Positions 1-64,000 of a stretch of DNA of 64,000 bases are shown piece by piece. The notes below the pieces were generated by a model. It worked only from the letters and a program-made list of their open reading frames with translations. It had not been told where the DNA came from and did no database searches. Both the position numbers and the translations under genes were made by a program. Source of the stretch: Fibrobacterota bacterium (lineage in GTDB: Bacteria; Fibrobacterota; Fibrobacteria; UBA5070); NCBI GenBank assembly GCA_029557215.1, contig JAKPQQ010000222.1, forward strand, positions 18,481 to 82,480, read 5' to 3'. Within the stretch, counting starts at the first letter, position 1, and every line of letters begins with the position of its first letter.

Positions 1-1
1 C

Positions 2-358
2 AACGTCGTCAACCAGATGGTCTGCACGGGAATCCTCGCACACCTCGGCATGGAAGCCGTGGCGGTCGCCAACGGACGCGAAGCGCTGGCCGCGCTGGAA
101 AAAGCGCCGTTCGACCTCGTCCTCATGGACATGCAGATGCCGGAAATGGACGGCTTGGAAGCGACCAGGGCGATCCGTTCCCCGGATTCGAAGGTGCTCG
201 ACCACTCGATCCCGATCGTCGCGCTCACGGCCAACGCGATGGCCCGGGACGCGGAGGCCTGCCTGAAGGCGGGAATGGACGGATTCGTCGCCAAGCCCAT
301 CATGCCATCGGCGCTGGAAGACGCGATCCGGAAGCACATGAGAAAACCGGGAACCTGA
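2..358 (+). CDS. 3' end (receiver/REC domain) of a gene that starts upstream of the window; probably the C-terminal receiver of a hybrid sensor kinase
   Basis: Open frame from window edge; translation ...LVLMDMQMPEMDGLEATRAIRS...ALTANAMARDAEACLKAGMDGFVAKPI is a CheY-like receiver (D-D-K signature); stop at 356-358. Confidence 0.6.
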   Translation, partial: NVVNQMVCTGILAHLGMEAVAVANGREALAALEKAPFDLVLMDMQMPEMDGLEATRAIRSPDSKVLDHSIPIVALTANAMARDAEACLKAGMDGFVAKPIMPSALEDAIRKHMRKPGT

Positions 359-530
359 ATCGGCTTCGCCGATGACGGCAGGATTCCGGAAGACTTGCGG
401 ATCCGGGATTCGCGATCGGCGGAACCGATCGACCGGATCGGAACGTCCGATTTCCATTCCAGGCGACTCCGGCGCATCTTCTACTCGTCACCAACGGTGA
501 ACCTGAACAAATCCCAACAAGGAGACGAGA

Positions 531-1094
531 ATGTCGATCATCAACAGCCAAGTTCCTTCGTTCAAGGCCGAGGTCTACCACAACGACGCGTTCCGCACCG
601 TCACGGAAAAGGACATCGCGGGCAAGTGGACCATCTTCTTTTTCTATCCTGCCGACTTCACCTTCGTCTGCCCCACCGAACTGGGCGATCTGGCCGACAA
701 GTACGCCGAACTCCAGAAGATGGGCGTGGAAGTCTACAGCGTGAGCACCGACACCCACTTCGTGCACAAGGCCTGGCACGACGCATCCGATACCATCAAG
801 AAGATCAAGTACCCCATGCTCGCGGATCCCACCGGCGCCCTTTCGCGCGCCTTCGGCGTGCACATCGAGGAAGCCGGCCTCGCCTACCGCGGCACCTTCG
901 TGGTGAGCCCCGAAGGCAAGATCAAGATCGCGGAAATCCACGACAACGGGATCGGCCGCAACGCCGAGGAACTCGTCCGCAAGGTCCAGGCCGCCCAGTT
1001 CGTGGCCAGCCACCCCGGCGAAGTCTGCCCCGCCAAGTGGAAGCCGGGCGCCGCCACCCTCAAGCCGGGCCTGGATCTGGTCGGCAAGATCTGA
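531..1094 (+). CDS. ahpC: Alkyl hydroperoxide reductase subunit C (typical 2-Cys peroxiredoxin)
   Basis: 187 aa; motifs FTFVCPTE (peroxidatic Cys) and C-terminal resolving Cys (EVCPAKW); SD aaggag 7 nt upstream of ATG. Confidence 0.93.
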   Translation: MSIINSQVPSFKAEVYHNDAFRTVTEKDIAGKWTIFFFYPADFTFVCPTELGDLADKYAELQKMGVEVYSVSTDTHFVHKAWHDASDTIKKIKYPMLADPTGALSRAFGVHIEEAGLAYRGTFVVSPEGKIKIAEIHDNGIGRNAEELVRKVQAAQFVASHPGEVCPAKWKPGAATLKPGLDLVGKI

Positions 1095-1151
1095 CACATA
1101 TTGGAGCGAACCGGCGGGACGATTAAGTGAAGACACGTTCCGTCGATCGAA

Positions 1152-1189
1152 GCCCCCGGGTTCCGAAAGGGATCCGGGGGTCTTTTTTT
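1152..1189 (+). terminator. Rho-independent terminator after ahpC
   Basis: GC stem cccccgg...ccggggg followed by tcttttttt. Confidence 0.6.
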
Positions 1190-1214
1190 CACGGACGCGG
1201 CCGGACCGCGGGCG

Positions 1215-1874
1215 TCAGGCCTTGCCGGAGATCTTGCTGACGCAATCCGGACAGATTCCGTGCGAGACCTTGGAACCTCCGTGCTCCTGGATGTACTGCT
1301 CGATCGTTTCCCAACCGCCTTCGTCGTTGCGGATCTTGCGGCACCAGGCGCAGACGGGCACGAGGTTGCGCAATTCCTGGATCTCTTCGCGGGCCCGGCG
1401 CAGCTCCAGGTGCGTGCGGACGCGGGCCAGCAGTTCTTCCGGCTGGAACGGCTTGCCCACGTAGTCGACCGCCCCCGCCTTGAACCCCTTGACCACATCC
1501 TCCGTGCTGGTGCGCGCGGTGATGAAGATCACGGGAATGTTCCTGGTCTCGGAACCGAGCCGCAGCACGGAGCAGGTCTCGTAGCCGTCGATCCCGGGCA
1601 TGTTGACGTCCAGGAGGATCAATCCGGGATGCGCTTCCTTGGCCAGCCGGTTGGCCACCACGCCGTTTTCCGCTTCCATCACCTCGTATCCGTCCTGCTC
1701 CAGCACACCGCGAAGGAGCATGCGGTTGAACTCGAGGTCGTCGGCCACCAGGATGAGTTCCTTCGACACATCCGCCCCCGAAGCACAGGACGCTGCACCC
1801 CCGCCCGACAGGGGTGGCGTTTCTTGGAATTCCGCGGATGGTTCGCTGTCGGACATTCGAGGAAAGTATCCCAT
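1215..1874 (-). CDS. Response regulator: REC domain plus C-terminal Cys-rich module (VCAWCRKIR...HGICPDC)
   Basis: ORF 1215..2111 trimmed to internal ATG (M80) because the N-terminal 79 codons overlap the divergent uvrA start and look non-coding; receiver motifs [27 protein letters not shown]; the C-terminal CxxC-x20-CxxC segment is a module I recall from delta-proteobacterial signalling proteins. Confidence 0.7.
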
Positions 1875-1923
1875 TTCGAATCGCGCAAGGACGAAGCCTT
1901 TCGAGGTTCGGCTTTGTATATTA

Positions 1924-1939
1924 CTGCTCAATTGAGCAG
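1924..1939. promoter_or_regulatory. Perfect 16-bp palindrome CTGCTCAATTGAGCAG in the RR/uvrA divergent intergenic region; candidate operator (CTG-N10-CAG, SOS-box-like)
   Basis: Read directly from sequence, ~40 bp upstream of the uvrA-fusion ATG at 1978. Confidence 0.35.
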
Positions 1940-1977
1940 AAATTTGTCTGCCATTCCGGAGAGGTCGGCTTTCGCCC

Positions 1978-7368
<5,391 letters not shown>

Positions 7369-7461
7369 GCCTTCCACGGCGCCCGGAGCGTCCATGCGCG
7401 GGTCGCCGGACCGGGAACGGTTTGTGGGTTCTTCCGTTTGTAGGTACTATGCAGGGTACGC

Positions 7462-9765
7462 ATGGAGTTCCCGCTTCCGGAAATCGACATATCGCTGCAT
7501 CCAGGGCTCGTGCCCTCCGGAAGGTGTCCGTTGTCCGGGCGCATCCTTTGGACGCGACCGGAATGGAACACCGACCTGCCCCACTACCAGAACGAGCTCC
7601 GGGTCCTGGCTCCGAACCTGATCGTGGCGCGTTCGCGCGGGTTCATCTACGGCGAAGACACCCTCGCCTACATCCGGCGGTTCGAGAAGCTGCTCGCCGA
7701 GTTCGCTCCCGGCGGCGAAAAGATCTGTTTCATCGAGGACTGGACCGGGATGACCGGCGCCGACACGCTCGCCCGCCGTTCCTACGTCTCCTACCACGTG
7801 CAGCACTCCGATCGCTACCACGGGGTGTCGTTCTTCGGGCTCAACGCCATGACGCGGATGCTGGTGACCTTGAGCCGGCAATTGTCGGCGGTGCCCTTTC
7901 CGCTGGAGACGGGCGGCGACTACGCCGAGGCGATGGACAAGATCCTGCGCATCCTCGGCGCGAAAAAAGGCGAGTTCCAGATCCGCGACACCCTCGCTCC
8001 GCTCCCCCCCGTCCTCCCCCTGCCCGGCGCCATGCTGCGCGGACACGCGAGGCGGTTGGAGGAAATCTTCGGGCGCATCCCGTGGGACCAGGAGGGCGAG
8101 CCACCCAATCCTCTCCCGCCCAAGGATCCGTTCCACAATCTCGTCGCGGGTTGGATCGCGATCAAGGCCGACCTCGACGATCTGCAACGGCGCAGCGAAG
8201 GGCTGGAGCGGAACTTCCGGGCGATCATGGAATCGGCCCAGGAAGGTGTCTGGATCGCCGATTCCGCCGGACGGACGGTCTGGGCCAACGGCACCATGGC
8301 CCAACTCATGGATGTCCCGATCGCCAAGATGTCGCAGCTCAAGCTGTTCGACGCGCTCCCCTCCTCGGTGGTCCGCGAGGCGCACCAGACCACTCTCCCC
8401 GCCTGCGAGCTGCGCCTGTCGCGGCCGGGCGGCACGGCCATCTGGGTGCTCGTGGCCGCCGGACCGGTCCCGCCGGACATGGACGGGACCGGCGGGATCT
8501 ACGCGATCTGCACCGACATCACGGAACGCCGCGAATCCGAGACCGAAGTCCGGCGCCTGAACGAGGTGCTCGAACAGCGCGTCGAGGAACGGACGGCCGA
8601 ACTCGCGGCATCCAACCAAAAACTGGCCGACTCCCTGAAGGGACGCGAAGAATTCCTGGCCGCCATGAGCCACGAGCTGCGCACCCCGCTGGCGACCATG
8701 CTCAACGTGGCGGAAGCCATGCGCGCCGGCGTGCACGGAGAGCTTTCGCCGCGCCAGGACGAACGCCTCGCCCTGCTGGAGCGCAACGGCAGGCACCTCC
8801 AGTCGCTCATCGACGACGTGCTCGACCTCTCCAAGAACATCGCGGGCAACTTCGCGCTGAACCTGGAACCGACCGATCTTTCCGAGCTCGCGCGCCAATG
8901 CGTCTCGTCCATCCACGGCACCGCCGCGGAGCGAACGATTTCCGTCCATTCCGACATCCCGACCGGACCGGTGGTCGCCGACGTCGACCCGCTGAGGGTC
9001 CGGCAGATCCTGTTGAACCTGCTTTCCAACGCCTGCAAGTTCACCCCGCCCGGCTCGGCCATGGGACTGCGGCTGCTCCCCCGACCGGAAGACGACTTGG
9101 TCGTGTTCGAAGTCTGGGACCAGGGCCCGGGGATTTCGCCGCTGGTGCGGCACAAGCTGTTCCAGCCCTTCGTCCAGCTCGACAACAGCCTGGCGCGCGA
9201 GCACGGCGGCGTCGGACTGGGCCTGGCCTTGAGCCGCAGGCTGGCCCAAGCCCACCACGGCACGATCGAACTCGACGCGGAATCCCGCGAAGGAGCGGTC
9301 TTCCGCTTGACCCTCCCGTGGACGCGCGACGAGAACCAGGTCCTGACGATCGCGCGCAAGACCACCGCCATCGCCCGCAACGAATCGGTCGGGCCGATTG
9401 TCCTCCTGGTGGAAGACAACCAGGACCTGCGCGAAACCGTGGCCGAATACCTCTCGTCCGTGGGCTGGCAGGTGCATGCAGCGGCCGGAGGCCTCGAAGC
9501 CCTGTGCCTGTTCGAGACCCAGGCCTTCGATGTCGTCCTGATAGACATCCAGATGCCGGGCATGGACGGGCTGGAAACGATCCGGCGGCTGCGCACCACC
9601 CCCGCCGGCAAGGCGGCGAAGATCGTGGCGATGTCGGGGCTGGCCTTTCCCGAGGACAAGGAACGGGCGCTCGTCGCCGGCGCCGACCTGCATTTGTCGA
9701 AGCCCGTCCGGCTGCACAGCCTGGTGGACGTGCTGTCCGGATTCGCGAGGGCGGTCGGTAGCTGA
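7462..9765 (+). CDS. Hybrid sensor histidine kinase: unrecognised ~190-aa N-terminal domain, PAS, HisKA, HATPase_c, REC
   Basis: 767 aa; H-box AAMSHELRTPL, G-boxes GGVGLGLAL, C-terminal receiver VLLVEDNQDLRE..DIQMPGMDG; N-terminal segment with CPLSGRILWTRPEW shared with the HK at 58116..60548. Confidence 0.8.
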   Translation: MEFPLPEIDISLHPGLVPSGRCPLSGRILWTRPEWNTDLPHYQNELRVLAPNLIVARSRGFIYGEDTLAYIRRFEKLLAEFAPGGEKICFIEDWTGMTGADTLARRSYVSYHVQHSDRYHGVSFFGLNAMTRMLVTLSRQLSAVPFPLETGGDYAEAMDKILRILGAKKGEFQIRDTLAPLPPVLPLPGAMLRGHARRLEEIFGRIPWDQEGEPPNPLPPKDPFHNLVAGWIAIKADLDDLQRRSEGLERNFRAIMESAQEGVWIADSAGRTVWANGTMAQLMDVPIAKMSQLKLFDALPSSVVREAHQTTLPACELRLSRPGGTAIWVLVAAGPVPPDMDGTGGIYAICTDITERRESETEVRRLNEVLEQRVEERTAELAASNQKLADSLKGREEFLAAMSHELRTPLATMLNVAEAMRAGVHGELSPRQDERLALLERNGRHLQSLIDDVLDLSKNIAGNFALNLEPTDLSELARQCVSSIHGTAAERTISVHSDIPTGPVVADVDPLRVRQILLNLLSNACKFTPPGSAMGLRLLPRPEDDLVVFEVWDQGPGISPLVRHKLFQPFVQLDNSLAREHGGVGLGLALSRRLAQAHHGTIELDAESREGAVFRLTLPWTRDENQVLTIARKTTAIARNESVGPIVLLVEDNQDLRETVAEYLSSVGWQVHAAAGGLEALCLFETQAFDVVLIDIQMPGMDGLETIRRLRTTPAGKAAKIVAMSGLAFPEDKERALVAGADLHLSKPVRLHSLVDVLSGFARAVGS

Positions 9766-9825
9766 AACGCCCTTGTCCCCCCGGATCCTCGACAGACTAG
9801 GTTTCCCGCCCATGGAGACCCTCCT

Positions 9826-10347
9826 TTGAGCACGGCATCGTCGTTGTCGCCCGCCGCCTCCCAGTTCGTGGAAAGCTGGGGATCGCTGGGCGTGCTGTGG
9901 GGCCTGAACCGCTCCATGGCCCGCATCCACGCGCTGTTTCTGGTCACCGACGAACCCGTGGAGCTGGACCAGGTCGCGAAGGTCCTGAACATCAGCCGCG
10001 GCAACGCGAGCATGTGCCTCAAGGAACTGCGCAACTGGGGAGTGATCCAGCGCGTCCACAAGCCGGCCGACCGGCAGGACTACTACGTCGCCGAACCCGA
10101 CGTGTGGACCACGTTCTTCCGCATCGCCGTGGAACGCAAGAAGCGCGAATTCGATCCGGCCCTGAACAACCTCCGACATCTTCTGTCGGAAGAGGACTTC
10201 AGCGATTCCCCCAAGACCCAAAAACGCCTGGAAGACATGGAAGACCTGTTCTCCACGGCCAACACGATCCTCGGATCGCTGCTGTCCAACGAGAAGACCG
10301 GCCGCAAGGCGGTGGGTCTGCTGAAGCGGGTCCTGCCCAAGGGCTGA
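9826..10347 (+). CDS. GbsR/MarR-family winged-helix transcriptional regulator
   Basis: 173 aa from TTG start; FVESWGSLGV...MARIHALFLV..ELDQVAKVLNISRGNASMCLKELRNWGVI resembles the GbsR HTH. Confidence 0.6.
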   Translation: MSTASSLSPAASQFVESWGSLGVLWGLNRSMARIHALFLVTDEPVELDQVAKVLNISRGNASMCLKELRNWGVIQRVHKPADRQDYYVAEPDVWTTFFRIAVERKKREFDPALNNLRHLLSEEDFSDSPKTQKRLEDMEDLFSTANTILGSLLSNEKTGRKAVGLLKRVLPKG

Positions 10348-10445
10348 CGACCGCTCCCGGCCCCGTCCGCAAGCCATCCCAGTGTCGGCAAGGACCGGAT
10401 TCCCAAAGAAATCCGAAAGAGTTCTTGCGTTTTTGGTTCAAATGT

Positions 10446-10461
10446 TTCAGTTTATACTGAA
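10446..10461. promoter_or_regulatory. Inverted repeat TTCAGTttatACTGAA inside an AT-rich promoter-like patch; candidate operator for the adjacent GbsR/MarR-like regulator
   Basis: 6-4-6 perfect palindrome ~25 nt upstream of SD aggagg of the 10487 gene; flanked by ttcaaa / tatact hexamers. Confidence 0.35.
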
Positions 10462-10486
10462 CGATCCATTTGCACAGGAGGAATCA

Positions 10487-10978
10487 ATGCGCACCAAAAC
10501 CTCGTTTCCGGACAGCGAACGAACCGGGCAGGCCGCCTGGATCCTGACCGCGCTCGGCGTCGTCCACATTCCTTTGATCGCGTTCCATTTGGCTTTCCCT
10601 ACGCTGTTCCAATGGGGTACGGAGCTGTCGGTGCTCGCCCCCGACAACCGCAACCTGTTGTGGGCCCTGCATCTTTGCGGCATCTTCTGGCTGGGCAGCA
10701 TGGGAGCAGCCACGCTGATGGAGGGTTGGCGGCGGCGGACAGGCCTCGACGAGGCCATGCCCAGGGCGTTTTGGATCTGGGTCGCCGGATTCTGGCTCTT
10801 CCGCATCGGCATCCAGATCCCGATCGAAGGGCTTGGACCCCAGAGCTTGGCCATGGTCGCCTTGCTGCTTCCGTTCCCGCTACTCTATCTGGTGGCCTGG
10901 AAGAAACTCGGCCCGGAAACCTTCGAAACGCGAGGGTTCGTCGGCGCGCGACTGCGTCCCGAAAGCTGGCTGCGCTGA
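10487..10978 (+). CDS. Hypothetical integral membrane protein (about 4 TM helices)
   Basis: SD aggagg 5 nt upstream of ATG; hydrophobic segments AAWILTALGVVHIPLIAF, LWALHLCGIFWLGSMGAA, AFWIWVAGFWLF, LAMVALLLPFPLLYLVAW. Confidence 0.55.
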   Translation: MRTKTSFPDSERTGQAAWILTALGVVHIPLIAFHLAFPTLFQWGTELSVLAPDNRNLLWALHLCGIFWLGSMGAATLMEGWRRRTGLDEAMPRAFWIWVAGFWLFRIGIQIPIEGLGPQSLAMVALLLPFPLLYLVAWKKLGPETFETRGFVGARLRPESWLR

Positions 10979-11026
10979 ACCACGCCCCCGCGTCCCGGAA
11001 GGAATTCCCGGTCCGCTGAAGCCCGG

Positions 11027-13504
11027 TCAGCCCTGTTCCGGATCCTGCATGGGAAAGATCGTCTCCAGCAGGTTGGCGGCTTCCGCCGCGGGAACCGGCT
11101 TGCTGAACAGGAACCCCTGGCCGTAGCGGCAACCCATCGCCCTCAGGCCGGCCAGCTGGGCCGTCGTCTCGATGCCTTCGGCGACGGCTTCCATGCCCAG
11201 GCTCTTGGCCAGCTGCACGATCGTCTTCACGATGGCCACGCGTTCGGGCGCTTCGGACATGCGCGACACGAAGGAGCGGTCGATCTTGAGCGTGTCGAAC
11301 GGGAACTGGTGCAGGTAGGAAAGCGAACTGTAGCCGGTCCCGAAATCGTCGATGGACAACTGCGCGCCCAGATCGTGGAGTTCGTGGAGCTTGTCGGTGG
11401 CCAGCGCGGTGCTCTCCAGGATGACGGATTCCGTGATCTCGAGCTTGAGCGCCTCGCCGGGGAGCCCCGTGTCGAACAGGATGGTCCGCACCTGGTCGAC
11501 GATGTCCGGCAAGGTGAACTGGCGCACCGAAAGGTTGACGGAAATGAACAGATCCTGGGCGCGCGGGCACTTGTGGCGCCACTCCACGAACTGCCGGCAG
11601 GATTCGCGCAGCACGTAGCGCCCGATCTCCACGATCAGCCCGGTTTCTTCCGCCAGCGGGATGAACACCGCGGGATTGACGATCCCCTTTTCCGGATTCT
11701 GCCAGCGCACCAGGGCTTCGAACCCGGCGACGGCACCGGTGGCGATCTCGAGGATGGGCTGGTAGTAGACGCGGAATTCCTCGCGCTCCACGGCGCGACG
11801 CAGGCTGGTCTCCAGCTGCAGATGCGCCGCGGCGAACTCGTGCATCCCCTGGTTGAACACCACATGGCGGCCCTTGCCCTGCGACTTGGCGCGGTACATG
11901 GCGGTTTCGGCGTCGCGAAGCAGATCTTCGGGATGGTCCTGCTGGCGCTCCGACACCGCGATGCCGATCGAGAGCGAAACGAAGACCTCCTGGCTGCGGA
12001 TGCGGATGGGCTGCGAGAGCCTCTGGACGATCCGCTCGGCCATGCGCGGGAACACGTTGAGGTCCTGGTAGCCTTCCATGAGGATCGCGAATTCGTCGCC
12101 ACCCAGGCGGGCCAAGGTGTCCCGGGCATGCAGGCAGTCCTCCAGCGCGCGGCCCACGGCGAGGATCAGCTCGTCGCCCGCCTCGTGCCCCAGGCTGTCG
12201 TTGATCAGCTTGAACCGGTCGATGTCCAGATGCAGCACGCCCACGTACTGGCCGCCCGGCGACTTCTGCGAACGCTGGATGGCTCGACGCAATCTGTCCA
12301 GGAACAGGGCGCGGTTGGGGAATCCCGTGAGGGAGTCGTAGAGGGCTCCCTGCATCAATTGCTCTTCGGCGCGCTTGCGCTGCGTGATGTCCTCCAGCGA
12401 ACCAGCCATGCGGTCGGGATTGCCGTCCTCCCCCGGGCGCATCATCCCGCGCGACAACACCCACCGGTAGGCCCCGTCGCTGTGCAGGATCCGGAACTCG
12501 CATTCGAAGTGCGGCGCCTGGCCCGCCAGATGCGAGGCGATCTCCTGCCTCAGAAGATCCGAATCCCTCGGGTGGACGCGGTCGAACCATTCCTCGGGTC
12601 GCCCTTCGAGCAGCCCGGCGTCCATGCCCATGATCTGGGCCCAGCGGGGACTGTAGTACATCCTCTGCTCCCGGAGATCCCACTCCCAGAGCCCGCCGTT
12701 GGACCCGGCCGCGGCCAGCGCGTAGCGTTCTTCGGATCGGCGCAGGGCGTCCTGGGTCCGGCGGCGCTTGGTCACGTCCTCGACCGTGCCCTCGTAGAAC
12801 AAGGTCTTTCCCTGCGACGATCGCACCGCATGGGCGTTCTCGCTGACCCAGATCTCCGACTTGTCGCGGCGTTTGACCCGAGACTCGAAATCCTTGACGT
12901 CGCCGTCCCGCTCCAGCTGCTCCCTGAGGCTGCGGAACGTTTCCGGATCGGCGTAGACGTCCTTGGAAGCGTCCTTCACCGAATGGATGAGCTGCATGGG
13001 GTTGTCGTAGCCCAGGATGCGGGCGAGAGCCGGATTGGCCGACAGGAACCGTCCATCCGTACCGGATTGGTAGATGCCTTCCACGGCGTTCTCGAAGATG
13101 CCGCGATACTTTTCTTCGGCGAACCGGAGCGCTTCTTCCGCGATCTTGAACCGCGTCACGTCCTGGGCCTGGAGCAGGATTCCCTTCAGATCGGGCTCTC
13201 CCAGGCTCGCGAGCACGGCTTCCACGTTTAGCCAGGTGCCTTGGGAGTGTTTCAGGCGGAACTCGCAACGAATGACGCTGCCCGGATAGGGAGCCACGTG
13301 CGACACCTGCCGCAGGACCTCCGCGGCGTCGTCCGGGTGCAGGAGGTCTTCCAGCCTCAGCTTCCGGACGGCATCCGGAGCGTAGCCGAGTTTTCTCTCG
13401 AAGGCCACACCGACATCCTTCACGTGCCCGTCCCCGTCGAGGAGGGCCCAGATCTCGGAGGTTCCCTGGAGAACCCGTTCATGGAGAGCGGTCAGGAAAG
13501 TCAT
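11027..13504 (-). CDS. PAS-PAS-PAS-GGDEF-EAL c-di-GMP turnover protein
   Basis: GGDEF (RLGGDEFAIL), EAL (EALVRW, DDFGTGYSSL, QGFLFSKP) and three PAS blocks; start taken at ATG M11 of ORF 11027..13534 (TTG at 13534 also possible). Confidence 0.85.
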   Translation of the reverse strand: MTFLTALHERVLQGTSEIWALLDGDGHVKDVGVAFERKLGYAPDAVRKLRLEDLLHPDDAAEVLRQVSHVAPYPGSVIRCEFRLKHSQGTWLNVEAVLASLGEPDLKGILLQAQDVTRFKIAEEALRFAEEKYRGIFENAVEGIYQSGTDGRFLSANPALARILGYDNPMQLIHSVKDASKDVYADPETFRSLREQLERDGDVKDFESRVKRRDKSEIWVSENAHAVRSSQGKTLFYEGTVEDVTKRRRTQDALRRSEERYALAAAGSNGGLWEWDLREQRMYYSPRWAQIMGMDAGLLEGRPEEWFDRVHPRDSDLLRQEIASHLAGQAPHFECEFRILHSDGAYRWVLSRGMMRPGEDGNPDRMAGSLEDITQRKRAEEQLMQGALYDSLTGFPNRALFLDRLRRAIQRSQKSPGGQYVGVLHLDIDRFKLINDSLGHEAGDELILAVGRALEDCLHARDTLARLGGDEFAILMEGYQDLNVFPRMAERIVQRLSQPIRIRSQEVFVSLSIGIAVSERQQDHPEDLLRDAETAMYRAKSQGKGRHVVFNQGMHEFAAAHLQLETSLRRAVEREEFRVYYQPILEIATGAVAGFEALVRWQNPEKGIVNPAVFIPLAEETGLIVEIGRYVLRESCRQFVEWRHKCPRAQDLFISVNLSVRQFTLPDIVDQVRTILFDTGLPGEALKLEITESVILESTALATDKLHELHDLGAQLSIDDFGTGYSSLSYLHQFPFDTLKIDRSFVSRMSEAPERVAIVKTIVQLAKSLGMEAVAEGIETTAQLAGLRAMGCRYGQGFLFSKPVPAAEAANLLETIFPMQDPEQG

Positions 13505-13537
13505 CGTTCTGGCATCGACCTTACCATATTTCAATCC

Positions 13538-14383
13538 ATGAAGCCAAACAAACCCACCAAAAGGTTCCTGACCCTGCTTCCACTCCTCGCGCTGACCATG
13601 TCGCTGAACCAGTGTTCATGCAGCGACACGCTCGGTTCGCTGTTCGTGACCGAACGCGACGAACAGACCATCGGCGCCCAGTTCAACTCGGAACTTCTCG
13701 CGAAACCTTCCGAATACCCGATCTACAAGGCGACGACCGCGCGCCAGATCGAATTCGAGGACTACGTCCAGCGCGTCTTCAGGAAGGTGGTCGACAACGT
13801 ACCGGCCGAACAGAAGCCCGCGTACGACTTCCATGTCGCGATCATCGACCAGAACGTGGAGAACGCCTTCGCCGTGCCGGGCGGCTACGTGTACATCTAC
13901 ACGGGCATCATCAACAGCATGCAGTCCGAGTCGGAACTCGCCGGAGTCCTGGCCCACGAGATCGCCCACATCACCCAGCACCACTACCGCGACGCCATGA
14001 TGAAGACCACCGGGATCGCGTTGGTGGTCGAAGCCCTGGCCGGCAGCGACTCCAGCGTGCTCAAGAGCGCGGTGAAGGGGATGTTCACCCAGCTCGCGGC
14101 CCTCAAGGTCAGCCGCTCCAACGAAGACGAGGCCGACGCCTTCGGCACGCGCTACCTCGGATACTCCGGTTGGGACCCGTACGGCATCGCCGATTTCTTC
14201 TCGCGCATGCAGTCCGGCGGCATCAGTTGGCTGTCCACCCACCCCGATCCTGCCGCGCGCGTCCAGAACGTGAAGGACCTGGTCTACAAGGAAGGCATGG
14301 GTCAAGAGGGCCAACCCGCCTGGAACACCGGCGCGAAGAACACGATCGAATTCAACGCCCAGAAGACCAACATGCGCAACTGA
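13538..14383 (+). CDS. M48-family zinc metallopeptidase, probable lipoprotein
   Basis: HEIAH zinc motif, downstream EDEAD; signal peptide with lipobox-like LNQC; internal ATG (M100) of ORF 13241..14383. Confidence 0.8.
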   Translation: MKPNKPTKRFLTLLPLLALTMSLNQCSCSDTLGSLFVTERDEQTIGAQFNSELLAKPSEYPIYKATTARQIEFEDYVQRVFRKVVDNVPAEQKPAYDFHVAIIDQNVENAFAVPGGYVYIYTGIINSMQSESELAGVLAHEIAHITQHHYRDAMMKTTGIALVVEALAGSDSSVLKSAVKGMFTQLAALKVSRSNEDEADAFGTRYLGYSGWDPYGIADFFSRMQSGGISWLSTHPDPAARVQNVKDLVYKEGMGQEGQPAWNTGAKNTIEFNAQKTNMRN

Positions 14384-14416
14384 TTCCCGGGACGGCCTCG
14401 GGCAGTTCGCCCGAAG

Positions 14417-14441
14417 CCGGAACGAATCGTTCCGGTTTTTT
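14417..14441 (+). terminator. Rho-independent terminator after the M48 peptidase gene
   Basis: ccggaacg-aat-cgttccgg stem followed by tttttt. Confidence 0.55.
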
Positions 14442-14587
14442 GGCGATCGCAGATCTTGTCAGACAATTTCCGGAAGCGACGAGCGACTGGCACCGGCTTC
14501 GCTATTTCCCGGTCCCGTCTCCACGAGACGGGTGCCCTTTCCAGCAGGACCTGGCGCTCTCCAAACATCCTTCAAGGAACCACGACA

Positions 14588-14815
14588 ATGAAGAAGCTCG
14601 CCCTCCTCGCCGCCCTCGCCTTCGCCGCCGCTTCCTTCGCGCAGGAAGCCCCTGCCGCCGCGCCCGCCGCCACCGAAGCTCCCGCCGTGGCAGCTCCCGC
14701 GGCCGAGGCCCCCGCCGCGGAAGCTCCTGCCGCCGAGAAGAAGGTCGAGAAGAAGGCCAAGAAGGCGAAGAAGACCAAGAAGGCCAAGGTCGACAGCGCC
14801 GCCGTCGCCAACTAA
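14588..14815 (+). CDS. Small secreted Ala/Pro/Glu/Lys-rich low-complexity protein
   Basis: 75 aa; signal peptide MKKLALLAALAFAAASFAQE; APAAEAPAAE repeats then a KKAKKAKKTKKAK tail; SD aagga upstream. Confidence 0.5.
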   Translation: MKKLALLAALAFAAASFAQEAPAAAPAATEAPAVAAPAAEAPAAEAPAAEKKVEKKAKKAKKTKKAKVDSAAVAN

Positions 14816-14980
14816 GCCCAGCTGCGCGCTCCTGCGCGCAGGCAGGCATCGGGACGATTCCATCCTTGGAATCGTCCCTTTTCGTATCCATCACCCAAAG
14901 GACAAGGATGACCGGAGGAGCCGGAATTCGACCGTTAGCTTCGAGTCGGTTCCCGGCGACCTTCCGCGGCGGCCGGAGAC

Positions 14981-16651
14981 CTACCTCGCCTCGACCGCCA
15001 GGTCCGTGCGGGTCCGCATCGTCCGGGTGAGCCCCAAGGAAGCCTTGTTCCTCCATGGCTTCCAGTCGGGCGTGTGGACGGCCAGCGACATGCCGTCGGG
15101 ACCGGGCCAGGTCTGGTTGCGCTTCAACCCGAGGTCCGAGCAGGTGACCACCAGATCGCCGACCAGGCCTCTGTTTTCCATCCGCGCCTGGCATTTGGGT
15201 GCGTAGTAGGCCTCGGCAACCGCGTTGGCCGCAGGCAGATCGAGCGTCCAGCGCAGCCTCACCCAATCGACCGTCCCGCCGGTCCGGTTCACGATGGCGA
15301 TGCGGGGCTTGAGGGAACCGTTGTCTTCCGGAGCCTCGTCGCGCACCAGGATCTCGACCCCCGCGCCACCGGCCGGAACCACCACCGATTCGACAGGATC
15401 CGGCATCGTGGTCCGCTGGCCAGCCTTGCTCCCATCCCCCGGATCGGACACGCGAACGGAGGCGGCCGCCTGCTCGGGGGAAGACGGCTGGGGCGGCACG
15501 CCATGATCGGGATCGCGCCCCTTCGCGGAAATCGTTTCCGCCCTGCGACGGATTTCGGCTTCGCGGGATGCCAGCGGGGCCTCGATCGCCGACGCCTCGG
15601 GAACGGGAACCTCGCGCAGCTTGTCCCAGGCCATGGCGCCCAACTGGAACGCCGCGATCAATGCCGCCCCCGAAACGGAAAGCGGCACCAGCCTCGGATG
15701 GCGCTCCAGGAACCCCGGACCGCGCCGCGCGGGCGCCTTCGGCAGGGTCGGCCGCGGCGCCTGCGGGATCGGCTGGGCCTCGCGGACCTTGTCGGGAAGG
15801 ATCGCCGCGACGACCTCCAGCGGATCGGCCGCCCCCGAACGGACCAGGAACTGTCGCAGGACGCGCGCGACCTCGTGGGCGCGGGGCCGGCTGGACGGAT
15901 CGCGCGCGTGCATGGACGCCACCAAGGCGTCCAGATCGGGCGAGATTCCGGGAAGCACCGCCTCCAACCGCGGAGCGTCCTCCTGCACGATGCGCCACAT
16001 CACCGCATGGGCGTGTTCCGCCTCGAACGGATGGCGCCCCGACAGGCACCGGAACAGGACGCCGCCCAGGGCGAACAGGTCGATCGCCCCCGACGGGTTC
16101 TTGCCTTCCACCTGCTCCGGAGCCATGAACAACGGCGACCCGAAGACGGATCCCGTCATCGTCCTCGAGACCTCCTCCAGGATGCGGGAGATCCCGAAAT
16201 CGGCGATCTTCACCGTGCCGTCGCGGCGGATCAGCAGGTTGTCGGGTTTGACGTCCCTGTGGATGATCCCCGCTTCGTGCGCGGCGCGCAGGCCTTCGGC
16301 GGCCTGGCAGACGATCGCCGAGGCCGAGGCTTCGTCCAACCGCCCCCCTTTGGCGGCCAGCAGATCGGACAACGAAATGCCTTCCACGAATTCCATGACC
16401 AGGTAGTCTTCGGCGGCCTCGCGCCCGAAATCGTAGACCTGCACCACGTGGGGGTTGCCCAGGCGCGCGATGGCCGTGGCCTCGTCGTGGAACCGGCGCA
16501 CCCAGTCGGGCTGGGTGCCCAGATCGCCGCGCAGCACCTTGACCGCCACCGCGCGACGGAGAACGGGGTCTTCGGCCAGATACACGGCGGCCATGCCGCC
16601 TTGTCCCAACGGCTTGAGAATCCTGTACCTTCCGTAGCGCTCCTGCGGCAT
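14981..16651 (-). CDS. Hanks-type Ser/Thr protein kinase with C-terminal TM segment and extracytoplasmic domain
   Basis: GxGxxG (LGQGGMAAV), VAVK, HRDVKPDNLL, DFG, APE motifs. Confidence 0.85.
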   Translation of the reverse strand: MPQERYGRYRILKPLGQGGMAAVYLAEDPVLRRAVAVKVLRGDLGTQPDWVRRFHDEATAIARLGNPHVVQVYDFGREAAEDYLVMEFVEGISLSDLLAAKGGRLDEASASAIVCQAAEGLRAAHEAGIIHRDVKPDNLLIRRDGTVKIADFGISRILEEVSRTMTGSVFGSPLFMAPEQVEGKNPSGAIDLFALGGVLFRCLSGRHPFEAEHAHAVMWRIVQEDAPRLEAVLPGISPDLDALVASMHARDPSSRPRAHEVARVLRQFLVRSGAADPLEVVAAILPDKVREAQPIPQAPRPTLPKAPARRGPGFLERHPRLVPLSVSGAALIAAFQLGAMAWDKLREVPVPEASAIEAPLASREAEIRRRAETISAKGRDPDHGVPPQPSSPEQAAASVRVSDPGDGSKAGQRTTMPDPVESVVVPAGGAGVEILVRDEAPEDNGSLKPRIAIVNRTGGTVDWVRLRWTLDLPAANAVAEAYYAPKCQARMENRGLVGDLVVTCSDLGLKRNQTWPGPDGMSLAVHTPDWKPWRNKASLGLTRTMRTRTDLAVEAR

Positions 16652-16662
16652 ATCCGGAAAAC

Positions 16663-17055
16663 CTACTGCTTGTCCACTTGCGCGACGGCTTCGATTTCCA
16701 CCTTCACGCCCTTGGGGAGCGCCGAAACCTGGACCGTGCTGCGCGCCGGAGCCGGGCCGTCGACCCCGAAGACCTTGCCGTAGACCTCGTTGACCGCGGC
16801 GAAATCGGCGAGATCCGTCAGGAAGATGGTGGTTTTCACCACCCGTGCAGGTGCGGAACCGGCAGCTGCCAGCACGGCTCGCATGTTGGACAGGACCTGT
16901 TCGGCCTGCTCGGCGGCGGTGGCGCCCACGACCTCGCCGGTGGACGGCGAAAGCGGAATCTGTCCGGACAGGAAGACGAATCCACCGGCGGAAACCGCTT
17001 GGGAATACGGACCGATGGGAGCTGGCGCGTCGGGTGTGCGGATGGCGGCGAACAT
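16663..17055 (-). CDS. ridA: RidA/YjgF-family reactive-intermediate deaminase
   Basis: 130 aa from ATG M25 (SD ggaggt); PIGPYSQA..GFVFLSGQIP..RSTVQV motifs typical of the YjgF/RidA family. Confidence 0.85.
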   Translation of the reverse strand: MFAAIRTPDAPAPIGPYSQAVSAGGFVFLSGQIPLSPSTGEVVGATAAEQAEQVLSNMRAVLAAAGSAPARVVKTTIFLTDLADFAAVNEVYGKVFGVDGPAPARSTVQVSALPKGVKVEIEAVAQVDKQ

Positions 17056-17108
17056 TTTCGGACCTCCAGGTCTTGCATTGGTGGTTTTTGGAGTATCATT
17101 TTGGCCAT

Positions 17109-18506
17109 ATGGAACTCCGACGCACAAAGATGCTTGCTACCATCGGACCCGCGAGCGACTCTCCGGAGATGCTCCGCCAGCTCTTCCAGACCGGCGTGAC
17201 CGCTTGCCGTCTCAATTTCAGCCACGGAACGCACAGCGATCACGCCACGCGGATCGCCAAGATCCGTCAGGTCGCCGACGAGATGGGCATCGCGGTGCCC
17301 CTGGTCATGGACCTGTGCGGCCCCAAGGTGCGCACCGACACCAAGTCCTACGACCTCAAGGTCGGCGAGACCTGGAGCTTGGTCCCCACCGAAGGCGATC
17401 CCGCCCTGTTCAAGATCGGCATCAGCCACCCCACGCTCTACCAGCTCGTTCCCGCCGGCCAGGCCATCGTGCTCGACGACGGCCACCTGGAGCTCAAGGT
17501 GGAACGGGTCGAAGGGACGGAAATCGTCTGCTCCGTGGTCACTCCCGGACACCTCAAGCCGCGCAAGTCGGTGAACACCCCCGAGTGCGACAACGGCCTC
17601 GACGTGCTTTCGGAAAAGGACCAGCGCGACCTGATCTTCGGGCGCGACCAGGGCCTGGACTGGGTGGCGGTCTCGTTCGTGCGCAACGGCGCCGACATCA
17701 AGCGCGTGCGCGACTACCTGGCCGAAATCGGCTGGCCCGACCCCCCGATCATCGCCAAGGTGGAGACCCCTCTCGCGGTCGCGTCCCTGGAAGAGATCGT
17801 CCGCATGTCCGACGGCATCATGGTGGCGCGCGGCGACCTGGGCATCGAATGCCCCATCGAAACCGTGCCCATCCTGCAAAAGCGCGCCGTGCGCCTGGCC
17901 CACCGCTACGCCAAGCTCTGCGTGGTCGCCACCCAGATGCTCGACTCGATGGAGCGCAACCCGCGCCCCACGCGCGCCGAAGCGTCGGACGTCGCCAACG
18001 CCGTGTTCGAAGGCGCCCAGGTGGTCATGCTCTCCGGCGAGACCGCCGGCGGCCAGTACCCTCTCCAATCCGTCCAGACCATGGACCGCATCCTGCGCGG
18101 CGCCGAGGCCGTGACCGACACCCCGCCCACGATCCCCGAAATCTCCAACCAGACCTTGGAGATCGTCGCGGGTTCCGTTCGGCTGTCGGAACACACCAAG
18201 GCCCCCTGCATCGCGATCTTCTGCCACACCATGGAGATCGCCCGCCAGATCGCGGCGTTCCATTGCGGCGCCCATGTGATCGCGGCCTGCTTCGACGAAC
18301 AGATCTACCGCCAGGTGGCCTTGTTCTACGGCATCATTCCGGTCCGCCTGCCACGCACCAATTCCATCGACGAAGCCATCACCCGCGTCCTGGACGAAAT
18401 CCAGTCGCGCGACCTGGCGTCGGCGGGGAACCGCATCGTGTTCGTCTACAGCCAGCCCTTCGGAACCCGGCTCCACAACACGATCCGTCTGGTCCAGATG
18501 CCCTGA
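17109..18506 (+). CDS. pyk: Pyruvate kinase
   Basis: 465 aa; RRTKMLATIGPAS, NFSHG, MVARGDLGIE, MLSGETAGG motifs. Confidence 0.92.
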   Translation: MELRRTKMLATIGPASDSPEMLRQLFQTGVTACRLNFSHGTHSDHATRIAKIRQVADEMGIAVPLVMDLCGPKVRTDTKSYDLKVGETWSLVPTEGDPALFKIGISHPTLYQLVPAGQAIVLDDGHLELKVERVEGTEIVCSVVTPGHLKPRKSVNTPECDNGLDVLSEKDQRDLIFGRDQGLDWVAVSFVRNGADIKRVRDYLAEIGWPDPPIIAKVETPLAVASLEEIVRMSDGIMVARGDLGIECPIETVPILQKRAVRLAHRYAKLCVVATQMLDSMERNPRPTRAEASDVANAVFEGAQVVMLSGETAGGQYPLQSVQTMDRILRGAEAVTDTPPTIPEISNQTLEIVAGSVRLSEHTKAPCIAIFCHTMEIARQIAAFHCGAHVIAACFDEQIYRQVALFYGIIPVRLPRTNSIDEAITRVLDEIQSRDLASAGNRIVFVYSQPFGTRLHNTIRLVQMP

Positions 18507-18538
18507 TTCCGGCCTTTCCGGAATTCGCGTCCTTGAAA

Positions 18539-18570
18539 GCCGTCCCGAACGGGGCGGCTTTCTTTTTTCG
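18539..18570 (+). terminator. Rho-independent terminator after pyk
   Basis: gccgtcccg/cggggcggc stem then tttctttttt. Confidence 0.6.
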
Positions 18571-18703
18571 TCCATACCCACCCACCCCCACCGCGACGCG
18601 AACCTCGCCGAATTCAACGACGCGAACGCTTCTTTCCACGCGAAATGAAAAAGCTGGCTCCGGGATCTTCTTTTCCCGAAGTCGGGAACCTATACTCCTT
18701 CGA

Positions 18704-19753
18704 ATGCTTCTCTCGCTCGCTCTCTCGTTGGGACTGGCAATCTCTCTCGGTGCTTCGCCAAAAACAACTCGCAAGAAGGCGCGCCCCGCTCCGGCGGTAC
18801 AACCCGCCCCTCTCGCGGTGCAAGCCCCCTCCGAACCCGACTCCCTGTTCGGGACGGTGAAGGTCGGGCCTTCCCAAACCGCGAGCTGGCTTGGGTTCCG
18901 GCACCTGGGAACATGGACTCCCGAAGTCGCATCCAGGATCCTGGCCGACAACCCCCAGATCTCCGATCTCGACCAGCTCCAACCCGGCCAGGTCCTGCGC
19001 CTGCGGAAATCCCTCGACCAACGCGGGCTCGCTCCCGCCCAGCAGGTTTCGCAGGCCATCCGCAAAGCGGTCGTCACCCTGGTCAAGGGTTCGGCCGAAC
19101 TGGTGCGCGCCGACGCACCGCCAACGCCGCTTCGCGCGAATTCGTTCCTGGTCGCCGGCGACCGGATCTCCACGGGCACCGGTGCGATCGTCGAACTGAT
19201 CATCGACAACCAAAGCGTCCTGCGCCTGCGCGACAAGACCATCCTCCAACTGGTCGCCATCCAGGATTCCAGCAACGACCAGAAGGCCAGGACGAGCGTC
19301 TTCCTCGAGGCCGGCCGCGTCTGGTCCAAGGTCCGCAAGTGGGCGGGACCCATGGTGGGATTCCAGGTCAAGATGCCCAACGCGATCGCCGGAGTGCACG
19401 GCACCACCTTCGAATGCTTCGTGAACGAGGACTCGTCGGGAGTCGTGCATGTGCAGGAAGGACTGGTGGCCGTTTCGGGACGCGCCAACAAGGCTCTCGA
19501 GGTCGCGGTCGGTCCCGGCAAGAGCGTCCAGATCAATCGCGCCGGCGAAGTGTCTTCGCCCGAGATCCTTCCGGGAAAGCCCTCGATCGAGGATCGGATC
19601 GAAGAACAGCGGGAACAATCGCTCTTCGAACAGAATTCCGCCCGCCTCGGAGACGTCAAGGCCATGCGCGACCCGGTGGCCCAGACAAGATCCGACCGGA
19701 TCGCGACCTCGCCGGGATCGCCCATTACGCAGCCAGACTTGACTCCCAAGTGA
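18704..19753 (+). CDS. Secreted LysM + FecR-domain protein
   Basis: 349 aa; signal peptide MLLSLALSLGLAISLGA; LysM-like TWTPEVASRILADNPQISDLDQLQPGQVLRL; FecR-like FLVAGDRISTGTGAIVELIIDNQSVLRL. Lies in the tail of the long artefactual ORF 16790..19753. Confidence 0.6.
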   Translation: MLLSLALSLGLAISLGASPKTTRKKARPAPAVQPAPLAVQAPSEPDSLFGTVKVGPSQTASWLGFRHLGTWTPEVASRILADNPQISDLDQLQPGQVLRLRKSLDQRGLAPAQQVSQAIRKAVVTLVKGSAELVRADAPPTPLRANSFLVAGDRISTGTGAIVELIIDNQSVLRLRDKTILQLVAIQDSSNDQKARTSVFLEAGRVWSKVRKWAGPMVGFQVKMPNAIAGVHGTTFECFVNEDSSGVVHVQEGLVAVSGRANKALEVAVGPGKSVQINRAGEVSSPEILPGKPSIEDRIEEQREQSLFEQNSARLGDVKAMRDPVAQTRSDRIATSPGSPITQPDLTPK

Positions 19754-19918
19754 TTTCCGTGGCGGACCGCCCCAGCTCGCAAGGGAATTGGGCTGGTTCA
19801 CCCGCTTGGAACCGCGATGAATTCGGATCCGGCTCTTCGAATTGATTTGGCACGCGCCTCGCTCCTAGGTATCGTCGTCGGGAAGCTTCCCGAATCACCG
19901 AAACACCAGGAGTTCAAA

Positions 19919-20488
19919 ATGAAGAAGATCCTCGTCGCTGCCGCTCTTCTCGCTGGCATGTCCTTCGCCCAGGACGCCGAAGTTCGGCCCGTTCGCACCA
20001 TCGCTCCGATCCTCATGGAGAAGGGCGACAGCCTTCGCAAGCTCGACTCGGCCCTCATGGCCCAGAAACGCGCCGAGTTCCATGCCACCATGGAAGAACA
20101 GCGCGCCAAGGATTCGGCCATGTTCGCCAATCGCCTGCCCGACAGTCTGAGGAGCCGGATCGAAGCCCGCGTTCGCGACTTCAAGTCGCACAAGGCCTCC
20201 TTCGATTCCGCCAAGGACGTCGACTCCGCCAGGATCGCTGGGTTCAAGCTCAAGGCCGACTCCCTCCGCAAGAGCTGGGAAGCCAAGCGCGACAGTCAGG
20301 TCGCCAACATCAGGGACACCGCCGTCCAGGCCAAGGTCAGGGCGCGCATCGCCGAGATCTCCGCCCAGCGCGAAGCCATCAAGGCCAAGATCGAAGCCCG
20401 CAAGGCGACTCTGGAAGCCAAGCGCGCCGAACTGAAGGCCAAGATCGAAGCGGCCAAGGCCGAAGAAGCGACCACCACCACTCCCTGA
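19919..20488 (+). CDS. Secreted coiled-coil protein (Lys/Ala/Glu repeats)
   Basis: 189 aa; SD aggag; signal peptide MKKILVAAALLAGMSFAQDA; repeats KAKIEARKATLEAKRAELKAKIEAAKAEE. Confidence 0.55.
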   Translation: MKKILVAAALLAGMSFAQDAEVRPVRTIAPILMEKGDSLRKLDSALMAQKRAEFHATMEEQRAKDSAMFANRLPDSLRSRIEARVRDFKSHKASFDSAKDVDSARIAGFKLKADSLRKSWEAKRDSQVANIRDTAVQAKVRARIAEISAQREAIKAKIEARKATLEAKRAELKAKIEAAKAEEATTTTP

Positions 20489-20519
20489 TCTTCGCGATCG
20501 GGAAGCTTCGAACGACCGG

Positions 20520-20559
20520 GACCGGGTTGGCGCAATCGCCAGTCCGGTCTTTTTGCGTT
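20520..20559 (+). terminator. Rho-independent terminator after the coiled-coil gene
   Basis: gaccgggttggcg-caat-cgccagtccggtc hairpin then tttttgcgtt. Confidence 0.55.
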
Positions 20560-20566
20560 CGGAAAG

Positions 20567-20578
20567 CCCCCCCCCCCC
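20567..20578. repeat. Homopolymeric C12 tract in the intergenic region upstream of flgF
   Basis: 12 consecutive C read directly from sequence. Confidence 0.7.
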
Positions 20579-20712
20579 GACAGAGCGCCCCGAGCGTACC
20601 CTAGGCAACCCATGCCCCCGGGGAATGGGCAAAGCCCGCCACTCGACTCGAGTCGCGTTCATAGGATGAGGGCCGATCGGGGTTGGCACGGCCATCGCAA
20701 ACGTATCCAGCC

Positions 20713-21462
20713 ATGGTCAACGGACTTTTCACTTCGGGCGCGGGAATGATGCTGACGATGCGCAAGCAGGAAATCACATCCAACAACCTCGCCAACGCCC
20801 AGACGACCGGGTTCAAGATTTCCCGGTTGGTCACCCATGCCACCGTCGAATCGCGCCGGGACGTGGACCAGTACATGCGCCAGCGCGAGACCCAGCGCCA
20901 GGACGAAGTCCGCGTGGATTGGTCGCCCGGGCCGCTGGTCCAGACCGGAAATCCGTTGGACGTGGCCATGCGCGGCGATGGGTTCTTCGCGATCTCCACT
21001 CCGTCGGGCGAGCGCTACCTGCGGTCGGCGAGCCTGAAGGTGAACGGCCAGAACGAACTCGTCGACGGCACGGGATCCAGCATCCTGGACCAATCCGGAA
21101 ATTCCATCCGGGTTCCGGGCCTCAAGACCGCGATCACGGCCGACGGCCGCGTGGTTTCCGACGGCGTGGAGGTGGCCACCCTGCGGATGGTGGACTTCCC
21201 GCAACCCTACACCCTCCGGGAGGAAGGCGCGGGTCGATGGGCCCCCTACGCGCAGAATCCGGCGGACGCGGCGCCGATGCCGATTCCCGTCGGCGAGAAC
21301 GCGCGGGTGGAACAAGGCTACCTGGAAGGCCCCAACGTGAACACCGTGGCCGAGATGGTCCGGATGATCGCCCAGTTCCGCAACTACGAAGCCGACAGCC
21401 GGGTCCTCCAGGCGGTCGACAGCACCATCGACAAGGCCGTCAACACGGTCGGACGGGTCTGA
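20713..21462 (+). CDS. flgF: Flagellar basal-body rod protein FlgF
   Basis: 249 aa; N-terminal MVNGLFTSGAGMMLTMRKQEITSNNLANAQTTGFK rod signature and C-terminal ..GYLEGPNVNTVAEMVRMIAQFRNYEA. Confidence 0.8.
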   Translation: MVNGLFTSGAGMMLTMRKQEITSNNLANAQTTGFKISRLVTHATVESRRDVDQYMRQRETQRQDEVRVDWSPGPLVQTGNPLDVAMRGDGFFAISTPSGERYLRSASLKVNGQNELVDGTGSSILDQSGNSIRVPGLKTAITADGRVVSDGVEVATLRMVDFPQPYTLREEGAGRWAPYAQNPADAAPMPIPVGENARVEQGYLEGPNVNTVAEMVRMIAQFRNYEADSRVLQAVDSTIDKAVNTVGRV

Positions 21463-21474
21463 GGAGAATAAGCC

Positions 21475-22263
21475 ATGCTGAGAAGCCTCTACACGTCCGC
21501 ATCCGGGATGCTCGCCAACCAGCTCACCGTGGACACGATCTCCAACAACCTGGCGAACGTGAACACCAGCGGCTACAAGAAGACCAAGATGGAGTTCCAG
21601 GACCTGCTCTACCAGACCATGGTGGAACCCGGCGGAACCACGTCCGAAGGCGTCCGGCTGCCGGGAAGCCTGCAGGTGGGCCTGGGCGTGAAATCGGCCG
21701 GCAACGCGCGGAGCTTCGCGCAGGGCAACCTCACCCAGACGGGCAACGCCTGGGACGTCGCCATCTCGGGTTCGGGGTTCTTCCAGATGCGCATGCCCGA
21801 CGGATCCATCTCGTACACCCGCGACGGATCGTTCAAGGTGAACGCCGACGGGATCGTGGTGAACGCCGACGGCCACTATCTGGACCCCCAGATCCAGGTG
21901 CCGCCCAATTCCACGAATCCCACGGTGGCCCCCGACGGCCGCGTGACCGTGACGCTCCAGGGCGATTCGGATCCGACGGAAATCGGCCGCATCGAACTGG
22001 CCACCTTCGTGAACCCCGCCGGACTTCGTTCGCTTGGACAGAATCTGTACCAGGAGAGCGAGGCTTCGGGCCGCGCCCTGGTCGGCCCTCCCGGGGACAA
22101 CAGCACCGGCAGCCTGGCCGCCCAGTACCTGGAAGCCTCGAACGTCCAGCTGGTGGAGGAGATGGTGAACCTGATCGTGGCGCAACGCGCCTACGAGATC
22201 AGCTCCAAGGGCGTTTCCACCGCCGACGAGATGCTCCAGACCGCCAACAACCTCCGCAGATGA
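21475..22263 (+). CDS. flgG: Flagellar distal rod protein FlgG
   Basis: 262 aa; MLRSLYTSASGMLANQLTVDTISNNLANVNTSGYK ... YLEASNVQLVEEMVNLIVAQRAYEISSK; SD ggaga. Confidence 0.88.
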   Translation: MLRSLYTSASGMLANQLTVDTISNNLANVNTSGYKKTKMEFQDLLYQTMVEPGGTTSEGVRLPGSLQVGLGVKSAGNARSFAQGNLTQTGNAWDVAISGSGFFQMRMPDGSISYTRDGSFKVNADGIVVNADGHYLDPQIQVPPNSTNPTVAPDGRVTVTLQGDSDPTEIGRIELATFVNPAGLRSLGQNLYQESEASGRALVGPPGDNSTGSLAAQYLEASNVQLVEEMVNLIVAQRAYEISSKGVSTADEMLQTANNLRR

Positions 22264-22937
22264 TCGCGTCGGTCGCGTCGCTCTTCGCCGCGGTCGCGGC
22301 CGCGGCATCGCCCCTCCTCGAGGCGAAGCTCCGCGGCCGCGTCGCGGCGTTGTACGAACGCCTGGAGACTCCGGCGCTGCGCCTGGAAGCCGACACCTCC
22401 CGCGTTCCGGCGACCTTGACGGGACCCGCATGGGCGAGCCGGTGGTCGCTGGAACGCGACGGCGGCACCCGGCCCGGCGGCACCGAGACCGCGACGCTGG
22501 TCTGGAAATCGGAAGACGGCGGCAGGGTCCGGCGCGACTGGATCCAGGTCCGCGTGCGCCGCGACGAACGGGTCCCGGTGGCCAGAGGGCGCCTGCAGCG
22601 CGGCGAACGGCTGGATTCCTCGCGCCTTTCCTGGGAATGGCGCCGGACCGACGGGATGCGGGTGCTGCCGCCCGCGATCGATTCGGTCGACAAATTCCGT
22701 ACACGCACCGGCATCTCGCCCGGACAGGTGGTGTGGAGATCGCAACTCGAGCGCCTCCCCGTCTTCCTGGCCGGCGAACCGGTGAGGATCCTGGCGGGCA
22801 ACCGCGGCGCTTCGGCGTCCGTGGAAGGCACGGCGATCGACGACGGCATTCCCGGATCCACCGTGCGGATCAGGAGCCCCTTCGGCAAGACGCTGGTCGG
22901 CACGACGGAATCCGACGGATCCGTGATCGTCCGTTGA
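22260..22937 (+). CDS. flgA: Flagellar P-ring assembly chaperone FlgA (SAF domain)
   Basis: 225 aa; start ATGA overlaps the flgG stop; C-terminal SAF-like GQVVWRSQLERLPVFLAGEPVRILAGNRGASASVEGTAIDDG..VRIRSPFGKTLVG. Confidence 0.7.
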   Translation: MIASVASLFAAVAAAASPLLEAKLRGRVAALYERLETPALRLEADTSRVPATLTGPAWASRWSLERDGGTRPGGTETATLVWKSEDGGRVRRDWIQVRVRRDERVPVARGRLQRGERLDSSRLSWEWRRTDGMRVLPPAIDSVDKFRTRTGISPGQVVWRSQLERLPVFLAGEPVRILAGNRGASASVEGTAIDDGIPGSTVRIRSPFGKTLVGTTESDGSVIVR

Positions 22938-23036
22938 CGCCGACATCGTTCGCGCCAGCCGAACCGTCGCAGGGGCGATTCAAGAATCGCCCTCATCGGC
23001 AACGCAGGAGGGAGGCGCCCATTCCGTGCTGGCCCC

Positions 23037-24425
23037 CTAGAACACGATCCTTCGTTCGGTGCCGCGCCAGTAGATTCCCGGCGGAGCGCGGTGCAACCCA
23101 CCCTCGGGAACCACCCTGCCGCGCAGATCCTGCCAAGGCCCCGTCGGAACCCGATGCGCGGGCACCTTCGCGCGGATTCCGACCGGGGTCGGATCGTAGG
23201 CGGGGTGCTCCGACAACAGTTCCTGCACGACCTGGGATCGACGAGTCACGAAATCCCGGATTTCTGCCTGCGACCTTGGGAACCGGACGGTTTCCGAATC
23301 GACCAAGGCGCCTTTCACGACCGCCTCGAGCGAATCCACCCGGCGATGCAAGGACGATTCTTCCAGGTAGGTGCCCAAGGCCTTCTGGTATTCGCCCAAG
23401 TACATCCGACGCCAGGCTTCCACCTTCATCATCCGCTCGAACAGCGGCCGGGACTTGGTCTCCAGCTTGTTGGGACAGTAGGTCCTGGGCCAGTTCATGA
23501 AGAACAGTCCCGCCGACACCCCCATGTTGTTGAGGCAGTAGCGGCCGGTCTCGAAGGTCCCGTCCAGGTCCCAGGGGATGACGTTCCATCTTCCGTTCGC
23601 GGGGTCACGATACAGCCAATAGTTCTTGCCTCGATTGGGGTAGCCGTCCCAGTGTCCCACGAAATTGGCCACCACCAGGTAGCGGATGAACGCGTGGACC
23701 TCGAAGCGTTCGGGCAATCCCCGCTCGAACTCCGCGTCGGAACTGCTGTCGATCCATTCGATCCACCGCCGCAACGCCGAATGGTCCAGCGAGTCCAACC
23801 CCGAATTGTTGGTCTTCTTCTGGTAGTGCCGACCGTAGTCGGAGTCGTGCGTTCCGAGGTTCGTCAGCTCCCCGAAGAACGCGGGGGTTCCCGGAATGTC
23901 GGTGGCCGCCTTGTACAGATCGCCCGCCGACGACCCCCATGCCGCCTCCAGCCAAGGCTTGTTGTCGGGGTCCGGGAATTCCAGGTAGATCCCCGATCGG
24001 ACTCCGTTCACGTGCAGCTCCACGTGCCGCGACGGCATGGCCGGAACCCCCGCCGCCGCCATCAGATCCAGCGTCAATTTCTGACGAAGGTGGGGCTCGA
24101 GGTTGAAGTTCCACTCGCGGTATCCGCGGTACGGCGTCGCCTTGGCGGTCTTGACCTTCCAGTTGCGGGGACCGTCGCGGTCCTGCAGGAGGTTCCGCAG
24201 GCTGTAGGCCCCCCGGTAGCTCGCCGTCGCCTGGAACGTGTCCCCGGCCGACACGAAGCGGGCGGGCACCTTGCCGGCGAAGAATGGATCCGATTCCAGG
24301 TAGGCGATGTCGGCGGAATCGACGAGGATCTCCACGCGATCCAACGCGAATCCGCCACCGGCCAAGCACATCGGGAGCAGCATCCTGGCGATCCAGGTCT
24401 TTGGAATCGAGTAAACGCGATCCAT
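23037..24425 (-). CDS. CotH-family atypical protein kinase-like protein, secreted
   Basis: 462 aa from ATG M41; signal peptide; CotH-like core (YRDPANGRWNVIPWDLDGTF, NYWLY). Confidence 0.7.
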   Translation of the reverse strand: MDRVYSIPKTWIARMLLPMCLAGGGFALDRVEILVDSADIAYLESDPFFAGKVPARFVSAGDTFQATASYRGAYSLRNLLQDRDGPRNWKVKTAKATPYRGYREWNFNLEPHLRQKLTLDLMAAAGVPAMPSRHVELHVNGVRSGIYLEFPDPDNKPWLEAAWGSSAGDLYKAATDIPGTPAFFGELTNLGTHDSDYGRHYQKKTNNSGLDSLDHSALRRWIEWIDSSSDAEFERGLPERFEVHAFIRYLVVANFVGHWDGYPNRGKNYWLYRDPANGRWNVIPWDLDGTFETGRYCLNNMGVSAGLFFMNWPRTYCPNKLETKSRPLFERMMKVEAWRRMYLGEYQKALGTYLEESSLHRRVDSLEAVVKGALVDSETVRFPRSQAEIRDFVTRRSQVVQELLSEHPAYDPTPVGIRAKVPAHRVPTGPWQDLRGRVVPEGGLHRAPPGIYWRGTERRIVF

Positions 24426-24591
24426 GGGTAACAAAAGGGTACTGCCGGAACGTCCGCGCGGGTGGTCGTTTCGGCAAATCCCCGAACACGGCGCGTGCGC
24501 GATCGACCGGACCCGTGGAACCGTCGGCGTCCGGTATCGGGACACGACGGGAAACGGGGGAAAGGCTTGTCGACTTACACCGGCCTATTTC

Positions 24592-24610
24592 TTTGATCCT
24601 CTCCATCAAA
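24592..24610. promoter_or_regulatory. Inverted repeat TTTGAT-N7-ATCAAA in the 400-bp region upstream of the che operon
   Basis: Read from sequence; lies in the only AT-rich patch of the CotH/cheB divergent region. Confidence 0.25.
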
Positions 24611-24831
24611 TTTTTTGGCCATGCCGGTCGATTCGAGGTTCCCGCTGCGAGGCAGGCATCCTCTAGGCGACCAGGTCCCGGCCGAGACGAAAAGGTTTAT
24701 CAGGTCAAAGCACAAGTTACCGGAAGCGAACAAGCCCGGAAGGGAAGATACATCCGAACCCCGCCGGAAGGAAATCGGGAATTCCGGCCGCGATTGCGGA
24801 AAGGGCTCGTCGAGTGGTACGATCTGGCACC

Positions 24832-26070
24832 ATGGCCGAATCCGAATCCGACGACAGGCTGGACGTGCTGGTGGTGGACGACTCGCCCACCTACAGGATG
24901 ATCCTGTCGCGCACCCTGAAGGGCTGCCCGTTCGCGCGATTGGCGGGATCGGCCGTGGACGGCGAGGCGGCCCTGCTGGCCATCGCCGAAAAACGTCCGG
25001 ACCTGGTGCTGCTCGACGTCTCCATGCCCGTGCTGGACGGGATCGAAACGCTCAAGAGGATCCGCGCGAAATGGCACGACGTCGACGTCGTGATGTGCTC
25101 GGGCGTGGACCAGAACCAGACCGGGCTCACGATGCAGGCGCTCTCGCTGGGGGCGCTTGACTTCGTGCCCAAGCCGCAGGGCGACAACCCCGCCGAAAGC
25201 TTCGCCGCGCTGGGCGCGGCGCTGCATCCGCTCCTGGAGCTCGCCATGGGGCGACGCAACGCCAGGCGCGCGCGTTCGTCGCCCGCGAAAGCGATCCCGC
25301 GGCCACCCTCGCCGATCGGCGAAGCTCCACCGGCCCGCGCCGCTAGGCCGGAATCCGTCCATCCCGTCCCGACGGCCTCCGCGCCGGCTCCGACCTCGGC
25401 CAAGCCTCCGGTCGCGACCAGATCGTCGACGCTTCCGCAGGCCGTGCCGCCCACGGGAGGCCCGGGAAGGCGCCCCCCCGCCCGGGTCGAACTGGTCGTG
25501 GTCGGCGTGTCGACGGGCGGCCCCAACGCGCTCCAGGCCATGGTCCCGAGGATCCCGGAGGGGTTCCCCGCGCCGATCGTGTGCGTGCAGCACATGCCTC
25601 CGCTGTTCACCGCCTCGCTGGCCGAGCGGCTGGACCGCGCATCGAAGATCCGGGTGATGGAAGCCGCCGAAGGCATGGTCGCCCTCCCGGGACACATGTA
25701 CATCGCCCAGGGGGGCCGGCATCTCGACGTCGTGCGCGGCGCCGACGGCCGGTTCCGACTGAAGCTCCACGACGCGCCGCCTGTCAATTCCTGTCGACCC
25801 TCCGTGGACGTGCTGTTCGATTCCGCCGCCGCGCTGGGGATTCCCGGGATCGTGTCGGTGGTCCTCACCGGAATGGGCAGCGACGGCGCGGCGGGCGCGA
25901 GGAAGCTGCGCGAGAAGGGAGCCTGGTCGATCGCCCAGGACGAGGCGACCTCGGTGGTCTGGGGAATGCCCGGCGCGGTGGCCTCGCAGGGCCAGGCCGA
26001 CGAACTCCTGCCGCTGGAGAGGGTGGCCTCCAGGCTGGAGGAACTCGTCCGTTCCGGAGGCGCCAGATGA
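24832..26070 (+). CDS. cheB: Chemotaxis response regulator protein-glutamate methylesterase CheB
   Basis: REC (VLVVDDS..LLDVSMPVLDG) + Pro/Ala linker + methylesterase domain (VVVGVSTGGP, MPP..F, GMGSDGA). Confidence 0.88.
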   Translation: MAESESDDRLDVLVVDDSPTYRMILSRTLKGCPFARLAGSAVDGEAALLAIAEKRPDLVLLDVSMPVLDGIETLKRIRAKWHDVDVVMCSGVDQNQTGLTMQALSLGALDFVPKPQGDNPAESFAALGAALHPLLELAMGRRNARRARSSPAKAIPRPPSPIGEAPPARAARPESVHPVPTASAPAPTSAKPPVATRSSTLPQAVPPTGGPGRRPPARVELVVVGVSTGGPNALQAMVPRIPEGFPAPIVCVQHMPPLFTASLAERLDRASKIRVMEAAEGMVALPGHMYIAQGGRHLDVVRGADGRFRLKLHDAPPVNSCRPSVDVLFDSAAALGIPGIVSVVLTGMGSDGAAGARKLREKGAWSIAQDEATSVVWGMPGAVASQGQADELLPLERVASRLEELVRSGGAR

Positions 26071-26903
26071 AGCTGGCCGGGAACGAATTCGAACTTCTCA
26101 AGGGCTTCGTGGAGAAGCACTGCGGAATCCACCTGGAGCCCGGGAAGGAATACCTGATCGAGACCCGGCTCACGGACATCGCGATCGAGCACGAATGCAG
26201 GTCGTTCTTCGAGTTCTACCAGAAGGCGCTGGCCGACACCACCGGCAAGCTGCGCAACCGGATCGTCGACGCGATGACCACCAACGAGACCTACTTCTTC
26301 CGCGACGACAACCTCTGGACGTACATGAAGGAGGTCGCGGTCCCCGCGCTCCTGAAGAAGGCCGCGACGGGACCCGTGAGGGTCTGGTCGGCCGCGGCGT
26401 CCACCGGCCAGGAGGCGTACTCCATGGCGATGCTCTTCGACGAACTCGCCCGCGCCCAGGGAACCCCTTCCCTCTCGGGAAACCTCGAGATCCTGGGGAC
26501 CGACATCAGCTCGGCGGCGCTGTTCCTCGCCATCTCGGGGCGATACGATTCGCTCGCGATCCGGAGAGGACTGTCCGAGGAGCGACGACGCAGGTATTTC
26601 CAGGAGCACGGATCGGTCTGGGCGATCTCCGACGAGATCAAGTCGCGGGTCAAATTCCGTCGATTCAACCTCATGGATCCCTTCGCCCCGCTGGGGACGT
26701 TCGACCTGGTCCTGTGCCGCTACGTGGCGATCTACTTCCAGGACGACTTCAAGAAGGACATATTCCGGCGCATCGCCGGGGTCCTCAAGCCCGGCTGCCC
26801 GCTGCTGCTGGGGGCGACGGAGATCCTGCGGGACCTCAACGACGAATACGAACCCGTCCTCCACAAGAACTGCACCGCCTATGCGCGAAAGCCGGCGAGG
26901 TGA
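26067..26903 (+). CDS. cheR: Chemotaxis protein methyltransferase CheR
   Basis: 278 aa; ETYFFRD, VWSAAASTGQEAYS, CRYVAIYF motifs; ATGA overlap with cheB stop. Confidence 0.88.
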   Translation: MKLAGNEFELLKGFVEKHCGIHLEPGKEYLIETRLTDIAIEHECRSFFEFYQKALADTTGKLRNRIVDAMTTNETYFFRDDNLWTYMKEVAVPALLKKAATGPVRVWSAAASTGQEAYSMAMLFDELARAQGTPSLSGNLEILGTDISSAALFLAISGRYDSLAIRRGLSEERRRRYFQEHGSVWAISDEIKSRVKFRRFNLMDPFAPLGTFDLVLCRYVAIYFQDDFKKDIFRRIAGVLKPGCPLLLGATEILRDLNDEYEPVLHKNCTAYARKPAR

Positions 26904-26905
26904 CC

Positions 26906-27286
26906 ATGCGAATCCTCTCCATCGACGACTCGAACTCCATCCGGCACGCCGTGCGGAAGATGCTGGAAGTCATCGGCGCCGAATTCTTCGAGGGGCACGA
27001 CGGCCAGGAAGGGCTCGAGGTGCTCGAGAAGGAAGGTCCGGTCGACCTGATCCTGCTGGACATGGAGATGCCCCGCCTGGACGGGATGGGATTCCTGGAG
27101 GCGGTGAAGAAGGATCCCCGCTGGAAGGACATCCCCGTGATCGTGGTCTCCTCGATCGCCCAGAAGGAACGCATGATCCGCGCCGTCCAGGAAGGCGCCA
27201 AACAATACCTGACCAAACCGTTCACATCGGAGCAGCTCCTGACCAAGATCGTCGACGCCCTCCATCTCGACGGTGACGTCGAATGA
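26906..27286 (+). CDS. cheY: CheY-like single-domain response regulator
   Basis: 126 aa; DD..D..K receiver (ILSIDDS, LILLDMEMPRLDG, YLTKPF). Confidence 0.85.
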   Translation: MRILSIDDSNSIRHAVRKMLEVIGAEFFEGHDGQEGLEVLEKEGPVDLILLDMEMPRLDGMGFLEAVKKDPRWKDIPVIVVSSIAQKERMIRAVQEGAKQYLTKPFTSEQLLTKIVDALHLDGDVE

Positions 27287-28188
27287 CCCGCGCGGAGATC
27301 ATCCAGCGCCTGCAGGGCGACGTGAGCCTCCCGGCCCTGCCCGAGGTGCTCCTGCGCATCGACAGGATGCTCAAGGATCCGGAGGTCGACATCAAGGCCG
27401 TCTCGTCCCTCGCGTCCACCGACGCGGTCCTGTCGGGACAGATCATCCGGATGTCGAATTCCGCCTACTACGCCAGGGGCGGCTCCCACCTGACCTCCCT
27501 GCAGCCCGCGATCCAGCGCATGGGCCTGCGCGCGCTCCGAGGGCTGGTCTTCGCCCTGACGCTGCCCAGGATGTTCCACGACGACGGCGAAAGCTTCCCC
27601 TACAGGGCGCTCTGGAAGCACTCCCTGGCGGTGTCCGCGTTCGCCGCCGAGCTCGCGACGGAAATCGGCGCATCGCCGGCCGAGCGCGAGAACGCCTGGC
27701 TCGGCGGACTGGTCCACGACATCGGGGCGCTCGTCCTGGCCACGCTCCAACCCCGCGAATACCACCGTTTCCTGCAGGACCTCCAGGAACGCTCCGACCG
27801 GTCGGCCCAGTGGAACGAGCAGGAGCTTCCCGACTGGGAGCGCGAGACGTTCGGGATCGACCATGCCGAAATCGGCTGCATCTTCCTGCGCGAACGATGG
27901 CGCCTGCCCGAACCGATCCCGGAAATCACGCGGCTGCACCACAGCCTCGGATGGAACGAACCCTTGCCGGAAGGCGTCGAACGAAGCACCATCCTTGTCG
28001 TGCATGTCGCCAACGGAATCTGCTCGCACTACGGGATCGGCTGGAATCCGGCGGAACAGGAAGGCCGCGCCTTCCAGGAATCCGCCTGGGAAAGCCTCGG
28101 GCTCGACCTGGACCGGGTCGAAGAACTCCTGGAAAAGGCCAAGACCAGCCTCGGCATCGCGGAAACACTACTGAGCGAAGGAGAATGA
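27283..28188 (+). CDS. HDOD-domain signalling protein
   Basis: 301 aa; LPALPEVLLRIDRMLKDPEVD...GLVHDIGALVL pattern of the HDOD family; ATGA overlap with cheY. Confidence 0.75.
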   Translation: MTRAEIIQRLQGDVSLPALPEVLLRIDRMLKDPEVDIKAVSSLASTDAVLSGQIIRMSNSAYYARGGSHLTSLQPAIQRMGLRALRGLVFALTLPRMFHDDGESFPYRALWKHSLAVSAFAAELATEIGASPAERENAWLGGLVHDIGALVLATLQPREYHRFLQDLQERSDRSAQWNEQELPDWERETFGIDHAEIGCIFLRERWRLPEPIPEITRLHHSLGWNEPLPEGVERSTILVVHVANGICSHYGIGWNPAEQEGRAFQESAWESLGLDLDRVEELLEKAKTSLGIAETLLSEGE

Positions 28189-28532
28189 CCATGGACGCAT
28201 CCCTGCCCGTCCTGAGTCGAGACGAAGCCCTCGGGCGCCTGGAAGGCGACGTGGAGCTGTGGAACGAGATCCGGGACATCTGGCTCGAAGACGTGGCGAA
28301 CCTGATGGAAGGCGTCTCGAGAGCGCTGGAATCCGGCGTGCCCGACGCCCTCCGCCGCGCGGCCCACGCCCTGAAGGGGGCTTCGGCGAACGTCGGGGCC
28401 ACCCGCGTCGCGGCCCTCGCCAAGACGATCGAACTGGATGCGACCTCGGCGGATTGGGACGCCCTCCGCGAGGGCGTGGACCGGCTCCGCCGGGAAGTGG
28501 AGGACGCCCGGAGACAGCTGGAGACCGCATGA
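28185..28532 (+). CDS. Stand-alone Hpt phosphotransfer protein
   Basis: 115 aa; AAHALKGASANVGA phosphorylatable His motif; SD gaaggag; ATGA overlap. Confidence 0.7.
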   Translation: MTMDASLPVLSRDEALGRLEGDVELWNEIRDIWLEDVANLMEGVSRALESGVPDALRRAAHALKGASANVGATRVAALAKTIELDATSADWDALREGVDRLRREVEDARRQLETA

Positions 28533-29650
28533 ACAACCGCGACCCCAGGCAACCGCGGGTTCTGGTGGTCGACGACGAACGACAGAACCTGCAGATGCTT
28601 TCGGTGGTCCTGCGCAACGAAGGATATCTGGTCGACACGGCGGATTCCGGCGAGGCCGCGCTCGAGCGCGCGCGGTCCACCACCCCGGACCTCGTCCTCC
28701 TGGACATCCTGATGCCCGGGATGGACGGATTCGCCACCCTGGAACGGCTCAAGGGGATCGCGGGCGCATCGACGATTCCCGTCATCTTCCTGAGCGGCCT
28801 GGAAGACCTCGAAACCAAGCTCAAGGGCTTCTCGCTGGGCGCGGTGGACTACGTGACCAAGCCGTTCCACATCGAGGAGGTCCGCGCGCGCGTGCGGATC
28901 CACCTGCAACTGGCCCTGGCGCGCCAATCCCTGGTCCTGGAACAGGCATCCCGCCTCCGGAGCCTGGCCAGCGCCCAGAAGAGGCTGCAGGTCCTTCCGT
29001 CGGATCTTCCCGAGGCGAACTTCTCGGTGCTGTACGAATCCGCCCAGGAAGCCGGAGGCGACATCTACGACGTGCTCGCCGTCGGGAAAGGCATCCACGG
29101 GTTCCTCGTGGCGGACGTTTCCGGACACGACGTGGGCACGAGCCTGCTCGCGAGCGCCGCCAGGGCCCTGTTCCGGCAGAACACCGGACCCATGTACTCC
29201 CCCGAGGAGACGTTCAACCTGGTCAACCGCGTCCTCGCCGGCTGGCTGCCTCCCGGACGTTTCCTGACCGCATGCTACGCCCTGCTCAACCGCAACACGG
29301 GCAGGCTCTCGGTGGTCGGGGCGGCCCATCCTCCCGCGGCCATCCTGGACGCGTCGGGCAAGGCCCGCAGCCTGGACGTGGAAGGCGACGTGCTGGGCGC
29401 ATTCCCCGACGCGCGGTTCGGCCGGATCGACACCCGCGTCTCGAAAGGGGACCGCGTGGTCCTCTACACCGACGGCCTCGTCGAGAACATCGGCGGCGGC
29501 AGGACGTGGAACACCGAGGGGGATCGCGTCCTGCGCGAGCTCGAACGGCTCTCCGACGTCCCGCTCGGGGAGCTTCCCTCGCGCCTGTCGGCCGGACTTT
29601 CCGACGGCACGAGGGACGACGACGTGTTAGCGCTTGCTTTCGAGGTGTGA
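28529..29650 (+). CDS. Response regulator fused to PP2C/SpoIIE-type phosphatase (RsbU-like)
   Basis: 373 aa; REC (VLVVDDE..LLDILMPGMDG..KPF) then PP2C block (GGDIYDV, GFLVADVSGHDVGTS, LYTDGLVE). Confidence 0.8.
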   Translation: MNNRDPRQPRVLVVDDERQNLQMLSVVLRNEGYLVDTADSGEAALERARSTTPDLVLLDILMPGMDGFATLERLKGIAGASTIPVIFLSGLEDLETKLKGFSLGAVDYVTKPFHIEEVRARVRIHLQLALARQSLVLEQASRLRSLASAQKRLQVLPSDLPEANFSVLYESAQEAGGDIYDVLAVGKGIHGFLVADVSGHDVGTSLLASAARALFRQNTGPMYSPEETFNLVNRVLAGWLPPGRFLTACYALLNRNTGRLSVVGAAHPPAAILDASGKARSLDVEGDVLGAFPDARFGRIDTRVSKGDRVVLYTDGLVENIGGGRTWNTEGDRVLRELERLSDVPLGELPSRLSAGLSDGTRDDDVLALAFEV

Positions 29651-29693
29651 AGGCGGGACACTATCCCTCGCAACAAGTCGATGGAGGAGCCGA

Positions 29694-29990
29694 ATGATCC
29701 GGTCCCAGAGCGCGGGTGGAAAAACCAGCGTGGCGCCCGAAGGCAACGTCGGAACGCAGGAAGCCGAGCAGCTCGCGAAGGCCATGGAGGACGCGATCGC
29801 GCAAGGCGACGAAGTCGCCGTGGACCTTTCCGCCTGCCAGGCCCTCTCCTCGTCGGCGATCGGGGCCATGATCGCCTGCCACAACGCGCTTCGCGCCAAG
29901 GGATCCAGGCTCCGCGTGCACGGAACCGGCGAAGAGATCCTGCGGCTGCTGCGGATCATGCAGCTCGACCGCCATTTCGACATGGCCTGA
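29694..29990 (+). CDS. STAS-domain anti-sigma-factor antagonist (SpoIIAA/RsbV-like)
   Basis: 98 aa; SD ggagga; VAVDLSACQALSSSAIGAMIACHNALRAKGSRLRVHG. Confidence 0.75.
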   Translation: MIRSQSAGGKTSVAPEGNVGTQEAEQLAKAMEDAIAQGDEVAVDLSACQALSSSAIGAMIACHNALRAKGSRLRVHGTGEEILRLLRIMQLDRHFDMA

Positions 29991-29999
29991 GGAGGCGAG

Positions 30000-32900
30000 A
30001 TGCCCGCGATGGAAATCGACGAAACCCTGCAACTGTTCCTCGAGGAGGCGCGCGACCACCTGCGCGACATCGAGACGGATCTGCTCGCGATCGAGACGGA
30101 AACCGGCCCCGCCGACGTGGATCTGGTCAACAAGGTCTTCCGCGGCATCCACTCCATCAAGGGTGCGGCCGGGTTCTTCGGACTGAACCGGATCAAGGAG
30201 CTCTCCCACTCCATGGAGAACCTCCTGAACCGCATCCGCAACCTGGAGGTGGTTCCCGGCCGGACGGCCATCGAGGCCCTCCTGAAGTCGGCGGACGTCC
30301 TCAGTTCGATGGTGGAGGATCCCTCGCGAAGCGAAGACGTCGAGATCGGACGCCTGCTGGAACTCCTGCGCGACGCCAACGCGACGCGCTCCAAGGCATC
30401 CGCGACGGTCGACATCCCCGATCCCCAGGGACGCGTGATCTTCCGCATCCCGGAAGACGACCTCGAACTGGCCCGCAAGGGCGGGAAGAACCTCTTCGTG
30501 ATGTTCTTCGACATGGTCAAGGACATCGACGCCAAGGGGATGCATCCGCTGGGCCTGGTGAAGGAACTGGAGAAGACAGGCCTGATCGTCGAATCGCGCG
30601 TGGCCCACGACGCCGACGGGAACCTCCTGGGCGATGCGGGGTTCGTCCCGTTCCACGTGTTCTACGCGACCGTGCTCGACCACGAGATGACCTGCCTTCT
30701 CACCGGACTCCCCCCGTCCAGCGTGGTGGCCTTCGACGGAGAGCGCAAACCCGTCGCGGCCGGAAAGCTCGTCGCGGCCGCGAAGAAGGCCGCGCCGAAA
30801 CCTTCCAAACGCGCCAGCCAGGCGGCTCCGCCGCCGGAACGGAAGACCGCGCCATCCACTCCGGTCGCGGATCCCGTCGTGACGGAATCCGACAAACCGG
30901 AACCGGAGGCGATCCCGGCCGGGGCGACGCCGCGGGGCGCGGCGCAGGGGAACACCTCGCCGTCGTCGCTTCGCGTGAACGTGAAGTCGCTGGATCGCCT
31001 GATGACCCTGGCCGGCGAACTCGTCCTTTCCAGGAACCAGCTGGTCCAGAAGGTGGGCTCGAAGAACATCGCCGAGATCCAGGCCAGCTCCCAGGGCCTG
31101 TCCCTCATCATCTCCGAGCTGCAGGAGGCGGTGATGAGCACGCGCATGCAGCCGCTCTCGATGGTGTTCGGGAAGTTCCAGCGCGTCGTGCGGGATCTCG
31201 CCCAGGACCTCGGCAAGGAGATCCGCCTGGAAGTGGAAGGCGAGGACGTCGAACTCGACAAGGCGGTCATCGAATCGATCGGCGACCCGTTGACGCATCT
31301 TGTCCGCAACGCCGTGGACCACGGCATCGAGATGCCGGAGATCCGGGAACGCTCGGGCAAGCCCCGCCAGGCCGTGGTCAAGCTCCACGCCTACCACGAG
31401 GCGGGCAAGGTGGTGATCGACGTCTCCGACGACGGACGCGGCATCGACACCGACGCGGTGCGGGAAAAGGCCGCCGCGCAGAAGCTCGTGGACCCGCAGC
31501 ACCTGGCGAACATGACCGAGAAGGAGCTGGTCAACCTGATCTTCCTTCCGGGATTCTCCACCGCGAAGGTCGTCACCGACATCTCCGGACGCGGCGTCGG
31601 GATGGACGTCGTCAAGACCAACTTCACCAAGCTCGGCGGCGTCATCGACATCGAAAGCCGCCAAGGCCGGGGAACCAGGATCCGCGTCAAGCTCCCGCTC
31701 ACGCTGGCCATCATCCCGAGCCTTCTGGTTTCGGTCCAGGACGAGACCTACGCGATCCCGCAGGTGAACCTGGTGGAGCTGGTGCGCATCCCGGCCAAAG
31801 ACGTGCGCAACCGGATCGAGCGGATCGGGGACGCGCTCGTCATGCGACTCCGCGGCCACCTGCTCCCGCTGCTGAAGCTCTCGCAGGTGCTGGGGATCGC
31901 GACCCCCACCTTCGTCCACCCCGAATCCGGGGAACAGAAACCGGACCGGCGCACGCGCGTCGACGACCGGCGCGGCCCCCGGGAACGCGAGACTCCGGAA
32001 GAAAAGGAACGCCGCCGCAACGCGGACCGACGCTACCACTCCGAGAGCGCGATCAACATCGCGGTCCTGTCGGCCGGGACGTTCCAGTACGGACTGATCG
32101 TGGACCGCCTCCACGAGTCGGAAGAGATCGTCGTGAAACCGCTGGGAAGCCACTTCCGCAACTGTTCCTGCTACGCCGGAGCCACCATCCTGGGCGACGG
32201 CCGGGTCTCGCTGATCCTGGACGTGGTCGGCGTCACCCGGTACATGAACCTGTCGGACGTGGCCGGATCGGACAGGAGCCGCGACGAGGAGTCGAGGCAC
32301 AGACAGAAACTGCGCGACGCGCAGTCGATGCTGCTGTTCCGCGTCGCCGAACACGAGCAGTTCGCGGTCCCGCTCTCGCTGGTCTCGCGGCTGGAGGTGA
32401 TCCCGCGCGCATCCATCGAGAAGATCGGCGGCCGCAGGACCATCCAGTACCGAGGCGGCAGCCTGCCGCTGCTGGAACTGTCGGAGGTGTCGCAGGTGCA
32501 CCCCCTCCCCGACCAGGACGAGTACTTCGTGGTGGTCTACGCGGTGGGCGGCAAGGAAGTGGGCCTGATCGTGTCGCGGATCGTCGACATCGTCGAAGCC
32601 TCGGTGGAGTTCGACGAGTCCACGTTCGCGCAACCCGGGATCATCGGATCGACGATCCTGTCGAACCACACCACGCTCCTGGTGGATCTCTACGACGTGG
32701 TCAAGACCAGCCTCCCCGGCCTGGTCAAGGCGCCGGAGCTGGACGCGGGAAGGACCGGAAAGGTCCTCGTGGTCGACGATTCGCCGTTCTACAGGCGCCA
32801 GATCGCGGGATACCTCAAGGAGTGCGGGCTCGAGGTGGTCGAAGCCGTCAACGGCGACGAGGCGCTCGCCCTGCTGGAAACGACCGGCGGGATCGGGCTC

Positions 32901-33131
32901 GTCCTCACCGACGTGGAAATGCCCGTCATGGACGGACTGGAACTGACCCGGCGCGTCCGTTCCATCGAGTCCCTGCGCCACCTCCCCGTGGTGGCCATCA
33001 CCTCGCTGTCCGGGGAAGAGGCCGAACGCCGCGGGCGCGAGGCGGGGGTCGACGGCTACCTGGTCAAGCTCGACCGCGAAAAGATCCTCGCCGAAGTCGA
33101 AAAACTCCTCCTGCGCAGGGGGCACCGATGA
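30000..33131 (+). CDS. cheA: Chemotaxis histidine kinase CheA with two CheW-like domains and a C-terminal receiver (CheA-CheY hybrid)
   Basis: 1043 aa; P1 Hpt (FRGIHSIKGAAGFFG), P3/P4 (HLVRNAVDHGIE, DDGRGID, GRGVGMDVVK), two CheW-like blocks, REC (VLVVDDSPFYRR..TDVEMPVMDG). Confidence 0.9.
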   Translation: MPAMEIDETLQLFLEEARDHLRDIETDLLAIETETGPADVDLVNKVFRGIHSIKGAAGFFGLNRIKELSHSMENLLNRIRNLEVVPGRTAIEALLKSADVLSSMVEDPSRSEDVEIGRLLELLRDANATRSKASATVDIPDPQGRVIFRIPEDDLELARKGGKNLFVMFFDMVKDIDAKGMHPLGLVKELEKTGLIVESRVAHDADGNLLGDAGFVPFHVFYATVLDHEMTCLLTGLPPSSVVAFDGERKPVAAGKLVAAAKKAAPKPSKRASQAAPPPERKTAPSTPVADPVVTESDKPEPEAIPAGATPRGAAQGNTSPSSLRVNVKSLDRLMTLAGELVLSRNQLVQKVGSKNIAEIQASSQGLSLIISELQEAVMSTRMQPLSMVFGKFQRVVRDLAQDLGKEIRLEVEGEDVELDKAVIESIGDPLTHLVRNAVDHGIEMPEIRERSGKPRQAVVKLHAYHEAGKVVIDVSDDGRGIDTDAVREKAAAQKLVDPQHLANMTEKELVNLIFLPGFSTAKVVTDISGRGVGMDVVKTNFTKLGGVIDIESRQGRGTRIRVKLPLTLAIIPSLLVSVQDETYAIPQVNLVELVRIPAKDVRNRIERIGDALVMRLRGHLLPLLKLSQVLGIATPTFVHPESGEQKPDRRTRVDDRRGPRERETPEEKERRRNADRRYHSESAINIAVLSAGTFQYGLIVDRLHESEEIVVKPLGSHFRNCSCYAGATILGDGRVSLILDVVGVTRYMNLSDVAGSDRSRDEESRHRQKLRDAQSMLLFRVAEHEQFAVPLSLVSRLEVIPRASIEKIGGRRTIQYRGGSLPLLELSEVSQVHPLPDQDEYFVVVYAVGGKEVGLIVSRIVDIVEASVEFDESTFAQPGIIGSTILSNHTTLLVDLYDVVKTSLPGLVKAPELDAGRTGKVLVVDDSPFYRRQIAGYLKECGLEVVEAVNGDEALALLETTGGIGLVLTDVEMPVMDGLELTRRVRSIESLRHLPVVAITSLSGEEAERRGREAGVDGYLVKLDREKILAEVEKLLLRRGHR

Positions 33132-33583
33132 CCCAGACGGAAACCGTCGCGAACACCGACAACCTGGAACTCACCGTCTTTTCCGTGGGCGACCTGCTCT
33201 GCGCGCTGCCGAACTCCTCGGTGCGCGAGATCTCGGGATTGCGGTCGATCACCAAGGTCCACCACGCGGCCCCGCAGGTCCGCGGGGTGGTGAACCTTCG
33301 AGGACAGATCATGACCGTCCTGGACCTGGGGATCCGGTTCGGGATCGGCCCGGTTCCCGAAGACCGCAAGGCGCGCATCCTCGTGGTGCGGTCGGGCGAA
33401 GAGGACATCGGGCTTCTCGTGGACGGGGTCGACGACGTGATGAACGCGCCGCGGACCGACCTGGAGCCGCCGCCTTCGAACGTCGGAGGCATTTCGGGAA
33501 GCTACTTCCGGGCGATCCTCAAGAACCGCGACGACCTGGTCTGCCTCCTGGACCTGGACCGGATCCTGTCCGACGGCGACTGA
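33128..33583 (+). CDS. cheW: Chemotaxis coupling protein CheW
   Basis: 151 aa; LTVFSVGDLLCALPNSSVREI..VVNLRGQIMTVLDL; ATGA overlap with cheA. Confidence 0.85.
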   Translation: MTQTETVANTDNLELTVFSVGDLLCALPNSSVREISGLRSITKVHHAAPQVRGVVNLRGQIMTVLDLGIRFGIGPVPEDRKARILVVRSGEEDIGLLVDGVDDVMNAPRTDLEPPPSNVGGISGSYFRAILKNRDDLVCLLDLDRILSDGD

Positions 33584-33604
33584 GAGGCGCCCAGACGGAT
33601 TCCG

Positions 33605-34498
33605 TCAATCCGGACAAGCGACTCCGGTCGGCGGGGAAGGCGCTCGCAGGAAGCGCACGCCGCCCTTCGGGACCTCGCTCTTCGCCTGGTCCGCCCGCGA
33701 CAACAGCCGGTCGCCACCTTCGCCACCGGAATACGTCGTGACGCCGATCGACACGGGAAGTTCCATCCCCGACCGCGCGAAGCCTTCCCGCAGGGCCCGC
33801 TCCACCACGTCCACGCGCTCCTGCGCCGCGCGCTCGTCGGCCCCGAGCCAGAGGATCACGAACTCGCCTTCCCCCCAGCGAAAAAGCCAATCCGAAGGTT
33901 TCGCGCACCCCTGGATCAGGGTCGCGGCCTGGCGCAGCGCTTCGTCGACGGCGACCTTCCCGAAATCGACTCGCATCTTGCGCAGCCCCCCGATTTCCAC
34001 CACGGACAAGGACAGGGGATCCCCGTAGCGATCGCACCTCTGGGATTCGGATTCCAGGGTTTCGGCCAGCAGGAGGCGGTTTCCCACTCCCGTGAGCGTG
34101 TCGGTCCGGGATTGCATCTCGAGTTCCCGATTGCGCTTGCGCAGCACCGACTGGATCTCCTGCAACTCCTGGACGGCCTCCGCGCCGCGCAGAAGTTCGC
34201 GTTCGAGCAGATGGACCCGGCGCAGGCCCAGGCCGCAGATGCACAGCAGCACAACCACGGCGACCTCGAGGACGATCCCGACCGGACCGTGCGACCGGGA
34301 CGCGTCGCCGAACAAGGACGATGCGAGATGGACGACCAGCCCGCCCAGGATCAGCGCAAGGATCGACCATGCGGCGATCCGGGCGACCGAGCGATGCCAA
34401 CGACGCCCTTCGACGCCGGGGTCGAGCGAGCGATCGTTCTCCGTCGCGGAACGCGACAGGCCGGGAACGTTCCGATGGATTTCCAGCACGACATCCAT
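33605..34498 (-). CDS. Membrane-anchored GGDEF diguanylate cyclase
   Basis: 297 aa from internal ATG (M67); TM segments then GGDEF-related RWGEGEFVIL and upstream DTLTGVGNR. Confidence 0.7.
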   Translation of the reverse strand: MDVVLEIHRNVPGLSRSATENDRSLDPGVEGRRWHRSVARIAAWSILALILGGLVVHLASSLFGDASRSHGPVGIVLEVAVVVLLCICGLGLRRVHLLERELLRGAEAVQELQEIQSVLRKRNRELEMQSRTDTLTGVGNRLLLAETLESESQRCDRYGDPLSLSVVEIGGLRKMRVDFGKVAVDEALRQAATLIQGCAKPSDWLFRWGEGEFVILWLGADERAAQERVDVVERALREGFARSGMELPVSIGVTTYSGGEGGDRLLSRADQAKSEVPKGGVRFLRAPSPPTGVACPD

Positions 34499-34589
34499 GA
34501 TAGTTCCGAAAAGAGGATCCAAGAATCCTTCGGGTCCGCGACCTGTCAAAAAATGTTCGCAGCCCGTCCTTCGGGGGATCGGGCTGGCC

Positions 34590-35846
34590 TCAAGGCTTCC
34601 GGAACGCCTCCACCATGGCCCCCAGCTCCGTCCCCAGGCGGGAGAGGACTTCGGACTGCTCGCCGACGAGTCTGGCGTCGCTTTCGATGACCGCAAGCGG
34701 CGCCTGCAATTCGCCGATCACCGATGTCGTTTCGGACAGCTTCAGACCGGATTCGGTGACGACCTCCGAAATCGTGGCGGCCTGTTCGTCCACGAACTTG
34801 ACGTTGGCGGAGATCTCTGCGATGGTTCCTGTCTGCTTGCGGACGCGCTCCTCGATCCCGCGCGACATCCGGTCGACTTCGTCGACCTTCCCGCTGATCC
34901 TCTGCATCGCGTCCACCGCAGAACGCGTGGCCGCCTGGATCGACACCACCATGTCCCGGATCTTCTCGGTGGAACGCGCGGTCTGGCTGGAAAGCTCCTT
35001 GACTTCCCCGGCCACGACGGCGAATCCCTTCCCGGCCTCGCCGGCCCTCGCCGCTTCGATGGTGGCGTTCAAGGCCAACAACCGCGTCCGCGCGGCGATC
35101 GCCTGGATTTCGGAAAGGATCCCTCCGATGGCTTCGGCCTCGCGGCTGAGTCCGACCATCACGTCCGTCGCCGCCCCGGCCTCCTCGCGCGCCTTGCCCG
35201 CCAACTGCACCTCGTCCACGCAGGTGCCGGCGACGTCGGTGAGCGAACGCGCGATCTCGTCGGCCGACGAGGAAAGCATCCCGATGCACGCCGACACGTC
35301 CTGCAGGGAACCCGAGATCCCCGCGAGATCGTTCGACGCCGTTCTCGTGGCCTCCATCACCTTCGCGGAAGTCCGCTCCATGGCCTCGATCTGCTCCGGC
35401 ATCCTGGCGGAAAAACCGGCCAGGTCGTTGGCGGCGGCGGTCAGCGGTTCCGCCCGACCGGCCAGAGGGTCGACCAGCGACTGGAGGCGCCCCATGACCG
35501 TGTTGAAATCGTTGGCGATGGCCACGATGTCGTCGTAGCCCTGGACCTCGATCCGGACCCCGATCCCTCCGCCGTCCGACGCCAGATGACGCAATCTGCC
35601 CGCAATGCCCTCGACGGGCGCCACGGCGCGCGCCACGAGCCTCCAGGTAACGAACCCCGCGAGCCCGGCCACCAGGAGGCTCCAGCCGAACCCCCGCCAG
35701 GACGCCCCCGCGAACAGGAGCACAGCCAGATCAGAAAGCACCAGTCCGGACAGCGCCGGGGCGAGCACGCGCCACCGGAGCCCGATCTTCCTCCGCTCGG
35801 CCTGGAGGCGGATCCACCGCGGATCCCTTTTCCACGACATCGACAT
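34590..35846 (-). CDS. mcp: Methyl-accepting chemotaxis protein (2 TM + HAMP + MA domain)
   Basis: 418 aa; SD ggagg; highly conserved MCP signalling hairpin RTRLLALNATIEAARAGEAGKGFAVVAGEVKELS. Confidence 0.8.
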   Translation of the reverse strand: MSMSWKRDPRWIRLQAERRKIGLRWRVLAPALSGLVLSDLAVLLFAGASWRGFGWSLLVAGLAGFVTWRLVARAVAPVEGIAGRLRHLASDGGGIGVRIEVQGYDDIVAIANDFNTVMGRLQSLVDPLAGRAEPLTAAANDLAGFSARMPEQIEAMERTSAKVMEATRTASNDLAGISGSLQDVSACIGMLSSSADEIARSLTDVAGTCVDEVQLAGKAREEAGAATDVMVGLSREAEAIGGILSEIQAIAARTRLLALNATIEAARAGEAGKGFAVVAGEVKELSSQTARSTEKIRDMVVSIQAATRSAVDAMQRISGKVDEVDRMSRGIEERVRKQTGTIAEISANVKFVDEQAATISEVVTESGLKLSETTSVIGELQAPLAVIESDARLVGEQSEVLSRLGTELGAMVEAFRKP

Positions 35847-35866
35847 GGAAACCTCCGGCGACGGGT

Positions 35867-38266
35867 TCAGGACGCGAAGCGGCTCGGCAATTGGATGATG
35901 GTCTTCGACCCCGATCCCGGCACGCTGGTCAGGCGCAAGGTGCCCCCTTGCGATTCCACGCACTCCTTCACTGCCGACATGCCCACGCCGCGACCCGACA
36001 CGTCGGAAACCGACGATGCGGTCGACACCCCCGCCTCGTAGACGAGCTGGATCTTCTCGTCGTCGGACATCCTGGCGATCTCGGCCGGAGTGGCGACGCC
36101 GTTTTCGACGGCCTTCCTCGCCACCGATTCGACGTTGATGCCTCCGCCGTCGTCGGAAAGCGTGACCGTGACCTGGTCGTCGTTGATCGCGACCTCCAGA
36201 CGGATGGTTCCCCGTTCCGGTTTGCCCTTGGCCGCCCGATCGGAAGGCGACTCGATGCCATGGTCCACGGAGTTCCGCAGCATGTGGATCAAGGCCTCGT
36301 CGATGGGATTGAAGAAATGCGGACTCAGCTCGAGATGGGTCGGAACGACCTCGAAGTGGATCTGCTTGCCCAGCCGCTCGGCCAGGCGCCCGATCATGCC
36401 GCGGTACTTGTCGGCCAGGCGCGCCAACGGCACGTCGCGAAGACGCTCGCAGGCCATCGCCAGGGTCTTGACCGCCTCGGAATCGGCCACCACGGCGCTT
36501 CCGGAATGCATCGCCAACGCCATCCGGCGGACATGCTCGATCTTGCGCTCGGAAATCTGGACCAGGGCGTCGCCCTCCCCACCGCCACCCGACAACCGTT
36601 TTTCCGTTTCCAGGATTTCCTGGTAGGCGGCGTCCATCTCCTCGAGACGTTCGGCCAACGCACCCAAGGTGACGGTGGTCCGCACGGTGATGGGTTCCTT
36701 CAGGTCTTCCAGCAGGTCCTCGCTGTGGTGGGCCAACCTGCCCAGCCGTTCGAATCCGTAGGTGCCCGCGTTGCCCTTGATCGTGTGCAGATCCCGGAAC
36801 AGGCGCCCGATGTCCTCGGGTGACGGCTTGAAACCGGGACCGTCGGGGAACTTCTCCCGCGCCGCCGTCGCGCGGTCGAGCATCGATTTGGCGAGGTCGG
36901 TGAGGTCGTCCAGACGCTTGCGGGCGTCCTTCTGGAAATCCTTGATGACCTCGGGCAGGTTGTTCACCAGGCCCAGGATGGTCTTCACCTCGTTCTCGTG
37001 GCGCTCCTTCTCTTCGGCGACCACGCGTTCGATGCGCCTCGCCTCGGTCTCGTCCTGCGCCAGGACCATGATCTTCTCGACGTCGCGGTTCTTGTCGTAC
37101 ATGCGCTGGTAGCGCACGCGCACGTAGCGGGTCTGGCCGTCGGCGCCCGGGATTTCCAGATCCTGCACCGGAGCGACCTTGGTCAGCTTGTCCCAGCGCA
37201 TGGCCGCGTGCTTGGAACGGACCAGGTTGAGCCAGCCCACGAAGTCCTCTTCCTGCGAAGGGCTCAGATGCAGGGCGTCGCGGATCGACTGGAGTTCGTT
37301 GACCCCGAGGATCTCAGGAGCGGCCTTGGAGTGTTCCGGACTGATGTTGCCGTCGAACCCCACGACGAACAATCCCTGCTCGACGTTGTCCAGGATGTCG
37401 CGCACCTGGCGCATCTTGGCTTCCACGAGCTCTTCCAGGTGCTCGGTGTAGGTCTGCACGGTCTGGCGCATCGTCTCGAAGGTGGACGCGAGCTCCCCGA
37501 TCTCGTCGTCGGAATGCACGACCACGGGCTGCTTGTAGTCGCCGTTCTTGATGATCTCCGCCGCCGCCGCCAGTTCGCGGATCGGACGCGACAGGTTCGC
37601 CGCCTCGCTTCCGAACTTGCGAAGCGAGATGAGCAGGGCTCCGGTTCCCAGCGCAACCAGGAGGACGATCACCAGCGCGGTCCCCTTGCGGCTGCCGTCC
37701 TTCGCGGCCTGGATCGCCTCGCGCATGGTCGCGGTGGACAACTTGTACAGGATCCATCCCATGGGCGCTTCGGGATCGCCCACCGGGGCCGCGAACTCGA
37801 GAAGTTCGTCGGACACCCCGACGGTCCTGCGCGACTCGATGGCCTCGAGGGAACGGGCCCACACGATCGCCGGATCCCCGAGTTCCTCGGCCTTCGCCAG
37901 GATGCCGGCCATGCGGACGGAATCCGTCTCGTCGGCCGTCGCCCAGGGCATGGAGGAATCCGCCATGATGAAGGTCCCGGACACCACGTCGATGTCGTCC
38001 TTCACGGTGGACGCCACCAGATCCTTGATCTGCATGAACGCGTTGCCTTCCGCCATCCCCACCAGCGCCTGGGCGTTGTTGGCGGTCAACAGCCTCCCCT
38101 TGGCCTTGAGGGACGATTCGATCCGCATCACGGTCTCGCGCTGCGTCTTCCCGCCGAGGAACACGTTGAGGATCACCACCGCCAACGTGACGAGCACGAA
38201 GGCGGGCACGAGAACCATCAGCGATGTCTTGACCAGTTTTCCCTGGATTGTCGTTCGCGCGGCCAT
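35867..38266 (-). CDS. Membrane-bound sensor with periplasmic domain, HAMP, PAS-like region, Hpt and CheA-type ATPase (P4) but no CheW-like P5 domain
   Basis: 799 aa; SD ggagga; TM1 LMVLVPAFVLVTLAVVIL, TM2 ALVIVLLVALGTGALLI; Hpt motif FRDLHTIKGNAGTYGFERL; CheA P4 signature HMLRNSVDHGIE..DDGGGI..VSGRGVGMSAVKE; protein ends immediately after the ATPase. Confidence 0.75.
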   Translation of the reverse strand: MAARTTIQGKLVKTSLMVLVPAFVLVTLAVVILNVFLGGKTQRETVMRIESSLKAKGRLLTANNAQALVGMAEGNAFMQIKDLVASTVKDDIDVVSGTFIMADSSMPWATADETDSVRMAGILAKAEELGDPAIVWARSLEAIESRRTVGVSDELLEFAAPVGDPEAPMGWILYKLSTATMREAIQAAKDGSRKGTALVIVLLVALGTGALLISLRKFGSEAANLSRPIRELAAAAEIIKNGDYKQPVVVHSDDEIGELASTFETMRQTVQTYTEHLEELVEAKMRQVRDILDNVEQGLFVVGFDGNISPEHSKAAPEILGVNELQSIRDALHLSPSQEEDFVGWLNLVRSKHAAMRWDKLTKVAPVQDLEIPGADGQTRYVRVRYQRMYDKNRDVEKIMVLAQDETEARRIERVVAEEKERHENEVKTILGLVNNLPEVIKDFQKDARKRLDDLTDLAKSMLDRATAAREKFPDGPGFKPSPEDIGRLFRDLHTIKGNAGTYGFERLGRLAHHSEDLLEDLKEPITVRTTVTLGALAERLEEMDAAYQEILETEKRLSGGGGEGDALVQISERKIEHVRRMALAMHSGSAVVADSEAVKTLAMACERLRDVPLARLADKYRGMIGRLAERLGKQIHFEVVPTHLELSPHFFNPIDEALIHMLRNSVDHGIESPSDRAAKGKPERGTIRLEVAINDDQVTVTLSDDGGGINVESVARKAVENGVATPAEIARMSDDEKIQLVYEAGVSTASSVSDVSGRGVGMSAVKECVESQGGTLRLTSVPGSGSKTIIQLPSRFAS

Positions 38267-38302
38267 TTGGGTATCCTCCGGATTCCTGCTCGTAACCGAT
38301 TC

Positions 38303-39277
38303 CTACTCGAGAACCTTGTCGACTTCGCCCAGCTTGTCCTGCTGGACTCCGCAGCACGACTTCATGCCGCGGAGGTTCAGGGTCTTGATCACCGACAACG
38401 GCTGGTCGACCTTGGGATCCTCGACCTTCCAGCCCGCGTCCTCGATCTCCTGGACCAGCCCCGCGGCCTGCGCCCCGAGGGCGTAGTTGTCGGGAAGCAC
38501 CGCGAACGTCCCGAACTTGAGCTCGGGCTTCACGAGGCTTTCCACGCCCACCACGACCGGATGCTTCCAACCGGAAAGCCGGGGCAGCCAGACCTCCTTG
38601 ACCAGTTTCGCGTTGAGGAAGAAATTGTCGTTGATCACCAGGAGCACGTCGATGTCGGAACGCTTGGTCAGTTCCTTCAGGGCGTCGTTGAGCGCGGATT
38701 TGGCGTCGGCGTCGTCCGGAACCCTGATCCCCACGATCTCCACGTTCTCCTGGGCGCAGAATTCGGCGTTCTTGCGGATCATGTCGTCCATGGACGCCCT
38801 GTGGACCACGCCGATCTTCTTGATCGGATTGGACAGGAGCGAACGCAGGTTCACGATCGTCGTCACCGCCGGGATCTCGTAGTTGATCCCCACGACGTTC
38901 TGCACGTCCCGGATGGTCGCGTCGATCCGCACCCCCATGAGGGCGACTCCCGGCGTGACGGAATCCGACATCTTGACGCGGGCGTCCTTGAACAGCGCGA
39001 CACCGCGGTTGTCCATGGCGACCACGACCTTGGGTGCGGCCTCCTTCCAGGCCTTCTGCACTTCTTCGACGGAGGTTTCCTTGGTGACGACGAGCCCCTT
39101 GAGGTCGTATCCGTCGCCGAGCGTCTCCTGGATGCCCTTCTTGGCGTCGTCGAACGACGGGCCGGCCGGGTGCAGCACGAGGATCCGTTTCGATTCATCC
39201 TGGCCGAAGGCCGCCGCGCCCAGGAAAGCCGTGGCGACCGCGACGATCCAGGTCGGTGCGTGTTTCACTTGATCCAT
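38303..39277 (-). CDS. Periplasmic solute-binding-like protein (ABC-type uncharacterised transport system periplasmic component, COG2984-like)
   Basis: 324 aa; signal peptide MDQVKHAPTWIVAVATAFLGAAAFGQ; alpha/beta SBP-like fold signature. Confidence 0.55.
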   Translation of the reverse strand: MDQVKHAPTWIVAVATAFLGAAAFGQDESKRILVLHPAGPSFDDAKKGIQETLGDGYDLKGLVVTKETSVEEVQKAWKEAAPKVVVAMDNRGVALFKDARVKMSDSVTPGVALMGVRIDATIRDVQNVVGINYEIPAVTTIVNLRSLLSNPIKKIGVVHRASMDDMIRKNAEFCAQENVEIVGIRVPDDADAKSALNDALKELTKRSDIDVLLVINDNFFLNAKLVKEVWLPRLSGWKHPVVVGVESLVKPELKFGTFAVLPDNYALGAQAAGLVQEIEDAGWKVEDPKVDQPLSVIKTLNLRGMKSCCGVQQDKLGEVDKVLE

Positions 39278-39951
39278 GAGTCCACCCCCAGCATCTTCTT
39301 CTCGGCGGTACCGAGCGTCTTGAGCGCGGCTTCCAGCTTCGAGGCGTCGCCCTTGGCCGATGCGACCAGCAAGCCGATCTTGCCGTTGGCCACGTCGGTG
39401 GTCTGGAGCGCGGCCTGCGAACGTCCCTTGATCTCGTCGACCTGCCCTTCGCCCACCAGGATCGCGTCGGCCGACCCGAAGGTCAGGAGCGGAAGCAGGT
39501 CCTCCACCTTGGTCACGATCTTGAGCTTGGGCTGCGATCCCACCACGCTCTTGACGTAGCCGTTCATGGCGGGGCGTTCCAATACGCCCACCACGCCCAC
39601 GTTCGCCGTGGCCAGCGCGTCGGCCACCACCGGTTTGGTGGAGATCAGCACAGCCGGCTCCAAGGCGCCGCCGTTGCGGGCCCCCTTCAGGAAGACCTTG
39701 AAGTCCGGGAACTGCTCGGCCAGGGCCTTCGGGGCGAGGATCGCGTCGGGCGGGGTCTGCTTGATCATCGTGGTGAAATCGGCGAGGCGTCCGAACACCG
39801 TCACTTCGTGGCCGGACAGCTTCGCCTGGAGCGCGGCCTGGACCACGTTCGGCTTGGCCATGCTCGGGAAGAACACGTAGATCTTGTCCGCCGAGGTCTG
39901 GGCGGCGAGGAACGCCGCGGCAAGCCAGGGTACGGCTCGATGGAGTTTCAT
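39265..39951 (-). CDS. Periplasmic binding-protein-like protein (PhnD/SsuA-like)
   Basis: 228 aa; signal peptide MKLHRAVPWLAAAFLAAQTSA; overlaps the downstream SBP gene by 13 nt. Confidence 0.5.
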   Translation of the reverse strand: MKLHRAVPWLAAAFLAAQTSADKIYVFFPSMAKPNVVQAALQAKLSGHEVTVFGRLADFTTMIKQTPPDAILAPKALAEQFPDFKVFLKGARNGGALEPAVLISTKPVVADALATANVGVVGVLERPAMNGYVKSVVGSQPKLKIVTKVEDLLPLLTFGSADAILVGEGQVDEIKGRSQAALQTTDVANGKIGLLVASAKGDASKLEAALKTLGTAEKKMLGVDSWIK

Positions 39952-42071
39952 GCATCGACCTCCGAATAGATGAACCGGGTTGACGGAACCGCCGCGGACA
40001 GCGGCATCCGTATGACGAACGACGAACCTTTGCCGGACACGGTCTTCACGTGGATCGTGCCGCCCAGGCTCGACAACGCGTCCTTGACCATGTCCAACCC
40101 CACTCCGCGACCGGAGAATTCCCCGACCTTTTCGCGCGTGGTGAATCCCGCGAGGAACATGAAATCCAGGACTTCCTCGTCGCGGGCGAGCGCGGCCTTG
40201 GACTTGTCGATGAGCCCCTTCTCGACGGCCTTGTTCCGGACTGCCTCGAGGTCGATGCCCCGACCGTCGTCGGAGAACACGAGTTCCAGCCGGTCCTTGA
40301 TCCGCTTGTATTCCAACGTGACGATTCCCGTCTCGAGCTTGCCCGCGGCCACGCGCTCCTGGGGCTTTTCCAGACCGTGGTCCAGCGAGTTGTTGACCAG
40401 GTGGACCAGGCAGCGATGCAGGACCCGCAGGACCTCGACATCGATGGCTCCGGATCCGACCAGCGAAAACGAGGCCTTCTTCCCCAGGCGGGTGGCCGTC
40501 TTGCCGATCACGGACTGCAAGGTCCTGCCCAACCGCGCGACGTCCACTTCCTTCAATGCGGCCGCCGAGGCCGCCGCCGCCGCCAGCATCGAAAGCGTCG
40601 CCGGGTTCCAGCCGAGGTTCCGCCCGGCTTCGTGGACGCCCCACACGGACGCGGCCACGCTCTCGATGTCGGAAATCTGGGCCATCACCGCGGGAGCGTT
40701 GCGCACCACCTTCTCGTCGAGCTTCTCGTCCCTCTGTCCGAGCTTGCCCCGCAGTTCCTCCAGGCGCCGGACGTAGCCTTCGGCCTCCTCGATCCCCTTG
40801 CGGATCTTCTGGAACTCCTCCTCCTCGCCGTCGCCCGTCTCCCATTCTTCCTGGTCGCGGAGCTTGGCGATGTCGTTCTCGATCTCCAATGCCAGATTCT
40901 GGAGCCCCTTGAACTGGAACTGGCCGGAATTGCCCTTGAGCGTGTGCACGGCCCGGTACAGCGTGTCGATGAACTTGCGGTCGCGGTTGGCGGTCTCCAC
41001 GATGTTCTCGGCTTCCTTGAGAAGACCGGAACTGTCGTAGACGAAATCCTGGATCTCGTCGGGTTCCAGGTTCACGATCTGGCTCATCAGCTCCATGTTC
41101 TCCTCGTGGAGACGCGAGAGCTTCTTCATCTCCGATTCCACGCGCCGATTTTCCGTCACGTCCTCGACGATGAGCATCAGGCCGTCCAGCTTTCCGTCGT
41201 CGGAGAGCAGAGGGATCCACTCCGGCCGCACCACCACGCCTCGGCAGTTCAGCGCCTCGGAGATGGGACTCAAGCCGACCATGTCCTTGAACGGGAGCAG
41301 CCCCCACTTGTCGTACACGACCTCCAGCCACTTGTCCATGTCGGACACGCGCGCCGGATCGAACCCGAGCATCTCCACGACGTGCATCCCGGGCACCTGG
41401 GTGTCCTTGTCGAGACCCACCGTCTCCGGGGTCTTGCGCCCGAATCCCGGACGGATCCTGCCGTGGCGGTCCACCGTGACCAGTCCGGAAGGGAATGATT
41501 CGAGCATCGAGGCCACGGATCGCTTGGCCGCCGACGCTTCGCGCGCGGATTCGCCCAGCGCCTGGATCACGGCCTGCAGCCGTTCCCCCAGCTCCAGTCC
41601 CATCATGTTCAGCACGAAGAAGCAGTCCACGTCGCCGACCTCGCCCTTGAGCGTGATCTTGCCGGCGGGGACCTCCGGATATTCCAGTTCGCCGTAGATG
41701 ACCACGGGAGGAAGGAAGGTCAAGGCGTCGAAATCCTTCTCGAGCCCGGGGATCGCCTGCCCCACGGAGGTGTTCAAGGCCTCCTTGAGGAATCCGCCGA
41801 AGTCGCCACGCATGGACTTCAAGTCGTCGGCGCCCATGCCGTCCGACCAGGCGCCGATCATCCTGGCCGCGGTCTCCTCGGTCATGGAGACGGCGTATTC
41901 GCCCTGGATCGCCCCGGTGAAGTGGATCATCACGGCCATTCCGCGGTCGGGCGAGAACTTCGCCTGGCACAGCGTGGATTCGTCGGGGACCATCTCGCAT
42001 CCGACCATGTCGCGGATGTTCCCGCACACGCCGGCCGCGAATTGTCCGACATATTCCGTCAATGCAGTCAT
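39948..42071 (-). CDS. Cytoplasmic CheX-like domain + PAS + Hpt + CheA-type ATPase kinase (no P5)
   Basis: 707 aa from ATG M146; N-terminal CheX-like block (MIHFTGAIQGEYAVSM), Hpt LYRAVHTLKGNSGQFQF, P4 HLVNNSLDHGLE..DDGRGID..FSGRGVGLDMVKD. Confidence 0.7.
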   Translation of the reverse strand: MTALTEYVGQFAAGVCGNIRDMVGCEMVPDESTLCQAKFSPDRGMAVMIHFTGAIQGEYAVSMTEETAARMIGAWSDGMGADDLKSMRGDFGGFLKEALNTSVGQAIPGLEKDFDALTFLPPVVIYGELEYPEVPAGKITLKGEVGDVDCFFVLNMMGLELGERLQAVIQALGESAREASAAKRSVASMLESFPSGLVTVDRHGRIRPGFGRKTPETVGLDKDTQVPGMHVVEMLGFDPARVSDMDKWLEVVYDKWGLLPFKDMVGLSPISEALNCRGVVVRPEWIPLLSDDGKLDGLMLIVEDVTENRRVESEMKKLSRLHEENMELMSQIVNLEPDEIQDFVYDSSGLLKEAENIVETANRDRKFIDTLYRAVHTLKGNSGQFQFKGLQNLALEIENDIAKLRDQEEWETGDGEEEEFQKIRKGIEEAEGYVRRLEELRGKLGQRDEKLDEKVVRNAPAVMAQISDIESVAASVWGVHEAGRNLGWNPATLSMLAAAAASAAALKEVDVARLGRTLQSVIGKTATRLGKKASFSLVGSGAIDVEVLRVLHRCLVHLVNNSLDHGLEKPQERVAAGKLETGIVTLEYKRIKDRLELVFSDDGRGIDLEAVRNKAVEKGLIDKSKAALARDEEVLDFMFLAGFTTREKVGEFSGRGVGLDMVKDALSSLGGTIHVKTVSGKGSSFVIRMPLSAAVPSTRFIYSEVDA

Positions 42072-42094
42072 TGGACGCTCCGGGACCTGGGTGG

Positions 42095-42475
42095 TCAGTT
42101 GAAGACTTCGTCGACCGATTGCTTGAAGTCTTCCACGAACAGGGGGTCGGAGAACTTGAGGGGTTTTTCCACGTAGCCCTTGGCGCCGCGGTTCAGGCAT
42201 TCCAGCACCGTGTTCCCCTTGACCGCCGAGATGACCATGATCCGCGCGTCGGCGAACTCGGTGAGGATCTCGTTGATCGCGGTCTTGCCGTCCTTGTTGG
42301 GCATGGTGAGGTCCATGGTGACAAGATCCGGCTTGTGCTTGCGGTAGAGATCCACTGCCTCGTTGCCGTCCTTGCCGATCGCCACGACCTGGAAACCCAG
42401 TTGGGAGGTGAAGAACTCGGCGATCTGCTTCGACAGGAAGCTGGAATCGTCCACGATCAGGACCGTCTTGGGCAT
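42095..42475 (-). CDS. CheY-like single-domain response regulator
   Basis: 126 aa from ATG M8 (SD aggagg); VLIVDDS..LVTMDLTMPNKDG..GYVEKPL. Confidence 0.85.
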   Translation of the reverse strand: MPKTVLIVDDSSFLSKQIAEFFTSQLGFQVVAIGKDGNEAVDLYRKHKPDLVTMDLTMPNKDGKTAINEILTEFADARIMVISAVKGNTVLECLNRGAKGYVEKPLKFSDPLFVEDFKQSVDEVFN

Positions 42476-42594
42476 TGTTCCTCCTTCGGGCCGCACGGGC
42501 GCACAACTAGAGAGTCTGGATGATCCTACCGCTTGAAATCGAGGGAAGTCAAGGGGTAAGATGTCCGAAGCATCGCCTTTTCCTGGAGGACGGG

Positions 42595-43083
42595 ATGGAC
42601 ATCGACATCGGAGAACTGCTCACCACCATGCGCGCGAAAGCCTGCGAAGCGTTCAGCAGCGTGCTCCAGATCGAGCTCGTTCCGGAAGAGCCGTGGAACA
42701 TCGTGAACCGAGTGGAGAACCCGTGCGATTTCGGCGCCACCGTGGGCTTCGCCAACGAGGCGTGGCAGGGGGCGTGCACCCTGGGCGTCTCCAGCGCCGA
42801 CGCCGCGATCCTCTTCCCCAACCTGGACGAGGACATGCTCTTCGACGCGCTCGGCGAGATCGGCAACACCGTCTGCGGACTTCTGTCCGCAGACCCGCAG
42901 TTCACCGCCCTGTACGGAATCCTGGAGCAGACCCCGCCGCTGTTTTCGCGAGGCGGCGCCTGGCTCGCGCGATCCACCGGAGTCCAGGGGAAGCTCGCCC
43001 TGGGCGAGGCGCGCGTCATCTTCGGATGCACCGTGCGCACCACCGGACCGCGCCGGAACATGGTGGGTTCGCAACCGCGCTGA
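42595..43083 (+). CDS. cheX: CheX-family chemotaxis phosphatase-like protein
   Basis: 162 aa from ATG M26 (SD ggagga); DIDIGELLTTMRAKACEAFSSVLQIEL..GATVGFANEAWQGACTL resembles CheC/CheX. Confidence 0.6.
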   Translation: MDIDIGELLTTMRAKACEAFSSVLQIELVPEEPWNIVNRVENPCDFGATVGFANEAWQGACTLGVSSADAAILFPNLDEDMLFDALGEIGNTVCGLLSADPQFTALYGILEQTPPLFSRGGAWLARSTGVQGKLALGEARVIFGCTVRTTGPRRNMVGSQPR

Positions 43084-43119
43084 ACACGCCGCCGCCGGAT
43101 CGGGATGCATCTTCTGGCG

Positions 43120-43785
43120 ATGCGGACCTGGTTCGACGCCCACTCCCACTCCCGACCACCCGACCAGGGGGACGTCGCGCTCGTGTGCGTGCCGCCTGCC
43201 GCGCTCGGATCGCTCGCCGACGACGGATTTCCCGTCTGCAGCGGAGTCCACCCCTGGCAAGCGGCCGCCCCCGACGCGCGGGAGGGCTTCGAACGCGTCG
43301 CGATCGCCGCCCGCGGACGCCGCATCGCCGCGATCGGAGAATGCGGCTTGGACAGATTCCGCCTGGACGCTCCGTTTCCCGTCCAGTCGGAGATGTTCCT
43401 GCGCCACGCCCGCCTGGCGGAAGAGACCGGGCTGCCCCTCGTGATCCATTCCGTCAGGACGGATTCCGACATCCTCGCCGCGCATTCGTCCGTCCGCCCC
43501 CGGGCGGCGTGGGTGCTGCACGGATTTTCCGCCCGGACCGGGAACGTCGACAGGCTCCTGGAGCGCGGCATCGCGGCGTCGTTCGGACCCCGCGAGCTCG
43601 CGCGGCCCCGGGCGTCCGGAATCCTGGGACGGATTCCGTCGGAACTGCTGCTGCTGGAGACCGACGATTCGGGGATCCCGATCCAGGAGGTGCACCGGAC
43701 CGCCGCGCGCCTCCTGGAGACCGACGTCGACACCCTCGCGCGAAGGGTCGCGGGGAACTGGACGCGGATCTTCGCTCCGGCCTGA
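43120..43785 (+). CDS. tatD: TatD-family metal-dependent hydrolase (DNase)
   Basis: FDAHSH N-terminal metal motif, IGECGLD, VIHSV..; start taken at M6 of ORF 43105..43785. Confidence 0.65.
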   Translation: MRTWFDAHSHSRPPDQGDVALVCVPPAALGSLADDGFPVCSGVHPWQAAAPDAREGFERVAIAARGRRIAAIGECGLDRFRLDAPFPVQSEMFLRHARLAEETGLPLVIHSVRTDSDILAAHSSVRPRAAWVLHGFSARTGNVDRLLERGIAASFGPRELARPRASGILGRIPSELLLLETDDSGIPIQEVHRTAARLLETDVDTLARRVAGNWTRIFAPA

Positions 43786-43818
43786 TCGCGCAAGCGGAGG
43801 CGAACGGAATTCGCCGGA

Positions 43819-44613
43819 TCAGATCCTGCCCGGGGACGGACAGCGGGAGCGGACAGGACAATTCCTGCACGAACCGAGTCGTTCCTGGCACGCGGGCCCC
43901 GAACGCCCTCGGGCGAGGACCGTCTCCAAAGGCATCCACGCCGAGGCCGGATCGTCCGGGGCGACTTCGGACAGGATCGCGTCGAACCACCCCTGGCGCG
44001 ACCCGAGCGTCCGCGATTCCCATCCGGCCGGAAGCAGCGAAAGCGTCTTCAATCCGCGCTCGACCGCCGCCACCGGCAGCGTCAATTCCCGACGCGCATC
44101 GCGACCCCACGCCGCGGCGCCGCACTCCCCCCGCGCCATCCACCTAGCCAGCCGCCACCCCTTGATCCGGGAAGGCGACCGGCTTCCCATCCAGGGAAGC
44201 TCGCGCGCCATCCGGCCGACGAATTCCCCGGGGGCGGAAAAGTTCGACTCCCACGCATCCGCCGCGCCGTGCGCGCGCAGGAAGTCGGAGACCGCCAGCA
44301 CCCAGCCGGCGAGCGAATCCTTGTGGGGCCATTCGGCCAACCAGGCGAACCGGCAGGCCCGCTCCAACCGCGCCCAATCCGAGACATCCACCGACAGTAG
44401 GTGTTCGCCCAGCCGCGCATGGAGCTCCCTCACCAGCCTGGCCAGGACGCCGATGCCGATGTCCTGCCCCAGCACCGTTGCCAGCAGCGCTCCCGTCGAC
44501 CGGTCGGATTCCGGCAGCGCGGACAGCACGCCGATCCGCGGATCGCGGGCCTCGGCGAACGCCGCGACCAGGTCGCGCAGCGAATCGACGACGGGTCCCC
44601 CGACGGCATTCAC
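43819..44613 (-). CDS. Hypothetical protein with C-terminal Cys cluster (CxxC-x4-C)
   Basis: 264 aa; GTG start overlapping the psd stop (GTGA); no recognisable motifs beyond C-terminal GSCRNCPVRSRCP. Confidence 0.4.
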   Translation of the reverse strand: MNAVGGPVVDSLRDLVAAFAEARDPRIGVLSALPESDRSTGALLATVLGQDIGIGVLARLVRELHARLGEHLLSVDVSDWARLERACRFAWLAEWPHKDSLAGWVLAVSDFLRAHGAADAWESNFSAPGEFVGRMARELPWMGSRSPSRIKGWRLARWMARGECGAAAWGRDARRELTLPVAAVERGLKTLSLLPAGWESRTLGSRQGWFDAILSEVAPDDPASAWMPLETVLARGRSGPACQERLGSCRNCPVRSRCPSPGRI

Positions 44614-45443
44614 GCCCTGAAGGAAATGGCCTCGCCCATGCGGACCGACCGTCCCGGTTCCGGGAAGGCGTCGCCGGCGCAGGCCGCGCGCAGGTCCTTG
44701 TCCAGCAGAAGCACCACGGTGGACCCCAGCTCGAACACGCCCAGTTGGTCGGCCTTCGCCACGGCCAGGCTCCCGCCTTGGGGAATCCATGTTCCGGTGG
44801 TTCCGTGCCCGAGATCCTTGTCGGCGGCCAGGCGGATGCTCCCGACATTGTAGGCGCCCACCATCACGGCCACGGCCGTGCCATGGGGGGTGCGGACGGA
44901 AACCGACGAACGTTCGTTCTTGGCGAAGACGCCGGGGATGCCTTCCACCGCGCCCTTGTTGACCGGCCAGAGGTCGCCCGGAACGTGCCTGGCCTGGACG
45001 ATTTCGCCGCCGATCGCGTGGTGCACGCGATGGTAGTTCCAGGGCGCGAGGTAGATCGTGCAGAAGGCTCCGCCTTCCAGCGAGGCGGCGAGTTCGCGGT
45101 CCTGCAGGAAATCCGCCACCGAGTAGGGGATCCCTTTGGCCTGGAGGATGGTCCCTTGGCGGATTTCGCCCGATTGTCCGAAGACGCCGTCGCACGGCGA
45201 GACGAGGAGAGAATCCGCCACGGTCCGCGCGTCGATGCGGATCTCGCGCGTGAAGAAGTCCTGGAGGCTTTCGTAGTCGGATCGTCGCGTCCGTTTCGCT
45301 TCGGCGAGATCGATGCGCGGGAATCCGGCGTGGAAGAGCCGGATGGACGCCCTGGCGAGCAGGCGAGGCTTGCGGACGCGCGAGACGCGACCGAACAAAC
45401 GGGACAGGAATACGCGTGGCAGAAGTTTGAGTAGAATGATCAC
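44610..45443 (-). CDS. psd: Phosphatidylserine decarboxylase proenzyme
   Basis: Self-cleavage motif region FELGSTVV, YLAPWNYHRVH; N-terminus placed at GTG (V51 of ORF 44610..45593) because the upstream part overlaps ybeY on the other strand. Confidence 0.75.
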   Translation of the reverse strand: MIILLKLLPRVFLSRLFGRVSRVRKPRLLARASIRLFHAGFPRIDLAEAKRTRRSDYESLQDFFTREIRIDARTVADSLLVSPCDGVFGQSGEIRQGTILQAKGIPYSVADFLQDRELAASLEGGAFCTIYLAPWNYHRVHHAIGGEIVQARHVPGDLWPVNKGAVEGIPGVFAKNERSSVSVRTPHGTAVAVMVGAYNVGSIRLAADKDLGHGTTGTWIPQGGSLAVAKADQLGVFELGSTVVLLLDKDLRAACAGDAFPEPGRSVRMGEAISFRA

Positions 45444-45474
45444 GGCTGAACTTGAACGTAGTTTTCCAGCGAAG

Positions 45475-45891
45475 ATGAGCCTACGCGTCACATTCCATGG
45501 CAACCGCGCCTGGAAGATCGGGAACCTTCCCGACCTTCGCAAGGCCGCCCTCTCCGTCCTGCGCGCCGAAGGCGCGACGGGTCCCGTCGACATCGTCTTC
45601 CAGTCCCCCGCCGAGCAGCGCGCGCTGAACCTCCAGTGGAGGGGCCTGGACCGGACGACCGACGTCCTTTCGTTCGAGTACCACGAGCCCGACCTGTTCG
45701 GCGAGCTCTACATCGACCCCGTGCTGGCGGCGGAACAAGCCGTCCGCTACAAGCACGACCTCCACGCCGAGCTGCGCCGCCTGGTGGTGCACGGCTGCCT
45801 GCACCTTTGCGGGCACGACCACCACACCTCTTCGGAGCGGGTCCGAATGCGGGCGCTGGAACGCAAATACGATCCCGGGGCCGGCTCGTGA
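45475..45891 (+). CDS. ybeY: rRNA maturation endoribonuclease YbeY
   Basis: 138 aa; zinc motif HGCLHLCGHDH; TDVLSFEY. Confidence 0.8.
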   Translation: MSLRVTFHGNRAWKIGNLPDLRKAALSVLRAEGATGPVDIVFQSPAEQRALNLQWRGLDRTTDVLSFEYHEPDLFGELYIDPVLAAEQAVRYKHDLHAELRRLVVHGCLHLCGHDHHTSSERVRMRALERKYDPGAGS

Positions 45892-47207
45892 TCGGACCGC
45901 TCGCCGTTTCGCTCCTGGGGCTCCTGTTCTCCGCGCATTTTTCCACCGTGCGCACGATCCTGGGCCTGCTCAAACGCCCCGGTTACATCCCTCCCGAAGG
46001 ATGGCACGGCCTGGCTCGCCGTACCCGCAAGCGCCTGGAAGACCCGTCGTTCCCCGTCACCGTCAGCCTGGGACGCTCGCTGGGAACCCTCATGTTCGTG
46101 CTGGGTGGATGGAACGCGTTGTTCCAGGAAGCCCCTCCCGGCCTTCCGGTCGCCGCGGCGACCGGCCTGGCCCTCCTGCTTTGCCTGTACCTGCTGGGCG
46201 ACTTCTTCCCGCGCCTGGCCGCCCGGCTGCGCGCCGAGCGCCTCCTGCCGTCGTCGTTGCGGCTGCAGGAAATCGTCAATCCCGTGTTCCTCCCGTTCGC
46301 CATGCCCATCGTCCGGATGCGCAAGTTCCTGGAAGGTTGGCTCGGATGGGATGGACGATTCGAATTCCTGAACGAAGAAGAACGCGCCAAGGTCGCCGAA
46401 GCCCGCGAAGAGCACCAGACCGACCATGCCGACGTCGAACGGCAGATCATCCGGGCCGCGCTCGACCTCGGCGAAACCCGGGTGCGCGAAATCCTGACCC
46501 CTCGCCTGCAGGTGGCCGGGTTCCCGGTGGATTCGAACCTCGCGTCCGTCACCCAGCTCCTGCACAGTTCCAAGTACTCCCGGTTCCCCGTCTACGAAAA
46601 CGATCTCGACCACATGGTGGGCATCCTGCACGCCAAGGATCTGGTGGGCGTCTCCGAAGCGGACTGGGATCTCCGCAGACTCCTGCGCCCGGTGGCGTTC
46701 GTCCCCGAATCCCAGCTGGTGTCCGATCTCCTGCGCACCCTGCGATCCAAGCAGACCCACCTCGCGGTGGTCGTCGACGAACACGGCGCGATGTCGGGAA
46801 TCGTCACCATGGAAGACGCTCTGGAAGAGATCGTGGGCGAGATCCGCGACGAGACCGACGAAGAGGAACCGCTTCTCAAGCCCGTCGGCGGCGGGGAATA
46901 CCTGGCGGCGGGCCACGCCCGCCTGGACCAGATCCAATCCGCGCTGAGCCGCACCCAGCCCCCGCTTCCGCCTCCACCCGACGGCGTGGAAGTCGACACC
47001 CTCGCGGGTCTGTACCTCGCCTTGGCCGGGTGCTTCCCGGAAGTCGGCGCCTCGCTGGTCGCGGGCTCCTGGGAATTGACCGCGCTCGAGCTCGACGGAA
47101 ACCGGATCAGCCGGTTGCGCCTCCTGCATCTGCCGGAAACCGTCTCCGGTTCGCAGCCCGAATCCGCCGCCGAACCGGTTCCGGAGCCGCAACCGCCGAC
47201 GGCGTGA
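45888..47207 (+). CDS. corC: CorC/TlyC-family transporter-associated protein (DUF21-CBS-CorC_HlyC)
   Basis: 439 aa; GTG start overlapping the ybeY stop (GTGA); TM N-terminus, CBS pair (VREILTPR.., MVGILHAKDL), C-terminal transporter-associated domain. Confidence 0.78.
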   Translation: MIGPLAVSLLGLLFSAHFSTVRTILGLLKRPGYIPPEGWHGLARRTRKRLEDPSFPVTVSLGRSLGTLMFVLGGWNALFQEAPPGLPVAAATGLALLLCLYLLGDFFPRLAARLRAERLLPSSLRLQEIVNPVFLPFAMPIVRMRKFLEGWLGWDGRFEFLNEEERAKVAEAREEHQTDHADVERQIIRAALDLGETRVREILTPRLQVAGFPVDSNLASVTQLLHSSKYSRFPVYENDLDHMVGILHAKDLVGVSEADWDLRRLLRPVAFVPESQLVSDLLRTLRSKQTHLAVVVDEHGAMSGIVTMEDALEEIVGEIRDETDEEEPLLKPVGGGEYLAAGHARLDQIQSALSRTQPPLPPPPDGVEVDTLAGLYLALAGCFPEVGASLVAGSWELTALELDGNRISRLRLLHLPETVSGSQPESAAEPVPEPQPPTA

Positions 47208-47210
47208 AGT

Positions 47211-49643
47211 TCAGGCGCCCAGTTCGCGCTTGACGCTTTCCGACGAAGGGAACCCGCCCTGGGCGAGTTCTTCGGGACGCCCGGCGAACAACACCCGGCC
47301 GCCTTCGCGCCCCGGCCCGGGCCCGAGCTCCACCACGTGGTCGCAACGCGAGGCGAGAACCGGATCGTGGGTGATGGCCACAACGGTGTCGCCGGAGGCC
47401 AACAGGTCGTCGAACACCGACCCCAGCTTCAGCGTGTCCAGAGGGTGGAGCCCTCGCGAAGGCTCGTCCAGGATCCAGAGTGTGCGCTTGCGCGAGCCCG
47501 CTCCGCCGACCGCCGACGCCAAGCGCAGGCGCAAGGCTTCGCCGCCCGAAAGCGAATCCGATCTCCGGCCCGGCGACAGATGCCCCAGTCCCGCCGCGCA
47601 AAGGCGCCCCAGCAATCCCCCCAGCTTGGCGTGGTTCGCGAACAATCCGCGCGCGGCTTCCAGGTCCAGGTCCAGCACATCGGCGATGGACAAGCCCTTC
47701 CAGCGCACGGACAGCGTCTGGGCGTCGAACCGGGCTCCGTTGCAGCGCGAACACGGCGTCCAGGCGTCGGGCAGCAGGTGCAACACCACCTTCTCCTCGC
47801 CGATGCCTCCGCAGGTCTCGCAACGCCCGCCCTTGGCGTTGGGGGAAAACCGCGAGGCGGTCCAGCCGCGCACCTTGGAATCGGGCAGGGCGGCGTAGAG
47901 CGTGCGCAAGTCGTCGAGCATGCCGGACAGCGTCGCCACGGTCGATCGCGGCGAGCGGACCCATTCCCCGCCCGGCTCGACCACCGCCACGTCGTGCAGT
48001 TCGCCTTCCACCGAAATCGAGGCGAACGGAAGGGGGTCGCCGCTCCCCGACAATTTCCGCTTCAAGGCCGGGGCCAAGGTGTCCAGCACCAGGGAACTCT
48101 TGCCCGCGCCGGAAACGCCCGTCACCGTCGTGAAGCACCCCAGCGGGATCTCCACGTCGGCCTCGCGCAGATTCCGTCCACATGCGCCCCGCAGGACCAC
48201 GCGCCCCTTCGCGGCCAGGCGAGGCCGCGCGGGCGGGCGGGCGGCACCCGAAAGCCACTTCCCCGACGGCGTGGGGGCCGCGGCCATCGCCGACGGCGAT
48301 CCCGCGTAGAGGATCCTTCCACCCGCGCGTCCGGGCCCCGGACCGGTCTCGATCACCGCGTCGCTTCGATCCAACGACCTCAGGTCGTGCTCCACCACCA
48401 CCAGGGTGGCGCCCTGGTCGCGCAGGCGGGAGAGCAGGGCGTGGACGGGCGGCAGATCGCGGGGATGCAATCCCGTGGTCGGCTCGTCCAGCACGTAGGC
48501 CAGCCCCGAAAGCGGTGCACCCACCAGCGCACCCAGACGGGCGCGACGTTCTTCCCCCTGCGACAACGACTCGGCCGGGCGTCCCAGCGGCAGGTAACCC
48601 AGCCCGAGGTCGTCGAGGACTTCGGCCCGCCGACGGATCTCGTCGACCAGTTCGGCGCAAGGCCCCTGCGCGAGCGACTCCCACTCCGAACCCTCCAGCG
48701 TCGCGCGGACTTCCGCCACATCGCGCCCCGAAAGATCGACAAGCGAAACCCCGCCGATCCGGAACCATCCGGCTTCTTCGCGCAGACCGGATCCCGCGCA
48801 GGCGGAGCACGGCACCGCGCCATCCGCCCCGGCGCCCTTGCAGACAGGGCAATGCCCCTGGACGCTGCGGCGCGAGAACAGGGACGGCGTGGGGCGCGGG
48901 GCGGTTCGGCCCGTGGCCAGGCAGCGCGGAACCCCCGAGACGGAAATCGTCTTTTCCGATCCGGGCTCCCCGATCTCCAGCGAACAAAGATCGCCACCCA
49001 ACCGGTAGGCGGTCAGGACCGCCTCGGCCAAGCGCACGGCATGGCGTTCCTGGGCTCGCAACCGATCGACCACGATCCGCAGGCCGTCCAGCGGCGCATC
49101 GGGATCCAGCCGTTCCAGCTCCAGCGATTCGCGCCCGAGGGCGCCACGCACGAACCCTCTGCGCACCCACGGCCCGGGACAGGTTTCGTCGGGCCGGAAC
49201 AGGATCCGGACCTTCTCGTCCGGCGCCTCGCGAAGAACCTTCTCGGCCACTTCCGGCGCCGACAACCCTTCCATCCGCTCTCCGGTGGCCGGAGAAACCG
49301 GCACGGAAGCGGCTGCCCACAGCGCGACCAGCGGCTCGTGCAGCCCCGCCAGGCTCGACAGCGTCGCCCACGGCCCGGACTCCGACGTTTCCTGTCGCAA
49401 GGCCGCGGTGGGAACCAGCCCCGTGGCGGCGTCCATGGGGGGGCGCGCCATGGCGTCGGACAGGCTCCGCCTCCACGCGGGCAGGGTGGAAAGCCATCTG
49501 CGCTCGGCCTCGGCGTGGAGCGTGTGGAACACGAGACTCGTCTTCCCGGATCCCGAAACCCCGCAGACGGAGGTCCACTTCCCGATCCCGAACTCGGCGT
49601 CGACGGATGCCAGGTTGTGGGTCCGGACGCCGCGCAGCCTCAT
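47211..49643 (-). CDS. UvrA2-like (class II UvrA paralog) ABC ATPase lacking the canonical UvrB-binding region
   Basis: 810 aa from ATG M170 of ORF 47211..50150 (the N-terminal 169 codons overlap the upstream RR gene in another frame); VRTHNLASVD..GVSGSGKTSL, two ABC signatures (LSQGEERRARL, LSGGEALRLRL), zinc fingers CPVCKGAG..CSACAGSG and CETCGGIG..CSRCNGARF; N-terminal module strongly diverged. Confidence 0.8.
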   Translation of the reverse strand: MRLRGVRTHNLASVDAEFGIGKWTSVCGVSGSGKTSLVFHTLHAEAERRWLSTLPAWRRSLSDAMARPPMDAATGLVPTAALRQETSESGPWATLSSLAGLHEPLVALWAAASVPVSPATGERMEGLSAPEVAEKVLREAPDEKVRILFRPDETCPGPWVRRGFVRGALGRESLELERLDPDAPLDGLRIVVDRLRAQERHAVRLAEAVLTAYRLGGDLCSLEIGEPGSEKTISVSGVPRCLATGRTAPRPTPSLFSRRSVQGHCPVCKGAGADGAVPCSACAGSGLREEAGWFRIGGVSLVDLSGRDVAEVRATLEGSEWESLAQGPCAELVDEIRRRAEVLDDLGLGYLPLGRPAESLSQGEERRARLGALVGAPLSGLAYVLDEPTTGLHPRDLPPVHALLSRLRDQGATLVVVEHDLRSLDRSDAVIETGPGPGRAGGRILYAGSPSAMAAAPTPSGKWLSGAARPPARPRLAAKGRVVLRGACGRNLREADVEIPLGCFTTVTGVSGAGKSSLVLDTLAPALKRKLSGSGDPLPFASISVEGELHDVAVVEPGGEWVRSPRSTVATLSGMLDDLRTLYAALPDSKVRGWTASRFSPNAKGGRCETCGGIGEEKVVLHLLPDAWTPCSRCNGARFDAQTLSVRWKGLSIADVLDLDLEAARGLFANHAKLGGLLGRLCAAGLGHLSPGRRSDSLSGGEALRLRLASAVGGAGSRKRTLWILDEPSRGLHPLDTLKLGSVFDDLLASGDTVVAITHDPVLASRCDHVVELGPGPGREGGRVLFAGRPEELAQGGFPSSESVKRELGA

Positions 49644-49648
49644 TGGAA

Positions 49649-50023
49649 TCAGTTCTTGGCGTCCAGGAGCTTGCGGACCCGGCGGACGAGATCGGGGCGA
49701 TCGAACGGCTTGGTGATGTAGTCGGCCGCGCCCATCACGTGCAGCCCCACCATCAGGTCGATCGGCTTGTTCCTGCTGGTCAGGAACACGAACGGCACCG
49801 CGGCCAGATCCGGGAGCTCGCGCAGGGCGCGGAACACCTGGTGGCCGTCCATCCCCGGCATGACGAGATCCGTCAACACCAGCTCGGGCGCGAACTCCTT
49901 GGCGACCTCCACGGCCATTTCCGGAGCCAGTTCCACCCTGACCTCGTGTCCATCGGACTCGAGGACCAGGCGGATCACGTTGGCCATGTCCTCTTCGTCG
50001 TCCACAACCAGGATGCGAGCCAC
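49649..50023 (-). CDS. CheY-like single-domain response regulator
   Basis: 124 aa; GTG start with SD gggagg 5 nt upstream; ILVVDDEEDM..LVLTDLVMPGMDG..DYITKPF; stop lies 3 nt before the UvrA2-like ATG. Confidence 0.8.
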   Translation of the reverse strand: MARILVVDDEEDMANVIRLVLESDGHEVRVELAPEMAVEVAKEFAPELVLTDLVMPGMDGHQVFRALRELPDLAAVPFVFLTSRNKPIDLMVGLHVMGAADYITKPFDRPDLVRRVRKLLDAKN

Positions 50024-50334
50024 TAGTGCCTCCCCGTCGAAGGTTTCTGCCGAAGTTCGTCCACCAGCCAGCCCCAGCTGTGCCTCGCGGCGTACCAGCC
50101 CAGGGCTCCGGCGCAGAGGTCGGCCACCGGGCCGATCCATGCGGGCACACCGGCCAGCACCGACAGGATCCGGCACAAACCGCCGATCGCCAGCAGCGCG
50201 GCGGCGACCGGATACAGCACCACCGGACCGACGTCGTCGCGCATCGCGCGCCCCAGACGCACCGACAACCGCCAGATCACCAGCAGCAGCGCGGCCAGCG
50301 CCAAATGCCAAAGAAACGCTCCGTACGGGATCAT
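50023..50334 (-). CDS. Small hydrophobic membrane protein (3 predicted TM)
   Basis: 103 aa; MIPYGAFLWHLALAALLLVIW...; start ATGA-overlaps the upstream gene stop, stop overlaps the RR start. Confidence 0.45.
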   Translation of the reverse strand: MIPYGAFLWHLALAALLLVIWRLSVRLGRAMRDDVGPVVLYPVAAALLAIGGLCRILSVLAGVPAWIGPVADLCAGALGWYAARHSWGWLVDELRQKPSTGRH

Positions 50335-50606
50335 CGTTCGGGTCCCATCATGACGAACCACAACCAGAAGACGCCCACGGACAGGACGACGGCCCCGCCC
50401 AGTCCGACGAGATCGGCCACGAGCGAAGGAACACCCGGCAGATGCGCCAGGATCTGTCCGGCCAGGCCCAGCCCGGCGCCCACGGCCAGAAGCCATCCGC
50501 GCGTGCTTTCCCCGAACTTGCGCCGGTAGAACACGCCGATCGCCACTCCCACCAGGGCGAGCGACGAGAGCACGGCTGCCGCCAGGATGGAAATCGCGGC
50601 GATCAT
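50331..50606 (-). CDS. Small hydrophobic membrane protein (3 predicted TM)
   Basis: 91 aa; MIAAISILAAAVLSSLALVGVAIGVF...; ATGA overlap with the KaiC-like gene stop. Confidence 0.45.
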   Translation of the reverse strand: MIAAISILAAAVLSSLALVGVAIGVFYRRKFGESTRGWLLAVGAGLGLAGQILAHLPGVPSLVADLVGLGGAVVLSVGVFWLWFVMMGPER

Positions 50607-51373
50607 CGTTTGCGTCCGAACGCCTCCACGAACGCCTGCGCCCGGTTCTTGCGGGGCGCGCCGCCCAGGATCCCCTCCTGGCCGTCGAACTTCTCTTCGA
50701 TCACGATCCCGCCGTCGGCGATGCGGTAGCGGCGGATGTCGGTGGCGTGCTTGGAACCCCGCATCTTCAGGACCAGCATGGCCTTGGAGACGGCGCTTTC
50801 CAGTTCCACGTAGCGCAGCACGATGAACGAATCGACCACGAAGGGCGATCGGCTGATCGAATTGGTGTCGCCCAGGAGGTTGCCGTTCTCGCGCAGGAAG
50901 ACGGCGGTGCAACCTTCGCGTTTGAACGCGGAAACGAGCCTGAACTCCATGTCGCGCAGCTGGAAGCTGTCGTCGGTGAGGAACTCGAAATGGCTCAGGC
51001 TGTCCACCACCACGCGCTTGATGCAGAATTCCTCGATCTCGCGCTCCAGATCGCCGTCGATCTCCTCCAGCGACTGGAGAAGTTCCATGGGGGTGGTGAA
51101 CCGGATGCGAAGCCGTCCTTCGGCCTCGTACTTGCGAAGATCCCACCCCATGCGCGCGGCGTCGTTGTAGAGCTGCGCGGGGAATTCCTCGAAGGTCACG
51201 TAGAGTCCGGCCTCGCCCCGCTCCTCGATGCCCTTGATCAGGAACTGGAGGCCAAGCGTGGTTTTCCCGGTTCCCGGCGCACCTTCGACGAGGTTCGCCG
51301 AACGCTCGACGAATCCACCGCCGGTCATGCGGTCCAGTCCTTCGATTCCCGTGGCGATCCTGGTCAAGGGCAT
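50603..51373 (-). CDS. KaiC/RadA-like RecA-superfamily ATPase (single KaiC-type domain)
   Basis: 256 aa; SD gggagg 6 nt upstream; IATGIEGLDRMTGGGFVERSANLVEGAPGTGKTTLGLQF (Walker A), Walker B VVVDSL; similar to KaiC N-domain / Rad55-like proteins. Confidence 0.75.
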   Translation of the reverse strand: MPLTRIATGIEGLDRMTGGGFVERSANLVEGAPGTGKTTLGLQFLIKGIEERGEAGLYVTFEEFPAQLYNDAARMGWDLRKYEAEGRLRIRFTTPMELLQSLEEIDGDLEREIEEFCIKRVVVDSLSHFEFLTDDSFQLRDMEFRLVSAFKREGCTAVFLRENGNLLGDTNSISRSPFVVDSFIVLRYVELESAVSKAMLVLKMRGSKHATDIRRYRIADGGIVIEEKFDGQEGILGGAPRKNRAQAFVEAFGRKR

Positions 51374-52314
51374 CACAGCCTCCCGGTGGCTCGGAACAAT
51401 CTGCGGATCACGGCCTTCTGGGCATGCAGGCGGTTCTCCGCTTCGTCGAAGCAGACGCAGCGTTCCCCGTCCATGATCTCGTCGGTGATCTCTTCGCCGC
51501 GGTGGGCGGGAAGGCAATGGGTGACCAGCGCCTGGGACCCCGCCGCCGACAACAGGCCGGCGTTGATCTGGTAGGGCAGGAAATGTCCGGCCTTCTGGTC
51601 CTTCTGGCCTTCCTGGCCCATGGACACCCAGACGTCGGAATACAGGAAGTCGGCGCCGCGCACGGCTTCCTTGGGGTCGGTCACGGCCTCGAACCGCGTG
51701 CCGCGCTTCTTGAATTCGGGCAGGATCTGGCGCACGAAATCCACCGGCAACTCGAACCCGTCCGGGCAGGATAGCACGAAATTCATTCCGCAGAACGCGG
51801 CGAGTTCGGCCAGCGACCTGGCCACGTTGTTGCCGTCGCCCACGAAGACCAGCGTGAGCCCTTCCAGGTTGCCGCGGTGCTCGCGGGCCGTGAGCCCGAA
51901 GGCCAGGGCCTGGCACGGGTGCGACACGTCGGTGAGGGCGTTGACCACCGGAACGCGGGCGAGCTTGGCGAGGCTTTCCACCAACTCGTGCGAGAAGGTG
52001 CGGCAGACCAGAACGTCCAGCCAGCGCTCCAGGTTCCGGGCGACGTCGGCCAGGCTCTCGCGCTTGCCGATTCCGATGGTGCCGGCGTCCAGCTGCAGGG
52101 CTTGCCCGCCCTTCTGGTTCATGGCGACTTCGAACGTCACCCGGGTGCGCAACGACGGCTTCTCGAAGTAAAGCGCGGCGGTGCGGCCGGCGAATTCGGT
52201 GTCGGGACCGTTCTGGCGCAGGCGCGCCTTCTGGGCCGCGGCGTCGTCCAGCAGTTCGTGGACGGCCTGTTCGCCCAGCGGCAGAAGGTCGATGAGGTCT
52301 TTCTGGAGGTTCAT
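51373..52314 (-). CDS. argF: Ornithine carbamoyltransferase-family enzyme
   Basis: 313 aa; SLRTR carbamoyl-phosphate motif, HPCQ, HCLPAHRGEE; stop overlaps the KaiC-like ATG by 1 nt (TGATG). Confidence 0.85.
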   Translation of the reverse strand: MNLQKDLIDLLPLGEQAVHELLDDAAAQKARLRQNGPDTEFAGRTAALYFEKPSLRTRVTFEVAMNQKGGQALQLDAGTIGIGKRESLADVARNLERWLDVLVCRTFSHELVESLAKLARVPVVNALTDVSHPCQALAFGLTAREHRGNLEGLTLVFVGDGNNVARSLAELAAFCGMNFVLSCPDGFELPVDFVRQILPEFKKRGTRFEAVTDPKEAVRGADFLYSDVWVSMGQEGQKDQKAGHFLPYQINAGLLSAAGSQALVTHCLPAHRGEEITDEIMDGERCVCFDEAENRLHAQKAVIRRLFRATGRL

Positions 52315-52416
52315 GTCGCCCCGGATACGCCTTTCAGGAGGAAAGAGGGGAAGATAATCAATCCCCCCCTCCTCGGGACGGAATCCGCCCTTGGCATCCA
52401 CTTTACCTTTGTTCGG

Positions 52417-53121
52417 ATGCAAAACGCAACAGTTCCGAACCGGGTGATCCTGGTCGAGCCGGAAATGCCGGAAAACGTCGGATTCGTGGTCCGGGCCATG
52501 TCCTGCTTCGGCTGGACCGATCTGGCCATCGTCGGGCGCAAACCGGATCGCGAATCGGCGGCCTACCGCACGGCGACCATGGGCAAGGAGATCCTCGATT
52601 CCTGCACCACCCATCCGGACCTCGTCTCGGCCTTCGGCGAAGCCCGCACCACGATCGCCTTCACGCGACGCCCGCACCAGAAGGGATTGATCGCCCTGCA
52701 GCACCTCGCGGCATCCCCTTCCGGACTGGAAGCCCCATGGGCGCTCGTGTTCGGACGCGAATCGATCGGCCTCACCTCCGACGAGGTCATGGCCTGCGAC
52801 ATCGCCTGCAACATCCCCACCGCGCACGCCACGGGATCCTTGAACCTGGGCCAGGCCGCCGCGGTGGCCCTGGCGGGATTCCATTCGGTCAAACCTCGGA
52901 CCGTGCAGGATCCGTCGCGCACGACCGCCCTCGCCTCGCTTCGGGAAGCCTGGGTCAGGGACATCATGTCCAACGCGGAATCGATGCTGCATCCCGCGCG
53001 CCGCGAGGCCGGGAGACGGCACCTGGCCTCGCTTCTGCGAAGGTTGCGCCCCACCCGCGAAGAGTTGCGTTTTTTGACGTCGTTCCTCGGCAGGCTGTCC
53101 GGCCAGCACGCAAAACGTTGA
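52417..53121 (+). CDS. SpoU/TrmH-family RNA 2'-O-methyltransferase (TrmJ-like)
   Basis: 234 aa from ATG M181 of ORF 51877..53121; RVILVEPEMPENVGFVVRAM, LVFGRESIGL, NIPT..SLNLGQAAAV motifs of the SPOUT class. Confidence 0.72.
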   Translation: MQNATVPNRVILVEPEMPENVGFVVRAMSCFGWTDLAIVGRKPDRESAAYRTATMGKEILDSCTTHPDLVSAFGEARTTIAFTRRPHQKGLIALQHLAASPSGLEAPWALVFGRESIGLTSDEVMACDIACNIPTAHATGSLNLGQAAAVALAGFHSVKPRTVQDPSRTTALASLREAWVRDIMSNAESMLHPARREAGRRHLASLLRRLRPTREELRFLTSFLGRLSGQHAKR

Positions 53122-53203
53122 TTTCAAGGGACTTGGAGGGTACCGAACCCCTCAAACCCGCCTGGAATGGGGGCTGGCGGTGAACAAATCCCGCAAAAGC
53201 CCA

Positions 53204-53232
53204 TTGCAAGGCACTTGACTCGGTGATATGTT
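53204..53232 (+). promoter_or_regulatory. Candidate sigma70-type promoter of the HU gene (TTGCAA-17 nt-TATGTT)
   Basis: Hexamers read from the AT-richer region ~65 nt upstream of the HU start. Confidence 0.3.
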
Positions 53233-53295
53233 CCTGATGTCGTGCCTCTCGCGCTCGACGCGAAACAACCCTCCATATCCAGAAAAGGGATCCCC

Positions 53296-53604
53296 ATGAA
53301 CAAGACCGATCTCGTCGCCAAGGTCCAGGAACTCGCCGAACTCGAAAGCAAGGCCGCTGCCGAACGCGCCGTCAGCGCCGTTCTGGAAGCCCTCACCGCC
53401 GGCCTGAAGGCCGACGGCAACGTCGCTCTCGTCGGCTTCGGCACTTTCGACGTCAAGGAGCGCAAGGCTCGCACCGGCGTGAATCCCGCCACCGGCGAAA
53501 AGATCAAGATCGCCGCCTCCAAGACCGTCGGCTTCAAGGCCGGCAAGGCCCTCAAGGACGAATTCAACAAGGCCAAGGCGGCCAAGGGCGGCAAGAAGAA
53601 GTAA
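53296..53604 (+). CDS. hup: HU-family DNA-binding protein with Lys-rich C-terminal tail
   Basis: 102 aa; MNKTDLVAKV..VALVGFGTFDVKERKARTGVNPATGEKIKIAASKTVGFKAGKALKD then KAKAAKGGKKK. Confidence 0.88.
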   Translation: MNKTDLVAKVQELAELESKAAAERAVSAVLEALTAGLKADGNVALVGFGTFDVKERKARTGVNPATGEKIKIAASKTVGFKAGKALKDEFNKAKAAKGGKKK

Positions 53605-53639
53605 GACTCGCGAAAGCTCCGGCTTTCCGATACATCGTC

Positions 53640-53680
53640 GCCCTTTCGGGGATTCCCTCCGGAAGGGCTTTTTCTTTCTT
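53640..53680 (+). terminator. Probable rho-independent terminator after hup
   Basis: gcccttt...aagggc hairpin followed by tttttctttctt. Confidence 0.5.
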
Positions 53681-53901
53681 GGCCGCCACCGAGACTGGAA
53701 CCGCGCCTCTCGAGCCTCGCCTTCGCAAAAACCGAAAATCCACTCAAGTTTTTGCCGATCCGACCGATGGCCGGCCGTCCGGAACGCGAAAACGGCGGGA
53801 TCCGAACAAATCGATCAAGTCGCGATCGACCGATGCCGAAAAGATCCGGTTGGGCTCTCGATTTCCCCTGTTCGTTCCCTGCAAAGCCGCATCACAAGGC
53901 C

Positions 53902-53929
53902 TCAAGAACTCGCCCGCACCTTCCGATAA
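53902..53929 (+). promoter_or_regulatory. Candidate sigma28 (FliA) promoter for flagellin: TCAAGAAC-N12-TCCGATAA
   Basis: Right half CCGATAA matches the conserved -10 of sigma28 promoters (GCCGATAA); 20-nt spacing similar to TAAAGTTT-N11-GCCGATAA; ~117 nt upstream of the flagellin ATG. Confidence 0.35.
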
Positions 53930-54046
53930 ACGTTGTGTAAGCCACCGGAACTCCGGGGATTCCATCCTTGGATGAATCCGGAGGCTTGCGAAAGAAGGGC
54001 GGCAAGGACGCTGCCTGGATCGGGATCCACGCAAGGAGGATGTGTC

Positions 54047-54856
54047 ATGCGTATCTACAACAACGTCAACTCGGTCAACATCCAGAACACTCTGAATACG
54101 ACCAACACGAACATGCAGAAGTCCCTCGAGAAGCTGTCTTCGGGTCTTCGCATCAATCGTGCGGCGGACGACGCGGCGGGCCTTTCGGTATCGGAAGGTC
54201 TTCGTTCCCAGATTCGCGGCAGCCAGATGGCGTCCAGGAACGCCAACGACGCGCTGGCCATGCTGCAGATCACGGAATCGGGCACGCAACAGATCACGGA
54301 TTCGCTGCAGCGCATGCGCGAACTCGCGGTCCAGTCGTCCAACGGCACCTACACCAACACCGATCGCGGCTATATCCAGCAGGAATACGCGGCCCTGGCG
54401 TCGGAAATCAACCGAATCGCCTCGGCGACCACCTACAACGGCATCGAAATGCTCACGGGAACGACCGCGTTCTCGTTCCAGGTCAGTGCCGCCAAGGATG
54501 GCACCAGCTCCACGATCAGTTTCACCTCGATCAACCTCGCATCCGGACTCTCGTTCGGCGGCGTGTCGGGACAATCGGCCGCCCAGAGCGCCGTCGGCCA
54601 GATCGACACCCTCCTGGCATCGGTCCTTTCGCTGCGGTCCACCGTCGGTTCGACCATGAACCGTTTGAGCACCACCGTCTCCAACCTGGGAGACATGGTG
54701 ACCAACCTGACGGACGCCGAAAGCCGGATCCGCGACACCAACTTCGCGTCGGAAACGATGCAGTTCACCAGAAACCAGATCCTGACACAATCCGCCCAGA
54801 GCATGTTGAGCCAGGCGAACCAGCTGCCATCCGGAGTGCTCGGATTGCTGCGTTGA
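54047..54856 (+). CDS. Flagellin (FlaB/FliC family)
   Basis: 269 aa; SD aaggagga; conserved N-terminus LSSGLRINRAADDAAGLSVSEGLRSQIRGSQMASRNANDALAMLQ and C-terminus ..ETMQFTRNQILTQSAQSMLSQANQLPSGVLGLLR. Confidence 0.88.
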   Translation: MRIYNNVNSVNIQNTLNTTNTNMQKSLEKLSSGLRINRAADDAAGLSVSEGLRSQIRGSQMASRNANDALAMLQITESGTQQITDSLQRMRELAVQSSNGTYTNTDRGYIQQEYAALASEINRIASATTYNGIEMLTGTTAFSFQVSAAKDGTSSTISFTSINLASGLSFGGVSGQSAAQSAVGQIDTLLASVLSLRSTVGSTMNRLSTTVSNLGDMVTNLTDAESRIRDTNFASETMQFTRNQILTQSAQSMLSQANQLPSGVLGLLR

Positions 54857-54883
54857 CCTTTCTTCTTGTGGAATCCCGTCTTG

Positions 54884-54916
54884 GACCGCCTCGAAAGGGG
54901 CGGTCTTTTCTTTCTT
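54884..54916 (+). terminator. Rho-independent terminator after flagellin
   Basis: gaccgcc-tcgaaagg-ggcggtc hairpin followed by ttttctttctt. Confidence 0.65.
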
Positions 54917-54923
54917 GGAAGAC

Positions 54924-56480
54924 ATGCGGCTCACAGCCTGTCTCATCGCCCGCGACGAGGAGAACGCGTTGCCTCGGTGCCTGGCCTCCCTGGGCGGCAT
55001 CGTCGACGAAATCTGCCTGCTCGACACCGGCTCGCGCGACCGCACGGTCGAGATCGCCCGCGGCCACGGCGCCGTCGTGGGTTTTCGCGCCTGGGACCAG
55101 GATTTTTCCGCCGCCCGCAACGCGTGCCTGGAACTGGCGACCGGCGACTGGATCCTGCAGATCGACGCCGACGAGGAGATCGACCCGGCCACCGTCGCGG
55201 GCCTCCGACAGGATCTGGAATCCGGTCCGCCCTGTCGGCTGGTGGACGTGGTCCTGCTCGACGGCACGGACCGTCCCGGCCTCGTGCGGCTTCCAAGGCT
55301 GTTCTCGCGCGACGGGCGCATCCGCTACCGGCGGCCGGTCCACGAATCCGTCCTGGAATCCCTCGACGACGCCCGGCTTCCGCCTCCGGCGCCGTGCCGC
55401 CTGCGGCTGATCCACCACGGCTACCGCCCCGAGATCGTGGAGAACCGGGCCAAGCGGGAACGGAATCTGTCCATCCTGCGCGCCAGCCGCGATTCGGGCA
55501 GGGCGGACGCCTACGACCTCTACAAGCTCGCCACCACGCTCCCCGCCTGGGAAGGCGGGGCGGAACGTTCCCGTGCCCTGGCTTCGGCATGGCAGGCGGG
55601 AGGCATGCAGCCGGAATCCCTCCGGGCCGAATGGCCGTGGTGGGATCGGCTGGCCCAGGCCTACGCCATGGATCTGGTGCGCCGGGGCGAATTCTCCCGG
55701 GCGCGCGATGTCGCCGCGTCCGCATCCAGCGGCGGTCGCCAATCGCCGCTGGCCCTCACCGCGCTGGCGGAGCTCCATCTGCGGGCGGGCTTTTCCGGTC
55801 CGGCGCAGGACATCGCCCAGCGGGCCATCGGCCAACTTGGCGAAGGAGCGACCCTGGTGGCCTTGGGCGGCAAGGAAGAGTCGGAACTCGAATGGATCGC
55901 CGCGCGCGCGGCCAAGGCATCCCGGATCGAGGACCGGTTCCTGCTCCATCTCGAGCGCGCCGTGTCGCTGGGCTCCCTGGAAGGACGCTGCATGCGCGCC
56001 GGCTGGAAGATCTCCCAGGAAATCAACGAAGGCTGGAAGGAACTCGACATTCTCCTGCGCTCCGACGCGCGGTCCCCCTGCGTCCTGGTCGCCGCCTCCG
56101 AAGCCGCGCGATCGCAAGGAGACCGCTCCACGTCGGACCTGCTCCTGGAGCAAGCCGCCGCCATCCCCTCCGATTCGGGACGTCTCGCGGCGACCCGCCT
56201 CTGGATGCGCTCCTGGCTCGCCGGTCGGGAACCGTCCTACGATCTCCCTCCCTTCGACATCGAAGCCGCCGCGATCCACGGATTCCTGGCCATGCTGCAC
56301 GACCTCCCCTGGAAGCCCGACCCGTTCCTGCACGTCGGGATGCTCCGCTCGACCCTGGCCGACATCCTGGAAGCGCTCCTCGGCGCCGGGCGGGAAGACG
56401 TGGTCCGCCGGTTCGCCGCGGGCGCCGCATCGCGCGACGCCGACCTCCCGGGCGTTTCCGGATTGGTGGAAGGGATCTAG
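54924..56480 (+). CDS. Family-2 glycosyltransferase with long C-terminal helical (TPR-like) extension
   Basis: 518 aa; GT-A N-terminal block LTACLIARDEENALPRCLASLGGIVDEICLLDTGSRDRTVEIA, DxD-like IDADEE. Confidence 0.65.
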   Translation: MRLTACLIARDEENALPRCLASLGGIVDEICLLDTGSRDRTVEIARGHGAVVGFRAWDQDFSAARNACLELATGDWILQIDADEEIDPATVAGLRQDLESGPPCRLVDVVLLDGTDRPGLVRLPRLFSRDGRIRYRRPVHESVLESLDDARLPPPAPCRLRLIHHGYRPEIVENRAKRERNLSILRASRDSGRADAYDLYKLATTLPAWEGGAERSRALASAWQAGGMQPESLRAEWPWWDRLAQAYAMDLVRRGEFSRARDVAASASSGGRQSPLALTALAELHLRAGFSGPAQDIAQRAIGQLGEGATLVALGGKEESELEWIAARAAKASRIEDRFLLHLERAVSLGSLEGRCMRAGWKISQEINEGWKELDILLRSDARSPCVLVAASEAARSQGDRSTSDLLLEQAAAIPSDSGRLAATRLWMRSWLAGREPSYDLPPFDIEAAAIHGFLAMLHDLPWKPDPFLHVGMLRSTLADILEALLGAGREDVVRRFAAGAASRDADLPGVSGLVEGI

Positions 56481-58115
56481 TCGGCGGCTTCCAGGACTCC
56501 GTACTTGAGGAGCCAATGCACCTGCCAGACGGCCTCCTCGCGCGATCGCCCCGCGAGGACGGCGCACAGGCGCGCGTGGTCGGACAATTTCCGTTGGCCG
56601 TGGCGCATGTTCACGACCAGGGCCGACAACAGCTTCCCGTCGGAAATCGGCATCAGATCGCCGAAGGTGGGCGGCATGGGCAGCTCGCCTCGCAGGATCG
56701 CCTCGCCCAGGGACGAAAGCCGCAGGAGGGGATCCAGATCCGGAGCGGGTTCGGCATAGTGCCTGAACGCCTCGGCGGGATCCAGGATTTCGGGATCGGG
56801 CCCGCCCCCCTTGCCCGGCACGTCCATGCGATCGGCCTCGCGACGCAGGTCTTGCCAGATTCCGGCCAGTCGTCCGACCACCGCCTTCCAGGAGAACAAC
56901 CGCTCGGCGCGTTCGCGCCCGGCGTCCCCGGACGACCGGGCCAATGCCGGATCGTCCAGGTACCTCGCGATCGCCGCGCGCAGGCATCCCGGATCCACCG
57001 CCACGCCTTGGCTTGTCGCCAGCTGCGAAAGGTTCGGCTCCAGCACCGCGCGCAAGGCGATCGCCTCCGGAGGCGGCGGCGCCCATCGCACCGGGACCAG
57101 AGCCCCGGTCGCGCCGTCCTCCACCAGATCCTTGTAGCCGTCCCACCGCGAGGCCACCACGGGAAGCCCCGATGCCATCGCCTCCACCACCGCGATCCCG
57201 AACGTCTCCTGCTGGTTGTCCACCGGCGAAACGAACACGTCGGCGGCGGCCAGCAGGTCCAGCTTCTCGGCATCTTCGATATCGGGACGGATCCCGACAT
57301 GCGCCGCCAGCCCCAGCTCGTCCACGGTCGCACGCAGGGAAACGAGGTCGCCTTCGGAACCGCCGCCGGCCAGCACGAGCAGGCGCTTGCCGACGGATTC
57401 CGACACGATCGCGCGCCACTGGTACAGCAGCGGATGCAGGTCCGCCTTGGATGCCGCAGAAAGCCTTCCGATCCACAAGGCGACCCTCGCGTCCGGGGGG
57501 ATCGCCAGCCGTCGGCGCGCCTGGTCCTTGTCGCGACGCAGGAAGTAGCGCTCGTCCACTCCGAGCGGCGCGATTTCCAGCCGGCCCCGGAATCCGCCGC
57601 CTACCATGCCCAATTGGCGTCGGAACGATTCCCGCCCGTCCCGGCTCGTGCAGATCACCGCGTCGCAGGGCCCCGTCGGCGCCGCCACGAGCCGCCTCAG
57701 CATTCCCGCCATCGACGGATCGTTCAGGCTGTGGATGGTGCCGGTCAGCGGGAAGGGCCGCGCGGCGCGGTTCGCGCGAAGCCACGCGAGCGCGCCCAGG
57801 TAGCGGCTCCAGCCTCCGCTGTGCACGACCTCCCAATCGGCGCCGGACATCGCCTCGGGAAGTTCCAGCTGCGGACGCGTCGCGATCCTTGCGACCAGAT
57901 TCCGTCCATCGGGAAGCGCCGCGATCCATTCGCGCAGGCGCCGCCCTTCGTCGACGGTCGGACAGAAGAATTCGAACCGGTCGTAGGGGCCGTGTCGCAG
58001 CAGGGCCTCCAGGAAGGTCGCGTTCGCGACGAGCCGCCCCAGGCGCAGCGAGGGTCGCGACGATTCGATGAAGGTGTCGGCGGAGGCGAAGATGCGCACA
58101 CCGGAAGAATAACCC

Positions 58116-58126
<11 letters not shown>
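56477..58126 (-). CDS. Family-4 (GT1-fold) glycosyltransferase with C-terminal extension
   Basis: 549 aa; FVSPVDNQQETFGIAVVEAMASGLPVVASRWDGYKDLVEDGATG is the classic GT4 E-x7-E nucleotide-sugar motif region; start overlaps the upstream HK stop by 11 nt. Confidence 0.7.
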
Positions 58127-60548
<2,422 letters not shown>

Positions 60549-60605
60549 CGGCCCTCAGAATAGCATTCGCCGGAATACGGGACCATCGGCCCCCGGCCTG
60601 ACACG

Positions 60606-60639
60606 AAAAAGCCCCGCCTTCCTCGATGGAGAGCGGGGC
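60606..60639 (-). terminator. Rho-independent terminator after fabI (minus strand)
   Basis: gcggggc/gccccgc stem with U-run (aaaaa on the plus strand) immediately downstream on the minus-strand transcript. Confidence 0.55.
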
Positions 60640-60668
60640 TTCGCGATTCGATTTCCGTCAGCGACGAA

Positions 60669-61466
60669 TCAGCCGGCCTTGGCTTGTTCCTCGGCGAAGC
60701 TGAAGCTCACGCAGTGGTAGCCGGCGTCCACGTGGACGAGTTCGCCGGTGATGCCGCGGGCCATGTCGGAAACCAGGAAGGCGGCGGTGTCGCCCACTTC
60801 CGCGGTGTCCACGTTGCGATGCAGGGCCGAACGGTTTTCGGAGATGCTCAGCATCTTGTTGAAGTCGCCGATGCCCTTGGCGGCCAGCGTGCGGATGGGG
60901 CCCGCGCTCACGATGTTCACGCGGATGCCCTGCTTGCCCAGGTCGTGGGCCAGATAACGCGCGGAGCACTCCAGGGCGGCCTTGGCCACGCCCATCACGT
61001 TGTAGTGCGGGATCACCTTTTCGCCGCCGATGTACGACAGCGAGACGATCGCGCCGCCCGGATTCATGGCGGCCACGGCGTGGTGCGAAAGCGCCGTCAG
61101 CGAATAGGCCGAGATGTCCAGCGCGGTGGCGAAACCGTCGCGGGACGTGTCCTGGAATTCGCCGTCCAGGTCTTCGCGCTTGGCGAAGGCGATGGCGTGG
61201 ACCAGGAAGTCGATCTTGCCCACTTCTTTTTCGATGCGCGCGAACAGGTCGGCGATCGATTCGTCCTTGGTCACGTCGCATTCGAACAGCGGAGCGGACT
61301 TGCCCTCGCCCTGGATGAGCGATTCCACCGACCCTTTGAGCCGCTCGCTGGGGTAGCTGAAGCAGAGTTCGGCACCCTGCTGCCAGCACGACTTGGCGAT
61401 TCCCCACGCGATCGAACGTTGGTTCGCGACGCCGGTGATCAGTCCCTTCTTGCCCTTGAGAATCAT
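60669..61466 (-). CDS. fabI: Enoyl-[acyl-carrier-protein] reductase (NADH) FabI
   Basis: 265 aa; GVANQRSIAWGIAK, Y-x6-K catalytic pair (YNVMGVAKAALE), SAGPIRTLAA. Confidence 0.92.
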   Translation of the reverse strand: MILKGKKGLITGVANQRSIAWGIAKSCWQQGAELCFSYPSERLKGSVESLIQGEGKSAPLFECDVTKDESIADLFARIEKEVGKIDFLVHAIAFAKREDLDGEFQDTSRDGFATALDISAYSLTALSHHAVAAMNPGGAIVSLSYIGGEKVIPHYNVMGVAKAALECSARYLAHDLGKQGIRVNIVSAGPIRTLAAKGIGDFNKMLSISENRSALHRNVDTAEVGDTAAFLVSDMARGITGELVHVDAGYHCVSFSFAEEQAKAG

Positions 61467-61490
61467 ATGCTGTGGTCCCTTGCGAATTCG

Positions 61491-62768
61491 TTAAGGAAGG
61501 AAAATGGCCTGGTCGCGACGCGGTCCCACGGACACCATCGCGATCGGAGCGCCGACGAGTTCCGCCAGGCGCTCGAGGTATTTCTTCGCGTTCTCGGGCA
61601 GGTCCGCCCAGGAAACCGCCTTGGAAGTGTCGGACATCCAGCCCGGCAGAGTTTCGTACACGGGCTCGACGTTCTCGAACTCGCGCATCTGCATCGGGAG
61701 ATCTTCCAGGACCTTGCCTTCGGACTTGTAGCCCACGCAGACCTGGATCTCGGGGAGCTGGTCCAGCACGTCCACCTTGGTGATGGCCAAGCCGGTGATG
61801 CCGTTGACGCGCACCGCCTTGCGGACCACCATCGCGTCGAACCAGCCGCAGCGACGCGCGCGCCCGGTGGTGGCGCCGTATTCGCCGCCCCACTTGCGCA
61901 GGCTCTCGCCGAGTTCGCTGTCGAGCTCGGTGGGGAACGGGCCGTTGCCCACCCGGGTGGTGTAGGCCTTGACCACGCCGATCACGCTCTGGATGGCGGT
62001 GGGACCCACGCCCGATCCGCAGCAGGCCGAACCCGCGATCGTGTTCGAGCTGGTCACGTAGGGGTACGTTCCGTGGTCGACGTCCAGGATGGTCCCCTGG
62101 GCGCCTTCGAACAGCAGGTGCTTCCCGGTCTTGATCGCCTTCTCCAGGAGCAGCGCGGCGTTGGCCACCAGCGGCGCCAATTTCCGTCCATACTCCAGGT
62201 ACTGCGCCACGATGGGCGCCGCCTGGAGGGCTTCCGCCTCGTAGACCTTGGTGAAGAGGATGTTCTTCTCTTCCAGGATCGATTCGACCTTGAAGCGCAG
62301 ACCTTCCGGATCGAGCAGGTCGATCAGACGGATTCCGGAACGCGCGACCTTGTCGACGTACGCCGGGCCGATGCCGCGACCGGTGGTGCCGATCGCGTTC
62401 TTGCCCGCGGCCTTCTCCTTGAGCTTGTCCAGCTGGACATGCCACGGCATGACGATCTGCATGTTCTCGGCGAGCCACAGACGGCCGCGGACATCGAAGC
62501 CGCGCCCTTCCAGCTCTTCGATCTCGTGCAGCAGCTGCGCCGGATCCAGCACGACGCCGTTGCCAATGACGCAAGTCTTGGTGGGTCGCATGATGGCGGA
62601 TGGAATGAGATGGAAGACGAATTCCTGGTCGCCGACGACGACCGTGTGGCCGGCGTTGGCGCCGCCCTGGAACCGGATGACCACATCCGCGTGCTCGGCC
62701 AGCACGTCGATGACCTTTGCCTTGCCTTCGTCTCCCCACTGGGATCCGACGACGATCGTGTTCTTCAT
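61491..62768 (-). CDS. purA: Adenylosuccinate synthetase
   Basis: 425 aa; VVGSQWGDEGKAKV (P-loop), GGANAGHTV, GTTGRGIGPAY, YVTSSNT. Confidence 0.93.
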   Translation of the reverse strand: MKNTIVVGSQWGDEGKAKVIDVLAEHADVVIRFQGGANAGHTVVVGDQEFVFHLIPSAIMRPTKTCVIGNGVVLDPAQLLHEIEELEGRGFDVRGRLWLAENMQIVMPWHVQLDKLKEKAAGKNAIGTTGRGIGPAYVDKVARSGIRLIDLLDPEGLRFKVESILEEKNILFTKVYEAEALQAAPIVAQYLEYGRKLAPLVANAALLLEKAIKTGKHLLFEGAQGTILDVDHGTYPYVTSSNTIAGSACCGSGVGPTAIQSVIGVVKAYTTRVGNGPFPTELDSELGESLRKWGGEYGATTGRARRCGWFDAMVVRKAVRVNGITGLAITKVDVLDQLPEIQVCVGYKSEGKVLEDLPMQMREFENVEPVYETLPGWMSDTSKAVSWADLPENAKKYLERLAELVGAPIAMVSVGPRRDQAIFLP

Positions 62769-62831
62769 TGTTTGCTCCGCGGAGACGCCTCCGCCCTGCC
62801 GCTTTTCCAGACAGAAAGAGGAAAAGCTAAT

Positions 62832-63740
62832 TCAAAACATTTCCCGTTGGTGGGCGAGCATCGCTTCCAATTTCGGGACGATCGTGGCGCCCAGGGTCGG
62901 ATGGGCGTCCAGAGCGGCCTTCCAGAACCCCAACGGCCGGACTCCGTGCACCTGGGGACGGCGCGCGTCGCGCACCACGTCGACCACCACCGGATCCAGG
63001 GCGAAGGCCTTGGACGCCGCCAGGGCCAGCTCGATTTCGGCGGAACGGGCCGTGTCGGCCACATGTTCGGCCTCCAGGCCCGGGGTTCCTCCGCGCCAGG
63101 CGGCGGCGACTTCGCCCGCCAGCACCAGAAGGCTCACCACCTCGCCGCGGACGTCGCGCGTGAGCACGAACGGGCCGGTGGGATATTCCTGCCACAGCTC
63201 CTCCAGCCGGTCGCGCACCTGCCCGCCCTGCGCGACCCACTCGATTTCAGGCGCGTGCGCGCCTTCGGGAACCCGGAACTGCGCGCCTTTCCACAGCCGG
63301 ACAAAATCCGCGGCATCGTCCAGGTTCTCGCCTACGTAGTGGTCGATCACCGGCACTCCGGCGCGGGACAACCGCAGGAGCACGCGGGTGGGCTCCCAGG
63401 CCAGGCGGATTCCGCGAGGATCGGGAAGGACCGGAACGCCGGCAAGGGCGATCTCTTCGAGAATCGCCCTTCGCCATTCGAACAGTTCCGCATCCTGCTT
63501 GCCGCAAACGGCCGCGACCAGGATGCCGGACAATTTGGACCAGTCGCCGTGCGACCAGTCGTCGTGCGTCAAAACATGGCGATCGCCGAAGCGGAACGCC
63601 TGGGGGCCCATCCAGACCGGCTTTCTTTCCTGCTCGAGGAAAGCCCTGAAAATGGGCCCGACGGAAAGATCCCAGATCGGAGCGACGAGCCCGATCCGAT
63701 GACCGTGTCCACCGTCCTTGCGGGACGAGGATCCGGGCAT
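62832..63740 (-). CDS. ATP-grasp family protein (RimK/glutathione synthetase-like fold)
   Basis: 302 aa from ATG M78 of ORF 62832..63971; ATG overlaps the rpmG stop by 1 nt (TGATG); ATP-grasp-like central region ..VIDHYVGENLDD..FVLTRDVRGEVVSLLVLAGE.. Confidence 0.55.
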   Translation of the reverse strand: MPGSSSRKDGGHGHRIGLVAPIWDLSVGPIFRAFLEQERKPVWMGPQAFRFGDRHVLTHDDWSHGDWSKLSGILVAAVCGKQDAELFEWRRAILEEIALAGVPVLPDPRGIRLAWEPTRVLLRLSRAGVPVIDHYVGENLDDAADFVRLWKGAQFRVPEGAHAPEIEWVAQGGQVRDRLEELWQEYPTGPFVLTRDVRGEVVSLLVLAGEVAAAWRGGTPGLEAEHVADTARSAEIELALAASKAFALDPVVVDVVRDARRPQVHGVRPLGFWKAALDAHPTLGATIVPKLEAMLAHQREMF

Positions 63741-63907
63741 CAGACCTTCTTGGCTGCGTGCTCGGTGTGCTTCTGCAGGCGCGGGCAGTACTTCTTGAAG
63801 ACCTTCGACTTCGCGGTCTTGTCGAGTACCACCGTGTAGTTCTGCATCTTGGTTTCTTTGCAAACCAGGAAGTAGATCTCCTTGCCTGTCTTTTTCTTGG
63901 CGGCCAT
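63740..63907 (-). CDS. rpmG: 50S ribosomal protein L33, C-minus (zinc-ribbon-degenerate) form
   Basis: 55 aa, below the ORF-track cutoff so read directly: MAAKKKTGKEIYFLVCKETKMQNYTVVLDKTAKSKVFKKYCPRLQKHTEHAAKKV; KKYCPRLxKxTxH matches L33; only 2 Cys. Confidence 0.75.
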   Translation of the reverse strand: MAAKKKTGKEIYFLVCKETKMQNYTVVLDKTAKSKVFKKYCPRLQKHTEHAAKKV

Positions 63908-64000
63908 GGTGCTGTTGTCCCTGTAAATCGTGAAGGGGCAGGAATGTAGCCCCTCCCCCTGTTGCTTTCAAGTGGGCCGACTAGTTTTCTCTCATCATGT

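Follow-up and report, generated by a model that had tools for sequence, protein, structure and literature searches.

What might a kinase with an N-terminal CheX-like domain do in an operon that also encodes a membrane-bound paralogue, two predicted secreted binding proteins, and a CheY-like receiver? The locus that raises this question lies in a stretch of DNA of 64,000 nucleotides, referred to here as the window; the organisms are uncultured Fibrobacterota. A previous sequence-only reading described five genes, encoding the two binding proteins, the kinase, the receiver, and a divergently transcribed CheX, and all five are present at or near the positions, and on the strands, that it assigned to them.

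A conserved six-gene cassette

The minus-strand operon runs, in order, through the genes for the receiver (REC), a soluble kinase (HK-C), the binding proteins (SBP2 and then SBP1), a membrane kinase (HK-M), an MCP, and a membrane GGDEF protein. A small gene for a CheX-like protein lies on the plus strand, divergent from this REC-led operon. SBP1 and SBP2 overlap by exactly 13 nt, as had been read, and the ATG of SBP2 overlaps the stop codon of HK-C as ATGA. The binding-protein genes had also been placed downstream of the membrane kinase, which was mistaken: in transcription order, they lie upstream of the HK-M gene (35867..38266, minus strand). Together, the overlapping or closely spaced genes and the promoter-like sites, which occur only in the divergent intergenic region (42476..42594), support one tight minus-strand operon. 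That region holds candidate promoters for both transcription units. A scan of positions 33000..43900 returned only two sigma-70-like matches, with 0.7 expected from shuffled sequence, and both fall within the intergenic region, one on the minus strand (42552 to 42523) and one on the plus strand (42533 to 42562); these sites are consensus matches only. An Rfam scan of positions 30000..46000 gave zero matches.

To establish how far this arrangement is shared, we drew synteny from contigs that encode homologues of the module proteins. Six core genes (those for REC, HK-C, SBP2, SBP1, HK-M, and the divergent CheX-like protein) occur together in six other loci (L001, L002, L083, L084, L085, and L087), at 24 to 94% identity and in two gene orders. 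Because the six genes recur together in this way, their arrangement is not a product of chance, and the cassette is a conserved six-gene Fibrobacterota signaling unit. REC is its most conserved gene (55–94% identity across loci) and SBP1 and SBP2 are its least conserved, and the stand-alone CheX-like gene was found in six of six related loci.

The last two genes of the operon are accessory. The MCP (34590..35846, minus strand) consists of two transmembrane helices joined by a loop of ≈6 residues, followed by HAMP and MCPsignal domains, and has no periplasmic ligand-binding domain. Besides the window, only L083 and L085 have an orthologue after HK-M (three of the seven loci in total), which places the MCP outside the conserved core. 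The membrane GGDEF protein (33605..34498, minus strand), encoded by the last gene on the strand, has two transmembrane helices, a coiled coil, and a GGDEF domain (77.8 bits), and conservation of its gene does not extend to the other loci. A CheX-GGDEF gene adjoins the module in L002; a CheX or receiver N terminus of the kind found in that neighbor was ruled out for the GGDEF protein of the window, where the two helices and the coiled coil stand instead.

HK-C, its CheX-like domain, and the receiver

HK-C (39948..42071, minus strand) is a 707-residue cytoplasmic kinase with the layout CheX-PAS-Hpt-(P3-like)-ATPase. Pfam places CheX at residues 46 to 133, Hpt at 341 to 408, and HATPase_c at 550 to 692, and no hydrophobic segment was found by hydropathy. 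Its homologues comprise 51 full-length clusters. His376 shows no variation among aligned homologues, nor do the N, G1, F, and G2 boxes. A profile scan of genome contigs with the HK-C alignment, for which generic CheA P4 motifs had been chosen, yielded no orthologues among the matches listed, all of which were ordinary CheA genes of unrelated phyla. HK-M is a membrane kinase of 799 residues with Pfam matches to HAMP, Hpt (46.8 bits), and HATPase_c. Its layout comprises a first transmembrane segment (residues ≈14–38), a periplasmic domain of ≈155 residues, a second transmembrane segment (residues ≈197–219), and then HAMP, PAS-like, Hpt, and ATPase domains; both membrane segments are backed by hydropathy. 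The two kinases share 28% identity over 558 residues (E = 1e-55), all beyond the N-terminal input module, and are thus paralogues that differ only in that module.

The domains of the shared core are best seen in the AF2 model of HK-C, whose inter-domain geometry is unreliable (pTM 0.39). Residues 195 to 305 (41157..41489) form a predicted PAS-like domain of mixed strands and helices with pLDDT values of ≈88 to 93, for which Pfam gives a weak PAS_4 tail match alone (E = 0.0033). Residues 337 to 444 (40740..41063; Pfam Hpt, 31.8 bits) are modeled as a P1-like four-helix bundle (helices 337–359, 365–384, 388–405, and 415–444), with His376, the predicted phospho-acceptor, in the motif HTLKGNSGQF. 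The CheA-type, P4-like ATP-binding domain (residues 530–700; 39972..40484; HATPase_c, 59.2 bits) is 37% identical to the window's own CheA (hhalign to the P4 of that protein, E = 3e-35). It shares 34 to 39% identity with two CheA P4 structures, 1i58 and 6mi6, at Foldseek TM scores of 0.87 to 0.92 normalized to the target. The NCBIfam CheA models gave partial matches covering the P4 region, and the top Foldseek matches of the AF2 model are CheA P3P4 and P4 structures at 31 to 39% identity.

Immediately before the ATPase domain, the model contains a helical hairpin (residues 466–505; 40557..40676) that is possibly a P3-like dimerization element. Hairpin and P4 taken together find the P3P4 structure of Thermotoga maritima CheA (4xiv) as the top Foldseek match, with a TM score of 0.72 and 32% identity, in an alignment of 247 columns against a 250-residue target. 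Pfam H-kinase_dim was not detected in HK-C, and the hhalign alignment to the neighboring CheA does not begin until the P4 boundary, so that the P3 assignment is a structural one without sequence-level support.

The N terminus of HK-C (residues 1–155; 41607..42071) had been read as CheX-like, and this was borne out along three lines. The Pfam CheX model (PF13690) scores 29.1 bits against a gathering cut-off of 27. In a PDB search with a profile of 20 homologues, the only significant matches were CheX structures (1xko, E = 5.7e-5; 3hzh, E = 8e-3). Finally, Glu97 and Asn100, which lie in a predicted helix spanning residues 88 to 113, align with Glu96 and Asn99 of T. maritima CheX, which we take to be its catalytic residues. 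The catalytic roles of the CheX Glu and Asn were reportedly worked out by Park (2004) and Pazy (2010). Across 37 homologues of HK-C, Lys96, Glu97, Leu99, Asn100, and Gly104 are invariant. AF2 predicts a confident α/β domain (block pLDDT mostly 75–92) in the order helix, three strands, helices, three strands.

The presumed substrate of this domain is encoded next to it. REC (42095..42475, minus strand) is a 126-residue, single-domain protein whose Response_reg match of 76.5 bits agrees with its earlier description as a CheY-like receiver. It retains Asp9/Asp10, Asp53, Ser82, and Lys104, and its best NCBIfam matches, none of which reaches its cut-off, are to CheY models and the CheB receiver domain.

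On the opposite strand, the stand-alone CheX-like protein (42595..43083, plus strand; 162 residues) proved to be a real and divergent gene, as first read, with two amendments: its start, set by homologues at the methionine of MDIDIGELL, lies at 42595 and not at 42520, where the open reading frame opens, and its identity as CheX is only probable. This identity rests on weaker evidence than that of the HK-C domain because the Pfam CheX match (17.9 bits) falls under the cut-off of 27. The single sequence was uninformative against the HK-C CheX profile, and a six-sequence profile raised the values only to marginal ones (hhalign E = 0.0029, probability 11%, in register); the best PDB match of the same profile was to T. 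maritima CheX (1xko), at a marginal E = 0.043. The active-site consensus of CheC, CheX, and FliY is D/S-x3-E-x2-N-x22-P. In the stand-alone protein, Asp109, Glu113, Asn116, and Pro139 match this spacing exactly, and six homologues keep the motif D109-x3-E113-x2-N116-x22-P139 unchanged.

Since HK-C has the same PAS-Hpt-ATPase core as HK-M, with a CheX domain bearing an intact Glu-x2-Asn motif where HK-M has its membrane sensor, it is most likely a combined kinase and receiver-phosphate phosphatase, which would supply the dephosphorylation that Hpt-based kinases lack. The wider family of the domain bears on this assignment. From the 150 best representative clusters of its subfamily, we scanned 108 multi-domain proteins (in sets of 70 and 38), in all of which the CheX-like domain is N-terminal (residues ≈5–175). 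The partners behind it include GGDEF domains (26 of 70), HisKA/HATPase kinases, many of them hybrid (18–24 of 70 and 21 of 38), and, among the 108, SpoIIE phosphatases (10) and Hpt kinases (9); CheW is also present in three of the 38 long proteins.

Input domains typically have this position, and the need of Hpt kinases for a phosphatase does not explain it. The position speaks for a reading in which the CheX-like domain of HK-C is mainly an input that senses a phosphorylated receiver, REC or another, and switches the kinase in a feedback loop or cascade, with dephosphorylation secondary or absent. HisKA kinases have phosphatase activity already and so do not need a fused one, the CheX-like domain of HK-C occupies the exact position of the transmembrane sensor and HAMP of HK-M, and the CheX-GGDEF neighbor in L002 fits the same pattern. 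Against this, conservation of the catalytic Glu and Asn across all the fusions is complete or >90%, which pure binding would not obviously demand. We regard a predominantly sensory role as unlikely, though a serious contender. The same Glu and Asn insert into the receiver active site, and the input and phosphatase readings are not exclusive.

CheW, receptor arrays, and the binding proteins

The combined kinase-phosphatase that we prefer would work outside receptor arrays, and here, the C termini of both kinases are informative. In a published survey, all CheAs (100%) had the CheW/P5 domain, which serves, along with HATPase_c, to define them (PMC10542144). The neighboring true CheA has a CheW match of 121 bits; neither HK-C nor HK-M gave a Pfam match to CheW at E ≤ 0.01, and both end right after the ATPase domain. 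Because the CheW/P5 domain is missing, HK-C and HK-M are not CheA proteins. The label "CheA-type kinase," as used in the sequence-only reading, is accordingly sound for the Hpt and ATP-binding domains and not beyond them, and the description of the module as "chemosensory" is not established in the MCP-CheW-CheA sense.

This absence also weighs on the idea that the module belongs to ordinary chemotaxis, its kinases being recruited to arrays via the operon MCP and the neighboring CheA and CheW, and REC being a motor-binding CheY. Genes for CheB, CheA-CheW-REC, and CheW do form a cluster beside the module, both in the window and in L083, and flagellar genes also lie within the window. The MCP gene that follows HK-M in some loci, the resemblance of REC to CheY and CheB receivers, and the fact that CheX phosphatases are typical of chemotaxis all point the same way. 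However, the domain that both kinases lack is the very coupler of CheA to arrays, CheW is absent from the six-gene core, the module is found apart from che genes in L001, L084, and L087, and HK-M has a transmembrane sensor and HAMP of its own. We consider an ordinary chemotaxis role quite improbable.

The two binding proteins offer a different source of input. SBP1 (38303..39277, minus strand; 324 residues) is a predicted secreted, ABC_sub_bind-like binding protein, and SBP2 (39265..39951, minus strand; 228 residues) is predicted to be secreted with a type II periplasmic-binding-protein fold; both start with a short basic-then-hydrophobic segment resembling a signal peptide. SBP1 itself matches nothing in Pfam, PF04392 included, but nine of 32 aligned members of its family do match PF04392 (best E = 7.5e-10). 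Its profile finds COG2984-type binding proteins as the best PDB matches (3lft, E = 0.009; 8wxm; 6k1w; 5z6v), all of them weak at E ≈ 0.01, and homologues at 32 to 35% identity carry the JGI and NCBI name [quoted passage not shown]

SBP2, with homologues in 78 clusters, has no match in Pfam or NCBIfam. Its AF2 model (pLDDT 93) suggests that it is a type II binding protein with a PhnD/PtxB/AioX-like two-lobe α/β fold. Against the PDB, Foldseek returned 837 matches at E ≤ 0.001, and every one of the best 50 is a binding-protein or Venus-flytrap domain (TM scores up to 0.70); they include the sterol transporter 7t1m, PtxB, BvgS VFT2, and AioX/ArrX (E down to 4e-11, TM 0.6–0.7). The best sequence-level PDB match of SBP2, a homing endonuclease at E = 0.005, was taken as chance.

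A tie to an ABC transporter, which the sequence-only reading had flagged as a test of its view, was not found: the 64-kb window contains no gene for an ABC permease or transport ATPase, its ABC_tran matches being UvrA-like proteins only, and the sequences flanking the six related loci contain none either. That the binding proteins serve a transporter encoded elsewhere and sit among the kinase genes incidentally is highly improbable; SBP1 is distantly in a family named for ABC transport and many binding proteins serve transport and signaling alike (PMC8050422), but in all seven loci, both SBP genes stay between or beside the two kinase genes, at 24 to 72% identity and in two gene orders, their overlaps in the window are translationally coupled, and in a homologous kinase (P0115), PF04392 is fused to PAS-Hpt-HATPase.

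A proposed pathway and its relatives

With moderate confidence, we favor a pathway in which the binding proteins would gate HK-M, the kinases would phosphorylate REC, and the CheX modules would dephosphorylate it, all on CheA-type cores that operate independently of arrays. SBP1 and SBP2, with no transporter partner nearby, would bind periplasmic ligands and dock on the periplasmic domain of HK-M. The signal would then travel through the HAMP and PAS-like domains to the CheA-type ATP-binding domain, which would phosphorylate the kinase's own Hpt histidine, and the phosphoryl group would pass to Asp53 of the adjacent REC. The divergent CheX-like protein would probably add a second phosphatase to that of HK-C. 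The sequence data establish which genes are present, their domain layout, the conserved catalytic residues, the paralogy of the kinases, the synteny of the six genes, and the lack of transporter genes; each biochemical step, the contact between the binding proteins and HK-M, the role of REC as common substrate, and the cellular output are inferred from these.

The design of the cassette is rare, yet it is built from known parts. Closest to HK-C are the CheA-CheC/CheX fusions of Leptospirae (F1-class CheA), which Berry, Andrianova, and Zhulin described computationally and for which they proposed a dual kinase/phosphatase role toward CheY (PMC10542144). The kinase-phosphatase architecture had been called unusual, which is fair, but these fusions mean that it is not without precedent. 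Like them, HK-C joins a CheX-family domain, an Hpt domain, and a CheA-type ATP-binding domain in one polypeptide. Unlike HK-C, the Leptospirae proteins are true CheAs with dimerization and CheW/P5 domains that sit in receptor arrays; HK-C lacks CheW, has a PAS-like domain, and comes with two binding proteins and a paralogue that bears a membrane sensor.

A second parallel is CheA3 of Rhodobacter (Cereibacter) sphaeroides, which Porter et al. in 2008 reportedly identified as a bifunctional kinase-phosphatase. The Hpt domain of CheA3 feeds phosphate to CheY and a built-in phosphatase region removes it, and the complementary partner paralogue, CheA4, is encoded in the same operon. As predicted for HK-C, one chemotaxis-type protein thus has both activities and is accompanied by a second kinase paralogue in its operon. 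In contrast, the phosphatase region of CheA3 is not CheX, CheA3 and CheA4 keep CheW and sit in the cytoplasmic receptor cluster, and no binding proteins are involved. The stand-alone CheX proteins of T. maritima (1XKO) and Borrelia burgdorferi (3HZH) show profile similarity over ≈120 residues, with the same Glu-x2-Asn helix and the Pro-Pro strand that follows it. Known CheX proteins are free proteins of ≈155 residues, whereas in this cassette, one copy forms the N terminus of a kinase and the free copy is highly divergent, scoring under the HMM thresholds.

On the sensory side, binding-protein-dependent sensor kinases such as AioX-AioS, TorT-TorS, LuxP-LuxQ, and ChvE-VirA have been reviewed (PMC8050422). 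As in systems of the AioX-AioS type, a binding-protein gene stands beside that of a membrane kinase with a periplasmic domain, with no transporter genes, in all seven loci, and the SBP2 model structurally resembles AioX and ArrX, which are themselves partners of sensor kinases. Those kinases are of the HisKA type, whereas the cassette kinase has a CheA-type Hpt/ATPase core, and the cassette has two unrelated binding proteins instead of one, plus a second, soluble kinase. Legionella Lpl0330 was dropped as a precedent for an Hpt-type kinase; its published description is of an atypical HisKA-like region. Searches of open-access papers turned up nothing relevant on CheX-GGDEF proteins, "CheX-like" domains, or P5-less HAMP-Hpt kinases, and accounts may exist elsewhere.

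To our knowledge, Hpt-domain kinases such as CheA cannot dephosphorylate their own receiver. The usual remedy in cells is a separate phosphatase or a phosphate sink. A kinase with its own CheX domain, the activity of which is predicted here, would restore one-to-one kinase/phosphatase coupling, a property thought to underlie the robustness of classical bifunctional sensor kinases. In addition, the cassette presents a CheA catalytic core that stands outside receptor arrays, equipped with a transmembrane sensor of its own and a pair of orphan binding proteins, and the boundary between chemosensory and two-component systems thereby becomes less sharp.

A broader reading, possible but doubtful, is that these features define a distinct class of pathway, in which CheA-core kinases would be gated directly by binding proteins rather than by MCP/CheW arrays. 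HK-M and HK-C would then form one heteromeric kinase/phosphatase switch acting on a CheY-like protein, and the CheX-like domain would be a widespread, unrecognized N-terminal module that both reads and resets phosphorylated receivers and, in many bacteria, couples them to kinases, diguanylate cyclases, and PP2C phosphatases. The presence of the domain atop GGDEF, HisKA-kinase, and PP2C proteins hints at a general wiring of phosphorylated receivers into other pathways, and this wider finding of CheX-like fusions may matter more than the cassette itself.

Gene layout and conservation of the module

The window has a G+C content of ~66%, which crowds raw ORF lists with spurious frames; one clean minus-strand gene series, running from ~42500 down to 33600, emerged once reading frames and third-position G+C were analyzed. 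The series encodes a 126-residue CheY-like receiver (REC, 42095..42475), a 707-residue CheX-PAS-Hpt-ATPase kinase (HK-C, 39948..42071), a type II binding protein of 228 residues (SBP2, 39265..39951), an ABC_sub_bind-like binding protein of 324 residues (SBP1, 38303..39277), a 799-residue membrane kinase (HK-M, 35867..38266), a 418-residue receptor without a periplasmic domain (MCP, 34590..35846), and a 297-residue membrane protein of the diguanylate cyclase type (GGDEF, 33605..34498). A small divergent gene on the plus strand (42595..43083) encodes a CheX-like protein of 162 residues. The HK-C stop codon and SBP2 start overlap as ATGA, SBP1 and SBP2 overlap by exactly the 13 nt claimed in the sequence-only reading, and the remaining gaps in the series are 20 to 90 nt. 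A scan of 33000..43900 gave just two sigma-70-like matches, each inside the 120-nt divergent intergenic region, and no Rfam family matched in 30000..46000. The module described by that reading, with two binding proteins, a CheX-Hpt-ATPase fusion, CheY, and CheX, is real, and its interpretation was essentially correct.

We took the genomic context of homologs of decreasing identity and searched the eight window proteins against six such loci. The six core genes are complete in all six, with identities of 55 to 94% for REC, 38 to 67% for HK-C, 38 to 65% for HK-M, 24 to 72% for SBP2, 25 to 60% for SBP1, and 29 to 80% for the CheX-like protein; they occur in the order REC, HK-C, SBP2, SBP1, HK-M or the order REC, HK-C, HK-M, SBP2, SBP1, CheX-like. 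MCP was found in only two of the six and an ortholog of the GGDEF gene in none. Counting the window, three of seven loci have MCP after HK-M (window 34590-35846 (-), L083:14067-15365, and L085:16171-17307). Its two transmembrane helices are joined by a loop of only ~6 residues, so it lacks a periplasmic sensor, and the kinases next to it lack P5, the domain needed for MCP coupling. At another locus, a second single-domain receiver gene lies directly after HK-M (L001:15199-15600 (+)), which hints at separate receiver partners for the two kinases in some lineages.

The module adjoins a canonical chemosensory cluster both in the window (24814-33583 (+), convergent with the operon) and in L083, a locus in a 5.84-Mb Fibrobacterota MAG (CP064986.1). 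The window cluster encodes CheB, a receiver protein, HDOD, REC-SpoIIE (PP2C), and STAS proteins, a CheA-CheW-REC hybrid (30000-33131 (+)), and CheW (33143-33583 (+)), and its PP2C and STAS pair suggests a partner-switching output. The L083 cluster is similar, with CheR and an Hpt protein and, in the flank shown, no CheB. The window is dense in signaling genes beyond the cassette, including a receiver protein, two hybrid HisKA kinases, a PAS-GGDEF-EAL protein, a Ser/Thr protein kinase, and a KaiC-like ATPase (1215-2111 (-), 7462-9765 (+), 11027-13534 (-), 14981-16651 (-), 50603-51916 (-), and 58116-60548 (-)). Flagellar rod (FlgF/FlgG-like) and flagellin genes (20683-22263 (+), 23037-24545 (-), and 53933-54856 (+)) indicate that this Fibrobacterota lineage is flagellated; between the rod genes and cheB is a gene for a CotH-family kinase. 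The window also encodes two large ABC ATPase proteins that resemble UvrA (1978-7368 (+) and 47211-50150 (-)); one of them, 1796 residues long, contains UvrA_inter and UvrA DNA-binding domains and looks like a duplicated UvrA.

Domain composition of the kinases and the CheX-like protein

The proposal that HK-C begins with a CheX-like domain is borne out by Pfam, which places CheX at residues 46 to 133 (29.1 bits; cut-off 27), Hpt at 341 to 408, and HATPase_c at 550 to 692, with a weak PAS tail, and by a profile built on residues 1 to 172, whose significant PDB matches are to CheX only (1xko/1squ, E ~6e-5; 3hzh, 8e-3). In the profile alignment, HK-C E97 and N100 coincide with E96 and N99, the catalytic residues of Thermotoga maritima CheX, and a downstream Pro-Pro coincides with its counterpart there. 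Across 37 homologs, K96, E97, L99, N100, and G104 are invariant; so are H376, the histidine of the Hpt domain, and the nucleotide-binding motifs N, G1, F, and G2. Full-length homologs form 51 protein-database clusters (688 to 713 residues, 38 to 95% identity), all from metagenomes or from MAGs labeled Fibrobacterota or Fibrobacteria; in the JGI pipeline, some already carry the name [quoted passage not shown]

The AF2 model of HK-C (mean pLDDT 82, pTM 0.39), reliable for individual domains and not for their arrangement, comprises an α/β domain (residues 1-155), a linker helix, a PAS-like domain (195-305), an Hpt four-helix bundle (337-444), a short helical hairpin (466-505), and an ATPase domain (530-700). 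Its top Foldseek match is the T. maritima CheA P3P4 fragment (247 columns against a 250-residue chain; TM 0.72, 32% identity), and numerous CheA P4 structures rank next. Sequence methods detected no P3-like element in HK-C; because the best structural match is a P3P4 fragment, the model suggests one. HK-M encloses ~155 periplasmic residues between two transmembrane segments, followed by HAMP, Hpt, and HATPase_c. The two kinases align over 558 residues spanning linker helix, PAS, Hpt, and ATPase domain (28% identity, E=1e-55); they are paralogs whose sole difference is the N-terminal module, CheX in HK-C versus a membrane sensor and HAMP in HK-M.

The Pfam scan that detects CheW in the genuine CheA at 30000..33131 (121 bits) found no CheW/P5 domain in HK-C. 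A survey of CheA architecture reports Hpt, dimerization, kinase, and CheW domains in all CheAs, defines CheA by HATPase_c plus CheW, and describes CheC/CheX fusions to F1 CheAs in Leptospirae, for which it proposes a dual function (PMC10542144). Since both HK-C and HK-M lack CheW, we do not class them as CheA, which they resemble at the P1 and P4 level. Rhodobacter sphaeroides CheA3 is reportedly an experimentally studied kinase-phosphatase, but its phosphatase region is of another kind than CheX.

The stand-alone CheX-like protein is the weakest element of the cassette, with a subthreshold Pfam CheX score (17.9 bits), a best PDB match to CheX at only E=0.043 with a six-ortholog profile, and an hhalign match to the HK-C CheX profile at E=0.003 and 11% probability. 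All of its CheX alignments are in register, and the pattern D109-x3-E113-x2-N116-x22-P139, which equals the CheC/CheX/FliY active-site consensus, is invariant among orthologs. It is probably a highly divergent CheX.

The binding proteins

SBP1 and SBP2 each begin with a signal-peptide-like segment. For SBP2, neither Pfam nor NCBIfam gave a match, and no sequence-level match to the PDB was meaningful; its very confident AF2 model (pLDDT 93) matches type II periplasmic binding proteins (E down to 4e-11, TM up to 0.70), including a sterol transporter, PtxB, the BvgS Venus-flytrap domain, and the arsenic-oxyanion sensor partners AioX and ArrX. Its most conserved stretch, residues 148 to 161, is a helix motif, VTKVEDLLPLLTF, with nine residues invariant in 34 homologs, which looks more like a protein–protein interface than a ligand pocket. 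SBP1 matched no family directly; its homologs grade into carriers of PF04392 (ABC_sub_bind; 9 of 32 aligned members, best E=7.5e-10), and its family profile weakly matches COG2984-type binding-protein structures. In SBP1 and the close homologs inspected, the C-terminal tail ...NLRGMKSCCG(V/I)Q...(V/I)DK(V/I)LE is conserved, its two adjacent cysteines being unusual for a periplasmic binding protein. In P0115, a distant kinase homolog, one polypeptide combines PF04392 with PAS-Hpt-HATPase_c. Sensor kinases that depend on binding proteins, AioX-AioS among them, are well established (PMC8050422); these are HisKA kinases, unlike those of the cassette.

Proposed signaling and the CheX-like domain

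The analysis shows which domains are present, that the catalytic residues are conserved, that the two kinases are paralogs, and that the genes are syntenic; from this we infer all activities, contacts, and the output. In the best-supported reading, the binding proteins would sense periplasmic ligands and dock on HK-M, which would autophosphorylate on its Hpt histidine and hand the phosphate to REC; HK-C, via its PAS-like domain, perhaps also autophosphorylates and feeds REC. The HK-C CheX domain and the free CheX-like protein would then remove the REC phosphate. Hpt-type kinases are not known to have the intrinsic phosphatase activity that HisKA kinases possess, so the fused CheX would make HK-C bifunctional.

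In the main alternative, the CheX-like domain would serve chiefly as an input module, reading a phosphorylated receiver. Searching 1.84 billion representative proteins with the HK-C CheX-domain profile yielded 293 clusters at E≤1e-3 (211 at E≤1e-10). With a single exception, the match lies at or near the N terminus in the 150 best hits, which comprise six members of the HK-C family, ~35 short sequences that may be free CheX-like proteins or fragments, and 108 multi-domain proteins. According to Pfam scans of these multi-domain proteins, the domain precedes GGDEF in 26 of 70 proteins of 278 to 500 residues, HisKA/HATPase_c in 18 to 24 of these 70 and in 21 of the 38 longer ones (many including receiver domains, often as hybrids), SpoIIE/PP2C phosphatases in 10, and Hpt-HATPase_c, as in HK-C, in nine of the 38, three with CheW. 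The catalytic Glu and Asn are invariant or >90% conserved across the fusion alignments. An input role fits both this N-terminal position on many output domains and the fusions to HisKA kinases, which need no extra phosphatase; the input and phosphatase roles can coexist. The fusions, among representative proteins P0319-P0462, include some true CheAs, and a CheX-GGDEF gene adjoins the module at one locus (L002:15843-16880 (-)).

Since both kinases lack P5 and the core lacks CheW, the cassette is unlikely to act in conventional chemotaxis via receptor arrays. Synteny makes a transporter role for the binding proteins very unlikely. The ABC-transporter alternative named in the sequence-only reading found no support: no permease or transport ATPase gene lies in the window, where the sole ABC_tran matches are the two UvrA-like proteins, or beside the module in any locus.

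An open-access literature search found no description of this cassette, of P5-less HAMP-Hpt kinases with binding proteins, or of CheX-GGDEF proteins. The cassette is a rare, conserved, uncharacterized variant assembled from known modules rather than a new kind of system, and it would become more interesting should the CheX-like domain turn out to read phosphorylated receivers as a general module.
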